Below the pieces are notes generated by a model. It searched no databases and was not told where the DNA came from. It saw only the letters and a program-made list of their open reading frames with translations. A DNA stretch of 56,874 nt, the filler included, from Jimgerdemannia flammicorona (lineage: Eukaryota), in the NCBI GenBank assembly GCA_003990765.1. It is 3 parts of 3 records of this genome, joined end to end, with 100 filler letters (N's around TTAATTAATTAA, not from the genome) between each part and the next. Parts side by side here need not be neighbours in the genome. Positions count along the whole stretch, not along the records: positions 37,990 to 56,874 come from RBNJ01002082.1; 2 more parts are not named here. One strand, written 5' to 3'. Shown piece after piece: positions 1 through 56,874 of the stretch. The position numbers and the translations under genes were made by a program. Position 1 is the first letter of the stretch, and every line of letters begins with the position of its first letter.

Positions 1-149
1 GGTAAGTTCTTTATTTTCCTGATTTACTTCCTATTTATTTCCGATTTCATTTTGATTTCTGATTCCTAATTATGTTTCTGTTTGTTTATTCTAAATATAT
101 CTTAGATGTGCAATATATTTTTTTTGGTGCCTTGTAGCTTAAAGGCGGA

Positions 150-537
150 TTAAAGACGGGTCTGTGTCAGGTTAAATACGGGTCGGGTCATGTATATTTC
201 TCGGGTCAGGTCACGTATATTTCTCGGGTTGGGTTAAAGATGGGTTACGTATAATTCCGGGTCGGGTTAAAGACGGGTGACGTACGTTTCCAGGTCGGGT
301 TAAAGAAGGGTGATGTATAATTCCGGGTTGGGTTAAAGATGGGTGACGTATTATTCCGGGTTGGGTTAAAGACGGGTGACGTATTATTCCGGGTCGGGTT
401 AAAGACGGGTGACGTATAATTCCGGGTCGGGTTAAAGACGGGTGACGTATAATTCTGGGTCGGGTTAAAGATGGGTGACGTATAATTCCGGGTCGGGTTA
501 AATATGTACACGGGTCGGCTCGGGTTGCGATGCACTA
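150..537. repeat. 33-bp tandem repeat (about 9 good units plus degenerate ones), probably the subterminal array and end of a hAT-like DNA transposon
   Basis: Unit CGGGTCGGGTTAAAGACGGGTGACGTATAATTC, CpG-rich. It ends in ...GGGTTGCGATGCACTA at 537 (minus strand TAGTGCATCGCAACC), where E1 LTR homology resumes at 538. The repeat is certain; the hAT call is inferred. Confidence 0.6.
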
Positions 538-1484
538 ATTGCCAATGATGTCATTGTGGGTGATATCATCTTGTTTGGCAGTAGTGGGGGCTATTCAATC
601 TATAACATTCTCTTCCACAAAATAAGGAACAAATGTGGAGTCTTGGAGAGATCTAACCTAGATGCTGGGGCCTTGGAATGCTGAGATCAATCTTTGCATG
701 AATTTATCTGGGTTATTCTGAAGAATGGAATACCAGAAGTCCTCTATCTTATTACTATTGAGGGTGATAGTAGACTGAGCCTCTGTGGCCACTATGTCCT
801 CCAGTGTATTGGTATAGTGAGCTGCTAGTTCCTTGAAGTCTGAGATCCTAGTATATATACTCCAAGTTGGGGATCAACTATAGTGCATATCAGAAGACCT
901 GATAAATCTTCTTTAATATTCTTATTTCATATATATCTATAGGAGTGACATCTTGAATCTCCTGAGAACTGGCCTGAGGAAACTCCCAGCAGAGGAGGTT
1001 TTCTATTTCATACTCCTGCCATATCCAGAGGCATTCAGTAGCAATGGTGATCCTTGTTTCCATTTTACAGCAGTAGAGAATATAATGATAAAGGTCACCA
1101 GTACTCAGATTGAGACTAGAAGACCTTCTTGTATAGATCTCCATAGCTCTTCTAGTGTCTTGAAATATCCTATCCTGGACTGAGGGGCCTTGGTGGTTCC
1201 TGGACCTTGAGGTTTGGTGAGCAGCAGATATTTTGTTTATAGTAAGTCTTTAGAACTATTTCTGTGAGCTTTGTTTGGATTACAGCTACTGCAGTTTCTT
1301 GATCCTTCTTTTATATTTCTCAAGATATCTGTCTTATGATCATGATGACTCATAGTTAGTCATCCTTACTTATCATATAGCCTGGGTAAGTCATGCCATA
1401 TGATCTTCTTGTGCTCTGATCTAGTGACTTATAAGGAAAGGCTATCTCCTGTTCTGATATCATCATTCTGAGATCACTGTTACA
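538..1484 (-). repeat. E1 3' LTR (interrupted at 537)
   Basis: Aligns to 7799-8741. Starts TGTAACAGTGATCTCAG on the minus strand, directly after the purine tract TTCAGGAGAAAGA. Confidence 0.9.
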
Positions 1485-1859
1485 TCTTTCTCCTGAATAA
1501 GAATCTTCTCTTAAGCATCCTTATTCATTAGTCCAGTCTGAAAAATTTGCTAATCCTATAATCTCTGGCAGGGGGTCAAAAAGTAGTATTTATGGGCTAG
1601 TGTCTTCTCTATATATTTTGGTGTGATGGTGAAGAGTCACTCTCTTCATATAGAGCAAGGGTCTGATTTTGATCTTCATCAATCAATTGATAGTTCAAAC
1701 TCCTCTGACTTTGAAAGTCTCATAGTTAAGTAGTTATTAGTGCTGTATCTCTTAGAGAATAGTCCAGACAGATTGCCTGCTGGTCATGGGACATACTGTT
1801 ATGATTCATGGACTAGAACCTCATGGGCAGTTATTATGTTTTGCTTCTCTTATATAAGT

Positions 1860-3046
1860 TCATAGTACTTCTTGAGTCTGTTCCTGTATACTGTGGTAGG
1901 CAGTATAGTCTCTGAGAGTTTTCTAAGCCAGAAGATAGTTCTCTTGATATCTTATATATAGAAGGGTCCTTTCTATTTGGGCTCCAGTTTTCATAACCAT
2001 GAGACTTCTATCATATTTCAATACAGTAGGACCTTTTCTGCAATTTGAATGGATTCTAGGGTCTTGTGATTCTTTTTTACATTTTTTCTTATCAGTGCTT
2101 ATGATTTGATGATGTAATCTTCAGCCTTCTTCCTGATTTAGTATAGTCTCTGGATTTCTGAGTCAAACTATCTCCAAGTTAGGTCTAGATTTGTAGCTAA
2201 GGTTTCATCAGAATCTTTTTCTCTGAAGAGCAGTTCTTTTAGGGTAAAGTGTATACTCTGTGACTATATATTTTGTAGAACAGAGAGAGTAGTTGGGAGG
2301 TAGTTATCTCAATTGTCATATATATCTGAGATCTTCATCAGGATATTCTTGAGGATCTTATTGATCCTTTCTATCTATCTATTTCCTTGAGAGTGGTATG
2401 CAGTGGTCTAGATATGCTGAATCTTATATTTCTGATACGTTATCTCATGAAATCCATTGACAAATTCTCTGCCACAGTCTGTAGTAATTTGTCTTAGTAT
2501 CTTGTAGCAGCAGATGATTTCTTGGTATAAGAAGTCAGCTATAGAGAGAGAATTGGCTTCTTGTAGTGCTCCTGCTTCTATCTATTTAGTAAAGAGGTCT
2601 ACAATAACTATAATATAGTAGTTTCCTGATAGTGTCACTGGTAGTGGTCCAATGATATCTATTGTGATGTGGTAGAAGAGGATAGGCTCAATTCTTGATA
2701 ACTCAGGTACTTGGTCTTGCTGATCTTATTTCTGTTTTTGGTACTTATCATACTCTTTGACAAATTGGTGCAGGTCTTTTTCCATCTTAGGCCACTATAT
2801 AGTGCTTCTTACTTTATCATATATGTTGATTCCTCCAAGAGGTTCTTGTTCATATACTTTCTTCATTACTTGATACTTCTTGTATTTGAGTATTATGAGC
2901 TTTTCTCCTTTTCTGAGTATAGTATTGTCTAGTACAAATTGTTTCTAAGTCTGGTTGATGATAGTGATAGTTTAGAGTTTGAGGTGGTTGGATATCTTCT
3001 ACTGCCCAGGATAGCTGATTAATTCATAGTATAGCTCCTTATTCAT
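1860..3046 (-). pseudogene. E1 integrase, separate ORF starting MNKELYY
   Basis: Homologous to E2 integrase. ATG at 3046 is in the +1 frame relative to RT-RH, whose stop is at 3039-3041. Many transition-derived stops; left boundary approximate. Confidence 0.8.
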
Positions 3047-6000
3047 ATTGAATAGTCTTGATGGAGATGTTTCAGAGTATCCTTGAGAGGGTATCAGTAT
3101 TGGCATTGGTTCTTCCTGAGCAGTGCTTGATAGTATAGTCATACTCTTGCAGCCTGTAGATCTATCTGGTATATATTCCTTTGGAGTTCAGAGTGTAGAA
3201 TAGCTAGGTGAGAGCAGAATAGTCTGTTTGAATAGTAAAGTATTTCTTAGCTAGGTAGTAGTGGAACTTGTCAACTGTCCAAACTACTGCTAAGGATTCA
3301 AGCTTATATGACTTGTAGTTCTGTTGTACTCCACAGGTGCCTCAGCTTATATAGGAGATAAGATATTCATATCTATCTTTCTTCTGAGCTAGGACTGCTC
3401 TAAGTCCTATAGTACTTGCATCTATCTATAGGATAAACTCTAGGTTCCAATCTAGTCTTCTGAGGATGGGTACTTGGGTCAACCTGGTCTTGAGTTTATT
3501 GAAAGTTTTCTGATATTTCTTGGTCTATTCAAATTTAATCTCCTTCTTCAGTAGCTCATAGATAGGTACTGTAATATTAGAGTATCCTTTGATAAATCTT
3601 CTATAGTAGAAGGCCAGTCCAAGGAAGGCATAGACTTCTATAGTAGTTCTGGGTCTTGGGTAGGCTACAACAGCCTCAATCTTCATAGGATCTATATGAA
3701 TTCTAGTCTGATTGATGATATATCCTAGGTAGGTAATTTCCTGAGCTATAAACTTGTATTTCTTGAGCTTGATATAGAGGCCATGCTCCTTGAGCTTCTT
3801 GAGAGCTAGCTGTATATAGTTGACATATTCCTATATAGTGTTGCTGAAGATGATTATATCATTGATATAGACAAAGAGCCATTTTCCAATCTCATTGCTG
3901 AAGACTCTATTCATTATTTGCTGAAAACTTGCTAGAGTATTGCACATTTTAAATGGCATTTGCAGGTAGACATAGGTGTCATCAGATATAATAAAGGCTG
4001 ATTTCTCACTAGTATCTTGAGTGAGACCAATTTGATGAAAGTCTGAAAACAGATCCAAGGTAGTATAGTATTTGGCTTTGCTTCTAAGGATAGTAAGGAT
4101 TTCTTGAATATTTTGCAAGAGCTGCCTATCCTTCTTGGTGATTGCATTGAGCTTCCTGTAATCAATACAGAGTCTTAGGACAAACTCTCTAGGCTTGCTT
4201 CCTTTCTTTAAGATAAGAACAATGAGTAAAGCCCAGGGGCTGATAGCTTGCTTAATGATTCTAGCTTCTTTCATTTTCTTGAGTTCTACTCACAGCCATT
4301 CTCTGTAGGTAGATGGTATAGGTCTGGCTTTCTGGTAGATGGGCTTAGTATTGCCAGTGTCAACTTTATAGTAGTACTTGGGTTTTTAATTATAAATGTC
4401 CCTGAAGTCTGTAGCAAGTACTTCTTCATTCTGGTACAAGATCTTGAGAAGTTGTTCTTCTAGGGGAAAGTTTTCTCCAATAGTATAGGTGTACTTGTTC
4501 TGGTTCTTATCTTTCTTATGCTTAAGTTTGGTAATCTTAGTAGCAGTATAGGCTCCTCTTCTAGTAGATCTAAAGCCTTTTTCTCCTCTCTTGGTCTTGA
4601 TGAGTTTGATGGCTTCAGTGATCTTAGGCTTCTTGACTTCATAGATCAGTATTTGGCCAATCCTGTCATGCTTCTTGACTTCTAATGGAGTGGTGGGGTT
4701 GTGATTCCTGACTATGAGAAAGATCTCACCAGTGTAATCAGGGTCTATTACTTCTCCTTTAACTGAGATTTTGCTTTTGGCCAGACTGCTCCTGATCTTG
4801 ATGATTCTGGCATAGTTCTCTGGCAACTTGACTCCAATTCAAGTACCAAGTAGAGTGGTGATCTATGGTTCAAGAGTAGTATCTTGAATTCTAGTAAGAT
4901 CTATTTCTATGGCTCCTTCAGTCTTGTATTCTGAGATCTTGGCTTCAGGATAGAACTTCTTGATCTTGAGGGTGATGTCTGATCCTTTTTCCTCCTTATC
5001 ATTACTGTCAGCTTGGAGCTCTGGGGGCTGGTCATCTTCTTCAGCTTTCCTTTTTGCTTCAGCAGCTTCTTGCTTATGCTTTTGTTAGTGGATTTTTCTA
5101 ACTTCACTGATACAGGACGAGCAGTCATTCAGGTATTTGGAATAGTATATCCTGGTACCATGGGGGCATCTTCCTTGAGGAGCATAGCCATCGATGATCT
5201 TATTATACTACTGCTCATCTGTGAGCTTGAGTATCTTGCTCTTATTCTTGTATACTGAGTGTATGAAGACTTCTGTGTCTTCTTCATCTCCTTCCTCCAT
5301 GTCCAGTAGTACTCCTTTGTAGACATTGATAGAGACTCATATCTTTCTTCCTCTATAATTAATCTGCATCTTCTAAGCATTGAGGTTAATGACAGTCTTG
5401 GCCTTGTGAAGCTATTTGTTACCAATAAGGATGTTATAGTTGGTGGTACTTATAATAATTATGTCTACTGGAATGGTAGCTCCTCCTATCTTAATGGAGA
5501 CTTCTGGGATCTTACTTAGAGAGATAGCTTGTATGTCATCTGCTGTAACATAGACCATTCTGATGGACTGTTCAATGTCCTAGCCTAGGTGGTCAATTAT
5601 GAGACATTCTCTAGCACTGATATTAATGATGGTATTAAAGATACAATCTTCAATCTAACATGGAGTATAGGCTGATATCTTGTGCTGGTCTTCAAATTCT
5701 TCTTGTGCATTATGAGCTTCTACAATCTTGTACTCTTGGTTCTTGACAGTGGTTGCAAGTCCTACTCTCAACTGCTGTCTGAAGGCAGGGACTTCAGCTA
5801 GTTGTCCAAAAGTAGCATTGACCTTCTATTCCTTAAGGTCTTTATAGATATCATATTGGTGGATCTTAGTCTTGTGTAGCTTCTATTCTTTCTTACTTTC
5901 ACTTTCTCTTGAGACCGGAGTAGTGCCTTCAATAATTTGGTAGCCAGCTTTATCTAACTCCATATCTTGATCAATCTCCTTGGGTTGGGTCTTACTTTGA

Positions 6001-7006
6001 ATAGTGACAGCTAGGGTCTTCTTTGGTCTTCCAACTGGCTTACTGTTGTCCTTCTTATCATAGAGCTTAGACTGGGTTCTGGTACTTTCAGTAACAGAGT
6101 AGAATTCAGGCTTCTTATAGTATTCTTCATCATCAGTATTGCTAATCTTCTCAATAACTACTGCATTGGTTTGTTCTCTGGTTCTGGTAATATTACTCAG
6201 TTGGGCTTTGCATCTTGTTTTTGTCATGCAACTCTTTATATAGTGGCCTTCTTCTCTATATCTGAAGCATGTAATATTGTATTCTTCTATAGTAACTATA
6301 AATCTCTGTACTGGTCTCCTGTTGGTACTTTGGACTTCTCTAACAATATTACTAAGGTGTATAGTTAACTTGGCAAACTGCTTGCCAAGTTCCTCTACTG
6401 GATCAGCTTTGGCTATCTTGGAGATAGATGGGGATAGTTATCTGTTTACAACTGTGGTGGATATGATACTAGTTGGCTTTGATGGCTCTATCTTGATACC
6501 AGTTATTTTCTCCATTGAGTGTTCAGCAGGATGTCTGGCTATCCAATATCTCTGTATAAAGACTACTTTATCATCAAGGGTTAGAGCAGCTGAGGTAGAC
6601 TAGATTGCTAGGGCAATTTCAGAATAGACTCCTTTGAGAAAGATTGAATCTGCTATTTGTTCCTTGAGGTGATCATCAAGCCAGCCAAGATAATCTGGTG
6701 GTAGATTCAGGTATAGAATGAGTTGAGATCTTCACTAAGTCCCTTGAGAGCTTGCTTGATCTCTTCAGTATAGTATATAGTTCTGAGGAAGTTCTTCATA
6801 TTGGCAAGTTTGGCTGCACTAGTATCAGCAATGGTGGCTATATTGAACTTGTCTCGGGCAGATCCTCTGAGGCTGACTAGTAGAAGGGCCAATTGTGCAT
6901 TCACATTAAGGGCTCATATGGTGGTGAATTGTTCAAAGTCTTCAATAAAGCTCAGGATTGACTCTTCAGTAGTATATCTATAGAATGTGGGAGGATATAT
7001 TTCCAT
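3039..7006 (-). pseudogene. E1 gag-PR-ZnF-dUTPase-RT-RNaseH polyprotein
   Basis: ORF fragments 6707-6904 and 5883-6227 (gag), 4386-4826 (dUTPase) and 3831-4274 (RT), colinear with E2. Confidence 0.88.
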
Positions 7007-7126
7007 CTTATCTTGAATTCTTACAGGGATGACTCTTGTAGTCAGAGTGATTATTGTGGTAGTTGTTCATTTTTCAGCTTGAATGTGAGGGATTTGTCTT
7101 GAATCACCAGTCAATGAATACCAAGT

Positions 7127-8741
7127 TGTTACATAGTGGTTGCTGAGTCCTCCAAATATGTTAGATTCTCTCCAAGATATATCTCTTAGACTAACTACAA
7201 GTTTGTTATAAGCAAGTTCTTATTGGAGTATCTTTCTAAGAGCTTATAGTTCTCAAACTTCTTATCTTTAAACTGTCTTGTTATCTCTTAGATTGCTTGC
7301 ATGGAATTGAGGGTAAGTGAACTTGACTGACTTTATTTTAAAGTAAATAAGAGAATATTTATACAAAATATAATTCAATGATTACTAAGTTATAAAGCTA
7401 AATATAAATTCCAATTACTAAATAAAATACTGAAACACAAAAAACTATGGTTATAAGTACAAGTTCAAGTATCTATACAAATAGTTGCACAAGTTCAGGA
7501 TGTCAGTAGAATTTCAGTAGTACAGGAAAAGGATACCAGAAGAATTTCTGAGTTACATAAGATCAGAATGCCAGAAGAATAACAGTTATACAGAAAAAGG
7601 ATACTGGTAGAATTCAGTGTTACTAAGAACTTAAAGCAAAATGTTCAGAACTATAGAGACTTCATCTTTGTTACTATCATCAAGGCCAGAGGTCAGAGAC
7701 AGGATGTCTTTGAAGAAGATGAGGTCCATGAATATTTTGTCTATTTCATATATGTTGCACATTTCATATACTTCATGCATGTCATATGGGATGACATCAT
7801 TACCGATAATATTATTGCCAGTGACATCATCTCATTCAGCAGTAGCAGGGGCTCTCCAATCTATAACATTCTCTTCCACAAAATAAGAAACAAATGTAGG
7901 ATCTTGGGGAGGTCTAATCTGGATGCTGGGGCCTTGGAATACTGAGATCAATTCTTGCATAAATTGATCTGAGTTGTTCTAGAAGATGGAATATCAGAAG
8001 TTCTCTATCTTATCACTATTGAGAGTAATAGTAGACTGAGCCTCTGTGGCCACCATGGCCTCCAGTATATTGGTGCAGTGAGCTGATAGTTCCTTGAAGT
8101 CTGAGATCCTAGTATACTCCAAGTTGGGGATCAACTATAGTGTATGCCAAAAGATCTGATAAATCTTCTTTACTATTCTTATTTCATATATATCTATAGA
8201 GATGGCATCTTGAATCTCCTGGGGACTGGCCTGAGGGAATTCCCAGCAGAGAAGGTTTCCTATTTCATACTCCTGCCACATCCAGAGGCATTCAGTAGTA
8301 ATAGTGATCCTTGTTTCCATTTTACAGCAGTAGAAGATATAATGATAAGGGTTATCAGAACCCAGATTGAGGCTAGGTGTTCTTTTTATATGGGTTCTCA
8401 TAGCTCTTCTGATGTCTTGGAACATTCTATCCTGGATTGAGAGGCTTTGGTAGTTTCTGGACCTTGAGGTTTGGCAAGTGGTAGGCATTTTTTTTATAGT
8501 AAGTCTTTAGAACTATTTCTGTGAGCTTTGCTTGGATTGCTACTACTGTGGTTTCTTGATTTTTCTTTTATATTTCTCAATATGTCTATCTTGTGGTCAG
8601 GATGACTCACAGTTAGTCATCCTTGCTCATCTTGTAGTCTGGGTGAGTTATGCTGTATGATCTTCTTATGCTCTAATCTGGTAACTTATAAGGAAAAACT
8701 ATCTCTTATGCTAATGTCATCATTCTGAGATCACTGTTACA
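7127..8741 (-). repeat. E1 5' LTR (~1.6 kb, contains accessory ORF)
   Basis: TGTAACA...TGTAACA termini on the minus strand, followed by ACTTGGT and a leader similar to E2's leader. Confidence 0.88.
7631..8488 (-). pseudogene. LTR-encoded accessory protein of E1 (~285 codons when premature stops are read through)
   Basis: One frame from MPTTCQ (8488) to TAA (7631), broken only by stops explicable as C>T/G>A changes. Second partial copy at ~538-1230. Homologous to 46226-47049. Confidence 0.8.
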
Positions 8742-9730
8742 ATATATTAAATTAAGTATACTAGATATAACTTTTATTCATTCCTGAAATAGTCATTGAG
8801 ATATTTTATTTACTATACAATTCTCACAGAAGTTATATATTATAGGATGTATATATATTAGCAATTTACTCACTAAACTATTTCTGATCATTCTTTTCAG
8901 ACTTAATTTTCTTATATGTTCTAAATATTGATATTATATATTAGATATATCAGATATAGTTATCACATATATAGAGGCTTTTATACTATTTAGTATACTA
9001 TTAATTATATAAAGATTATCTTATTTTAATACTATTATAATCTCCTTGCATTCTTCAAGCTGTATACTATTACTCTCATTAGATATATATATATTTCTTT
9101 ATTACTGCAGGCCATCATTTTGCCAATTAAAAAGAGATTCTTATCTATCTTTAGAGTATATAGTATATTCTGCAAAGTACTAGTGAGCTTTACAATATTT
9201 ACATAGAGATATATACTGATATTTCCTCTTTCTTGAGTATATTTGATATTATTATTATCTAACTTTATTGACTCTAGATACTCTAATAGCTTATATGTAG
9301 TAAACCATTTTTGATGAACTATTATATATTATATAATATCTGAATCCATAAGCTATACTTTATTATTATTAGTCATATATATTGGCCTATATATTGCTTA
9401 TATTATTACATTTTATTAACTCAAAAATACATGACTTAGATATGAATATAAATATCTTCCTCAGATATTCAGCATATATTTCTTATATATAGAATATGTC
9501 TCTATCTTAGTTATTATCAGTTTTGATAGTATTTGTATTATATTACCCTCTATTGAAATATTTCTTTCTGCTGCTCTTCCATTACCAATACTGGTTTCTA
9601 TACTTATTTTCATTATTTTCCTTATTCTGACAATAGTAGTTATTCTATATATATCTATACTTATTACAGTAATGATAATTGCTATTAAACTTAAATTCAT
9701 ATTTTTGACCTTATTAGTACTTCTTATCTT
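8742..9730 (+). pseudogene. Highly decayed Copia-like RT relic (flank and probable host of the E1 insertion)
   Basis: TpA-rich, with faint FSQ, DIVxxY and RPDIAY-like traces. Confidence 0.35.
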
Positions 9731-9734
9731 ATCT

Positions 9735-9870
9735 ATATATAATTATTATTGTGATAAAAAGTAAGATTAATAGAGTCAAAGAAGCTCTGTATAAGGAATT
9801 TAAATTGACAGATATAGGTAATATATCTTTTCTTTAGGAGATATTTATTATATATAATAGAAGTATATAT
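9735..9870 (+). pseudogene. Degenerate Copia RT, part upstream of the E2 insertion
   Basis: IIIVIKSKINRVKEALYKEFKLTDIGNISFL matches the intact Copia IIIVGKRSQVNEVKAMLRQEFEMTDLGDASFL. Confidence 0.75.
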
Positions 9871-10335
9871 TGTGACAGCTGATCCGAATTAGTAACATGA
9901 AACAGGGGAATTAGACATTTGATCACAGTACCTGAATCTGATTCCCAATATAGCTTAGCCTCATAAATAGCAGCCACATTCCGCAAAGTGCAGAAACTTT
10001 AACATTTGCAAAGATTTATGAGATATTAGAATCTTTGCAATCAGTGAAATCTTAGCAGATGTTAAAAGATTCAGTACTTGCGAAACAAGCCATTACTTAG
10101 CCACCTTATAGCTAGAAAACTTGTATAAATAACTCAGTATCTTAGAGTGAATAAACCTCAGATCGAAATAGTTCAAAAGCAAAGAGATAGCAAAGGAACT
10201 AGTAAGCCCACAGGCAGATACACTTCGAACTCATCCACCCCTGCATCCCAAGGACTCTGAGGAGTCAGAGAAGATCAAGTATTCAAGATACAGAAATCTG
10301 ACATACTTTTAAGAGTAAGCATCTGCTATGTTACA
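9871..10335 (+). repeat. E2 5' LTR
   Basis: 465-bp direct repeat of 16119-16580, with TATA-like TATAAATA near 10124. Confidence 0.95.
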
Positions 10336-10449
10336 ACTTGGTGCCTATTGGCTGGGAATTCAAGACGAATCCCTCACTTTTAAGCTGAACAACAAACAAC
10401 TGCCACTACCTGAGCAACCACACAAACCGAGCCACAATACCCAGACAAA

Positions 10450-13400
10450 ATGAATATGAGACCACCAGTATTCCACAGGTATACCTCAGATAAATCAATC
10501 ATTACCTTCATTGATGATTTCGAGCAGTATGCTGCTATAAGGACCATGACAGCAGCACAGCAAGTAGCTCTCATGCCCTTCAGCCTATGAGGTCCTGCCA
10601 GAGCAGCATTCACAGCCACAACCCATGCAGGAAATGATGCTGATGCTATACTGACAGCACAGAAGACCTGGCTCTAAAATACATATTATACAGATGAGAT
10701 CAAGCAAGCTCTGAAGGATCAGCTCAATACAACATACCAAGGAATGAGCAAGGATCCAAACACATTCTATATCAGAATTCGATATCAGATAATCCTTGCA
10801 GATTATGCTGCTGCTATCCGAGATCAAGTAGCTGAAGCAACCTTTATAAAAGGAGTTTACCCAGAAATAGCCATAGCCATCCATTCATCACCAGTAGTCT
10901 TGGATCTGCCACAGAAGGTCACCTATGCTCAGTAATATTGGACAGCCAGACACCTACAAGACCATACAATGGAAAGAGTCACAGGAGTCAGAATCGAAAC
11001 ACCCAAGGCAACCAGTGTGATCTCTACTATAATGATCAATCAAAACACACCTCAGTCAAAAACTACAGACCAGCAAAAGAACAGTGACCCTATAGAGGAA
11101 CTTGCCAAGAGGTTCACTGAAATGACCACCCACCTGGGAGACATGGTAAAAGAAATCTAAGAAAGAAACTACTGCCCAGTTCAGAAGTTTGTTGCCACCT
11201 CGGACAAGAAGAAAGGTACCTGCTATACCTGCAGAGAAGAAGGCCACTACTCCTATGAATGTATGAGCAAAACCAAGCACAAGGCTCAACCAAGCAATGT
11301 TACATGAAACAGGGAGCAGGCCAATATAATCACCTTTGAGGAAATTGGAGATTCTGATGAAGAAGAATGGGAGGCCTATCCTGCTCAGACTACCAAGAAG
11401 GATGTTCACAAGGAACCCTACCAGAGACCACCAGGAAGACCCAAGAAGAACCCAGTAGAAAAACAGATGGAAATAGCTACCGAAAGTCAAGCCGAAGAGA
11501 TGGACCAAGATATGGAGCTGGAGCAAGCAGTTCAAGATATTATCTGAGGAACTACCCCAGCCAGCAAAGGAGAAAAAGAAAAGAAACTTTACAAGACCAA
11601 GACTTTCAAGTATGATATCTTCAAGGACCTTAGCCAACAAAAGATCAATGCAACCTTTGGTCAGCTTGCAGAAATCCCAACATTCAGACAACAAATGAGA
11701 TTTGGACTTGCTGAAACAACCAAGGAGCAAGAATGGAAGATAACCAAGGCCAATAACGTTCAAGAGGACTCAGGAGAAGAAAATGAAGACAATTACAAAA
11801 CCTCTGCCTATGCAACATACTAAATCAAAGATAGGGTCTTTGAAGCCATCATCGATACTGGAGCAGGAGGATGTCTCCTCAGCAAGAAAGCAGCAGACCA
11901 CCTAGGCTGGGTAGTTGAAGAAGCAACCAAGTTGGTTTTTGTCATGGCAGATGGCACAAGAGTCACCCCTCTGGGAAAGATCTGAGAAGTCCCCATCAAG
12001 ATTAGAGGAGCAACCATTCCAGTAGATGTAATCATAACCAATGCCACCAACTATGACATCCTCATCAGCAATCAATGGCTTCACAAAGTCAGGGCAGTAA
12101 TCGATCTCAATGCCCAGAAGATGCAAATCACCTACTGGGGACAGAAGATATGAATTTCCATCAATGTCAACAAAGGAGTCTTGCCTGACATGGAGGAAGA
12201 AGAGAGTGAGCAAGAGGAAGCTTATATGGTGACTACTCTGAAAAAGAAAGTTGGATGGATGAATGAAGAAGAATGGTATAAGAAGATCACAGAAGGCTAT
12301 ATACTACAAGGAGTCTGTTCTCATGGGATCAAGATGTACTATATGGAGCATGTCAATGATTGCTACCAGTGCACCATTAGAATCAAGAAAATCCACCAGG
12401 AAAGAAGACAGAAAGCTCTTGAAAAACAGGTCAGAGAAGAGAAGGAGGAGGAAGATGATGAACCACCAGCCCTCCTGGAGGATAGTGATGATGAAGAAGA
12501 AATTAAGGTCAAGATCTGAAGGACCCACCCTGATGCAGTCTTACCAGAATACAAGTCAGAAAATACAGCTGGAATGGACATCGCCACAGTAGAAGAAGCT
12601 ATACTAGAACCCCAAACAACCACCCTACTTGCAACTGGACTGGAGATGACTATCTCAAAGGTTCATGTTGGGATCCTCAAGACAAGAAGCAGTCTGGCCA
12701 GAAGTGAAATTACAATTGAAGGAGGAGTTATCGATTCTGACTATACTGGAGAAATCCTGCTCATTGCTAGGAATCACAATCCTACAATCCCATTCCCAGT
12801 CAAGAAGAAGGACTGATTGGCACAGATGTTGATCTTTTCAATCCTACAACCAAGGATCATAGAAGTCAAGAATTTGGAGAAAATGAAAAGAGGAAAGAAA
12901 GGATTCAGATCCATAGGAAGAGGAGTATTTGCCAGTACCAAGATTACTAAACTGGAGCATAAGAAGGAGAAAATCACAAATAAGCACAGTTACACCATTG
13001 GAAATGAATTTCCACTCAAGGAGGAACTCAAGAAAATACTCCAGGAATTTGAGAATGTCCTCACCATGGATTTCAAAGATATCAAGAGAAAGACCCCACA
13101 CTACTATCATGAGGTAGATACTGGAGACACCAAACCAATTTACCAGAAGGCAAGATCTGTCCCACCAGCCTACCAAGAATGGCTCAGAGAAGAAATCAAG
13201 CAGATGAAAGAAGCTGGTATTATCAATGAAGCCAGTAGCCCCTGGTCTTCACCAGTTGTACTAGTCCCGAAAAAAGGAAGCAAACCTGAAGAATTCACCC
13301 CAAGACTCTGTGTTGACTACAGAAAGCTCAATATAGTTACCAAGAAGGATCACCAACCACTGCCCCTCATCAGTGACATCCTTATAATACTGGGAGACAA

Positions 13401-14424
13401 AGTATAGTACTATAGCACCTTGGACTTATACTTGGGATTTCACCAAATTGGACTCACAGAGATGGCAAGTGAAAAGTCAGCCTTCATCACCCCAGACAGA
13501 ACCTACATCTACCTATGAATGTCATTTGGGATGTGTAATGTACCAGCAAGCTTTCAGCAAATAATGAACAAAATCTTCCGCTATAATATGGGAAGATGGA
13601 TAATGGTCTATATCGATGACATAATCATCTACAGCAAGACACCTGAGGAACACCTGCAGTACATATGGCAGATAATGGAAAGACTGAGAAAGCATGGCCT
13701 GTATATCAAGCCCAAGAAATGCAAATTCACAGAAATCGAGATCTTCTACCTTGGCCATATTATCAATCGAGATGGAATACACATAGACCCCCTCAAAATA
13801 CAAGCAGTAGCAGTATACCCAAGGCCCACCACTGTTACAGAAGCCCAAGCCTTCATGGGACTTGCCTCCTACTATCGCAGATTTATCAGAGGATTCTCTA
13901 ATATTGCAGGTCCAATCTATGAACTTAACAAGAAGGACACTAAATTCAACTGGACTGGTAGACAACAAAAAGTATTTGATGAACTCAAGATCAGACTGAC
14001 CCAGGCACCCATCCTCAGATGACCCAATTGGACCCAAGAGTTTATCCTTCAGACAGATATAAGTGCACAAGGACTAGAAGCAGTTCTAGCTCAAAAGGAA
14101 GACAAAAAAGAGTATGTCATTGTATACCTAAGCAGAGGAATCCGAGGAGCTGAAAAAGAATATGAATCCTACAAGTTGGAATGCCTTGCAGTCATCTGGG
14201 CTGTAGAAAAGTTCCACTACTATCTGGCTGGAAGACACTTCACCATTCAGACAGACCACTCAGCTCTCACCTGGCTACTGACAACTGGACAACCCAAAGG
14301 AATCTATACCAGATGGATAATGAAGTTACAAGCCTATGATGTAACCATTGTACACTGCCCTGGAAGAACAAATTCCAATGCAGATACTCTCTCATAGACA
14401 CCTCGAAATACTCCCAACCAATAA
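10450..14424 (+). pseudogene. E2 gag(CCHC)-PR-ZnF-dUTPase-RT-RNaseH
   Basis: Single frame with internal stops. Motifs CYTCREEGHYSYEC, IDTGA, GGVIDSDYTGEI, LCVDYRKLN, YIDDIIIYS, TDHSAL. Confidence 0.92.
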
Positions 14425-14431
14425 ATCAATT

Positions 14432-15634
14432 ATGAATAAGGAGCTCTACTATGGAATCATCACATACCTGGGACAGCAAAAGATGCCCCAACATCTGGAA
14501 GAATGGATGCAAATGATTATCAACAGAACATGGAAACAATTCGAAACTGATGGATAAACACTGAAGAAAGAAAAATTACTAGTTATATCAGAACACAAGA
14601 AGGAGCAAGCAATGAAATCAGTACATAAACTTGGCCATCTAGGAGGAATGAATACATACAACAAGGCAAGAAGAACAATATAGTGGCCAGATATGGAAAA
14701 AGATATCAGACAATTTGTCAAAACCTGCGACAAATGCCAGAAACAGAAACAAGACCAACAAAACCAAGCCCCAGAATTAGCATATATAGAACCAGTACTA
14801 TTTGCCCATATAGCAATGGATGTAATTGGCCCTCTACCCTTGACCCTGACTGGTAACCGATATATCATTATCATCATAGACCTTTTTATGAAGTAGATAG
14901 AAGCAGGACCTCTCAAGGAAGCCAATGCACAGTCAATTGCCAATTTCTTCCACAAAGAAATCATTTGCCAGTTCAAGACCCCAATGCAAGTAACTACAGA
15001 TAGAGGAACAGAATTTGTGAACCAGTTCATCAAGGTTCTCTACAAGAAGTACAAGATCCAGCACATTCGGACTACAGCCTATCACCCTCAAGGAAATGGA
15101 CAAGCAGAAAGGACCAACAAGACCCTCAAGAATGTTATTTCCAAGATCTGTGATAACTATGAAAACTGGGATCACTATCTGCCAATAGCATTATCTGCTC
15201 TCTGAGATATCAGATCACAAAGTACCCACTTTACCCCTTGAGAAATGCTGTTCAGAGAAGAAAGTTCTCAAGAAACCCTATTGTTCAATGGGGATGCTGT
15301 ATGGAAACATGTGGATGGAGAAATATGGAGACTATACCAAATCAGGAAGAAGGCTGAGGATTACATAATGAAGGCACAGGCACTACAATAGAAGAATGCA
15401 GAAAAAACCCACAAACTCCTGAAGATTATCAAGATAGGAGATGAAGTCCTGATATATCAGAACATGATAGAAGCCTCATGGTCATGAAAACTGGAGCCCA
15501 AGTGGAAAGGACCTTACCTTATGCAAGATATAAAAGGAACCACCTTTTGGCTATGAAAACTCTCAGGCACAATCATCCCTACTACCATCTACCGAAACTG
15601 ACTCAAGAAGTATCATAACCAGTCAATGAAGTAA
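14432..15634 (+). pseudogene. E2 integrase, separate +1-frame ORF
   Basis: Starts MNKELYYG. Motifs CDKCQK, MDVIGPLP, TDRGTEF, YHPQGNGQAERTN, WKGPY. No chromodomain seen. Confidence 0.88.
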
Positions 15635-15659
15635 TACTGCTGCCCTCAGAATTACTAGT

Positions 15660-16050
15660 ATGGCCCAGTGAGCCATTGAAAGACAGTGGTGTTCCACCAA
15701 GTCACCAACAATGGAAGAATCCTTTGACAGTATCCAGAGTATAGTGCAAATACACTTATTATGAATCTCACATTTCAAGGCCTACCAGAACCGAACTAAG
15801 TTCCAGGAATACTTCAAGTTGGGACAGCTACTGAATTCAAGACTGAAGATGGGAAAAGAAGACTGGATTAGAGAATGTCAGCTCTCCTACACTCAGATTA
15901 CAATTGCAAAAAGAGTGCACAAGTTATTCAAAGACGACAAGTCAGCCTTAGCCCATTTCTGAGAAGTAACCTCCAGAAGACTTTGTATATGTCAAGAGAC
16001 AACATTGGAAGGATGTAATGACATAAATTGCACAGTATAAGAAAATACAA
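15660..16050 (+). pseudogene. E2 3' accessory ORF, distant homolog of the E1/E3/E4 accessory protein
   Basis: Translates ...KFQEYFKLGQLL...ITIAKRVHKLFKDDKSALAHF*EVT..., lying between IN and the PPT. Probable frameshift near 15980. Confidence 0.6.
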
Positions 16051-16118
16051 ATTGTATAAGCCTGGGAATTTGAGTGAATAGGATGCTCCTGAGATGAATC
16101 ACCTATTCAGGAAGAAGA

Positions 16119-16580
16119 TGTGATGGCTGATCCGAATTAGTAATGAAACAGGGGAATTAGACATTTGATCATAGTACCTGAATCCAATTCCCAATATAGC
16201 ATAGCCTCATAAATAGTAGCCACATTCTGCAAAGTGCAGAAACTTTAATGTTTGCAAAGATTTAGGAGATGTTAGAATCTTCACAATCAGCAAAATCTTA
16301 GCAGATGTTAAAAGATTCAGTACTTGCAAAACAAGCCATTACTTAGCCACCTTATAGCTAGCAAACTTGTATAAATAACCCAGTATCTTAGAGTAAATAA
16401 ACCTCAGATTGAAATGGTTCAAAAGCAAAGAGATAGCAAAGGAACTAATAAGCCTGCAGGCAGATACACTTCGAACTCATCCATCCCTGCATCCCAAGAC
16501 TCCGAGGAGTCAGAGAAGATTAAGTATTCAAGATACAGAAATCCAATGTACTTTCAAGAGTAAGCATTTACTATATTACA
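16119..16580 (+). repeat. E2 3' LTR
   Basis: Direct repeat of 9871-10335. Confidence 0.95.
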
Positions 16581-17450
16581 ATATACTCTATATCTCTCAT
16601 AATCAATATATATCTAAGCTATTTATGAATACTTTAATATATATAAGTGAATGTAAGCCTATCAGTACTCCTATGAAAATATCTTTAAAGTTAAGGAAGC
16701 CTGAGACTGACAATGATAAAAACTATATCAATATTCTCTATTAATAAGTAGTCAGTTCCCTCATATATCTCATACTAGAAATAAGGCTCAATATTTCACA
16801 CACTATAAGATAGTATAGTACTTATTCTACCATAATTATTTATATTAGAGTACTATTAAAAGAATTTTCAGATATATTAAAGATATATTATACTATATAC
16901 TTACTCTCAGTAGATTGAGCAGGAGTAGTAAGGACAATAACATATAACTATCTGATATATATGATACTAATTGGGCTGGAGACTTATATAGATACATAAT
17001 TGCTGATCTATAACTAAGTACTTCTTTTAGTTAAATAAAGAGATTATATCTTAATAAATATATAAACAGAGTTAGTAGTAATATTATCTATACAAATAGA
17101 TTATCAAGTACTATATATCTACAGCAATAAAGAAAGCTATTTGGCTATACCAGCTATTAAAGAAACTCAACTTTGATCAAAAGACTCTATACTTATTCAT
17201 CTCTATTATTACTATAGTAAAGAACTCTATTTATTATGATAAAACTAAATATATTTATATATAATATATTATATAAGAGAATATATATATAGAGAATAAA
17301 ACTATATACTTGAAATATATATATTCTTATAGAGTATATAATTGTAGATTTACTTACTAAAGCTCTTTTAAGACCTAAATTCAAGTAATATACTAAAGAA
17401 ATGAGTCTTATAATAAACTATATACCAATAATAGAACTATATATTAGTAA
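16581..17450 (+). pseudogene. Degenerate Copia RT/RNaseH, part downstream of the E2 insertion
   Basis: SECKPISTPM, DTNWAGDL, KEAIWL and LLTKALLRPKF are colinear with the intact Copia at 29880-30740. Confidence 0.8.
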
Positions 17451-17869
17451 TAGATAATTATAGGATATTTTATAATAAAAAAGAAGTAATATATATATAT
17501 AATATAGTGATAGTTAAAACTATAACAATATTTATGATTTTTTAAAAAAATATATTTTTTGACTGAAATACTTGTCCAATTAAATCTAAATAATTACTAT
17601 AGATAGATTAGTATATTAGCTTTATAATAAATTATACTAAAATTATCAAACTTTAAGGACTTATAGTTGTAGATATTCTCTACTACTTTATATTTTTTAT
17701 TCTTTTTTTTAAAATAATGGAAAGCTTTTTAGTGATGTTTGAAACTATACTATTTATGAATACTAATGATGTTTTTTAAAATATTTATTTTTGGCTGAAA
17801 TATTTATCTAATTAAATCCAAATTTTACCATAGATATAGTAGTATATCTTCTTTTGATTTTTTTTTTTT

Positions 17870-17901
<32 letters not shown>

Positions 17902-18009
17902 TTTTTTGAACCTTTTTTTTTTAGAATATATATATAGCATTTAATATAACTATTTTAGATTATATTATACATTATTATATTTTGACCCCATTTTGTATTC
18001 TTTTTAAGC

Positions 18010-18566
18010 TAGTATTTTATATATTTTTCTTTAGCTTTATACAGTGCCATAACCTATCTGGGCATACTTTCAATTAATCCAGTATAAATATCTGTCAGAA
18101 TATTATTTCATTCATACTCTATATACTTCCAAAGATTGAGTATTCCTTCTAGTACTTCTTTATATATAATCAACCTTTTTTAAGCTTGTATTATAAGTAT
18201 TTAATGAGATTTATATTAGGCAATTGTGTAGGTCAGTCTAAGATATAAATTGAGTGATTTTTTAACCATCTATATATCATTTTCAATATATGTTTTGGAT
18301 TATTATCCTATTGGAAAATATCTTTTTTGAATTAAGGTTATAATATCTGATCTTTTTATATATCATATCTCTATAGTATGAGTAATTTACTGCTAAATTT
18401 TAGAATACCAGTTATCTAATTTAGTTTCTATACTGGCTCTTCTGACTTGTGCTATTGCCATTCATGTCTATTTGACTCCAAATGGTTTATCTTGATCTTG
18501 TCAGAAAAAATGACATATTTCCAATTAGTAATGCTTCAAATCTTATACTTGGTGACAAATTCATAG
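18010..18566 (-). pseudogene. Degenerate Tc1/mariner transposase
   Basis: Minus strand gives WKYVIFSDKIKINHL, FQ*DN, WLKNHSIYILD*PTQLPNINLIK and LIESMPR*VMALYKAK, matching Tc1 motifs VIFSDE, FQQDN, WPAQSPDLNPIE and LIESMPRR. Confidence 0.78.
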
Positions 18567-18568
18567 TA

Positions 18569-18778
18569 CAGTATATTCCAAAACTGAACCAATGTTTTAT
18601 TAAATTTTATATTTTAATTATTTAAATAAAAATACTCTAAATAAATATATTTTATATTATAATATATTATAGTTTTATATTAGAGATATTTAAAAATATT
18701 AAATTTATTATTTTTAAATTTTTATTTTATCTTTAAAAAAAAATCTAAAAAAAAAAAATTATTGGTTCAGTTTTGGAA
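18569..18778. repeat. TA-CAGT-starting terminus with a perfect 18-bp inverted repeat (Tc1/MITE-like)
   Basis: TTCCAAAACTGAACCAAT (18576-18593) and ATTGGTTCAGTTTTGGAA (18761-18778) flank an AT-rich spacer. Confidence 0.55.
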
Positions 18779-18897
18779 CCAAATTATTTATAAATATTCT
18801 TTATTTAATAGATAGACAATAAATTGAGATATATATTTAAAACTTATTATAATTATTCTTTTAATATTTCTCTATAATCCTATATAATTTATTTTTT

Positions 18898-18997
18898 NNN
18901 NNNNNNNNNNNNNNNNNNNNNNNNNNNNNNNNNNNNNNNNNTTAATTAATTAANNNNNNNNNNNNNNNNNNNNNNNNNNNNNNNNNNNNNNNNNNNN
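18898..18997. other. Assembly gap with artificial linker
   Basis: N-run, TTAATTAATTAA, N-run; 100 bp in total. Confidence 0.97.
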
Positions 18998-19069
18998 TTC
19001 GTCACCGTGGTAGGAGGCGAGAATCGGATAACTGACATATTTGTGGACACCCTCCTCATTTTCATATTT

Positions 19070-19351
19070 TCAGACATTCAGGACCCTCGGCGACACCTGG
19101 CTCTTCTCGAACGACTTGCTCTGGTCGCCCGACTCGCCAAACATGCAGTGCTTGACCTGCTCGACGGACGTGCTGGAGCGGTGTACGAGGCCGAGACAGA
19201 CAGGTTTGAGGCGGGTAAGGAGCGAGCCGCAGTGAGAGCGGGGAGAGCAGTGGGGAGGAGCGGCGTGATGGGCATCATGGTCATCACCAACACCCAGCGC
19301 GTCTGGGGCACTGTATCCGAGAATGTCCACTCTATCCTGCATTGTCGCCAT
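19070..19351 (-). CDS. Possible first coding exon of a host gene, product unknown
   Basis: Lies in a CpG-rich, unmutated island. The frame MATMQDRVD...FEKSQ has strong third-position G/C bias. Possible donor CAG|GTGTCG, and a possible upstream intron at 19626-19714. Confidence 0.35.
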   Translation of the reverse strand: MATMQDRVDILGYSAPDALGVGDDHDAHHAAPPHCSPRSHCGSLLTRLKPVCLGLVHRSSTSVEQVKHCMFGESGDQSKSFEKSQVSPRVLNV

Positions 19352-20189
19352 CACATTCGATCTGGGCGGCAGGTTCTACTTCCAGCGCAACCGCATCGAT
19401 AACCTTTACTGTCATCCTTGCGGTGACTGCGGTGACTAATGTCATGCTACTCTTTACTGTCGTCCTACATCAGCTCCCAGAGGCCGCCGCGAAGGGAACA
19501 GCGTTAAACAACGTAACGCGCATCGCTTGGCCACTTGCTCCGTTTTTTGCCTATTGGTGTGCATTAGATCCGGTGATTAGGATGGAGATGGGTGGAAATC
19601 CTGAGACACACTCGGGGGGTAGTGGCTGTAGGAGTCCGGTGAGTGATATACATGCGCAAAAGAAAGGGTTGCGGTAATTAATCCGTGATAACGTGAATAT
19701 ATATTGACAGGTACCTCGCACTGCTCGAGCTGCTCGGCCTGGCGACCTCGGCGAGGCGAGCACTGAGGTAGGTCGTGGCATCCAGTGTTTCGGCGATGCT
19801 CTTGGGTTCGGAAAGTCTGACGTCGTGTGATAGAGTTCGTGAAGGGTGGCGGAGATGTGAGCGGCCGTGGAATATTGTTTGAGGTATGGCCGGAAAACAG
19901 AAAATATTAAAAATAAATATAATATAATATATATATATATATATGCCATCGCCACCACTTATGAATGCCAGCCGTGATCCCTCCGGAAAATCAGCTCAGC
20001 CAAACCTCCAAATGAAGTCCGCGAGATTTTGTCGATCGCCTAAAAAGTGATGTATTATACACGGATTCCTTAAGCACCGGAATTCAACTCTGAATATTTA
20101 TTGTTTTAAACCACCAACCTTTATCAATTACGGGCAAGGATTGATTACTGCCTTCTGTAATGATCCAACTTTTTCAATCGCAAAAAGCG

Positions 20190-20315
20190 CGAGCCAACGC
20201 TCGACGCGTGACGTCACGTGAATTTTTCAAAATTGCGGAGATAAACCACATCACGTGCCCAGCGGCCAAATTCAAGAAATCGGATCACGTGACTAATTTT
20301 TTTACCGCCACGTTT
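20190..20315. promoter_or_regulatory. Cluster of bHLH E-boxes, a CRE and an MCB-like site
   Basis: ACGCGT 20204, TGACGTCA 20209, TCACGTG at 20214, 20251 and 20285. Confidence 0.55.
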
Positions 20316-21072
20316 CAAGGTTTTTGAGTCTTCCACCTCTCTCAAAGCATAATTGGGTTGTCTCTATCACATATTAGTTGTGATACCAAAAGTTGACTAG
20401 ATATATATTTATACTGGACTTAAATCTTAATCTGAAGTCAACCTCTTTGTATACTATTAATAATAAATTACTATTTATAATAAGACTACTTGAAACTCAA
20501 CTTTTTTTTTTTTTTGATGAAGTTTAGATTTATATATATAGTTTTTTTATTTCTTAGAAAAAAGATTTATTATAGCCAGAACTTATATTTTGAAGCTAAA
20601 GTTAATAATTCTTAAGTTATTACTATTAAGATAATAACTCAATATATAGATATATTACTTTATACTATATATGTACTATTTTATCAGTTTTATATCATTT
20701 ACTAGTAATATATAAAATAGCAACTTATACAAATTTGAATAAAATTGGTCTCTTTTACTATAAGATTATAAGTCTTACTAGTACTAAGTAATTATAATAT
20801 ATATATACTATGTATACTATATATATATATATATTTATAGTTACTTGGACTTTTACTTTATTATCAACTAGTCTATATTATATAAATATAGATGAACCCC
20901 TCACCCAATCTCACAAAGAGCTCCCCCCTTCTCTCTGACTTTTCAGAATATCATTATCTCTTATGCTATTCTAATTCTCTCTTTATTCTATTTATAAATC
21001 TTCTCTATAAGTTCTCACTACTTCTGCCACTATTTATATATACTATACTTAATACTTCAAATGAGTCAATTT

Positions 21073-21578
21073 AATCTAGATTGAATTTGGATTGAATTCT
21101 GATTGAATCTCATCTGGATCAACTTGGATGAGATTTAAATTCTATCTGGATTAACCATTGTTTTAATTTCCAAATTAGATAATTAAATATTTATATTAAT
21201 AACTCAATAAATAATTATCTAATTTTGATAATCTTAATGTTATTTGAAAGCCCTAAATAAGATATTTCTAATGATACTAAGAACATTACAATCAGATTAT
21301 ATATTGCTGAGCTATTAAGGAAAATATTTTTTTGAAAAAATTTCCAAAATTAGTAAGTCAGATGTTTTCCTTGATAACTTAGTAATATATAATATAATTT
21401 CAATATTCTTAATATCATTAGAAAGGTCTTATTAAGAGCTTTCAAATGATATCAAGAATATCAAAATTAGATAATTATTTATCAAGTTATTGATATAAAT
21501 ATTTAATTGTCTAATTTAGAAATTAAAACAATAGTTAATTCAAATTAATCCAGATGAAATTTGAATCTGATCTAGATT
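21073..21578. repeat. Foldback/MITE-like long inverted repeat
   Basis: Arms ~21150-21325 and ~21364-21540 are close reverse complements around a ~40-bp spacer. Each arm contains TTTGAAAG...TTTCTAATG. Confidence 0.8.
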
Positions 21579-21720
21579 AGCTTATTCAGAGTACTAACTA
21601 TACTATATATACTATACTATAATAAATTATGATAAAAATCAGCTTAATAGAGTAGAGTTAGCTGGCTATTGACTTTATGTATTTAAGAAGGAGTAGTAGT
21701 TAAGTATAAGAGAGAGATAG

Positions 21721-23790
21721 TGTAAGCACACAACCCCCAAGCTACTGAAATCACATGTCACTCTTTGAACAAGCCACCAAAATCACATGTGACCTCTGAA
21801 CAAATCTGGAGATCACCTGCTTGATCATGAAGCTGAGTTAAACTGAAGTCACAGTGTATAAAGCTGAGTCAACATGAAGTCACAGAACACAAGATTTACA
21901 CAAATAGAATCTTACTAATCAGGACCAAATGCATATACATATATCAAGTACTGAGATATGTCAAAACAGAGAACTAAAACAAACAATAACCATAACTTCT
22001 GAATATATACAAATATAACCACCAAGATCTACAATTGCATCCATACTGACATTTGGAATGCTATTGTCAACTGAGCCACACTCCCTCTGCCCCTCATGAA
22101 TATCCATAGTCTAGTACCCCTCTACTTCATGGAAGCCTGATGGAATGCTCTGAACATGCTTAACGAGACCTATTAGATCAGACAAATCTCAAGCTACTAC
22201 CAGATTGGCTGCCTTCTGGAAGACATAGTTGAACACCACCATGATACAGACATTACTCAGATATCTCAACACCAGAAGCTCATTGCCCACAAATACTGAG
22301 AACTCTTCTATGAGTACAGCACCTTTATTCCCTACCTCTAAGTTACAATCAGTGAAATGGTTACTACTCTGTCCTACAGCTAAATAGATGACATGATACA
22401 AGAACTCAATCACAAGTACCTCAAATATGTGGAAACCACAGACAGAACCTTCCCATACCTGAACGACTATATCCTGCAAATGCCTCAAGTTGAATACATG
22501 ATGAAGGACATCTACGATATAATCTACTTTGATGAAGATAAAGCAGAAGACAATGATCCCTCTGACACTGACATGACCTCAAGCCAAGGATCCCTGCCAA
22601 CCCTGATCATGCTACCAACCTTGCTAATGAACTTACAATAGTTTATAACCATATATGAGACTTATTGGGACAATGACCACTGGTATAAATACTAACCCAT
22701 GTTCACCTCTAATTACTTCAACTATAATGAAGAGACCAGAGAACACAATCTGTACCTTCAGACAATCCTTGAGTTTAAACCAACAACTCCACCACCTGAG
22801 TATGAGTGATATGAACCACAGCCACCAGCCTACTACAACCCTGTGACTCATAGTGCTGTAACTTATAGAAGGTATGCAGACAGCGAATCTGATGAAAATG
22901 AAGACAATGCACCACTCCTTTACCCACTAACATCTTATCCAGTATACAAGACAGACGATGCAATCCTGTGGGATGGAGATGAAGTTCCAATATATTATTA
23001 CCTCAGTGAACAAGGAGAAGTAATCTGCGAACTACTTTTCCTAGATGACTACTTCATCAGAGATGATGTCATTGATGGTAATGTTATCAAAGACTACCCA
23101 GACAGTGTCTAAACCTATAAATAGCTTAGCAGTCATAGTATAGTTAGATTAGTCTTATATGACATGACTGTGAACTGACTCAGCAGTCAGATGATCTCTT
23201 GACATATCAGATCACACTTATACTATATGACTGTATTTCGACTCAGCAAGGCACTTAGTGCTACATCCATATTTAGCATAGTCCAGATAGCCTCTCACTA
23301 GTATAAATACCCCCTCCCTCAGACCATAGAATCTCAGACCTGAATATTCTGAACATAACTTCTGAGTACTTTCCCACAATATCTCTTCACACAACTACTC
23401 CTAGTATAGTAATATCATAAATAGCAAATAAATCTATTTAATAACCCACAAAACACTCTTAAGTAAATCTACTCCCCATTAGGTCCCTCTCCTAACTCTA
23501 TTATGAAATTTCCTAATTGGGTATTGTCTGTAGTGATATGTCAATTCAACTGAGCTAGTCTTAGTTTCTTGAACTTCCTAAAATATGGAAAATCCTAAAT
23601 ATCCAGAACTAGTCCAAAAAAGGACTTTGGTTGAGACATCAACCTGATCTTGAAATCAATAAGCATAGAGGACATACTCCATATGAAATTGATCTTGACC
23701 TTAAGAAAATGGTCTTCCAGAACATCCAGAACTTCCAGAAAACCCTTCCAGAACTATGTAATGATTACTCTAAAAAGCAACCCTCTTACA
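21721..23790 (+). repeat. E3 5' LTR
   Basis: Direct repeat of 35601-37663, differing mostly by transitions. Confidence 0.95.
21958..23112 (+). pseudogene. LTR-encoded accessory protein of E3 (384 codons when stops are read through)
   Basis: ATG 21958 and track ORFs 22393 and 22843 share one frame, with only transition-type stops. Contains SYYQIGCLLE...HQKLIAHKY*ELFYEYSTFIPYL and an acidic tail. Second copy at ~35834-36985. Confidence 0.8.
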
Positions 23791-25958
23791 ACTTGGTAGC
23801 AGCAGTTTATAATCTAATTCTACTTCGAGATACTTCCTTACTCTACTACAAACTCCTCTGAGAATTCCTACAAGTTGGTATAAAGCCCAACCTCTGAACT
23901 GGAATTTATTCTGAACCATCTGACAATCTAGAGAGAATTGAACCTAATATACAAGGATAATTTAACCTCCACACCTGCAACAAGTGGGACAAACTTCACT
24001 CAAAGAAAGAAGTACTCTGATTAAATTAGCAAATAAGTGAATCTCTATTCACCAAACTCCTTGCACTACACCCAGCAAGTCAAGATGAAGAAGGTCTTAT
24101 AGAAGCCTTCTTTACTCTTCTCAACAAGAGTTTTGTCAGCTCTATAAATCCAAGTGACCTAGAATAACCAGCAGCAGTCTTTCTAGCCTTAGTTCCTCAT
24201 GAAGCCCAAGCCTCTATAGCCAAGTGGCTCAACTCTACCAACTTTCACCATACCAGGACCAAGACTGTGTTATACTACTAATTCCAGAACAGCAAGGTCT
24301 ACCATATTCTTAAAGAAGAAGCAAGAAAAACCCTTCATCAACTATCTGACCCTAAACCAGAAGCAGGCCCTACTATAGCCCTACCTGAATCTGAAACCAA
24401 TACCAAACCTGAACTTGACTTTGAATTAGGTTCATCTGAAATCAGATATACAACCAATTCTGTCTACTTTGACACTGAGCAAATCCAATTACATGGGGAC
24501 CAAACCAAAGAGAAGGAGGAGTATCTCAGTGAATTTAATCCTGGATACACTACCAAAGGAGATGCACCTCTATTAGGCCAGAACACACCTACACAACAAC
24601 AAACAGTTATCTATCAAGCCCTCACTCCAGACTCACAACTATTTCTCCAGCAACTTATATAGACCCAAAGAACCCCATCACACTCTACACCAGTACCTCA
24701 AGTAGTACCAGTAATACCACTACCAGTAGTCCAACTGCCTCCAGTAAACAATATGGTGAACCAACAGATTCTAGACCTCACAGCCCAGGTAGCAATAATG
24801 GCAGCAACCATTACTGCCTTAGCTGAACAGACCTGACCTACTAAAAATCTGAGCCTACCTACCTTCAATAGTACTGTACAAGAAGTCCAAAGCTTTATTA
24901 GTATAGTTGACACCAACTTCAAAGCCAATCAATAGACCAATGAGTGAGTTGCTGACCACCTTCTGACAAACAATCAAGACCACACTCTGGAACAACTCTT
25001 TGCTACTACCATAGTCTATGTCTGCCAAGTTATTATATTCTTCCAAGGACCTACTGAAGAATGGTGGTGAACTCTTTCTGAAAAACCCCTCACTTGGGAC
25101 ACCTGACCTGCAGTAGTTGCTCAGAATACAGCAAACAATGCCCCAGGATATAGAGCCCATCCTACAGCCCCTGGACTCAAACAACTCATGATTGCTCAAT
25201 ACCACAGCAAAACTATGATCACTGAATCTCAAGTAAAACTCCACAACCTCAAATTTGATATATATAGTAAAGAAGAATTTGAAACCTTCTGTACCAAACT
25301 CGAGTCACTCCTGAACACTATTGGCCTAGGATACATTGCCAATGATGAAGCATGAAATAGTATAAGAGCAGACTATTTATTTGATGTACTATCTGAATGG
25401 CTTACTAGAAAAATCCAAGAACAAGACTGCCCAGTTGGCTGTGATCACTAACAATGGTGCCTGGCAAGAATCAAGACTATGGTCAAGTGAATCCTAATAG
25501 CTGGACCAATTCTGCCTTAAAGACAATTCAATAACAAGGAAAAAACTTAGACCAAGAAAGAAGAACCCAAGCATGAAACATCCTGAGCTCTCTCCACATC
25601 CACCTCTTGGACAACCAGAAATCATGAACCCACCCAGCCAAGTACCTTCAAGAAACTCACCGAAGGAGAAAGGAATGAACTTCAAAGAAGTGGAGCATAC
25701 TTCTATTGCCGAAAGACAGGACACATGGCCAGTGCATACCCTAACTGAAAACCCCAAACAGCAACACAAGCAACTGTTACCACTCTGCATCACCTCAACA
25801 ACCTGACTACCAGAACATTAAACTTTATCAAGTTAAGGCAAACTGCCAAGACCCCAACCAAAGGAAGTCAAAAAGCAGCTGGATATGACCTATATGCAGC
25901 CAAAGAAGCTACAGTTTTCAACCAAGAAGTCAAGCAAGTCTATACAGGAATCAGTATC

Positions 25959-28900
25959 TATTGAGATTTCTAGCTAATCAACTCGGTATGTAGCTCACGT
26001 GAAGGTGGTGCAGCTCATGTGTGAGGACGTCATCAGTGGAAATGTCATCAACGCGTAAATACGCGCTTCGCACATATCAATAAAGATTGCTCCTTTATCT
26101 CTCAAATTCCAGTATTTCACAATAGGTTATGAGCCCCAGTTAGTGGCTAACCAAAACACCTCTTTAATATACGCTACACTACTCTACGTGCAAAAGAGAT
26201 GTCGAATACGCCAGGGAGTCCCTCGGCAGGTGCCGGAACGGGTACCGGAACGGGTGCCGGAATGAGTACCGGAACGGGTACCGGAACAGCCCCAGCGGCA
26301 ACTACTACGACCATCACGACGACGTCAATTCCAGCCCCAGCAGCTATTACAACAGTGCAAACGTCCAAGAGGTCCATCCCTGTCTTCGACGGGAAAGATT
26401 ATGCAATCTGGGCCTATCATATGAAGAATCTCCTTATCGAATGTGGCTTGGCGGACTACTGGAAGCCGCAAGCACAGATTACGGGATACAATGTCGCTAA
26501 CGACGAGAGAGCCTTATGCGAGATTACGTTCACACTATCTAACGCACAACTGAAACACGTCATCTATGCTACAACAGCAAACAAAGCCTGGGAGATCTTA
26601 CGCAATCTACACCAAAAGGACTCCGCCTTGAACAGATTCCACTTGAAATCGCAACTATTCAGCCTACGGATGAAGTCCAAGGAGATGATCCATGAATACG
26701 CCGATTGGGTTGACGAGCTGATGAATCACATTAATGCTCTAAGCGCACCAGCAGATTACATCAAGGACGATGACAAGGTCCTGGCCCTTACACGTGGCCT
26801 TCCCAAGGCATATAATATCGTTGTCATCGCGATGAGGGAGAGTGGTAAGCTTTCGGACTACAAACACGTGATAACGAGCCTCCAGAACATGGAATCTCAG
26901 GCACAGGAGAACGACGATGATGAAAGAGCACTCTACGGCTCGCGTGGACAAGGCAAAAAGCAGCGCAAGGGTCAACACGGCAAAAGCCAGCGCGACAAAA
27001 GCCAGCAAGGCCAAGACCAATCAGAGAAATTCGACAGGAGCTGCTATTATTGCGGCAAGTATGGACACCGTGCGAATGAATACATGAAAAAGGAAAAGGA
27101 CAAGGGTGGAAAGAAAGGAAAGAGTGGCAAGCAAGTGAATAGCGCAGATTCTAACGCCGATAAGGGAGGATTGTTCTTCGCCAATGTAGATTCGGATCCT
27201 TTTGGACCGGTCAAAAATGCGCAAGCCACCCCGACATCTATGAGATTTAGTTCTACATCCACCAGCGCCAGTTCTACCTGCAAATGCGCTTGCTCGACAT
27301 CTACGGAACCCGACATTCGGAATACTTTTCAAGGTGCAAAAAGTGGCGGTGACGTAAACAGCATGTGCACCAGTGCCAGAGACGAGTATACACCGAGCGC
27401 TAACATTGCATGCAATGAAGAGGACATCTGGCTCCTAGATTCGGGCGCATCCCAGCATATGACTTCACACCGTGAGTGGTTCTCTACGTACGAACCCTTT
27501 GACAACCCCGTGCATATCAGATTGGGCGATAATAAGGTTATATACGCTCAGGGGAAGGGCAACGTCAGTATGTATTTGCATGGAAATGTTAAGGAACCCT
27601 ACGCGACCTTTATGGACGTACTGTACGCTCCAGGGATAGGAAAGAACCTCTTCTCGATGGGTCGAACGCTAGCACGAGGGGATAAGCGAATCTCAGGAAT
27701 GTGCGATGGCGTGAAGATATACGATCTCGACGGCAAAGAAGCATTAACGACCAGGAAGCATGGATACTTATACGCAATAAACGGAATGCCGAGTGGCACA
27801 GCTGCAGCGAATGCAGCGTGGTCTGGAACGACCAGCGTAGCATATACCTGGCACCGGAGACTCGGACATATCAGCCTGACAAGCCTCGAACATATGATAA
27901 GGAACGGTTCAGTGAGCGGACTCCCGGACAACTTACGCCCGGACCATATGCCATGTGATGATTGCGCGATGAATAAGGCCTATCAACAACCCTTCCAGGA
28001 ATGGACGAAACGAGCCTCAGGGATACTCGATTTGGTACACTCAGACGTATGGGGACCTGTGAGAAATAAATCACACTCCGGGAAGAAGTATTTTATTACG
28101 TTCATCGACGACTATACGCGCAAGGTCTACGTATACCTTATGGCGGTGAAGAGCGAAGCTTTGGAAAAATTCGGAGAATACAAGGCTATCGTCGAAAATG
28201 AGACCGGACATAAAATTCGAGCACTACACTCAGATAACGGCAAGGAGTACGTTAATAATCAGTTCAAGAACTTCTTGACGAGACACGAGATAAAACACCA
28301 AACGATGGCTCCCTATACGCCTCAGCAGAACGGCGTAGCGGAGCGTTTTAACCGAACGGTAGTGGAGATGGCCCGTACAATGCTCAACGCGGCTGATCTA
28401 TCGAAGCCCTTTTGGGCCGAAGCGGTGAATACGGCGGTGTATATATGCAATAGGTGTATTTCTCGAGCTCTAAGCAAGGATGCTTGTGGCAACGATCAGC
28501 AATCCAGGAACGAGGATAATGCTATGCCACATCAGCTATGGAGTGGAAATCGGCCCGATATCTCACATCTACGCATATTCGGAAGCGAAGCCTACGTGCT
28601 AGATAAAAGCGGAAATAAGGATAAGTTTGATCCAAAGGCTACTAAGCATGTGTTCCTCGGGTATAGCAACGGTTGCAAAGCGTATAGGCTGTGGAATCCA
28701 AGGAAGCGGAGAATTATTAACTCCCGTAACGTTACATTCAAGGAACCTGGCGTACAAGATTCACACGTGAATATCGAGAAGATGACTACGATTACACATA
28801 CGCTTCTGGGAACGCCCCCAGCAATCAACCTTACGCCTCTGGCGGCCAGTACTACACCTCCGGCGAGTCCTCCAGTCACACCCCTGAAGACACCCCCGAA

Positions 28901-31244
28901 AATGTCACCTATCCCGGCGAGGATTCATTCGCCACCTCCTGGACCGAGGATAACTGAGATAAGGGATAGCGATGACGAGACTAGCGAAGCAGAGACGATT
29001 CTCCCATCTACGAAAGGTAAACAAAAGCACAAATCCAGGACATTGGATACGGATCTAGGAGACTATTGGAATGTTCCGAAGACCCAATGCAAGCATCATG
29101 TGAACTACACTTGCGAGTGCACATACTTGATAACGGTGGATCCACGATCATATGACGAAGCCGTATCCTCCCCTGATAGCAAGGAGTGGAAGCGAGCGAT
29201 GGATGAAGAGTATAATTCGCTCATCAGCAACGGTACTTGGGATCTAGTACCTCTTCCGAGGGATCGTCAAGCTATAGGATCTCATTGGGTATATAAAGTT
29301 AAGCGTCAAAGCGATGGAAGCGTAGAGCGGTACAAGGCACGCTTCGTTGCTAAGGGATATTCACAGGATTACGGCGTAGACTACGACGAGACGTTCTCTC
29401 CCGTATTCAAGCTCACTTCTCTATGCATACTACTGGCTATCGGCGCTGAGTACGATTACGAAATACAGCAGATGGATGTTAAGACTGCATTCCTGAATGG
29501 TGACGTAGATACGGAACTATACGTCCAACAGCCGCAAGGATACGAACTATACGACGGGCGGAAAGAGCTCATATGCAAACTACATAAAGGGTTATATGGA
29601 ATCAAGTAAGCGGCGAGACTATGGAATCGGAAGATCGATCAATATCTGCTTGACAACGGATTTCGGCGGTGCGAAGCAGATCCATGCATATATACGCGAC
29701 ATACATCCTCAGGAATGGTATACTTGGGGATATGGGTCGATGACATCATAATCGTTGGCAAGAGAAGCCAAGTTAACGAAGTAAAAGCTATGCTACGCCA
29801 GGAATTCGAGATGACAGACTTAGGCGACGCGTCCTTCTTATTGGGGATAGCGATTACACGTGACAGAAACGAGCGCACTATATACCTATCCCAAGCCACC
29901 TACGCTAAGCAAGTACTTGAATGATTCAGGATGAGCGATTGTAAGCCAGTGGCGACGCCAATGGAAACTACGACGAGGCTAAGGAAAAGTGACCCTACGC
30001 CCGACAAGAACATCCCCTATAGACAAGCGGTGGGATCCCTTATGTATCTTATGCAAGGAATGCGACCAGACATCTCCTATGCAGTAAACAAAGTGGCGCA
30101 GTATGCCTCATGCTATGACAACTCGCATTGGATGGCAATTAAGCGCATATTCAGGTACATCAAAGGAATAGCAGACTATACGCTCAGTTTGGGCGGTGAT
30201 AAAGGACAAAGCGGGAGTCACGTGCGTGTCTCCGGAGCTTGCGACGCCGATTGGGCCGGCGACCTCGACGACCGGCGCTCTACGACCGGATATCTCTTCC
30301 ATATCGGCAAAGGGGTTATCTCGTGGCAAACACGTAAGCAATCATCGGTGGCCACATCCTCTACGCAAGCGGAATATCAAGTGTTGTCCACAGCAACTAA
30401 GGAAGCCGTATGGCTACGGAAATTACTAAAAGAATTAGGGTATACTCAGGAATGAGACTCTACGCTGATCTTACAGGATAATCAATCTATGATTGCATTA
30501 GCAAAGAACCCTATACATCATGCAAGGACTAAGCATATCGACATTCAACATCATTATATATGCGAATGCATGGAAAATGGTACTATACGCCTGGAATATA
30601 TGCCAATGGAGTCTATGACGGTGGATTCTCTTACGAAGGCCCTTCCGAGGCCAAAATTCGAACACTGCGTGCAAGGGATGTGTCTTACGAGCAACCCTAT
30701 GCTACGGCCAGGATTCAGGGACCACCAACAACAACAATAATCGATGCAAATCACGAGACTTTCCTAATGGCGAAAAGCCTCCAACATATACATCTTACAT
30801 CCCCTATGAACATTGCACATCCGTACTGCATTTCTATTTGCAAGCAAGCAAGCAAACATTTCAAGCAGACATCCATTTCGGACATTCGGACTGTTTATCA
30901 GTTCCTAGCGCACTCTTTCTACTACGTATTCTACCTATTTTAGTGCTTATAAGCAGGGAATTCGGACATTTTTAGGTTGATAGATAGCACCCATTCTACC
31001 TATCGTTTCCTGCATTGCATTCATTAGTTAGCTAGCATGCATTTCTGCAGTTTGAGCGCATATCTCGTTGAGCGGGAGTGTTGAGATTTCTAGCTAATCA
31101 ACTCGGTATGTAGCTCACGTGAAGGTGGCGCAGCTCACGTGTGAGGACGTCATCAGTGGAAACGTCATCAACACGTAAATACACGCTTTGCACATATCAA
31201 TAAAGATTGCTCCTTTATCCCTCAAATTCCAGTATTTCACAATA
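25959..31244 (+). mobile_element. Young Ty1/Copia LTR retrotransposon
   Basis: 166-bp LTRs at 25959-26124 and 31079-31244, TSD GTATC, PBS GGTTATGAGCCC, PPT GAGCGGGAG. CpGs largely retained. Confidence 0.97.
26199..30740 (+). pseudogene. Copia gag-PR-IN-RT-RNaseH polyprotein with three premature stops
   Basis: 1136-aa ORF with WLLDSGAS, WHRRLGH, HSDVWGP, QQNGVAER and QMDVKTAFL. Same-frame continuation with WVDD, DADWAGD and KHIDI. Stops at 29607, 29922 and 30453. Confidence 0.95.
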
Positions 31245-34200
31245 GTATCCAAATTCCTGAAGAATATGTTGGAAGAATATGCTGTCACAGCAGCCTAGCA
31301 TTGAAAGGACTCTCAGTAGAAGGAGGAGTCATTGATGAGAATTACATAGGCGAAATTATTGTCCTCATCCAAAACTACAGTTGGACACCCTTCAAGATCC
31401 CCATTGATTTCTATATTGCTCAGATTCTATTCGAAAAAATTGAGTTAATACTAATAGTCAAGGAAGTCCCTGAACTACTGCTCACTATCCAAGGATCCAA
31501 AGGATTTGGTTCATTGAACAAGGCCCCAGCCCAACTAACCATGAACAAAGAAAAACAATTCTACAAGAAAATTAAAGATGGATATATATCAAGTGGCCAA
31601 TGCCTCCATGGTATTGAAATGTACTCTTCCTGAATGATTGATGATTACTTCTATTGTATCAATGAACTGGCTCAAAGAAGAACCAATAAAAGCTCCTACA
31701 ACTGAAATCACCACCTTTGAATCAGACAAACTACTTACACTTCAAGCTTTTGTCAACTGAGCATCTGTCAAGATTATGATAGACAGTGGTGCCTCAGACA
31801 ACTTCATCAATGAAGAAACAGCCAACAGACTCAAGGTCTTCACATCTCCAGTACAGCAAACTCAAGCAGTTGCCACAGCCAATGGAACCTCACATGTTAT
31901 TAGCAAGAAAGTCCACAATCTACCCTTCTGAATTGGTGACTACTGAGTACATGTTACCCTCCAAATTGTACCACTTCCTGACAATAAAATCATTCTTGAG
32001 ACTCTATGGTTAAAACAAGAAAACCCTATGATTGATTGGGTAAACCATTCTCTGACCATTAAGAAAGGATGCCACAACTTCAAACTGTAAAGTGAAAAGG
32101 ACCCACTCAACTCTAGTGACCCTAGACCAAAGATCACTTACATCAACAAGCTATAACTCAAGAAATTGGCCAAGAAATGCCCTCTTTTTGCCATCTCCAT
32201 CCATCCATCCAAAGGAGAACTCAAGAACTCTGAAGAAGACTTTTCCAAAGTTGACAGCTGTGTTAGACCCTTACTTCAGAAATTCTGAGACATATTCCCA
32301 AAGAAGCTTCTGAAAGGCCTACCACCTAAACAAGCAGTAGATCATGCCATCAAGACTATCCCAGATGCCAAACTAGCCTTCAAGTCAATCTACCATATAT
32401 CTCTAAGAGAAATTAATGCACTCAAGAAGGAAATCGACGAACTCCTAGAACAAGGATTTATCAGACCCAGTATATCACCCTATGGTACACCAGTCCTCTT
32501 TGTTGTCAAGAAAGGAGGAGACCTATGAATGTATATTAATTATGGAGACCTCAATGAACAGACCATTAAGAACTATTGCCCACTATCAAGAATCAATGAA
32601 ATATTTGATAGGCTCACCAATCTGCAATTCATGAGCTCTTTTGACCTGCGAAATGGTTACTGACAAATTGCTATGAAAGAAGAAGACATCTACAAGACAG
32701 TCTTTCAAACTTGCTATGGACACTTTGAGTTTCTGATTATGCTCTTTGGCTTAACTAATGCTTCTACAATCTTCCAAACACTGATGAATACTATCCTGTA
32801 CCCATACCTGGACAAATTCGTTATTATCTACATTGATGACATCCTAGTCTTCAGCAAAACCCTGGAGGAATATCTTGAACACCTTGAACTAGTACTACTG
32901 AAACTCCGAGAAAACCAACTCTTTGCAAAACTCAGCAAATGTGAATTTCTCCTGAAAGAAATTCAATTCCTTGAACACATTGTTACTCCAAATGGAATCA
33001 AAGTAGACCCCAGCAAAATCTCTATAATCAAGGATTGGCCCAGACCCAAGAAGCTGAAAGATCTCCAGTCATTTCTGGGATTAGCAAACTATTACTAGTG
33101 ATTTGTTGCCAACTTTGCCAAAATCGCTACTGCTCTTACCCAAATGACCAAGTACAGCAAGAAAGAAGAACAACCCTGGACCTCAAAATAAGAGAAAGAC
33201 TTCAACAATCTTATAAATTAGGGACCTAAGCAAGATACCACCTTTCAAGCACTGAAGGATGCCTTGATAACCACTCCAGTACTTCAAGTAGTAAATCCTG
33301 CCCTACCATATGAAGTCACTACTGATGCCTCTGACCTAGCTCTTGGAGCTGTGCTCATACAAGAAGGACACCCTGTGGCCTACTACTCCCACAAGTTCAA
33401 TGATGCCAAAATTAACTATACAACCCACAAGAAGGAAATGCTAGCCATTGTAGACACTCTGATCAAATAGTGACCATACCTAGAAGAAGTACACTTCACT
33501 GTATTGACTGACCACAAGTCATTAGTCAACATCAAGACCCAGGCTACCCTTTCTCGAAAGCAAGCCAGATGGATAAAAGTTCTCACCAACTTTGACTATG
33601 AAATCCAGTATCACTCTAGTAAGGAAAACATTGTTGCTGATGCAATCTCCAGACCACCAATTGAAGAAGTTATCCAAACCCTCACTTTGGTTACAAACTT
33701 CATCATGGAACAAATCATCACAGCATATGCTGATGATAAAGAAGCTTAAGCACTGTGAGAAATTCTGAATAGTGACAATACTAATAAGTATACTCAGTAT
33801 AACCAATACTAACTAAAGGACAATACTATCTATTACAAGGACAGATTGTATATTCCAAACAACTGAGATCTCTGAAGGACTATTCTATTTGAATGTCATA
33901 ATACCCCTACAGCTGGATATTTAGGATTTGACAAATGCTATGAGGTCATCTCTCAAAACTTCTATTGGCCCTATATAGCAGATCAACTAAAGACCTACAT
34001 CACTTTCTGTGATGCCTGCCAATGGAATAAGTCCTCAACACTAGCAAAACCTAGCTTACTCTACTCTATCCCAGTACCATCTGCTAATTGGGAACAAATC
34101 TCTATAGACTTTATTATACAACTACCCTAAACCAAGAACAGAAAAGATGCAATTGTTGTCTTTGTGGACTATCTCAGCAAACAAGCCCACTTTATACTAA

Positions 34201-35600
34201 CTACCACTACTGTAACAGCATCAGATATAGCTACACTCTTGTTTGACAACATCTTCCACTATCATAGTCTTCCTAAGATCATTGTTAGTGACTGAGATCC
34301 AAAATTCATCAGTCATTTTTGGAAAGCTCCTCTATATATACCTTGGAATGAAACTTGCACTATCCACAGCCTTTCACCCTGAAACTGATGGCTAAACTGA
34401 AAGAATGAACTGAACTCTGGAACAAATGCTAAGGAACTATGTTTCCTACAGACAAGATGATTGACATGAACACCTTACTATAGTCAAGTTTGCCTATAAC
34501 AATAGCAAGCAAGCCTCTCTTGGAATAACCCTGTTCTTCACCAATACTGGACAAAACCCAAACACCCCTTTGACACTCATCCAAACTACTGAAGAACTCT
34601 CTACAGTCGAAGCTATTAAAGAATTCTTACTCTGAATGTGTAATCTAAGCCAGATCACAATTGAGAACTTATCACAAGCTCAAGAACAACAGTCACAGTA
34701 TGTTAACCAACACTGCTGAGAAGAAACCTTTGATATTGGAGAAAAAGTTCTACTAGACATCCAAGGATACTGAGTTGACAACCTCAAATACAGACTATCT
34801 ACAAAGCTGAACAACAAGTTCATTGGACCATTCAAAGTTATTGTACAAGTCTCTCCAACCTCCTACAAATTGGTGCTACCAGATACTATTAAGATTTACC
34901 CAGTCTTCAATGTCCAACATCTCAAGTAATATAATGACAATGATGATGAACTATTCTCAAACTGAACCATAGAACCACCTATACCTGTCATTATTAATAA
35001 CTAGAAAGAATACAAAGTTGAACAAATCCTCAACAAATATGGCCACAAGAACCATCCTGAGTACCTTGTCAAATGGAAAGGTTACCCAATCCATGATATC
35101 ACATAGAAACCTGAGACCAATCTCTAGAATACTACTGACTTGGTTCAGGAATATAATTTCTTGAACAACTGAAATCTGAATACTCTGACACCTATCAGTA
35201 CATACTATATATTACTCTCCTGAATATTATACTATCATAAACAAAATCAAGAACTCAGCAAGTTAAGACAAAAGAATACTGACCCTTTAGAAAAATAGCA
35301 AAACTGAAAGCAAGTCTATTCTCCCCATACCACTGGTGGGAAACGAGGTGTAGACATTTAAGAAGATTCCTTAGAGGAAATTCTCCAGCAGTGAATGATG
35401 TCAGAATCACTTCCGGTGTACGGCATCAAACACATAACTCTTTAATGTATGAATCCAATGCATTAGGCAACTGTACTACAAGCATGCCACTTTCTGAAAA
35501 AATGGACTTCACCAGACTTTTGACTCCTCAAATAGTGTAACAACACTAGAACAAATTAGAAGGCCCCAATAAGAATATCGAAAGCTAAGAAGGAGAGAGT

Positions 35601-37663
35601 TGTAAGCACATAATCCCCAAGCCACCAAAATCACACATCACCCTCTGAACAAGCCACCAAAATCACATGCGACCTCTCAACAAATCTGGAGATTACCTGC
35701 TCAATCACAAAGCTGAGTCAAACCAAAGTCACAGCACACAAAGCTGAGTCAACACGAAGTCACAGAATACAAGATTCACACAAACAGAATCTTACCAATC
35801 AGGACCAAATGTATATATACTGAGCACCAAGACATGTTGAAACAGAGAACCAAAACAAACAACAACCACAACTTCCAAACATACACAAATATGACCACCA
35901 AGATCTATGACTGCATCCATGCTGACATTTGAAATACCATTGTCAACTAAGCCACACCCCCTCTACCCCTCATGAATATCCATAGCCTAGCACCCCTCTA
36001 CTTTATAGAAGCCTGATGGAATGTCCTGAACATACTTAATGAGGTCCACCAGATTGGACAAATCTCAAGCTACTACCAGATCGGCCGCCTCCTGGAAGAC
36101 ATGGTTGAACACCACCATGATATAGACATTACTCAGATGTCTTAACACCAGAAGCTCATCACTTACAAATACCGAGAACTCTCCTATGAGTACAGCATCT
36201 TTATTCTCTACCTCCAAGTTACTATCAGCGAAATGGTTGCTACTCTGTCCTATGGCCAAATAGATGATATGATACAAGAACTCAACTACAAGTACCTCAA
36301 ATACATGGAAACTACAGACAGAACCTTCTCACACCCGAATGACCATATCCTGCAAATGCCTCAAGTTGAATATGTGATGAAAGATGTCTACGATATAATC
36401 TGTTTTGATGAAGATGAAGTAGAAGACAACAATCCCTCTGACACTGACATGACCTCAAGCCAAAGATCTCTACCAACCCTGATCACACCACCAATCTTGC
36501 TGATGAACTTACAATAGTTCCTAACCACATATGAGACTTATTGGGACAATGACCACTAGCATAAATATCAACCTATATTCACTCTCAATTATTTCAACTA
36601 TAATGAAGAGACCAGAGAACACAACCTGTACCTTCAGATAACTCTTGAGTTTGAACCAACAACTCTATCATCTAAGTACAAGCAACATGAATCATAGCCA
36701 CCAGTCTACTATTACTCTGCGACTCATAGTGCTGTAACTTATAGAAGATATGCAGACAGTGAATCCAATGAAAATGAAGACAATGTATCACTCCTTTGTC
36801 TGCCAACACCTTATCCAGCATATGAGACAGATGCAATCCTGTGGGATAGAGATGAAGTTCCAATGTATTATTACCTCAGTGAATAAGAAAAAGTAATCCA
36901 CAAACTACTTTTCCTAGATGACTACTTTATCAGAGATGATGTCATCAATGGTGATGTCATCAAAGACTACCCAGACAGTGTCTAAACCTATAAATAGCTT
37001 AGCAGTTATAGTATAGTTAGATTAGCCTTATATAATGTAACTGTGAACTAACTCAGTAGTCAGATGATCTCTTGACAAGTTAGATCACACTGTACTATGT
37101 GACTGCATTCTGACTCAGCAAGGCACTTAGTGCTATATCCATATTTAGTATAGTTCAAATAGCCCCTTATTAGTATAAATATCCCCTCCCCCAGACCTCA
37201 GAATCTTAGATCTGAACATTCTGAACACAACTTCTGAGTACTTCCCCACAATATCCCTTTATACAACTATTCCTAGTATAGCAATATCATGAATAGCAAA
37301 TAAACCTATTTAATAACCCACAAACTACTCTTAAGTAAATCTGCTCCCCATTAGGTCCCACTCTTAACCCTATTATAAAATTTCCTAATTGGGTATTGTC
37401 TGCAGCAATACATCAATTCAACTGAGCTGGTCTTAGTTTCTTGAACTTTCTGAAATACAGAAAATCCCGAATATCTAGAACTAGTCCAAAAAAGGACTTT
37501 GGTTGAGACGTCAACCTGATCTTGAAATCAATAAGCATAGAGGATATACTCCATATGAAATTGATCTTGACCTTAAGAAAATGGTCTTCCAGAACTTCCA
37601 GAACTTCCAAAAAAACTCTTCCAGAACTATATAATGGTTATTCTAAAAAGCAACCCTCTTACA
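35601..37663 (+). repeat. E3 3' LTR
   Basis: Direct repeat of 21721-23790. Confidence 0.95.
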
Positions 37664-37889
37664 GATAGCTGAGATAAGAGAGATTGATAGGGAATATTCT
37701 GTCAGAGTGATGGATAGGATAGAGCTCCCTGAGTGGATACTATTGCTGATTGGTAGAGGAGATCTGTGAGTAGAGTGGAGAGCAGATAGAGATAGTTAAT
37801 GAGATAGTAGTTTTTCATTAAGACAGAATGAGAGGTGGGCCCCCTAGGGGGGTTGGATAGAGTGGGGATCTGTGTATTATTATAGAATT

Positions 37890-37989
37890 NNNNNNNNNNN
37901 NNNNNNNNNNNNNNNNNNNNNNNNNNNNNNNNNTTAATTAATTAANNNNNNNNNNNNNNNNNNNNNNNNNNNNNNNNNNNNNNNNNNNN
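37890..37989. other. Assembly gap with artificial linker
   Basis: N-run, TTAATTAATTAA, N-run. Confidence 0.97.
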
Positions 37990-38500
37990 CTTCCAATCTT
38001 CCCTCCTCCCCTTGTCTTTATACAATAAGGCCACCAGTCCGAGTCCTGCTCTCCAACCCACTCACCACTCTGAAGGACATGGTCACAGAGAGCAGCCATC
38101 TCGCCCAAAATGCCCGGGACCTTCACCATCTTCTTCCAGAAGTCCCATGATAACCCATCCTCCCCTGGCGCCGTTCCAAGCTTAGTGGCCGCAAGGACAC
38201 TCTGGATCTCCTCTTCTTGCACCGGTAGTATCAAGTCACCCAATCCATCTACCCGCGGCAGTCTCCACTCTCCTAGTGTATCTGCTATCGCCTCCCCACC
38301 AGCACCCCCTTCTCCCTCGCTCCACAAATTCTGCCATCTCTCCTTCAATACCCCTAGGATATGTTGTGTGCCATGCACCATGACGCCCTCAGCATTTAGG
38401 ATCCCCTCCCACCTATGCCGCACCCGCCTAGCCTGAAGGAGTCTTGATAAGTACCTAGTAGGCCTCTCACCCTCCTCAAGCCCTATATGAGTCAGCTTGG
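37990..38500 (-). mobile_element. L1/Tx1-like non-LTR retrotransposon ORF2 fragment, 5'-truncated, abutting the E5 LTR
   Basis: EGERPTRYL...EEEIQSVL...APGEDGLSWDFWKK is typical of the region just before the RT domain in L1-clade ORF2. Confidence 0.85.
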
Positions 38501-38705
38501 GTTGTGATATACTACTATTACTATAACTACTTTTAAGCAAGTACTTTCTCAAACTAAAGGCTTCTTGGTACATATTGTATACTAAGTCTCTAAGTAATAC
38601 CTTATTTCTCTAACTATCTAAAAGATAAGAGAGGGGTAGAAATAAGAGTTATTATAACTTAGTAGCAGCAGAATTACTAAGCCAAAAAGACATCAAGAAT
38701 ATACT

Positions 38706-39496
38706 TGTAATAGAATGATGAACGACAAATGATCACATGACCTGGCGATGACGTCATCATATGATCGAGCGCAGCATATGAATAATGAGTGACGAATGAA
38801 TGAATGATATGAAACAATGTGGAAAACAATATCCAGCTTATCCCTAACAATCAGCACCACAGCAACAGTTGCCATAGTTGCTGATCATTGCCTAGTAATT
38901 GAGGTCCTGATCATAAAGTTGTTTTTGCTAAAAACCACCTGACAAAGGTCGCGATCACAAACCTCACTATAGCTACCAAATTAGTCACTCATACTTTGGT
39001 CAGAAATCATGGACCAACTTGTATAAATACCCCCCAGTTTCTATCCAAAATAAAGTAGTTTTAGTTCAGTCCTTGATATAAGAATCAAGTCCCCCCACAC
39101 ACACATCCCCCTGAGTCTTAGTAATGACATCTAAGTGACTCTAGTGTTTCTGACTAAACTCCAGAAGCCTAGCTAACTTCTGCCAGAACTGAGACTGGTA
39201 TATAAATCCCCAAAGACTTAAGTAAACCCATTGAACCTGAATTCCAAGGCGAATTCAGTCTGTGCACAGCAAAGAACAAGACCCTCAAAATAGGGCACAA
39301 GAGAAAGACCTTTGAAACAGAAGGCAAACCAGAGAAAGACCTTTGAAAGATAAGGCACTGCCACTACAACTACTTAAGCGAGTGTTTCCTCAAACTGAAG
39401 ACTTCTTGGTACACATTGTGTACTAAGTCCCTAAGTAATAGTCTACTTCCCTCTTATCCTAAGGATAAGAGAGGGGTAGAAGTGAGAGTTATTACA
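38706..39496 (+). repeat. E4 5' LTR
   Basis: TGTAATAG...TATTACA, direct repeat of 47061-47851. Confidence 0.95.
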
Positions 39497-39499
39497 ACT

Positions 39500-42400
39500 T
39501 AGTAGCAGCGGATTACCAGCCAAGAAGGCACCAAAGAGCATACTCCTAAAGTTGGAACAAGACCAATCTTGGACAGGAGTAACCCCCAGAAACAACTGTG
39601 GATCCTCAAACCAGAGCTAGAGAAGCCCTTGCCATTAGGACCAGGTGGTACCAGGAAACCACAGACCCAAGGACCCACTAGCTTGTAATTGACCAGGCTT
39701 ACAAGGATCTATACCAGGCCTTTAGGACATACCACCCAGGACTTAGGAATATTGTTAGCCGCCATAGGTTCTACGAACTCCTCCGAGGATACATTGGAAC
39801 TACTAGGATCCCAGAATCTACTGCTGCAGCCACCCAGGATTTTCTAGATTATATTACACCCCCTGCTGCAAGAGAAGCAGCTGCCGAGTGGATTGCCTCT
39901 GACAGATATCATCATACACCAACCAAGACCTCCCTCTATTACAGGCTAGTTATACATATACTATGCCTCTGCCATAACTAGGTACGAGAACGAGCAAGCA
40001 GGTCACCCATCCCCTACTGCTGAACAAGGAGCAGGTCCATCAATCCAGCCAGAGACTGATATCCTCTTTGAAGGACCTAGTCAGTATAAGGACGCACTAT
40101 CTCATCAGGGAAGGGAGTCAGACGAAGACCCTACAGGCTACCAGTCTGACAATAGCCAATGAGGAACAGCAGGCCTAGGAATTTACCAAGGAACTACAGG
40201 TCAAGCAGATCAGACCCCAGAACCAACTCAGCCACCTATACAGAGATTTGGTTTACCCTCTCTCACAGAACTCTTTGACTTAATATCCGGAAATCAAGTA
40301 ACTCCAAGTCATACAGCCCCACAACCCCACCAAGTGGAACAATCTTCAAGAGAATCCACCCCAACAGGCCCACCACCAATAGTCAACACAATGGTAGATG
40401 CCAACATTACAGTACTGACCACCCAGCTAGCAGCACTAGCAGGGATAGTAGGACAGATTGCTGAACAGAACAAACCAACCAAGACCTTGCGAATCCCAAC
40501 ATTCAGTGGAAAAAACAGTGACATCGAAAACTTCATCAATGCAGTTGACACAGGCTACCAAGCAAACCAATGGAATGACAACTGAGTACCTATAGGAATG
40601 CTCACCAATAACCAGAACAGCACCCTTCAACAGTTGTTTGCTACATCAGCAGCACAAGTAGAAACAGTAGCCACATTCTTCACTGGAACAGCAGCCGAAT
40701 TCTGGCGAACCTTGGAACAACACCCAGTAATCTGGGAAGCCCACCCTCAAGTCAATGGATAAGTACCTAGCAACAATAGACCAGGTTGGGATGACTACGA
40801 AGCAGGCCCAGAACTCAAGGCCTTGCTACTGACCAAATTCCAAAATGCAGCCTACATATAAGAAACTTGGAACAAACTGTCCCAGATGAAGTTCCACAAG
40901 AATGGCGAAGAGGATCTAGAGACCTTTGCCACCAGAATGGATGCCTATCTCAAAACTGTTGGACTTACCTATCAGAAAAACAATCTGGCCATCAATGGTA
41001 CTAGAGCCAACCATCTCTTTGCAGCCCTACCAGACTGGCTCACCCAGAAGATCAAGGAATAAGGTCTTCCCCAAGGATGCCCCCACAACTCATGGTGCTT
41101 TGCCCAAGTACAAAGAAGAGCCTGCGAAATCCTTGCTGCACAAGCTCCACAAAACCAAGAACACAAGAAGGATAACCAAGATAGAAGAAATTCTACCAGG
41201 AGAAATGATCAAAGGAATGACCAAAGATATGATCAAAGATATGATCAAAGGAACCAGTGAAACCCCAGAGGACCCAGACCTCCCACTGAGGATGAAAAGA
41301 GGCAGCTCTGTGAAAAAGGATTGTGCTTCATCTGCAAGAAGGCAGGACACATCTCAGTCAAATGCCCCGAGAAGAGAAACAGATCAGGCAAACCCAGTAA
41401 CCAGAACATTACTGTCATTGGAGAAGGCCCAGGAAAGAAGAACCCCAAGAATGTCATCAAAGTACAGAAGATATGGTACAAGGCTACCATTCCCACTAAG
41501 ACCCACTCAACTAATGCTGGATATGACCTCTACAGCAGCCAAGACCTCACCATCCCACCAAGTACCAATGCTACAGTGCAAACAGGAATTACAATACAAG
41601 CCCCCAGAGGTACATACATCTACCTTGCTGAGCAAAGTAGCCTAGCCAAAGAGTTCAACATTGGGCTAGGAGGAGGAGTAGTTGACCAAGGATTTACTGG
41701 TGAAATCCATGTCATCTTGCGAAATTTTGGAGACACATCATTTGAAGTCAAAGCAGGCCAAAGAATTGCCCAAGCAATCATTGAAGAAATCCATCAAGAT
41801 CTCACTATTGAAGAAGTCCCCGAACTCTCCCAGACAGACCATGGCAAGAAAGAGTTTGGATCTACCAACAAACCTCTCAGTCAAAAGGTCACTACCTTGA
41901 AGGAAGATGATGAAAACTGGTACAAGAGAATTGCAGATAGTTATGCACCATGTGGATGATGCCCTCATTCCATTCGAATGTACTGCATGGAACATGTTAG
42001 TGAATGCCATGCATGCCTCTTCAAGGTTTTCAAAATCAACTCTGAAAGAAGCCAAGCTCAACAGACTGAGGAACCCAAACAAGATGACCCTCCTTGTGAA
42101 GGATGGGGAGAAACTGACTTCGAGGAGACTGACAGCAATTGGGACAACAATGAGGATGAAGAGCTCAATACCATCAAGAAGGAGGACAGTTGCATCAAGT
42201 TCACAGGCCAAGTCTACAGACAAAATGTCAATGTCTTGCTTGATAGTGGTGCTACTGGAAACTACATCAGCACCAAGACTGCTAAGAGGATTAGAGCCCG
42301 AAGCAGACCAACTACTGAGAAAAGAAGTGTTACCTTTGGTGATGAAAAGACTGCACCATTGACCAAGATCTGTGAAGACCTTTTGCTCAAAATTGGCAAA

Positions 42401-45400
42401 TATCAAGAGAAGTTGGACTTCAGCATCGTAGACCTCTCAGGACAAGAAATTATCTTAGGAAAAGCCTGGTTGACCCAGCACAACCCAGACATTAACTGGA
42501 GAACCAATGAGGTTAACCTGACCCACAAAGGCAGAAAGATCACCCTGACACCCCAGGAAGATACTAACCACCAAGGAATCAAAATCATCTCTGCCATTCA
42601 AATGAAGAGACTCTCTCAAAAAAAGGGAAACACCTACTTCATCTGTACAGTACAAGAAGTCACTGAAGCTACAAGTAGTCCAATTCCAACAGAAGCTCAA
42701 GAACTGTTTGAAGAATTCCAAGATGTATTCCAAGATCCTCAAGGACTTCCACCCAAGTGCCAAATCCAACATGGAATTGATCTTATTCCAGGATCTGAAC
42801 CCCCATACAAGAGTATTTACCAACTGGCCCAACCTGAGCTCAAGACCCTCAAGGATGAGTTGACCAAACTACTGGCCCAAGGATACATTGAACCCAGCCG
42901 CTCTCCATTTGGAGCCCCCATTCTATTTGTCAAGAAGAAGGATGGCTCTCTGTGAATGTGTATTGACTATAGAGCCCTCAACAAGATCACTATCAAGAAT
43001 CAGTATGCCTTGCCCAGGATTGATGAGTTGCTACACCAAATCTTCAAGGCCAAGACCTTTTCTCTACTGGATTTGCGAAATGGCTACCACCAGATTCTCA
43101 TTGATGAGAAGGACATTGAAAAGACAGCTTTCCGAACATGGTTTGGACACTACCAGTTCTGAGTCATGCCTTTTGGATTGACCAATGCACCAGCAACATC
43201 CCAGTATCTGATGAATGACATCTTTAGACCACTCCTCAACATCTGTGTCCTTGTGTATATTAATGATATACTAATCTACAGTGAGACAGTAGAGCTACAC
43301 TACACCCATCTCAGACAAGTACTGACTCTTCTGTGAGAACACCAGCTCTATGCCAAGATGAGCAAGTGTAAGTTCTACCAAGACCAGATTGAATACCTAG
43401 GACACATTATCTCTGCTGAAGGTATTAATGTAGACCCCTAAAAGGTATCAGCCCTTAAGGATATCCCTATCCCTACTACCCTCAAGCTACTCCAGTACTT
43501 TCTGGGTATTGCCGGTTATTACCAAAGGTTTATCCAAGGATATTCTGCTATTGCAGCCCCATTGACCAGCTTGGCCCATAAAGGAGTAAATATCAAAGCT
43601 GAATGGACCCCTGAATGCACCCTGGCTATGGACCATCTCAAGAGACTCCTTACCGAGGCCCTGGTGCTAATTGCACCTGACCCTACCAGACCATTCACTC
43701 TGACCACAGATGCCTCTGATATTGCTATTAGAGCAGTACTCAGTCAAGAAGACCACTCAGTGGCCTACCTTTCACAGAAGCTCAAGCCAGCTGAGACCTG
43801 GTATACTACTCATGAGAAGGAACTCCTGGCTATTGTCACTGCACTCCAGGAATGGCACCACTTCCTCCTAGGACAGCCATTTGTAGCCTACACTGATCAC
43901 CATGCACTGCAGTATATTCACATACAGCCCATGCTGACCCACAGACAAGCCCGCTGGATGGAAATCATTGCCAACTTTGATATGGAAATCAAGTATATCC
44001 CAGGCAAAACCAATTGTGTGGCTGATGGTTTCTCCAGATACATGGAAGACGAACTTGTCTTCATGGTCAAAGTAATTGGAGACCTTATCCAAATGATCAA
44101 GGATGGCTACCAGCAAGATAGCCCCCTGATGAATTTCCTTCAATTCTGCCAAGACCTAGAGGCTGAGGTTCCAGAACCCATGAGGCAAATGGCCAAGAGA
44201 TTCACCTACCATGATGGACTTATCTACAGGGACCATGACAGAGTGGTTGTACCCAACAATGATACTCTGCAACTCAAGATCATGCAGGAACTCCGTGATA
44301 CTCCTACAGCAGGACACTTTGGTTTTGAAAAGACCTACAACCTCCTCTCAAGAGAGTTCTACTGACCAAAGATGACCAAGGATATCAAAGACTTTGTGGC
44401 CTCATGCAAGATGTGCCAAAGGTTCAAAAGTGGTAACAAGCTACCAGCAGGACTCCTGCAACCCTTGCCTATCCTGAGTCACAATTGGGACCAGATTGCA
44501 ATAGACTTCATTGTCCAACTCCCCAAGACCAAGGCAGGATGGGATGCCATTATGGTATTCATGGACCGCCTAAGTAAGCAAGCCCATTTTGTACCCACTA
44601 AGACCACTGCTACAGCATCAGAGATTGCCAAGATTTTCCTCAATCAAGTATTCAGGCTACATGGTATGTCTAGCACTATTGTATCTGACCGAGACACCAA
44701 GTTTATAAGCAACTTCTGAAAGGTATTTTTCTCCCTCCATGGAACCAAGCTGAAGTTCTCTACTGCCTACCACCCTCAGACTGACAGTCAAACTGAGCAA
44801 ACAAACAGGACTCTTAAACAGATGCTGAGCATCTTCTGCTGTTACAAGCAAAATGATTGGGACAAGTACCTAGCCCATGCTGAGTTTGCCTACAACAACA
44901 GTCAGCAAACCTCCACAAAGAAGACTCCATTCTTCCTGAACTATGGCCAACACCTAAGGACCCCAAGTACTACCGCGAAATCAGCAGTCCCAGCAGCCCA
45001 AGATCTGGCCAAGACCATTTCTGACCTCACCCGAATGACAAGAGATGCTCTCATAGAAGCACAAGACTACCAGACCAAGTATGCGAACTTGAAGCAAAGA
45101 GAAGCCTCCTACAATATTGGTGACAAGGTCATGCTTAGAACAGACCACCTCCACCCAGACACCCTGGCCCAACAACCAGCCAAGAAACTCTATGCTAGAA
45201 GAATTGGACCATATAAGATTGTGGAAAAAATCAGCGAAGTCAACTACAAGTTGCAACTTCTCTACAATATCCGAGTACACCCAGTATTCCATATCAGCCA
45301 ATTGGTGGACTACCATGAGAACCCATTCTCCAAGTATACAGTTCCACCACTACCCCCAATTAGGATCAATGATCATGAGGAATTCAAAATTGAGGAAGTA

Positions 45401-45583
45401 CTTGACCACAAGGTCTGCAAATATCCCAAAACAGTCAAGTGCTTTTTCCTGATCAAGTGGAAGGGTTACCCCACCCATGATGCTACCTGGGAAAAAGAAG
45501 AAGCCCTGAAGAATGCACATGAAGCCCTCCAGGACTACATGGAAACACTCACCCCCCAGCAAAGGAAGAAACTACAGCTCTAA
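39500..45583 (+). pseudogene. E4 extended gag-CCHC-dUTPase-ZnF-PR-RT-RH-IN-chromodomain
   Basis: Track ORFs 40334, 41321, 41978, 42956, 43562, 44372 and 44822 share one frame. Motifs [44 protein letters not shown] and FLIKWKGY. Start position uncertain. Confidence 0.93.
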
Positions 45584-46153
45584 GCATAGGAGCATACAGC
45601 GAGCAGAAGGATACCATATATTTTATCTGGAAACATATAATACCAAACATTGTGAAAAAAGGAACACTATAGATAACCAATAAGAAGATACTAAGCAAAA
45701 GAACAATCTAGTACAGTACAGCAAAATACATTTGAACAACTCCATTTCATGCCATCTGTGTCATCTCTGCAGGATGATGACGGATGCTTCATGTGAAACT
45801 TAGGAAAGCCGACAATGTCGAAACCAGTCTAAGTCCATCCATGTGACAGATATTGTTACTAGGAATTGCCTCAGATTACAAGAAAAGTCTATTTCCAAGA
45901 GGTTCGAACCTCCAGCCATGACAATGGGAGCCCTTGCCCTAGACAAGGATGGCTAGTCCTCGCAAATGTGCCAACCAGACAAAAAAAAAGTGGACCAAGA
46001 CCTGTTAACCCTGTGTAACCACAACTATGGGTGATGAGATCTTTGAAATCAGAATTTTCTCATGTGACCAGCACATGCTCTGCTTATAGCACAGGTCATA
46101 CATTTTGCCAGAAAGCGTGACCAAAGGAAGGTCACATCAGATGGGTGAATAAG

Positions 46154-46161
46154 TATAAATA
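46154..46161 (+). promoter_or_regulatory. Internal TATA box upstream of the E4 accessory ORF
   Basis: TATAAATA ~70 bp before ATG 46226, conserved in E5 (~54213) and preceded by decayed E-box-like CACATG/CATGTG motifs. Confidence 0.55.
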
Positions 46162-46225
46162 CCCAAGGCAAGAATACCCCGCAACTCTCATCTCCCTTTC
46201 CTCACAAAGAAAAGACAAGACAAGA

Positions 46226-47049
46226 ATGCCTGCCACCTGCCACCAAACTGCCCGCCATAGCCAGCCCCTCCCAAGCCAGGTTGACTGCCTCTTTGGACAC
46301 ATCCAGGTTGCTATCCAAGGAAGGAACTGCCACTCAGAGGCCCTTAACCTCTCCAGCTCAGACCTAGGACAGTATGTCCTTGACTGCTGTGAAATTATTG
46401 AAAGAGCCTACCTTGCTACCAGCCACCTAGAAATCTGGCACGAATATGAAATCGGTCACCAGCTCCTCCAACATATAAGTGGCCTACCTACAGACCAGAT
46501 CTCTGACTGGACCCACCTAGACAGGCATGAGCAAAGACTTGCTAAGAAGGTCCATCAAATCATGTGCCATGCACCCTTCGCGATCCCCAACCTCAACTAC
46601 ATACAACTAAAGGACTTCCAGAACCTCTCTTTCCTGAGGTCGATGACCTAGAGATCAAGGTAGCCCAAGAAGCCAACTTCTGGATCACCCCTAAGTCTAT
46701 TGACTGCGAACCCTACTGGAGCCCCCTCCTGAATGACAACCCTGACCAATGGCTCCAAGGTCTCTCTGACCTCTTTGAAGGACCACCTATTCAAATGGAT
46801 ATTCCCAGGCATGAAGATCAAGAGCCCTACTTGGATGGCCCCAACCACATCAGATGGAGAACTCCTACACCTATTCCAATGCAAGAACCATTTGCAGACC
46901 TCATTGACTTCTCCATCCTGGACAGCGAGCCATCTGCAACCACCAACCCCCCTACCTCTGAAGAAGAGAGTAATGACCCTGAGGAGGATTCCCCACCTTT
47001 CTCTCCCCTGGTTCTCAATTTCTCAATCAACGAGGACATTGATTTCTAA
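46226..47049 (+). pseudogene. E4 accessory protein (~274 aa after repairing a 1-bp deletion)
   Basis: Track ORFs 46145 and 46564 join at ~46632; the E5 copy reads NLSFSKIDELE in frame there. The stop codon abuts the PPT. Homologous to the E1 LTR ORF over more than 200 aa. Confidence 0.85.
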
Positions 47050-47060
47050 GGGGGGAAGGA

Positions 47061-47851
47061 TGTAATAGAATGACAAACGACAAACGATCACATGACCCGG
47101 TGATGACGTCATCATACAATTGAGTGTGGCATATGAATAACGAGTGATGAACGAATGAATGATGCAAAACGACATGGAAAACGATATCCAGCTTATCTCC
47201 AACAATCGGTGCCACAGCAACAGTTACCATAGTTGCTAATTATTGCCTAGTAATTGAGGTCCTGATCACAAAGTTGTTTTTGCCAAAAACCACCTGATAA
47301 AGATCGCGATCACAAACCTCACTATAGTTACCAAATTAGTCACTCATACTTTAGTCAGAAATTATGGACCAACTTGTATAAATACCCCTCAGTTTCCATC
47401 TGAAATAAAGCAGTTTTAGTTCAGTCCTTGATACAAGAATCAAGTCCCCCCACACACACATCCCCCTGAGTCTTAGTAATGACATCTAAGTGACTCTAGT
47501 GTTTCTGACTAAACTCCAGAAGCCTAGCTAACTTCTGCCAGAACTAAGACTGGTATATAAATCCCCAAAGACTTAAGTAAACCCATTGAACCTGAATTCC
47601 AAGGCGAATTCAGTCTGTGCATAGCAAAGAACAAGACCCTCGAAATAGGGCACAAGAGAAAGACCTTTGAAACAGAAGGCAAACCAGAGAAAGACCTTTG
47701 AAAGATAAGGCACTGCCGCTACAACTACTTAAGCAAGTGCTTCCTCAAACTGAAGGCTTCTTGGTACACATTGTGTACTAAGTCTCTAAGTAATAGTCCA
47801 CTTCCCTCTTATCCTAAGAATAAGAGAGGAGTAGAAGTGAGAGTTATTACA
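47061..47851 (+). repeat. E4 3' LTR
   Basis: Direct repeat of 38706-39496. Confidence 0.95.
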
Positions 47852-48219
47852 ATACTCCTGAGAAGTTAGAATAAGACTAATCTTAGACAGGAGTAACCCC
47901 CAGAACCAACTATAGATTCTCTAGAAACAAACCCCCAAACCAGAGCCAGACAAGTCTTTACTATTAGAACCAGATGGTACTAGAAAACCACAGACCCAGG
48001 GATCCACTATCTTATAATTGACCAAATATATAAGAATTTATACTAGGTCTTTAGAACTTTCCACCCAGGTCTTAGGAATATAGTCAGCTACTGTAGGTTC
48101 TATATACTTCTCTATAGCTACCTTGGAACTACTAGGACTCAAGAATCTACTGCTGTAGCCACTCAGGAATTTCTGGATTATATCTTACCTCTGTTGCAAG
48201 AGAAGTAGCTGCTAAGTGG

Positions 48220-48314
48220 GTGGGGAGGGGGATCTGAGGGGCATTGGTTGAAATGGATGAGGGCATTTATGTATTATCTATAGAATGTGCGTAATAAAGG
48301 GAAGTCCAAGTGAC

Positions 48315-48348
<34 letters not shown>
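48220..48348 (+). mobile_element. Short 5'-truncated polyadenylated retroposed insert (LINE 3' end)
   Basis: AATAAA at 48293, ~30-nt poly(A), and a 21-bp TSD AGAGAAGTAGCTGCTAAGTGG (48199-48219 and 48349-48369). Absent from E4. Confidence 0.9.
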
Positions 48349-48354
<6 letters not shown>

Positions 48355-51300
48355 GTAGCTGCTAAGTGGATTGTATCTGATAGATACTATCATACTCCTA
48401 TCAGGACCTTCCTCTACTACAGGTTAGTTGTTTACTATATCTCTACTATAACAAAATATAAGAACAAGCAAGCAGACCACCCATCTCCTACTGCTGATCA
48501 AGAAGCAGATTCATCTATTCAGCCAGAATCTGATATCCTCTTTGAAGGACCTAGTTAGTATAAGGATACACTATTTCATCAGGAAAGGGAGTCAGATGAA
48601 AACTCAGAAGGATACTAGTCTGACAATAGTTAACAAGAAACAGCAGGTCTAGGAATTTATCAAGAACCTATAGATCAAGAAGATCAGACCCCAGAACTAA
48701 TATATTATCTATACAGAGGTTTGGTTTACTCTCTCTCACAGGACTGTTTGATCTGATATCTGGAAATCAAGCAACTCCAAGTCATACAACACCACAACCT
48801 CACCAGGCAGAACAATCTTTAAGAGAATCTACCCTCATAGACCCATTACTAATAATTAATACAATAGTAGATATCAATATTATAGCTCTAACTATCTAGC
48901 TAGTCACACTAGCAGAGATAGTAGGATAAATTGCTGAATAGAACAAACCAACCAAGATCTTGAGAATTTCTACTTTTAGTGGAAAAAACAATGATATCAA
49001 AACTTTCATCAATATAGTTAATATAGGATACTGAGTAAACCAATGAAATAATAACTAAGTACCTACAGGAATACTCACCAATAACTAAGACAATACTCTT
49101 CAATAGTTATTTGTCACATCAGCAGTACAAGTGAAAACAGTAGCAATATTCTTTACTAGAATAGTAGCTGAGTTCTGATATATTTTGGAAGAATATCCAG
49201 TAATCTGGAAAGACTGCTCTCAAGTTAATGGATAGATAACTACCCATAACAGACTAGGTTAGAATAACTATATAGTAGGCCCAGAACTCAAGGCTCTACT
49301 ACTGACCAAATTCTGAAATACAGCTTATATATAAGAAACTTAGAACAAACTGACCCAGATAAAGTTCTACAAGAATAGTAAGAAGGACTTAGAAATCTTT
49401 GCTACTAGGATGGATATCTATCTCAAAACCATGAGACTTATCTACTAGGAAAACAATTTGGCCATCAATAGTACTAGAGCTAATTACCTCTTTATAGCCC
49501 TACTAGACTGGCTTACCTAGAAGATTAAAGAATAAGGTCTCTCCTAAGGATATCTCCACTACTTATAGTACTTTGCCCAAGTATAAAGAAGAGTCTATAA
49601 AATTCTTACTATATAGGTACTATAAAATCCAGAATACAAGAAGGATAACTAAGATAGAAGAAATCTCATCAGGAGGAATGATCAAAGAAATAATCAAAGG
49701 AATGACTAAAGAAACCAGCAAAACTCTAGAGAACCAAGACCCCCTACTGAGGATAAAAAGAAGTAGCTTTGTGAAAAAGGATTGTACTTTATTTACAAAA
49801 AGACAGAACACATCTCAGTCAGATACTCTGAAAAGAGAAACAGACCAGATAAATTCAATAATCAGAACATCACTATCATTAGAGAAGGCTCAGAAAAGAA
49901 GAATCTTGAGAATATTATCAAAGTGCAGAAAGTATAATATATGGCTATCATCTCTACTAAGACCCATCTCACTGATACAGGATATAATCTCTACAGTAGC
50001 CAAGATCTTACTATTCTACCATATACTAATACTATAGTGCAAACAGAGATTGCAATACAAGCTCCCAAAGAAATGTATATCTATCTTGCTGAGTGAAGTA
50101 GTCTAGTCAAAGAATTCAACATTGGGCTAGAAGGAAAAGTAGTTGACCAAGGATTTACTGGTGAAATCTGAATTATCTTATAAAATCTTAGAGACACCTC
50201 ATTTGAAGTCAAAGTAGGTCAAAGAATTGTCCAGACAATTATTGAAGAAATCTGTCAAGATCTTACTATTAAAGAGTCTCTAAACTCTCCCAGATAGACC
50301 ATAGCAAGAAAGAGTTTAGATCAATCAATAAACCCCCTAGTCAAAAGGTTACTATCATGAAGAAAGATGATAAAAACTAGTATAAGAGAATTGCAGATAG
50401 TTATGTACCATATAGATAATACTCTCATTCTATCTAAATATATTATATGAAATATATTTGTAAATATCATGCATACCTCTTTAAAGTTTTCAAAATTAAT
50501 TCTAAAAGACACCAAGCCTAACAAATTGAGAAATCTAAACAAGATTACTCTCTTTGTGAAGGATGGAAAGAGACTGACTTTGAGGAGACTGATAGCAACT
50601 GGGATAATGAAGATGAAGAACTCAATACTATCAAGAAGAAGGATAGCTATATCAAATTTACAGACCAAGTTCACAGACAGAATATTAATGTCTTACTTAA
50701 CAGTAGTACTACTGGAAACTATATCAGTACTAAGACTATCAAGAGAATTGGAGCCAGAAGCAGACCAGCTACCAAAAAAAGAAGTGTTATCTTTGATGAT
50801 AGCAAGACTACATCTTTGACCAAAATCTGTAAAGATCTATTACTAGGATTGGCAAATATCAAGAGAAGTTAGATTTCAGTATTGTGGATCTTTTAGAACA
50901 AAATATTATTCTAAGAAAAGCCTGTGACCCAGTATAACTCAGATATCAACTAGAGGACCAATGAGATTAATCTGATCTATAAAGATAGAAAGATCACTCT
51001 GATACCTCAGGAAGATATCAACCATCAAGGAATCAAAATTATCTCTACCATTCAAATGAAGAGACTCTCTTACAAAAAAGGAAATTTCTACTTCATCTGT
51101 ACTACATAAGAAGTCACTGAAGCTCTAAGTAGTCTAATCTTATTAGAAGCTCAAGAATTGTTTGAGGAATTCTAAGATATATTCTAGAATTCCCAAGAAC
51201 TTCCACCCAAGTACCAAATCCAATATGGAATTGATCTCATTCCAGATTCTGAACCTCCATACAAGAGTATCTACCAGCTGGCCCAACCTAAACTCAAGAT

Positions 51301-54288
51301 CCTTAAGAATGAGTTGACCAAACTATTGGCCCAAGGTTATATTGAACCCAGCTGCTCTCTATTTGGAGCCTCTATCATATTTATCAAGAAGAAGGATAGC
51401 TCTCTGCAAATGTGCATTGACTATAGAGCTCTCAATAAGATCACTATTAAGAACTAGTATGTCTTGCCTAAGATTAATGAGTTATTACACCAGATCTTTA
51501 AGGCCAAGACTTTTTCTCTACTGGACTTGTGAAATAGTTACTACTAGATTCTTATTGATGAGAAGAATATTGAGAAGACAGCTTTCTGAATATAGTTTGG
51601 ATACTATTAGTTCTGAGTCATGCCCTTTGATTTGACCAATATACTAGCAATATTTTAGTATCTAATGAATGATATCTTTGGACCACTGCTCAACATTTGT
51701 ATCCTTATGTATATTGATAATATATATACTAATCTATAGTGAAACAGTAGAGCTATACTATACCTCCCTCAGGCAGGTACTAACTCTTCTATAAGAACAC
51801 CAGCTCTATGCCAAGATGAACAAGTATAAGTTTTATCAAGACCAGATTGAGTATCTAGAATATATATACTACCCATAAGAAGGAACTCCTGGTCATTGTC
51901 ACTGCACTCTAGAAATAGTATTATTTTCTCCTAGGATAACCATTTGTGGCCTACACTGATCACTATACTCTGCAGTATATTTACATATAGCTTATGCTAA
52001 TCTACAGACAAGCCTATTGAATGAAAATTATTGCCAACTTTGATATGGAAATCAAGTATATTCTAGACAAAACCAACTATATAGCTGATGGTTTCTTCAG
52101 ATATATAGAAGACAAACTTATCTTCATAGTTAAGATAATTAGAAATCTTACTCAGATGATCAAGGATAACTACTAACAGAATAGTTCCCTAGTGAAATTC
52201 CTTAATTCTACTAAGACCCAGAGGCTGAGGTTTCAGAATCCATGAGGCAAATGTCCAAAAGATTCACTTACTATGATGGACTTATCTACAGAGACTATAA
52301 CAGAGTGGTTGTATCTAATAATAATACTCTGTAGCTCAAATCATGCAGAAACTCTATAAAACTTCTGCAGTAGGACATTTTGGTTTCAAGAAGACCTACA
52401 ACCTCCTCTCAAGAGAGTTCTATTGACCAAAGATGACTAAGAATATCAAATATTTCATAGTCTCATATAAGATATACTAAAGATTTAAAAGTAATAACAA
52501 GCTATCAGTAGGACTTCTGTAATCTCTGCCTATTCCAAGTTATAACTAGGATTAGATTGCAATAGACTTCATTGTCTAGCTCTCCAAGACTAAGACAGGA
52601 TAAGATACCATTATAGTATTTGTAGACTACCTAAGTAAATAAGCCCATTTTGTACCCACTAAGACCACTACTACAGTACTAGAGATTGCCAAGATCTTTC
52701 TCAACTAAGTATTTAGACTATATAATATATCTAGCACTATTGTATCTGACTGAGATATGAAGTTTACAAGTAACTTCTAAAAGGCATTCTTCTCTCTCTA
52801 TAGAACTAAGCTGAAGTTCTCTACTATCTACTATCTTCAGACTAATGGACAGACTGAGTGAACCAATAGGATCCTCAAGCAGATGCTCAGCATCTTCTGC
52901 TATTACAAGTAAAATAATTAGAATAAGTACTTAACTTATACCAAGTTTGCTTATAATAATAGCCAGCAAATCTCTATAAAGAAGACCCCATTCTTCCTGA
53001 ACTATGGTCAACACCCAAGGACCTAAGCACTATTGTAAAATTAGTAGTCCCAGTAGTCCAAGATCTAGTTGAGACTATTTCTGATCTTATGTAAATGATA
53101 AGAGATACTCTCATAGAAGTATAGAACTACTAGACTAAGTATGTAAACTTAAAGTAAAGAGAAGTCTCATATAATATTAGTAATATAGTTATACTTAGAA
53201 CAGATCATCTCTATTCAGATACTCTAGCACAACAACCAGTCAAGAAACTCTATGCTAGAGGACTATACAAGATTGTGGAAAAAGTCAGTAAAGTTAACTA
53301 TAAGTTGCAACTTCTCTATAATATTTAAGTATATCTAGTATTCTATATCAGTCAATTGGTGAACTACCATGAGAACCTATTCTCCAAACATATAGTTTCA
53401 CTACTATCCACAATTAGAATCAATGATTACAAGGAATTTGAAATTGAGGAAGTACTTGATCACAAGGTTTACAAATATATCAAAACAGTCAAGCAGTTTT
53501 TTCTTACTAAGTAGAAGAGTTATTCTACCTATGATACTACCTAGAAAAAAGAAAAAACTCTGAAAAATATATATAAGGCCCTCCAGGACTACATGGAAAT
53601 ACTCACTCTCTAGCAGAGAAAGGAACTGCAGCTCTAAATCTAGAGTATATAGTAAAGAAAGAAGATATTATATATTTATATGAGATATAAAATACTAAAT
53701 ATTACAGAAAAAAGGAATACTATAATTAATTAATAAGAGGATACTCAGATGAAGAATAACTCAGCAAGATGTAGCAAAATGTATTTGAATAACTCTGTTT
53801 CATATCATCTATAATATCTTTACTAAATAATGATAAATGCTTCATATAAAACTTAAAAAAGCCAACAATGTTGAAACCAATCTCAGTCTATCTATATGAC
53901 AGATATTGTTACTAGAAATTATCTCAGATTATAAAAAATACTATTTCTAAGAGGTTTGAACCCCCAGTCATGACAATGAGAGCTCTCACCTTAGACAAAG
54001 ATAGTTAGTTCTCACAAATATATGTACTTATAAGATAAAAAAAAAAAAAGAGTAAGATCTATCAACTCTGTATAACTATAACTACAATGTAGTGATATCT
54101 TTGAAATCAGAATTTTCTTATATAACTAATATATATCCTACTTACAGCAATAGGTCACACATTCTACTAAAAAATATAATTGAAATAAAGTCATACTGAA
54201 TAGGTGAATAAGTATAAATATTCAGGGCAAGAACATATTGCAATCTCTATCTCCCTCTCCTCTCTTCAAAGAAAAGACAAAACAAGAA

Positions 54289-54788
54289 TATGTATCTGCT
54301 ACCTACCACCAAACAGTCTACTATAGCTATCCCCTCCCAAGCCAGGTTGACCACCTCTTTGAATACATTCAGATTGCTATTTAAGGAAGAAACTGCTGTT
54401 CTGAGGTCCTCAACCTCATTAGCCAGGACCTAGAACATTATATCCTCAACTGCTATAAAGTTATCAAAAGAGCCTACCTTACTATCAGTTACCTAGAAAT
54501 CTGATATAAATATAAAATTAGCCATCAACTTCTTCAATGTGCAAATAGTCTACCTACTGACCAGATCTCAGACTGGACTAATCTGGATAAGTATAAGCAA
54601 AGACTAGCTAAGAAGGTCTATCAAATCATATACTATATACCTTTTGCAATCCTCAATCTTAACTATATATGACTGAAGGACTTTCAGAACCTCTCATTCT
54701 CTAAGATTGATGAACTAGAGATCAAGGTTGCCCAAGAAGCCAACTTCTAGATTACTTTCAAATTTACTAACTATAAACTCCACTAGAG
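54289..54788 (+). pseudogene. E5 copy of the accessory ORF, truncated by an insertion
   Basis: Colinear with 46226-46720. Confidence 0.8.
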
Positions 54789-55522
54789 TATAAGAGGGTT
54801 GCTTTTTAGGGTAACTATTACATAGTTCTGGAAGGGTTTTCTGGAAGTTCTGGATGTTCTGGAAGACTGTTTTCTTATGGTCAAGATCAATTTCATATGG
54901 AGTACATCCTCTATACTTATTGATTTCAAGATCGGGTTGATGTCTCAACCAAAGTCCTTTTTCAGACTAGTTCTAGATGTTCAGGATTTTCCGTATTTCA
55001 GAAAGTTCAAGAAACTAAGACCAGCTTAGTTGAATTGGTGTATCGCTACAGACAATACCCAATTAGGAAATTTTGTGACAGGGTTAGGAGTGGGACCTAA
55101 CAGGGAGCAGATTTACTTAAGAGTGGTTTGTGGGTTATTAAATAGGTTTATTCGCTATTTATGATATTGCTATACTAGGAGTAGTTGAATAAAGAGATAT
55201 TGTGGGAAAGTATTCAGGAATGTTCTTATGTGTTCGAGTGTTCAAGTCTGAGATTCTGAGGTCTGGGAGAGGGGGTATTTATACTAGTAAGAGGCTATCT
55301 GGACTATGCTAGATATGGATATAGCACTAAGTGTCTTGCTGAGTCAGAATGCAGTCACATAGTACAAGTGTGATCTGACATGTCAAGAGATCATCTGACT
55401 GCTGAGTCAGTTCACAGTCATATCATATAAGGCTAATCTAACTATACTATGACTGCTAGGCTATTTATAGGTTTAGACACTGTCTGGGTAGTCCTCGATG
55501 ACATCACCATTGATGACATCAT
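54789..55522 (-). repeat. 3' portion of an E3-family LTR, inverted
   Basis: Reverse complement of ~23062-23790. Confidence 0.92.
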
Positions 55523-55619
55523 TGCTGGCAAAGTCTGAGCAGTTTTCTAACTTCTAATATTATCAGTTTCAAAGGTGTTATCACTTCTATCTTTTGCAAG
55601 ATTAAGGCTATCCTTGGTG

Positions 55620-55914
55620 ATGGTGGTTGTACAAGGATAACAGGTCTTGGTTCTCTTTTTTTTTGGTCTGCTGGCACATTTGTGAGGACTGGCCATTCTT
55701 GTCTAGGGCGAGGGCTCTCAATGTCATGGCTGGGGGTTCGAACCTCTTGGAAATGATATTTTCTGTAATCCAAGGCAATTTCTAGTAGTAATATCTGTCA
55801 CATGGATGGCTTGAGATTGGTTTCAACATTGTTGGCTTTCTTGAGTTCAGATGAAGCATCTGTCACTCTCTAATAGAGGTGATACAGATAGAGCGAACAG
55901 AGTTGTTCAAATAC
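55620..55914 (-). repeat. Segment homologous to the E4/E5 post-integrase non-coding region
   Basis: Reverse complement aligns with ~45728-46020 and ~53780-54075. Confidence 0.85.
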
Positions 55915-56874
55915 CAAGCTGTGGTATGTGGCATATTACTTAGACTTTCCTGCTTGGGTAGTGAAGAGGCTGATGAAACTGGCTAGGAATTGAATTTGGG
56001 CAGGTAGAAGGGCCCAGATCAGTTGGGATACCCTTGTTGAGCCAGTGCTTAGGGGAGGCCTGGGCCTTGTGGATTTCCCCAAGCGTCTACACTACCTGCG
56101 AGCTTGGTGGTTGAAAAGGGCTGTTGATCTACAGGGTGGAGGTTGGGTGCCATTGATGAAGAAGGTGTGGGAGATGAGAGTCACTCCCCGGGGGTCCACA
56201 GGGGATCTACTCTCTTTGGTGGGTCTGAATGGAAGCCAACGGCTATGGTATAAGGGCTTCTGGTGGGGAGTGGTTGATGGGGCACACCGGATAGGCCTGC
56301 GCTGGCGTGGAAATGAGGGAGAAGAGGTATGGGGTCCTGCTATGTGGCAATGGGACTGCCTGCTTCTAGGGGGAGTACCACTAGCTGAGTTTGACATTGG
56401 AGATGGAGTAGAGTGTCAGTGGTGAATTGGCCAGGATCTTTGGCCAAGTAGCTGGCAGGCGGTGGGGATTGGTGAAGGGTGGGATTGGACAAGGATCTGG
56501 TCTTGGAGTACAGAGGTCCAGCGGTGGCTTCCTCCCAAGTTCTGGGTAGTGTGGTGGCGAATGTTGCAGAGGAATGTTATATTGAACTTCCATGCTGGGC
56601 ATCTGGTGGATGGGGGTCAGCTGGATTGTGAGGAGTGTTATAATGTTGGGCAGGTTGGGGGTTTTGTGCAAACGCCTGAACATTGGCTGGGGGAGTGTGA
56701 GGTTCTGGGTGACTTTTGGATTGCTGTAGGGGACCGCCTTAGGGTTGAAAGGAGACCAGATGGGGAGAGAGGTCGCTGGGAAGATCTGGAATCTAGACTT
56801 GTGGGAGGGGTTGGCAATCAGTGGCTTACTGTAGGTTGGATTGTGGCAGTGTGGGTGGGGTTGGCTGGACATTG
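55912..56874 (+). mobile_element. L1/Tx1-like LINE ORF2 C-terminal fragment, 5'-truncated, running off the window
   Basis: KLWYVAYYLDFP...IWAG...LVEPVLRGGLGLVDF...WLKR, followed by a Cys-containing region (WRMLQR...CEEC). Confidence 0.85.

Follow-up and report, generated by a model that had tools for sequence, protein, structure and literature searches.

How does the same kind of accessory gene come to lie wholly inside the LTRs of some retrotransposons and outside the LTRs of others? The question is raised by a long LTR at positions 21,721 to 23,790 of a 56,874-nucleotide stretch of DNA from Jimgerdemannia flammicorona (GCA_003990765.1; three parts of three records joined end to end with filler), the whole of which was analysed and is referred to here as the window. 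A preliminary description had proposed that a shift of the polypurine tract (PPT) moves a self-contained gene cassette into or out of an apparently two-promoter LTR. The explanation that we favour, with somewhat better than even confidence, is a modular accessory-gene cassette in Ty3/Gypsy elements, in which a TATA box and a ~50-nt leader precede an ORF that encodes a protein with a helical N-terminal domain and an acidic tail. The gene appears to have been swapped between lineages along with its own predicted promoter, as opposed to having changed place when the repeat boundary shifted.

The window is occupied by a nest of LTR retrotransposons, among which lie AT-rich spacers; no tRNA genes or Rfam matches were found in it. 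Four Gypsy-type elements, E1 to E4, were identified, all decayed and each with an extra ORF before or within the LTR; every gene copy in the window is broken. Terminal direct repeats of the TG...CA type, a PPT and a TSD are present in E2, E3 and E4, as in Ty3/Gypsy elements, and the TSD of E1 is unreadable because its 3' LTR is cut. The pol order protease, RT, RNase H, integrase was read from Pfam domains in E4, from motif order in E2 and E3, and from alignment to E2 in E1. A chromodomain (PF00385) at the integrase C-terminus places E3 (E 9e-11) and E4 (E 5.5e-12) among the chromoviruses; no chromodomain was found at the integrase end of E2 in three frames or, by alignment, in E1. Pol identity is 49.7% between E1 and E2, 35.8% between E3 and E4, and 28.7% between E1 and E4. 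CpG is strongly depleted in the old elements, most 2-kb bins over them having an observed/expected ratio of 0.00-0.16, and nearly all differences within their LTR pairs are transitions (244 of 253 in E3, the LTRs of which are 87.7% alike).

The layout given in the preliminary description was confirmed: the ORF lies in U3 in E3 (LTRs of 2,070 and 2,063 bp) and E1 (1,615 bp), and before the PPT in E4 (791 bp) and E2 (465 bp). The resulting duplication of the ORF is complete in the two LTRs of E3; in E1, where the 3' LTR is cut, it covers only the first ~230 of 285 codons. A position just upstream of the PPT applies fully to E4, whose stop codon (47047-47049) directly abuts the PPT, as does that of an intact 291-codon gene at an independent metagenomic locus (L001). 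The E2 ORF also precedes the PPT, but its stop lies ~78 bp before the LTR, and its start ~75 bp after the integrase stop. The features are as follows.

526..1484, minus strand: E1 3' LTR, cut off at ~526, with ~230 ORF codons and one frameshift
1485..1545, minus strand: E1 PPT and preceding sequence, homologous to those of E2
7127..8741, minus strand: E1 5' LTR, 1,615 bp, both ends E2-like
7631..8488, minus strand: E1 U3 ORF, 285 codons with four internal stops, homologue of the E4 gene
9871..10335, plus strand: E2 5' LTR, 465 bp, TSD ATAT
15711..16040, plus strand: E2 ORF before the PPT, 109 codons with two internal stops, core domain only
16119..16580, plus strand: E2 3' LTR
21721..23790, plus strand: E3 5' LTR, 2,070 bp, TGT...ACA, TSD GATAG
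22015..23112, plus strand: E3 U3 ORF, 5' copy, 365 codons from the likely start, nine internal stops
23791..35585, plus strand: internal region of E3 (Ty3/Gypsy, chromodomain present), split by a Copia element within the dUTPase-like region
35586..35600, plus strand: E3 PPT
35601..37663, plus strand: E3 3' LTR, 2,063 bp
35891..36985, plus strand: E3 U3 ORF, 3' copy, eight internal stops
38706..39496, plus strand: E4 5' LTR, 791 bp, TSD ATACT, with a CRE-like palindrome at ~+42 and TATA plus AATAAA at 39021-39054
46226..47049, plus strand: E4 ORF before the PPT, one frameshift near 46640
47050..47060, plus strand: E4 PPT
47061..47851, plus strand: E4 3' LTR
54213..54790, plus strand: TATA box and truncated accessory ORF (5' part, cut off at 54790) of the older E4-family copy
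54791..55534, minus strand: gene-free core of an E3-type LTR, with an E4-type 3' segment (55623-55912) joined on its upstream side

Several further features were recorded in and around these elements. About nine copies of a 33-bp CpG-rich unit (209-502) lie where the E1 3' LTR ends and are perhaps the end of a DNA transposon, and a decayed 33-bp tandem repeat (7497-7618, 3.7 copies) lies in the E1 U3 between the ORF and the main TATA box. A GC-rich, CpG-normal stretch at 19000-20300 (minus strand), beside an assembly gap and with no Pfam match, resembles the first part of an intron-containing host gene; the assembly gaps, at 18898-18997 and 37890-37989, both read N44-TTAATTAATTAA-N44. The dUTPase-like stretch of E3 (~25850-25958 and 31245-31480, plus strand, by motif) is split by a young Ty1/Copia element (25959-31244, plus strand, TSD GTATC) with LTRs of ~167 bp that are 96% alike, a 1,152-codon open frame and normal CpG content. 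E4 has a dUTPase domain at 41480-41900 (plus strand; PF00692, E 2e-31), and dUTPase is known from fungal Gypsy elements in the accessible part of PMC2864245. An open frame of 223 codons at 37990-38490 (minus strand) resembles a fragment of a LINE ORF2. E4 itself is inserted just past the PBS of another copy from its family, one that is older and more decayed (38520-38705 and 47852-54790, plus strand; TSD ATACT), to which its pol is 69.6% identical.

The frame in the E3 LTRs was evaluated as a former gene. It is present in both LTRs without frameshifts and with one 3-bp indel between the copies. Stops common to both copies occupy 3 of 364 codons in the coding frame versus 48 of 726 in the other two sense frames (Fisher p 3e-6) and 52 of 675 for the LTR core. 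Internal stops in one copy or the other occur at 15 positions, and at 12 of these the second copy has a sense codon. An open E3-type relative encodes 247 aa and is 57% identical over 65% of the query. The scarcity of shared stops and the open relative indicate that the frame was a gene at insertion and is dead now. The likely start codon, which was picked post hoc, is lost in the 5' LTR, where the frame is readable from 21958. The ATG at 21958/35834 was disfavoured as the start, contigs of sequencing run X7 differing there, and the next in-frame ATG was preferred because it has a TATA spacing like that of the other elements.

The E3 LTR is present in soil metagenomes and in one organism, and none of the seven sequencing runs listed for it is an RNA run. 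This occurrence, taken with the chromodomain elements, suggests a fungal host. In four X7 contigs a purine-rich run immediately precedes position 21721, so this LTR start is common to other copies. Summed contig depth, which was higher for the 3' 700 bp of the E3 LTR than for the ORF in all four of the runs examined as contigs, was set aside, as contig depth cannot rank parts of a sequence. One low-depth X7 contig links the E3-type LTR at 23415 back to the LTR start at 21721, probably one copy inserted in the LTR of another. No viral contig carried an E3-type relative.

The accessory genes were compared pairwise with BLASTP. The E1 and E4 genes share 35-36% identity (E 7e-25 and 2e-10), the E1 gene matches that of L001 at E 5e-44, and these alignments make E1 and E4 clear homologues; no match was obtained between E1 and E2 or between E3 and E4. 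Intact relatives comprise four of E1 type, one locus of E4 type (L001) and one of E3 type, and no longer form of the E4 protein was found among 78 candidates. The family is small in databases, since a profile search of 1.84 billion representatives gave 10 matches. Seven of these were kept, and P0022 (a repeat protein), P0024 and P0025 (both multi-stretch matches) were dropped as chance. Between families dN/dS is 0.12-0.29, with dS near saturation in two of three comparisons, versus 0.43-0.56 for LTR pairs decaying without selection, a value that reflects method bias under transition-rich decay.

A profile made from non-window sequences was then searched against the six-frame translation of the window. 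It recovered E1, E4 and the older E4 copy, followed by the E2 ORF (10.2 bits) and the two E3 ORFs (4.8 and 1.3 bits); these loci gave the only positive scores, each in the coding frame. The score of the E2 ORF was reached by none of 500 shuffles, with or without the distant member P0026 in the profile, and by this measure the E2 gene is a distant family member that has the N-terminal core only. The accessory proteins had no significant match in Pfam, PHROGs or PDB sequences, and no Pfam family emerged for the window ORFs or their relatives at E up to 0.1-10. Matches in the ESM Atlas were confined to unnamed clusters, among which a Mucoromycota cluster that scored 0.89 is a lead.

The structure of the encoded protein was predicted with AlphaFold. 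A model of the core (140 aa, 17-row alignment) has seven helices with pLDDT 91.7 and pTM 0.83, and the full-length model was poor (pLDDT 50.9), its fold searches being uninformative. Foldseek with the core model returned nothing below E 0.001. With VIA-align, DNA-binding domains of ParB, SopB, VirB, KorB and Spo0J made up 8 of the first 30 rows and aligned to core residues 51-136. The best ParB-type match (Z 4.5, rmsd 4.2, 77 aligned) was tied with unrelated chains, and its Z is within the chance range, far under the values of 8-13 that, according to the tool, helical models commonly reach. After residue 140 the net charge is -16 to -35 in 9 of the 10 proteins long enough to count; P0026 and the E2 version are without the acidic tail.

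The modelled helical N-terminal domain, with its weak ParB-type helix-turn-helix (HTH) likeness, and the acidic tail suggest a transcription regulator. Activators are usually built in this way, from an HTH-like core plus an acidic tail. The protein would bind DNA by this core and activate the element's own promoters via the tail, as Tas of foamy viruses does, and we put this reading forward tentatively, at somewhat less than even confidence. An anti-silencing or RNA export role is nearly as likely. It is possible that the cassette model is right and that the protein instead counters silencing, serves in RNA export or restricts sister elements: with CpG so strongly depleted (0.00-0.16), an element would gain by escaping methylation, the structural match is not strong enough to settle the ligand, and the E2 version has no acidic tail. 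However, the HTH-like core and acidic tail fit the build of an activator, and Tas has an acidic activation domain (PMC3798896, in the part accessible); the DNA-binding activator is retained as the tentative reading.

Whether the E3 gene belongs to this family is less evident. The preliminary description had treated the four ORFs as one accessory gene, which is certain for E1 and E4, holds at a distance for E2 and is only probable for E3. That the E3 gene in U3 is unrelated to the E1/E4 gene, and that there were two separate captures into U3, is in our estimate unlikely. In its favour, there is no BLASTP match between the E3 and E1/E4 genes, the profile-profile comparison of E3 with the family gave E 0.054, the tails are unrelated, and the signal drops upon removal of P0026: the two E3 ORFs score 12.5 and 8.7 bits when it is in the profile, with 0 and 1 of 500 shuffles reaching these scores, and 2.2 and 0.6 bits when it is left out, with 3 and 43 of 500. 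However, the window-free profile scored both E3 ORFs positively and in the coding frame, and the motif spacing of the E3 gene agrees with that of the family in the alignment. The E3 gene is probably a very distant family member, with the N-terminal core in common and an unrelated tail.

The LTRs and the regions upstream of the genes were searched for promoter signals. Two TATA-like boxes claimed for E1, at ~8565-8571 and ~7357-7364, were found within 1-2 bp (8572-8565 and 7363-7356). Those claimed for E3, at ~23115 and ~23303, are present at 23116 and 23302 but are not the two-promoter pair; the candidate upstream box of E3 lies before the ORF, in the 3' LTR.

7332..7364, minus strand: E1 main TATA box with AATAAA 26 bp downstream
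8565..8572, minus strand: E1 upstream TATA (TATAAAAG), 84 bp before the ATG; the same in the 3' LTR at 1315
23063..23071, plus strand: decayed CRE-like palindrome inside the 3' end of the E3 ORF, read as DDVI
23116..23123, plus strand: TATAAATA of E3, 3 bp after the stop codon, kept in all three copies of the LTR core
23302..23309, plus strand: E3 main LTR TATA box, in the context GTATAAATACCCC as in E4
35812..35819, plus strand: TATATATA of E3, 79 bp upstream of the likely start, with no perfect match in the 5' LTR
46154..46161, plus strand: internal TATAAATA of E4, 72 bp before the accessory ATG

A further TATAAATA, at 22684, occurs in one E3 LTR only and was taken as a decay product. The proposal of a self-contained cassette was supported, in that the TATA box precedes the ATG by 72-84 bp whether the gene is in the LTR or before the PPT: TATAWAW begins 84 bp ahead of the ATG in both LTRs of E1 and 72 bp ahead of it in E4; for the older E4 copy the figure is ~80 bp, for L001 80 bp and for the E3 3' LTR 79 bp. 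Overall, TATAWAW lies 65-90 bp upstream of the start in six of the eight gene copies examined (background 1.5-7.4% per position) and is absent there from the E3 5' LTR and from E2. Between E1 and L001 the TATA-to-ATG leaders show weak alignment, the score being reached in 6 and 29 of 300 shuffles; between E1 and E4 they align at chance level (114 and 243 of 300). As for the main promoter, each complete LTR of E1, E2 and E4 has a candidate TATA box with AATAAA 26-27 bp downstream. The pattern GTATAAATA-N17-19-AATAAA, derived from those same LTRs, occurs five times in the window, once in each of them. In E3 the AATAAA is 125 bp after the 23302 box, so there is no close TATA-AATAAA spacing.

From the position of these motifs, LTRs with two predicted promoters are plausible. 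A cassette in U3 would give each LTR two start sites: the upstream one would produce a one-gene mRNA running through the AATAAA and ending in the same LTR, and the downstream one would produce genomic RNA that begins at or past the AATAAA. Any intact LTR, whether 5', 3' or solo, would in that case form a whole transcription unit. If there were a single promoter, the gene would be expressed from the 3' copy via a spliced or read-through transcript of the main promoter, as env and nef are, and the 5' and solo copies would be silent. The upstream box is a prediction, is imperfect in the E3 5' LTR and is absent in E2, whose ORF begins shortly after the integrase stop. However, the box-to-ATG distance is kept in E1, E4, the older E4 copy and L001 despite barely alignable surrounding DNA, and we consider the single promoter improbable relative to two promoters per gene-bearing LTR.

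A palindrome that we take to be 'CRE'-like (CpG decay allowed) lies in the 3' terminal part of both U3 genes, twice in E1 and once in E3, where it reads DDVI or DDVT. It is also found in the gene-free E4 LTR, not in the E2 LTR, and the pattern occurs four times in internal regions. P0013, P0014 and P0027 have the DDVI/DDVT peptide; it is missing from P0019 and from the pre-PPT-type P0017, the only one of these proteins with a known genomic position, so the overlap of gene and enhancer is a lead. A more far-reaching reading, which we regard as doubtful, is that the elements encode an HTH transactivator of their own on a portable unit of promoter and gene, exchanged among chromovirus and non-chromovirus lineages, that within U3 its coding sequence is overprinted with an LTR enhancer, and that every LTR, solo ones included, is an autonomous gene that can turn on related elements in trans. 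The overprinting part derives from the presence of the palindrome (DDVI) in both U3-borne genes and its absence from the pre-PPT type. If true, regulation of the complex-retrovirus type would exist in retrotransposons of early-diverging fungi.

Finally, the route by which the gene came to lie in U3 was examined by comparing element ends. E1 is an E2-type LTR with ~1.15 kb extra in U3 that contains an E4-type gene. A stretch made up of the E1 PPT, the 60 bp ahead of it and the 40 bp with which the LTR begins matched E2 with a score of 60 (shuffle maximum 36, 0 of 300), and the LTR end with the PBS matched with a score of 65 (shuffle maximum 44, 0 of 300). Among 16 such end comparisons, 0 of 300 was obtained only for the two E1-E2 pairs and for E4-L001; the ends of E1 or E2 did not reach the E1-E2 level with E3, E4 or L001. 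Under a PPT shift the E1 backbone is expected to be E4-like, and since it is E2-like in pol, PPT, LTR ends and PBS, the proposed shift fails for E1. An E2-type LTR with an E4-type gene instead implies insertion or exchange inside the E1 U3 with the PPT unmoved, and insertion of the cassette into U3 by recombination is, as judged from the sequence, most likely. The cassette would have entered the U3 of an E2-like LTR by recombination between lineages while the PPT stayed put, possibly by template switching between co-packaged RNAs. Recombination in U3 between co-packaged elements is discussed for Podospora crapaud in the accessible part of PMC10787394.

A second junction was counted as pointing to exchange as well. 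At 55912-54791 an E4-type 3' segment (81% identical to E4 45730-46022) is fused to an E3-type LTR core with no PPT between them, the core starting within the last 19 codons of the gene. The 744-bp E3-type LTR piece (55534-54791) was rejected as a gene-bearing solo LTR, as it holds these last 19 codons only, and no gene-bearing solo LTR was found in the window. The region 54791-56874 is chimeric and includes, besides these two parts, an other-strand frame that, by motif, resembles the post-RT region of L1/Tx1-type LINEs; Pfam gave no match for this frame or for the LINE-like frame at 37990-38490. The E4-type part belongs to a conserved 290-bp segment between the chromodomain and the accessory-gene TATA box (45730-46022 and 53781-54076, plus strand; 55623-55912, minus strand), which is 75-81% alike across the three window copies, is partly present in L001 (10-54), has no clear ORF and is possibly an enhancer or RNA element.

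A PPT shift, in which a new PPT upstream or downstream of the cassette moved the stretch into or out of the LTR, is quite unlikely as the general explanation: an LTR minus its cassette does leave a normal core (678 bp after the ORF stop in E3 and 504 bp in E1, versus LTRs of 791 bp in E4 and 465 bp in E2), the distance from chromodomain end to ORF start is similar in E3 (~720 bp) and E4 (~640 bp), and the E4 and L001 stop codons abut the PPT, but, besides the E2-like ends of E1, pol and accessory-gene relationships are discordant, no leftover PPT (a purine run then TGT) follows the ORF in E1 or E3, and the pre-ORF part of the E3 LTR is unlike the pre-ORF region of E4 or L001 (72 and 100 of 300 shuffles). 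For E3, which has no close sister with a pre-PPT gene here, a PPT shift is neither shown nor excluded. A vestige of an E2-type ORF before the E1 PPT was considered and rejected (285 of 300 shuffles reach the score for DNA, 209 of 500 for protein), an earlier end-to-end alignment of this region with E2 having been driven by its PPT part; the E3 pre-PPT spacer likewise had no significant similarity to the E2 ORF (40 of 500 shuffles).

The contribution of this window is a test that favours cassette exchange over boundary shift. If the explanation is right, LTRs are not purely regulatory DNA, solo LTRs are genes, masking LTRs during annotation would conceal an entire protein family, and accessory genes pass between distant Gypsy lineages with their promoters attached; the elements offer a testable case for what extra retrotransposon ORFs do. 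In openly available literature listings and abstracts we found no report of a U3-encoded gene in fungal Gypsy elements, which repeat databases, supplements or subscription papers may hold, and, within the same scope, none of a self-encoded activator in fungal LTR retrotransposons.

Extra ORFs of retrotransposons mostly lie between pol and the 3' LTR (PMC7264820; also the accessible parts of PMC2864245, PMC3485330 and PMC3248453). Examples are the antisense gene23 of the plant element Grande, with a nuclear product and its own promoter (PMC7264820), and, in the excerpts accessible, the 'add. ORF' of fungal chromoviruses (PMC2864245) and ORF0 before gag-pol in Retrosat2 (PMC3485330). The genes in the window resemble these in being conserved extra ORFs near the 3' end; unlike the E1 and E3 genes, those are described in the internal region, with none inside U3 in PMC7264820 or in the accessible text of PMC2864245 and PMC3485330. 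In bdelloid rotifer retroelements the same ORF3 occurs in unrelated lineages, read as gene sharing in the accessible part of PMC5408684. The same extra gene across retrotransposon lineages is a likeness to our case, whereas rotifer ORF3, in that excerpt, encodes known enzymes or env at the ORF3 position, and the gene here is of no known family and crosses into the LTR. With regard to an env-like identity, no Pfam or viral fold match was obtained, and the tails are acidic.

The nearest solved folds are the HTH domains of ParB, SopB and KorB, over core residues 51-136, at Z of at most 4.5 and rmsd above 4 A and with no sequence match. Tas of foamy viruses is a DNA-binding, acidic-type activator of its own promoter, which has a conserved TATA box, and of the LTR promoter (accessible part of PMC3798896). 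The accessory genes of E4, L001 and E1 are apparently like tas in being 3' genes with a TATA box 72-84 bp upstream. Unlike the cassettes inside U3, tas lies upstream of the LTR and not wholly within it, and no homology to Tas/Bel1 was found by Pfam or by fold. The sag gene of MMTV is an ORF wholly in U3, present in both LTRs and expressed from P2, a promoter in U3 that lies upstream of the main one (accessible parts of PMC9412291 and PMC2664473). Pfam gave no superantigen match for the window ORFs or their relatives, and the elements differ from MMTV in being fungal-type Ty3/Gypsy elements without env and not a betaretrovirus, in that the second promoter is a predicted one, and in that related elements also carry the gene outside the LTR. 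In having a long ORF wholly in U3 of both E3 LTRs and of the E1 5' LTR, and in most of the E1 3' LTR, they correspond to sag; as read from the DNA, the arrangement works like that of MMTV sag, with a protein that belongs to no known family.

Follow-up and report, generated by a model that had tools for sequence, protein, structure and literature searches.

A small Cys/His module of about 45–50 residues, here called Z, occupies the junction between protease (PR) and dUTPase in Ty3/Gypsy retrotransposons of Jimgerdemannia flammicorona. With the ligand spacing C-x-H-x12-C-x2-C, Z is a real, conserved and apparently undescribed domain within a known kind of element. The window, by which we mean the whole stretch of DNA analysed (56,874 nucleotides, filler included), consists of stacked, decayed LTR retrotransposons, as judged by self-comparison and Pfam, and contains five Gypsy elements, E1–E5, every copy of which carries stops. 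In E1–E4, LTRs flank gag-pol and Pfam gives the order PR-RT-RNase H-integrase, as in Ty3/Gypsy elements; LTR pairs across the window elements are 86–92% identical. E3 and E4 are chromoviruses, with a chromodomain (PF00385) at the integrase C-terminus. No PF00385 chromodomain was found in the integrase frames of E1 and E2, which were scanned one each with stops read as X. The features are located as follows.

538..8741, minus strand: element E1, LTRs at 538–1484 and 7799–8741, 86% identical
4557..4952, minus strand: E1 dUTPase, downstream of Z (Pfam and profile limits)
5076..5225, minus strand: Z of E1 (profile)
5340..5665, limits approximate, minus strand: E1 protease, decayed, upstream of Z (read from translation and family copies)
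9871..16581, plus strand: element E2, LTRs at 9871–10336 and 16119–16581, 92% identical
11791..12138, plus strand: E2 protease, upstream of Z (PF08284, E 7e-9)
12259..12408, plus strand: Z of E2 (profile)
12526..12921, plus strand: E2 dUTPase, downstream of Z (PF00692, E 5e-23)
about 21710–37663, plus strand: element E3, containing a Copia element within its dUTPase
25836..31522, plus strand: E3 dUTPase, split by the Copia element at about 25959–31247
31544..31693, plus strand: Z of E3, four-ligand type (profile)
31746..31997, plus strand: E3 protease, downstream of Z (PF13975, E 1e-9)
35011..35157, plus strand: E3 chromodomain (PF00385, E 1e-9)
38706..48219, plus strand: element E4, LTRs at 38706–39891 and 47061–48219, about 90% identical
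41321..41371, plus strand: E4 Gag zinc knuckle, NC (PF00098, E 0.0028, under cut-off)
41474..41872, plus strand: E4 dUTPase (PF00692, E 6e-31; limits by profile)
41903..42052, plus strand: Z of E4, first Cys codon at 41960 and last at 42014–42016
42206..42475, plus strand: E4 aspartic protease (PF13975, E 2e-8)
45383..45544, plus strand: E4 chromodomain, past the integrase (PF00385, E 5.5e-12 to 1e-11)
49935–50312, plus strand: E5 dUTPase (profile)
50363..50512, plus strand: eroded Z of E5, E4 family (8.9 bits; Cys codons read Tyr)

Four peptides quoted in an earlier, sequence-only reading of this DNA, from E1–E4, are present where it had placed them. The position it assigned to the module, between PR and dUTPase, was borne out as PR-Z-dUTPase-RT in E1/E2 and as NC-dUTPase-Z-PR-RT in E3/E4. 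It had also credited E3, E4 and E5 alike with the module; E3 and E4 do carry it, but E5, which lies behind E4 and is an E4-family copy heavily mutated by C>T/G>A changes, retains only an eroded trace. In E4, Gag, dUTPase, Z and PR form one reading frame, with a single in-frame stop in Z immediately ahead of the first Cys. The E3 copy of Z has its third Cys replaced by Tyr and one stop within it, and a frameshift occurs ahead of the protease. In E2, Pfam also places a zinc knuckle ahead of PR. Pfam called the dUTPase and RT of E1; its protease was assigned via an E1-family copy, which is 76% identical to the E2 protease. The relaxed pattern C-x-H-x12-[CY]-x2-C occurs five times in the six frames of the window, four times within Z, whereas 100 local shuffles averaged 0.3 occurrences and never yielded more than 2.

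The motif as originally proposed holds for the outer four ligands. The E1, E2 and E4 families, however, usually have six Cys/His residues (C-x-H-x5-C-x2-H-x3-C-x2-C), and the E3 family keeps the outer four only, with Ser and Met as the middle pair. Window copies have lost some ligands through C>T/G>A decay. By scanning the 231-Mb host genome assembly, we collected the best-matching copies of each family (30 for E4, 30 for E2, 25 for E1 and 25 for E3, of many more). The Cys/His residues proved conserved within families: ligands 1–4 are kept in 142, 136, 141 and 136 of 146 gap-free genomic copies, a conservation that is somewhat overstated because the 146 loci are the best-scoring matches and a few overlap. 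Where a ligand is lost, a single transition to Tyr (C>Y or H>Y) is almost always responsible. Z is under purifying selection, with pN below pS in 15 of 15 family pairs; between two E2-type subfamilies, pN was 0.06 and pS 0.56 for Z, and 0.06 and 0.40, respectively, for the dUTPase. The net charge of the 50-residue module is −1 to +2 across six families. From the invariance of the Cys/His ligand pattern, we infer that Z very probably binds one zinc ion through four ligands, and it would fold as an independent unit. A further PR-Z-dUTPase family, E6 (L168, L171), occurs in the same genome and belongs to the non-chromodomain lineage.

Opposite orders and the probable exchange of Z

In the RT tree as in the protease tree, the elements fall into two lineages with 100/100 support, in keeping with the two deep Gypsy lineages recognised at the outset. 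The RT of E1/E2 groups apart from that of E3/E4 (100/100), and layout tracks lineage in both trees. In these fungi, Z is an accessory that a dUTPase-carrying Gypsy element may have or lack. Family F5 (L112–L130 and L132–L140; 28 of the 30 loci of one search) has the order NC-dUTPase-PR without Z and falls with E3/E4, and P0144 has PR-dUTPase-RT without Z and falls with E1/E2. The idea that dUTPase and Z travel as a fixed unit therefore fails, as both lineages include a dUTPase without Z. Since the place of the dUTPase is lineage-specific with or without Z, Z simply occupies the PR-dUTPase junction, and the mirror order is a lineage-specific dUTPase position combined with Z filling that junction, not a flipped cassette. 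Inversion of the DNA is ruled out, every part lying on the coding strand.

We consider it highly probable that the lineages exchanged Z laterally in the distant past, through old recombination. Between E4 and E1/E2, Z is 61–63% identical over 41 positions, as against 37–42% for the dUTPase, 40–43% for RT and 24–26% for the protease. Given this contrast, and since Z is rare and sits in opposite positions, lateral movement is the simplest account, and the module exchange suggested by the sequence-only reading is upheld in that sense. E3 and E4 share 60% identity in RT and 41% in Z, and proteases compared across the two lineages are 21–27% identical. Third codon positions are 45–56% identical between families; synonymous sites are thus saturated, and a recent DNA transfer of Z is rejected. 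The same saturation would suit a Z inherited from an ancestor common to both lineages and lost elsewhere, as would the weakness of the tree tests. Such a history is nonetheless very unlikely, given that the RT and protease lineages split at 100/100, that only 15 Z relatives were found in 1.84 billion protein representatives although chromodomain Gypsy elements are widespread, and that the opposite protease sides imply that Z moved at least once.

The trees leave separate movement of Z unproven. A clade of the E3 and E4 modules was not rejected (p-AU 0.26), and a single clade of all Z-linked dUTPases was neither shown nor rejected (p-AU 0.40). A single clade of all modules in the Z-dUT order (Z ahead of the dUTPase) was narrowly rejected (p-AU 0.036 over 50 columns), a result that appears to depend on P0012. 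An acidic linker, considered as proof that E4 gained Z from the E1/E2 lineage, was discarded as not specific: its shuffle p was 0.006–0.02, and relatives in the dUT-Z order scored equally well (P0005, p 0.014; P0010, p 0.002).

The dUTPases of E1–E4 score above the PF00692 cut-off. Trimeric dUTPases share five conserved motifs, and stretches resembling these were seen by eye in the family copies. In the dUTPase alignment, the Asp, Arg-Ser, Gly-x-Asp and Gly-Ser columns are invariant. By the Pfam match and these motifs, the element enzymes are assigned to the trimeric PF00692 family. Cellular dUTPases, including the host gene, form a branch of their own (100/99, or 92/95 under the mixture model), with the element enzymes outside it and 31–44% identical to the host dUTPase; therefore, the element dUTPases were not recently captured from this host. 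The cellular-type dUTPase L111 (L111:1495-1917, minus strand) is nearest to Mucoromycota proteins, the closest being a Jimgerdemannia flammicorona protein at 94%. It has unusual residues near motif 2, and the locus may be a decayed copy instead of a working gene.

Relatives, predicted fold and known systems

A profile search of 1.84 billion protein representatives returned 19 matches, 15 of them true Z; the other four (P0011, P0016, P0018 and P0019) were dropped as repeats or unrelated proteins. Twelve of the 15 have a dUTPase in the same reading frame, eight as dUT-Z and four as Z-dUT, one of the latter (P0017) with its dUTPase called by our own dUTPase profile only. The remaining three, at 63–157 aa, are too short to tell context. 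A second search added three dUTPase-Z proteins. All ten Z relatives looked up are environmental sequences that either lack a name or bear an automatic one, with P0001 near the E4 family and P0003 near the E2 family. Three Cys are shared by all 15 distant members and the His by 14, and non-ligand residues are also retained (Glu in 13, Gly in 13, Pro in 14, Met in 13 and Tyr in 11–12). The linker between dUTPase and Z in dUT-Z forms measures 5–27 residues. Among elements long enough to judge, none has Z without a dUTPase. A viral source of Z is unsupported, as none of 25 pattern matches on viral contigs was confirmed as Z, and two metagenome-contig loci were set aside as chance matches. Two environmental relatives have longer Cys/His-rich spacers at the PR-dUTPase junction. 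In P0145, residues about 313–551 comprise three tandem, shorter C-x-H...C-x2-C units, whose score against Z was reached by 0 of 1000 shuffles; with P0145 as query, no spacer of this type was found in this genome. The spacer of P0143 (residues about 635–670) contains another Cys-rich motif, which was rejected as a Z homologue because 103 of 1000 shuffles gave an equal score.

AlphaFold, run twice with alignments of 13 and 16 rows, folded Z with confidence (pLDDT 90.3 and 89.6) and with identical secondary structure each time. The predicted outline comprises a helix, a hairpin with C-x-H in its loop, a short helix, and a long helix that starts with C-x2-C. A treble-clef finger arranges a knuckle, a hairpin and a helix about one zinc, with one pair of ligands supplied by the hairpin loop and the other by the first helical turn. 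We take the outline of Z to recall such fingers, and its C-x-H and C-x2-C presumably echo the second zinc site of RING. The secondary structure agrees with a treble clef, but the best structural Z-score, 3.1, was to unrelated helical proteins, and Pfam scores for treble-clef and RING models were weak, scattered and under cut-off (best E 0.002–0.04). As a RING finger Z fails: a RING has eight ligands arranged as a cross-brace, and Z has four to six with a different spacing, the C1/C2 pair, an N-terminal C-x2-C, is absent, Pfam scores fall far under cut-off, and fold searches returned no such match.

The sequence-only reading did not recognise the motif, and Pfam, PDB and fold searches likewise gave no library match. 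Z reached no Pfam model cut-off (13 and 15 members scanned), and a PDB sequence search returned zero matches at E up to 10. Foldseek against PDB and BFVD gave no match under E 1.9, and the VIA structural search reached Z-scores of 3.1 and 2.3 at best, to unrelated helical proteins. The best PHROGs match was to an unnamed family (E 0.003), and the ESM Atlas returned one weak match at 0.76 and a blank for the other query. These fold-search blanks are no proof of a new fold. Z is not a member of the retroviral CCHC knuckle family (C-x2-C-x4-H-x4-C, PF00098), with 0 matches in 13 and 15 members, nor does it match the HHCC zinc domain of the integrase N terminus (H-x-H...C-x2-C, PF17921), which the elements carry elsewhere.

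Ty3/Gypsy elements bearing a dUTPase are known from Postia placenta (PosPlaTy3-3, -4 and -5), Phanerochaete chrysosporium and Tuber melanosporum (Tmt1), and their dUTPases, like those of retroelements generally, are thought to exclude uracil from new DNA (PMC2864245). Depending on the family, the dUTPase of such elements lies at the Pol amino terminus, between PR and RT, or at the carboxyl terminus, and the first two positions are both reported from Postia (PMC2864245). The first position resembles that in E3/E4 and the second that in E1/E2, so NC-dUTPase-PR, which had been taken for the betaretroviral layout, is not exclusively so. Both dUTPase layouts are already published for fungal Gypsy elements, and what is new here is apparently Z: unlike in our elements, a Cys/His module at the PR-dUTPase junction goes unmentioned for the Postia, Phanerochaete and Tuber elements in the available text of PMC2864245. 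A literature search of mainly open papers, with Repbase outside its scope, gave no description of Z; the primary papers cited by PMC2864245, or supplements, could hold one. The Postia, Phanerochaete and Tuber hosts are Dikarya, whereas here the host cellular dUTPase is nearest to Mucoromycota, and here, unlike in those elements, a non-chromodomain lineage shares the module. Entomophthora repeats are enriched in dUTPase (bioRxiv 10.1101/2023.09.13.557621). The available text of PMC3248453 does not mention dUTPase, and PMC9289625 provides context only.

The NC-dUTPase-PR order of E3/E4 is also like that of the betaretroviral NC-dUTPase of M-PMV and MMTV (PMC4531489, PMC1802613), whose fused NC has been proposed to hold the dUTPase where RT works (PMC4531489). 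As in those viruses, a putative zinc domain is fused to a trimeric dUTPase. The betaretroviral domain, however, is a basic CCHC nucleocapsid whose fusion needs a frameshift, whereas Z is a separate, near-neutral domain with other ligand spacing that stands on either side of the dUTPase. Juno LTR elements of bdelloid rotifers have a dUTPase between PR and RT and then an extra zinc knuckle (PMC5408684). Compared by its description, that motif is a 'knuckle' placed after the dUTPase, whereas Z does not match PF00098.

With Z, the few accessory domains of Gypsy polyproteins gain a small, unnamed member that possibly has a new zinc-site arrangement. Z also clearly exemplifies a module common to chromodomain and non-chromodomain lineages within one host group. 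If it places or partners the dUTPase, it offers a small, tractable protein for asking why this enzyme is kept by some retroelements; failing a function, it chiefly helps repeat annotation in early-diverging fungi.

Possible roles of Z

We tentatively favour the reading that Z binds zinc and serves the dUTPase as an adaptor, though this could well prove wrong. The hairpin loop, with C-x-H, and the beginning of the long helix, with C-x2-C, would together hold a single zinc. After the protease cuts the polyprotein, Z would most likely remain on the dUTPase, and it could then hold the dUTPase trimer at the site of reverse transcription through contact with nucleic acid or with a further protein of the element. 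The dUTPase precedes the protease in the chromodomain lineage and follows it in the non-chromodomain one, and Z fills the junction in both. An adaptor is suggested by the analogy with NC-dUTPase, by the lack of any long Z protein without a dUTPase, and by the 5–27-residue linker. A tether to nucleic acid is weakened because Z is near neutral (−1 to +2), unlike the basic NC, and a second tether looks redundant because the dUTPase of dUT-Z elements already has NC immediately upstream.

Counting against an adaptor of the dUTPase, Z adjoins the protease as constantly as it does the dUTPase. It could instead serve the protease, timing its dimerisation or the self-cleavage of the polyprotein. Wherever an element is long enough to judge, Z borders the protease, with only about 17 residues between the two in E3, and a trimer-forming dUTPase and a dimer-forming protease would conflict in assembly when joined in one chain. 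Yet proteases from different lineages share only 21–27% identity and Z faces their opposite ends, a protease with Z and no dUTPase was never seen, and F5 and P0144 link protease and dUTPase directly, so that this role appears rather unlikely. Z might also be a folded spacer that has no partner and insulates the two enzymes, in which case any small zinc fold would suffice. The optional presence of Z in both lineages agrees with this, as does the occupation of the same junction by other Cys-rich stretches (that of P0143 being not significantly Z-like). A spacer is, however, unlikely in view of the non-ligand positions conserved over 15 distant members and of the rate at which Z changes, which is no faster than that of the adjoining enzyme.

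Z could alternatively act on a host protein, to control uracil alongside the dUTPase or to counter silencing; the host uracil-DNA glycosylase, for instance, might be blocked or diverted. Z would then travel with the dUTPase since the two meet one need. Its travelling with the dUTPase in either order, its near-neutral surface with an acidic linker behind, and the three tandem short units of P0145, such as multivalent adaptors often have, are compatible with this, and so is the strong C>T/G>A decay of elements in this host. That decay, however, fits post-insertion host methylation or RIP-like mutation and is uninformative on Z; moreover, there is no sequence or fold likeness to known inhibitors, and conservation this strong is unusual for an arms-race surface. 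We regard host-directed action as improbable, and we see only a slim chance that Z is a mobile host-directed zinc adaptor, forming with the dUTPase a two-part uracil-control kit swapped and rearranged between distant lineages.

Further features of the window

E5 directly follows E4 (47061–54755) and seems to use the E4 3′ LTR in common. Relative to E4, it has 492 C>T/G>A changes as against 102 in the opposite direction, with the frequency highest at CG (0.67) and then at CA (0.45), a pattern resembling that of methylation or RIP, here in a host of Mucoromycota type. A Gag motif, C-x-H-x2-W-C, located upstream of the NC knuckle, is conserved in E3 (window positions 25420–25450), E4 (41070–41100) and P0021, and is absent in the F5 Gag stretches inspected. 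In E4, the roughly 1.3 kb from the chromodomain to the 3′ LTR (45740–47050) contains two open frames, at 46121–46648, without a Pfam match, and at 46546–47046.

The Copia element inside the E3 dUTPase (25959–31247) has LTRs of about 165–169 nt that are 94–96% identical, and an open frame of 1152 codons; by eye, its LTRs end in TA...TA, not the usual TG...CA, and are flanked by a 5-nt target duplication. At the left end of the window (166–554) is a 33-nt tandem repeat of about 12 units, and ahead of E3 (21144–21545) a 184-nt inverted repeat with arms separated by 34 nt. Just past E5 (54791–55534) lies an inverted partial copy of an E3-type LTR, about 90% identical.

Follow-up and report, generated by a model that had tools for sequence, protein, structure and literature searches.

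ORF-X, an accessory gene of Ty3/Gypsy retrotransposons in Jimgerdemannia flammicorona with a possible regulatory role

What is encoded between pol and the 3' LTR of a Ty3/Gypsy element at positions 46226-47049 of a 56,874-nt stretch of Jimgerdemannia flammicorona DNA (GCA_003990765.1; the whole stretch, filler included, is called the window), and is it related to the open reading frames carried by other elements of the same stretch? The original prediction held that four Gypsy families, E1 to E4, share one unrecognised accessory gene, possibly for a trans-activator or an anti-silencing factor. The region is the E4a copy of a genuine accessory gene, here named ORF-X, in dUTPase-encoding chromodomain Ty3/Gypsy elements. 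Extra genes of this kind form a route from simple to complex retroelements and, to our knowledge, very few of them outside retroviruses have a known role.

The layout of the window (Table 1) was obtained from self-comparison, from terminal sequences and from 56 long ORFs scanned against Pfam. Pfam placed a dUTPase upstream of RT in E1, E3 and E4a and a chromodomain in E4a, and a dUTPase-like sequence was found in E2 by tblastn with the dUTPase segment of E4a. The pol DNA of E2 is 67.7% identical to that of E1 over 4188 aligned positions. C-to-T changes in the repeats are most frequent at CpG, followed by CpA and CpC, and far less frequent at CpT; every copy of the ORF in the window is broken, by stops or by a frameshift. 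Four N runs are present in the window, at 18898-18997 and 37890-37989.

Table 1. Elements, ORF-X copies and associated signals mapped in the window
Feature	Position	Strand	Details
E1 5' LTR (redefined)	7127..8741	-	1615 bp; TGAGTCA at +133; ends ...TGTAACA
E1 PBS ACTTGGTATTCATTG	directly after E1 5' LTR end	-	as in E2
E1 3' LTR	starts 1484, breaks off ~530	-	runs into 33-nt tandem repeats
ORF-X, E1	7631..8488	-	285 codons, 4 internal stops; 5' LTR +254 to +1111
ORF-X partial copy, truncated E1 3' LTR	538..1231	-	
E2 LTRs	9871-10336, 16119-16581	+	
E2 polypurine tract	~16108-16118	+	
E2 ORF	15654-16055	+	remnant matching N-domain core of ORF-X at 15795..15971, ~58 residues
E3 LTRs	21707-23790 (5'), 35586-37663 (3')	+	2.08 kb
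E3-type ORF, 5' LTR	21958..23112	+	385 codons, many stops; starts at +252
E3-type ORF, 3' LTR	35834..36985	+	counterpart of 21958..23112
Copia element	25961-31245		intact-looking; nested in E3
E4a	38706-47851	+	inserted in leader of older hypermutated E4b
E4a 5' LTR	38706-39496	+	
E4a target-site duplication	38701-38705, 47852-47856		ATACT
Putative TATA TATAAATA, E4a	46154..46161	+	72 nt upstream of ORF-X ATG
ORF-X, E4a	46226..47049	+	274 codons; ATG 46226, stop TAA 47047-47049
E4a polypurine tract GGGGGGAAGGA	47050..47060	+	between ORF-X stop and LTR start TGTAATAG, adjoining both
E4a 3' LTR	47061..47851	+	791 bp; TATA 47377, AATAAA 47404
E4b	~38657-38705 (5' LTR end and PBS); 47852-54783 (body)		
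ORF-X, E4b	54292..54783	+	has stop codons; truncated by E5 insertion
E5	54784..55912	-	chimeric 3' region or LTR fragment; cuts off E4b

The E4a ORF comes after the pol stop (45583) and before the polypurine tract (47050). Its coordinates were as originally predicted, on the plus strand from an ATG to a TAA, but a 1-base frameshift had gone unmentioned: the ORF has zero internal stop codons and is split over two frames by a 1-base indel at ~46635. One extra base is found at this site in E4b, in the metagenome locus L001 and in one contig of the X1 run, where the frame is continuous. In L001, furthermore, the polypurine tract likewise sits directly between ORF stop and LTR start. An extension of pol was rejected as an identity for ORF-X, since both E4a and L001 have stops in its frame ahead of the ATG, and ORF-X is therefore separate from pol. 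As befits an accessory ORF, it lies on the sense strand, outside gag-pol and inside element boundaries mapped by LTRs, PBS, polypurine tract and target-site duplication.

The E1 ORF, read from 8488 to 7631 on the minus strand, had been proposed as a homologue of the E4 ORF. In fact, tblastn of the E1 ORF against the window gave E 1.4e-20 at 46226-46630, and P0003, an intact metagenome homologue, matched E1 in BLASTP at 5e-41 with 36% identity over 190 aa, gap-free. The sequence blocks said to be common to E1 and E4 (LE..VA.EA, N.DQ, F.GP.I and I.WR.P) were all recovered in the family alignments, and ORF-X matches in a six-frame HMM scan were confined to the expected places. The E1 tail was found to align with the E4 tail (F.DLI.F ... 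VLN) even beyond the stretch over which the two LTR copies of E1 match, and the true end of the E1 LTR was therefore sought. It was located at 7127, followed by a PBS nearly identical to that of E2, so that the E1 ORF lies wholly within the LTR. At the level of sequence comparison, the relationship between the E1 and E4 ORFs is beyond doubt. In a GC-rich island (19198-19628), a weak tblastn match to a piece of E4 was also obtained (E 0.07 and 7.9), without support from the family HMM.

Selection on the protein, as distinct from conservation of the DNA around it, had been predicted from the unrelated surroundings of the ORFs, with dN/dS as the proposed check. Between E4a and the intact L001 ORF, dN/dS was 0.19 in frame (dS 1.47), and 1.12 and 1.52 in the two shifted frames. 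The alignable DNA of these two loci consists only of the ORF, 70.7% identical along 625 nt, and of 42 nt that take in the stop, polypurine tract and LTR start; upstream spacer and LTR gave no alignment. Likewise, no significant shared sequence was found among the non-coding LTR parts of E1, E2, E3 and E4, and the DNA surrounding the ORFs is unrelated between families, as had been claimed. Separate public contigs, at least five in number, carry the ORF intact; these intact ORFs are P0003, P0008, P0009, P0010, P0015, P0016 and the 291-aa ORF of L001. P0003, P0008, P0009, P0015, P0016 and P0017 are intact relatives. Judged by its substitution pattern and by these intact copies in other records, ORF-X is protein-coding and under purifying selection.

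Membership of all four families in ORF-X is firm for E1 and E4; for E3 and E2 it is no more than statistically suggestive. In BLASTP, the window copies of E3 and E2 matched neither E1 nor E4 significantly, and E2 matched P0003 at E 0.019. In profile-profile comparison (hhalign), the test that had been proposed for the four proteins, the P value decreased as intact sequences were added, from 0.049 through 0.02 to 0.0039 for E3 over 129 colinear N-domain columns, and from 0.053 to 0.0029 for E2 over 58 columns. None of 198 column shuffles reached the E3 score of 29.2 (mean 14.4, sd 2.7, maximum 25.2), and none of 169 residue shuffles the E2 score of 26.2 (mean 12.5, sd 2.35, maximum 22.1). P0013 and P0014 are intact E3-type proteins, from which an E3 ORF of 385 codons follows, in agreement with the coordinates predicted for it; P0013 matched P0017, P0009 and P0008 colinearly in BLASTP at E 0.001, 0.001 and 0.008, respectively. 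When the whole window was scanned in six frames with the family HMM, E3 and E2 were the only places to appear after E1 and E4, with negative scores, and with a profile built from outside sequences only, E3 was unreported and E2 ranked no better than another match at 12873-12820. The likeness of E3 to ORF-X covers the N-terminal ~130 aa, and its C-terminal half is different. E3 and E2 are thus probably remote relatives of ORF-X, through the N-terminal domain only. An E2-type remnant before the E1 polypurine tract was considered and rejected for its poor alignment.

No accepted identity for ORF-X was returned by the Pfam searches, as expected from its description as unrecognised. Two window pieces matched 0 families at E <= 10; six of eight homologues had no family at all and the other two had sub-threshold unrelated matches only; among 17 alignment members, ATG5_HBR was reported in two (best E 0.018) and three other families in one member each. 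The same library did detect retroelement domains in the pol ORFs. Gag, protease, RT, RNase H, integrase, chromodomain and dUTPase were accordingly rejected as identities, their Pfam profiles having given no match to ORF-X, and the strong match to a known transposon domain that had been named as a check was absent from Pfam.

Searches of larger collections were similarly sparse. A HMMER scan of 1,835,955,588 representative proteins returned six with E <= 0.001, all of them short metagenome 'hypothetical proteins' and none fused to pol. Against PDB sequences a single chance match (E 1.5) was obtained, and the profile matched nothing there; the ESM Atlas gave unnamed or unrelated clusters only, at 0.91-0.94 with few shared features. 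A word-based search with the family alignment passed 2 of 2029 candidates, both previously known members. With a narrower alignment, A7, one of 196 pattern matches was confirmed among metagenome loci, namely L001, and 0 of 73 among viral contigs. The structure prediction and Foldseek comparison that had been suggested were carried out, with AlphaFold2 models of mean pLDDT 45.8 at full length (9 rows) and 59.0 for residues 1-225 (17 rows), and yielded no usable fold match: with the low-confidence model, the best Foldseek E was 0.59 in PDB and 0.27 in BFVD viral structures. VIA-align over 48,161 chains reached a best Z of 3.9; several winged-helix regulators at Z 2.3-3.0 fall within noise and were therefore not counted as evidence. 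No description of the family was found in the full-text literature (GyDB, REXdb and Repbase lie outside that scope), nor in the available passages of PMC2864245 and PMC3248453. The ORF-X protein family appears to be new.

The ORF-X protein measures ~275-340 aa and is built of three parts. A helical N-terminal domain of ~135 aa (pI 6.8-9.2), weakly basic, is followed by a conserved, acidic central domain of ~90 aa carrying the motifs LE..VA.EA, DN.DQ.LQ.L...F.GP.I and I.WR.P. The tail is very acidic and modelled with poor confidence, and in it the hydrophobic motifs F-x-D-L-I-x-F and P-x-[VI]-L-N-[FI] recur. Central domain and tail have a pI of 4.1-4.4, and the predicted acidic tails were borne out (pI 4.1). 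No membrane segment was found in seven proteins, whose highest 19-residue Kyte-Doolittle means were 0.59-1.46, and the N-terminus is polar. The protein is soluble; the earlier view that it is not env-like holds at a highest mean of 1.46, and an env-like ORF3 of the Gypsy/errantivirus or Athila type, which would have a signal peptide and a membrane anchor, was ruled out by the missing membrane segment and the polar N-terminus. Nor does the protein show any clear nuclear localisation signal.

How is such a gene expressed from within an element? Of seven TATA[AT]A words in the 9148 nt covered for E4a, six are in the LTRs and the seventh is at 46154, upstream of the ORF-X ATG; L001 (1535 nt) contains the word once, at -80 from the ATG. 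The corresponding TATA is found at -79 in E4b and at -84 in both LTR copies of E1. Judged by how often the word occurs in the sequence concerned, a TATA[AT]A would fall in a 41-nt interval by chance with a probability of 0.031 in E4a, 0.026 in L001 and 0.12 in E1. The leader from TATA to ATG is free of ATG in E4a, E4b, L001 and the E1 5' LTR copy; the sole intervening TATA-like word in the E1 leader is TATAAA at -10, ATG-free as well. Furthermore, E1 and L001 resemble each other over the final ~25 nt leading up to the ATG, and TGAGTCA sites occur upstream in E1 and E3. In E3, a TATA at -101 is present in one LTR copy only and may be a product of hypermutation. This anatomy suggests that ORF-X is its own transcription unit with a putative promoter. 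TATA-like words are commonplace in AT-rich, hypermutated DNA.

Downstream of the ORF, an LTR core was recognised in which a TATA is followed 26-27 nt on by AATAAA (7363/7337 in E1; 47377/47404 in E4a), the ORF stop lying 268 nt (E1) or 328 nt (E4a) before the LTR TATA. The position of the LTR start relative to this cassette varies. In E4a, E4b, L001 and E2, polypurine tract and LTR start come after the ORF, the E2 remnant thus being internal and upstream of its polypurine tract. In E1 (+254) and E3 (+252) they come ~250 nt before the ATG; the polypurine tract precedes the cassette, and the gene is therefore in U3, in two copies per element. From this we infer that the LTR boundary moved across the cassette, the E1/E3 and E4/E2 arrangements differing only in that boundary. 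Embedding through duplication of the 5' part of the LTR was rejected, as the LTR parts before and after the ORF have no similarity.

The distribution of ORF-X among its carriers does not follow that of pol. The carriers' RTs fall into two groups, as had been noted when the family was said to span two RT lineages: the E4a RT is 49.5% identical to that of E3, 41.9% to E2 and 38.2% to E1, and its integrase core is 49% identical to E3 and 30% to E2. ORF-X displays the opposite pattern of similarity, with 35-36% identity between E4 and E1 and ~15-17% between E4 and E3, in the N-terminal domain only. E2, the close pol relative of E1, retains only a faint remnant of the ORF, in a different position. 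E5 is itself a mosaic, in which an E4-like piece from before the ORF (like 45730-46022) is joined to an E3-like 3' part of an LTR (like 23063-23788), with only the last codons of the ORF left at the junction, whose letters recur as the loose end of a contig of the X2 run. Since this E5-type arrangement exists without the ORF, ORF-X is not needed in cis. The incongruence with pol and the E5 mosaic together point to 3' modules shuffled by recombination, with unequal evolutionary rates as the alternative.

Extra ORFs occur in plant Tat/Ogre elements, and those of Ty3/Gypsy elements are in part similar to ORF-X: they lie on the sense strand beyond gag-pol and close to the 3' LTR, are conserved in their families and have no known domain. 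A figure legend in a 2010 survey of fungal chromoviruses marks an 'add. ORF ... with unknown function' (PMC2864245). Unlike these, ORF-X has a statistical link across RT groups, a putative promoter and a placement either in the LTR or internal; as far as the accessible parts of that survey go, it may overlap the ORFs of PMC2864245. Extra ORFs in Ty3/Gypsy elements are thus already known, and what appears to be new is the protein family, its likely own promoter and its variable position relative to the LTR boundary. Even if it proved an ordinary ORF, ORF-X would belong in transposon protein libraries, which would put an end to 'hypothetical protein' calls.

Among accessory genes of known systems, that of foamy virus Tas is located 3' of pol and env and has an internal promoter; Tas consists of a DNA-binding N-part and an acidic activation C-part and switches on the LTR. 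ORF-X is similarly 3' of pol, with a putative promoter of its own within the element and an acidic C-part. It differs in that its carrier is a retrotransposon without env, in what is probably a fungal host, and that its promoter and activity are putative, and no sequence or fold match to Tas/Bel1 was found in Pfam, PDB sequences or BFVD (best E 0.27, with the model of pLDDT 59). MMTV sag is an ORF within U3 of the LTR and encodes a type II membrane glycoprotein. The E1 and E3 ORFs are also inside U3 and hence in both LTRs, and this location is the sole likeness; ORF-X as an MMTV Sag was ruled out, as the window pieces have no Pfam family at E <= 10 and the protein no membrane segment. VANC proteins are anti-silencing factors of Arabidopsis VANDAL transposons, which are DNA transposons. 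Like them, ORF-X is a fast-evolving accessory protein encoded by a transposon, which would be useful where the genome attacks repeats; unlike them, it resides in LTR retrotransposons, and Pfam and sequence searches returned no VANC match.

As the best explanation, ORF-X is proposed to be a selected accessory gene with its own promoter whose product is a trans-acting regulator or adaptor, most likely a promoter activator, a reading held tentatively and at somewhat less than even confidence. The TATA 72-84 nt before the ATG would start transcription of ORF-X, and the poly(A) signal of the LTR would terminate it, giving a 3'-coterminal subgenomic mRNA; in E1 and E3, transcription might proceed from each LTR that carries the embedded cassette. 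The protein would then regulate the element, or serve it as an adaptor, in trans. With its acidic hydrophobic tail as a possible activation domain, ORF-X could switch on the element's own promoters. The activator was ranked first because helical folded domains are combined with an acidic hydrophobic tail and a Tas-like layout with an internal promoter; in our analysis, a promoter activator would come before a host-factor adaptor or counter-silencing role, and the latter before RNA export. The domain layout and likely own promoter would fit a trans-activator or anti-silencing role, as originally proposed. A wider model, in which a regulatory cassette acts in trans on LTRs or silencing, is embedded in U3 in two lineages, is exchanged by recombination and represents a Tas/Tax-like system outside retroviruses, is considered unlikely as a whole. 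If ORF-X does regulate the element or counter silencing, it would offer a tractable example of a transposon managing its host; and if the LTR-embedded copies work in this way, solo LTRs would be stand-alone genes for a trans-acting protein.

The absence of a DNA-binding fold from the Foldseek and VIA-align results also accords with a host-factor adaptor, whose tail would supply docking sites (SUMO-interacting, Atg8-interacting or similar) for escape from silencing or degradation, or for tethering of particles or the integration complex. The strongly acidic tail would suit such a role, and three motifs in it recur in three subfamilies: F-x-D-L-I-x-F with acidic residues before it, D-D-V-I-D-D and P-x-[VI]-L-N-[FI], which might, going by consensus patterns, be SUMO- or Atg8-binding. 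The repeats of this genome are heavily hypermutated, and a counter-defence would therefore pay. However, motifs so short fit many consensus patterns by chance, and docking alone leaves two conserved folded domains (~225 aa) unexplained, so that this role is possible but rather improbable. An acidic tail with hydrophobic motifs is also compatible with binding to SUMO or Atg8, or with an export signal.

A regulator acting post-transcriptionally, as Rev, Rex and Rem do, was considered in view of the first helix, which is basic (..IRRAMRTRSRR.. in E1 type, ..IKSAMRERNHR.. in E4 type) and is the most confident part of the N-terminal model (pLDDT 86 for residues 21-30). An arginine-rich N-terminal helix would here bind element RNA, with the hydrophobic C-terminal motif, conserved and leucine-rich, as an export signal for unspliced or subgenomic RNA. 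Yet the helix is far less arginine-rich than known RNA-binding arginine-rich motifs, the C-terminal motif matches export-signal patterns loosely and evidence of splicing is absent for these elements, which leaves this regulator quite unlikely. Retroelements do recruit extra structural proteins, and the helical N-terminal domain could be imagined in a structural protein or one associated with the particle, for instance a second capsid-like component or a chaperone; an ESM Atlas match to a closterovirus coat family (0.91-0.93) is within the chance range. Such a protein is nevertheless very unlikely, as neither a Pfam match to gag, capsid or env nor a membrane segment is found, and an acidic, poorly modelled tail and a separate promoter would be unusual for a gene needed in bulk.

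Slightly less credible still is the reading of ORF-X as a passenger, once functional or derived from a captured piece of a host gene, that now decays neutrally and is of no use to the element: all window copies are broken, the ORF-less E5-type arrangement recurs in a metagenome contig and the protein is rare in databases (six clusters in 1.84 billion representatives), but purifying selection in frame with off-frame controls above 1, intact ORFs in separate contigs and an ORF conserved alone between flanks diverged past alignment all oppose this, and the rarity is expected because gene callers presumably mask or skip transposon ORFs.

The Gypsy element E4a and its older, hypermutated relative E4b only appear to form a tandem array. 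In fact, E4a is a complete element inserted into the E4b leader, immediately 3' of the E4b primer-binding site (PBS), and it is flanked by a 5-bp target-site duplication, ATACT, at 38701-38705 and 47852-47856; the arrangement is a nested insertion. The E4b copy of the accessory ORF, the extra gene outside gag-pol, was also found to be the insertion point of the chimeric fragment E5. In this fragment, E4-like pre-ORF sequence (82% to 45730-46022) is joined to the 3' portion of an E3-like LTR (89.5% to 23063-23788), with no accessory ORF between the two parts. The letters of the E5 junction also occur as a loose end in one metagenome contig, from run X2.

Across the whole window, C-to-T differences between repeat copies affect 0.25-0.78 of CpG sites, 0.13-0.50 of CpA and 0.09-0.34 of CpC, and are rare at CpT. 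Paired LTRs within single elements differ by 7-15%. These differences are nearly all transitions, and LTR divergence is therefore unusable here as an insertion clock. A Copia element nested in the Gypsy element E3 was spared the hypermutation of its neighbours, as its composition of 49% GC and CpG observed/expected of 1.12 indicates. Its LTRs, 165 bp each, are 95.8% identical, and its gag-integrase-RT ORF of 1152 aa (26151-29606) is uninterrupted. It is probably a young insertion and perhaps an active one.

A dUTPase-coding sequence is present in all four Gypsy elements, upstream of the protease and RT. A 2010 survey (PMC2864245) reports the dUTPase domain in elements of a few fungi.

Coordinates of the features described
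Feature	Position	Strand	Basis or property
E5, chimeric 3'-end or LTR fragment	54784-55912	-	two-part similarity
GC-rich island	18998-20000		52.8% GC, CpG observed/expected 1.04
N runs, 44 bases each	18898-18941, 18954-18997, 37890-37933, 37946-37989		
Copia element, inside E3	25961-31245		LTRs and long ORF
dUTPase, E1	4389-4838	-	Pfam
dUTPase, E2	12535-12969	+	tblastn with E4a dUTPase segment
dUTPase, E3	31145-31630	+	Pfam
dUTPase, E4a	41261-41956	+	Pfam
Tandem repeats, 33-nt unit, ~11 copies	192-554		in place of E1 3' LTR end
Second LTR-end and PBS look-alike	7380-7400	-	TTTATA followed by ACTTAGTAATCATTGAA

The GC-rich island, whose ORFs of 135-152 aa gave no Pfam match, may represent a host gene or else a fragment left unmutated; adjoining it in the window, 17001-19000 is extremely AT-rich (17-18% GC). 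Scaffold joining or masking is the probable origin of the N runs, which form two identical pairs, with 12 bases between the members of each, and were scored as a 100% repeat by the repeat finder.

Two irregularities were observed in the E1 LTRs. The look-alike of the LTR end and PBS, ~265 nt upstream of the true one at 7127/7126, may have arisen by an old duplication within the LTR, or may be the scar of a recombination there. In the 33-nt repeats, read on the minus strand, the ORF carries on as repeated PSLTRPGIIRH.
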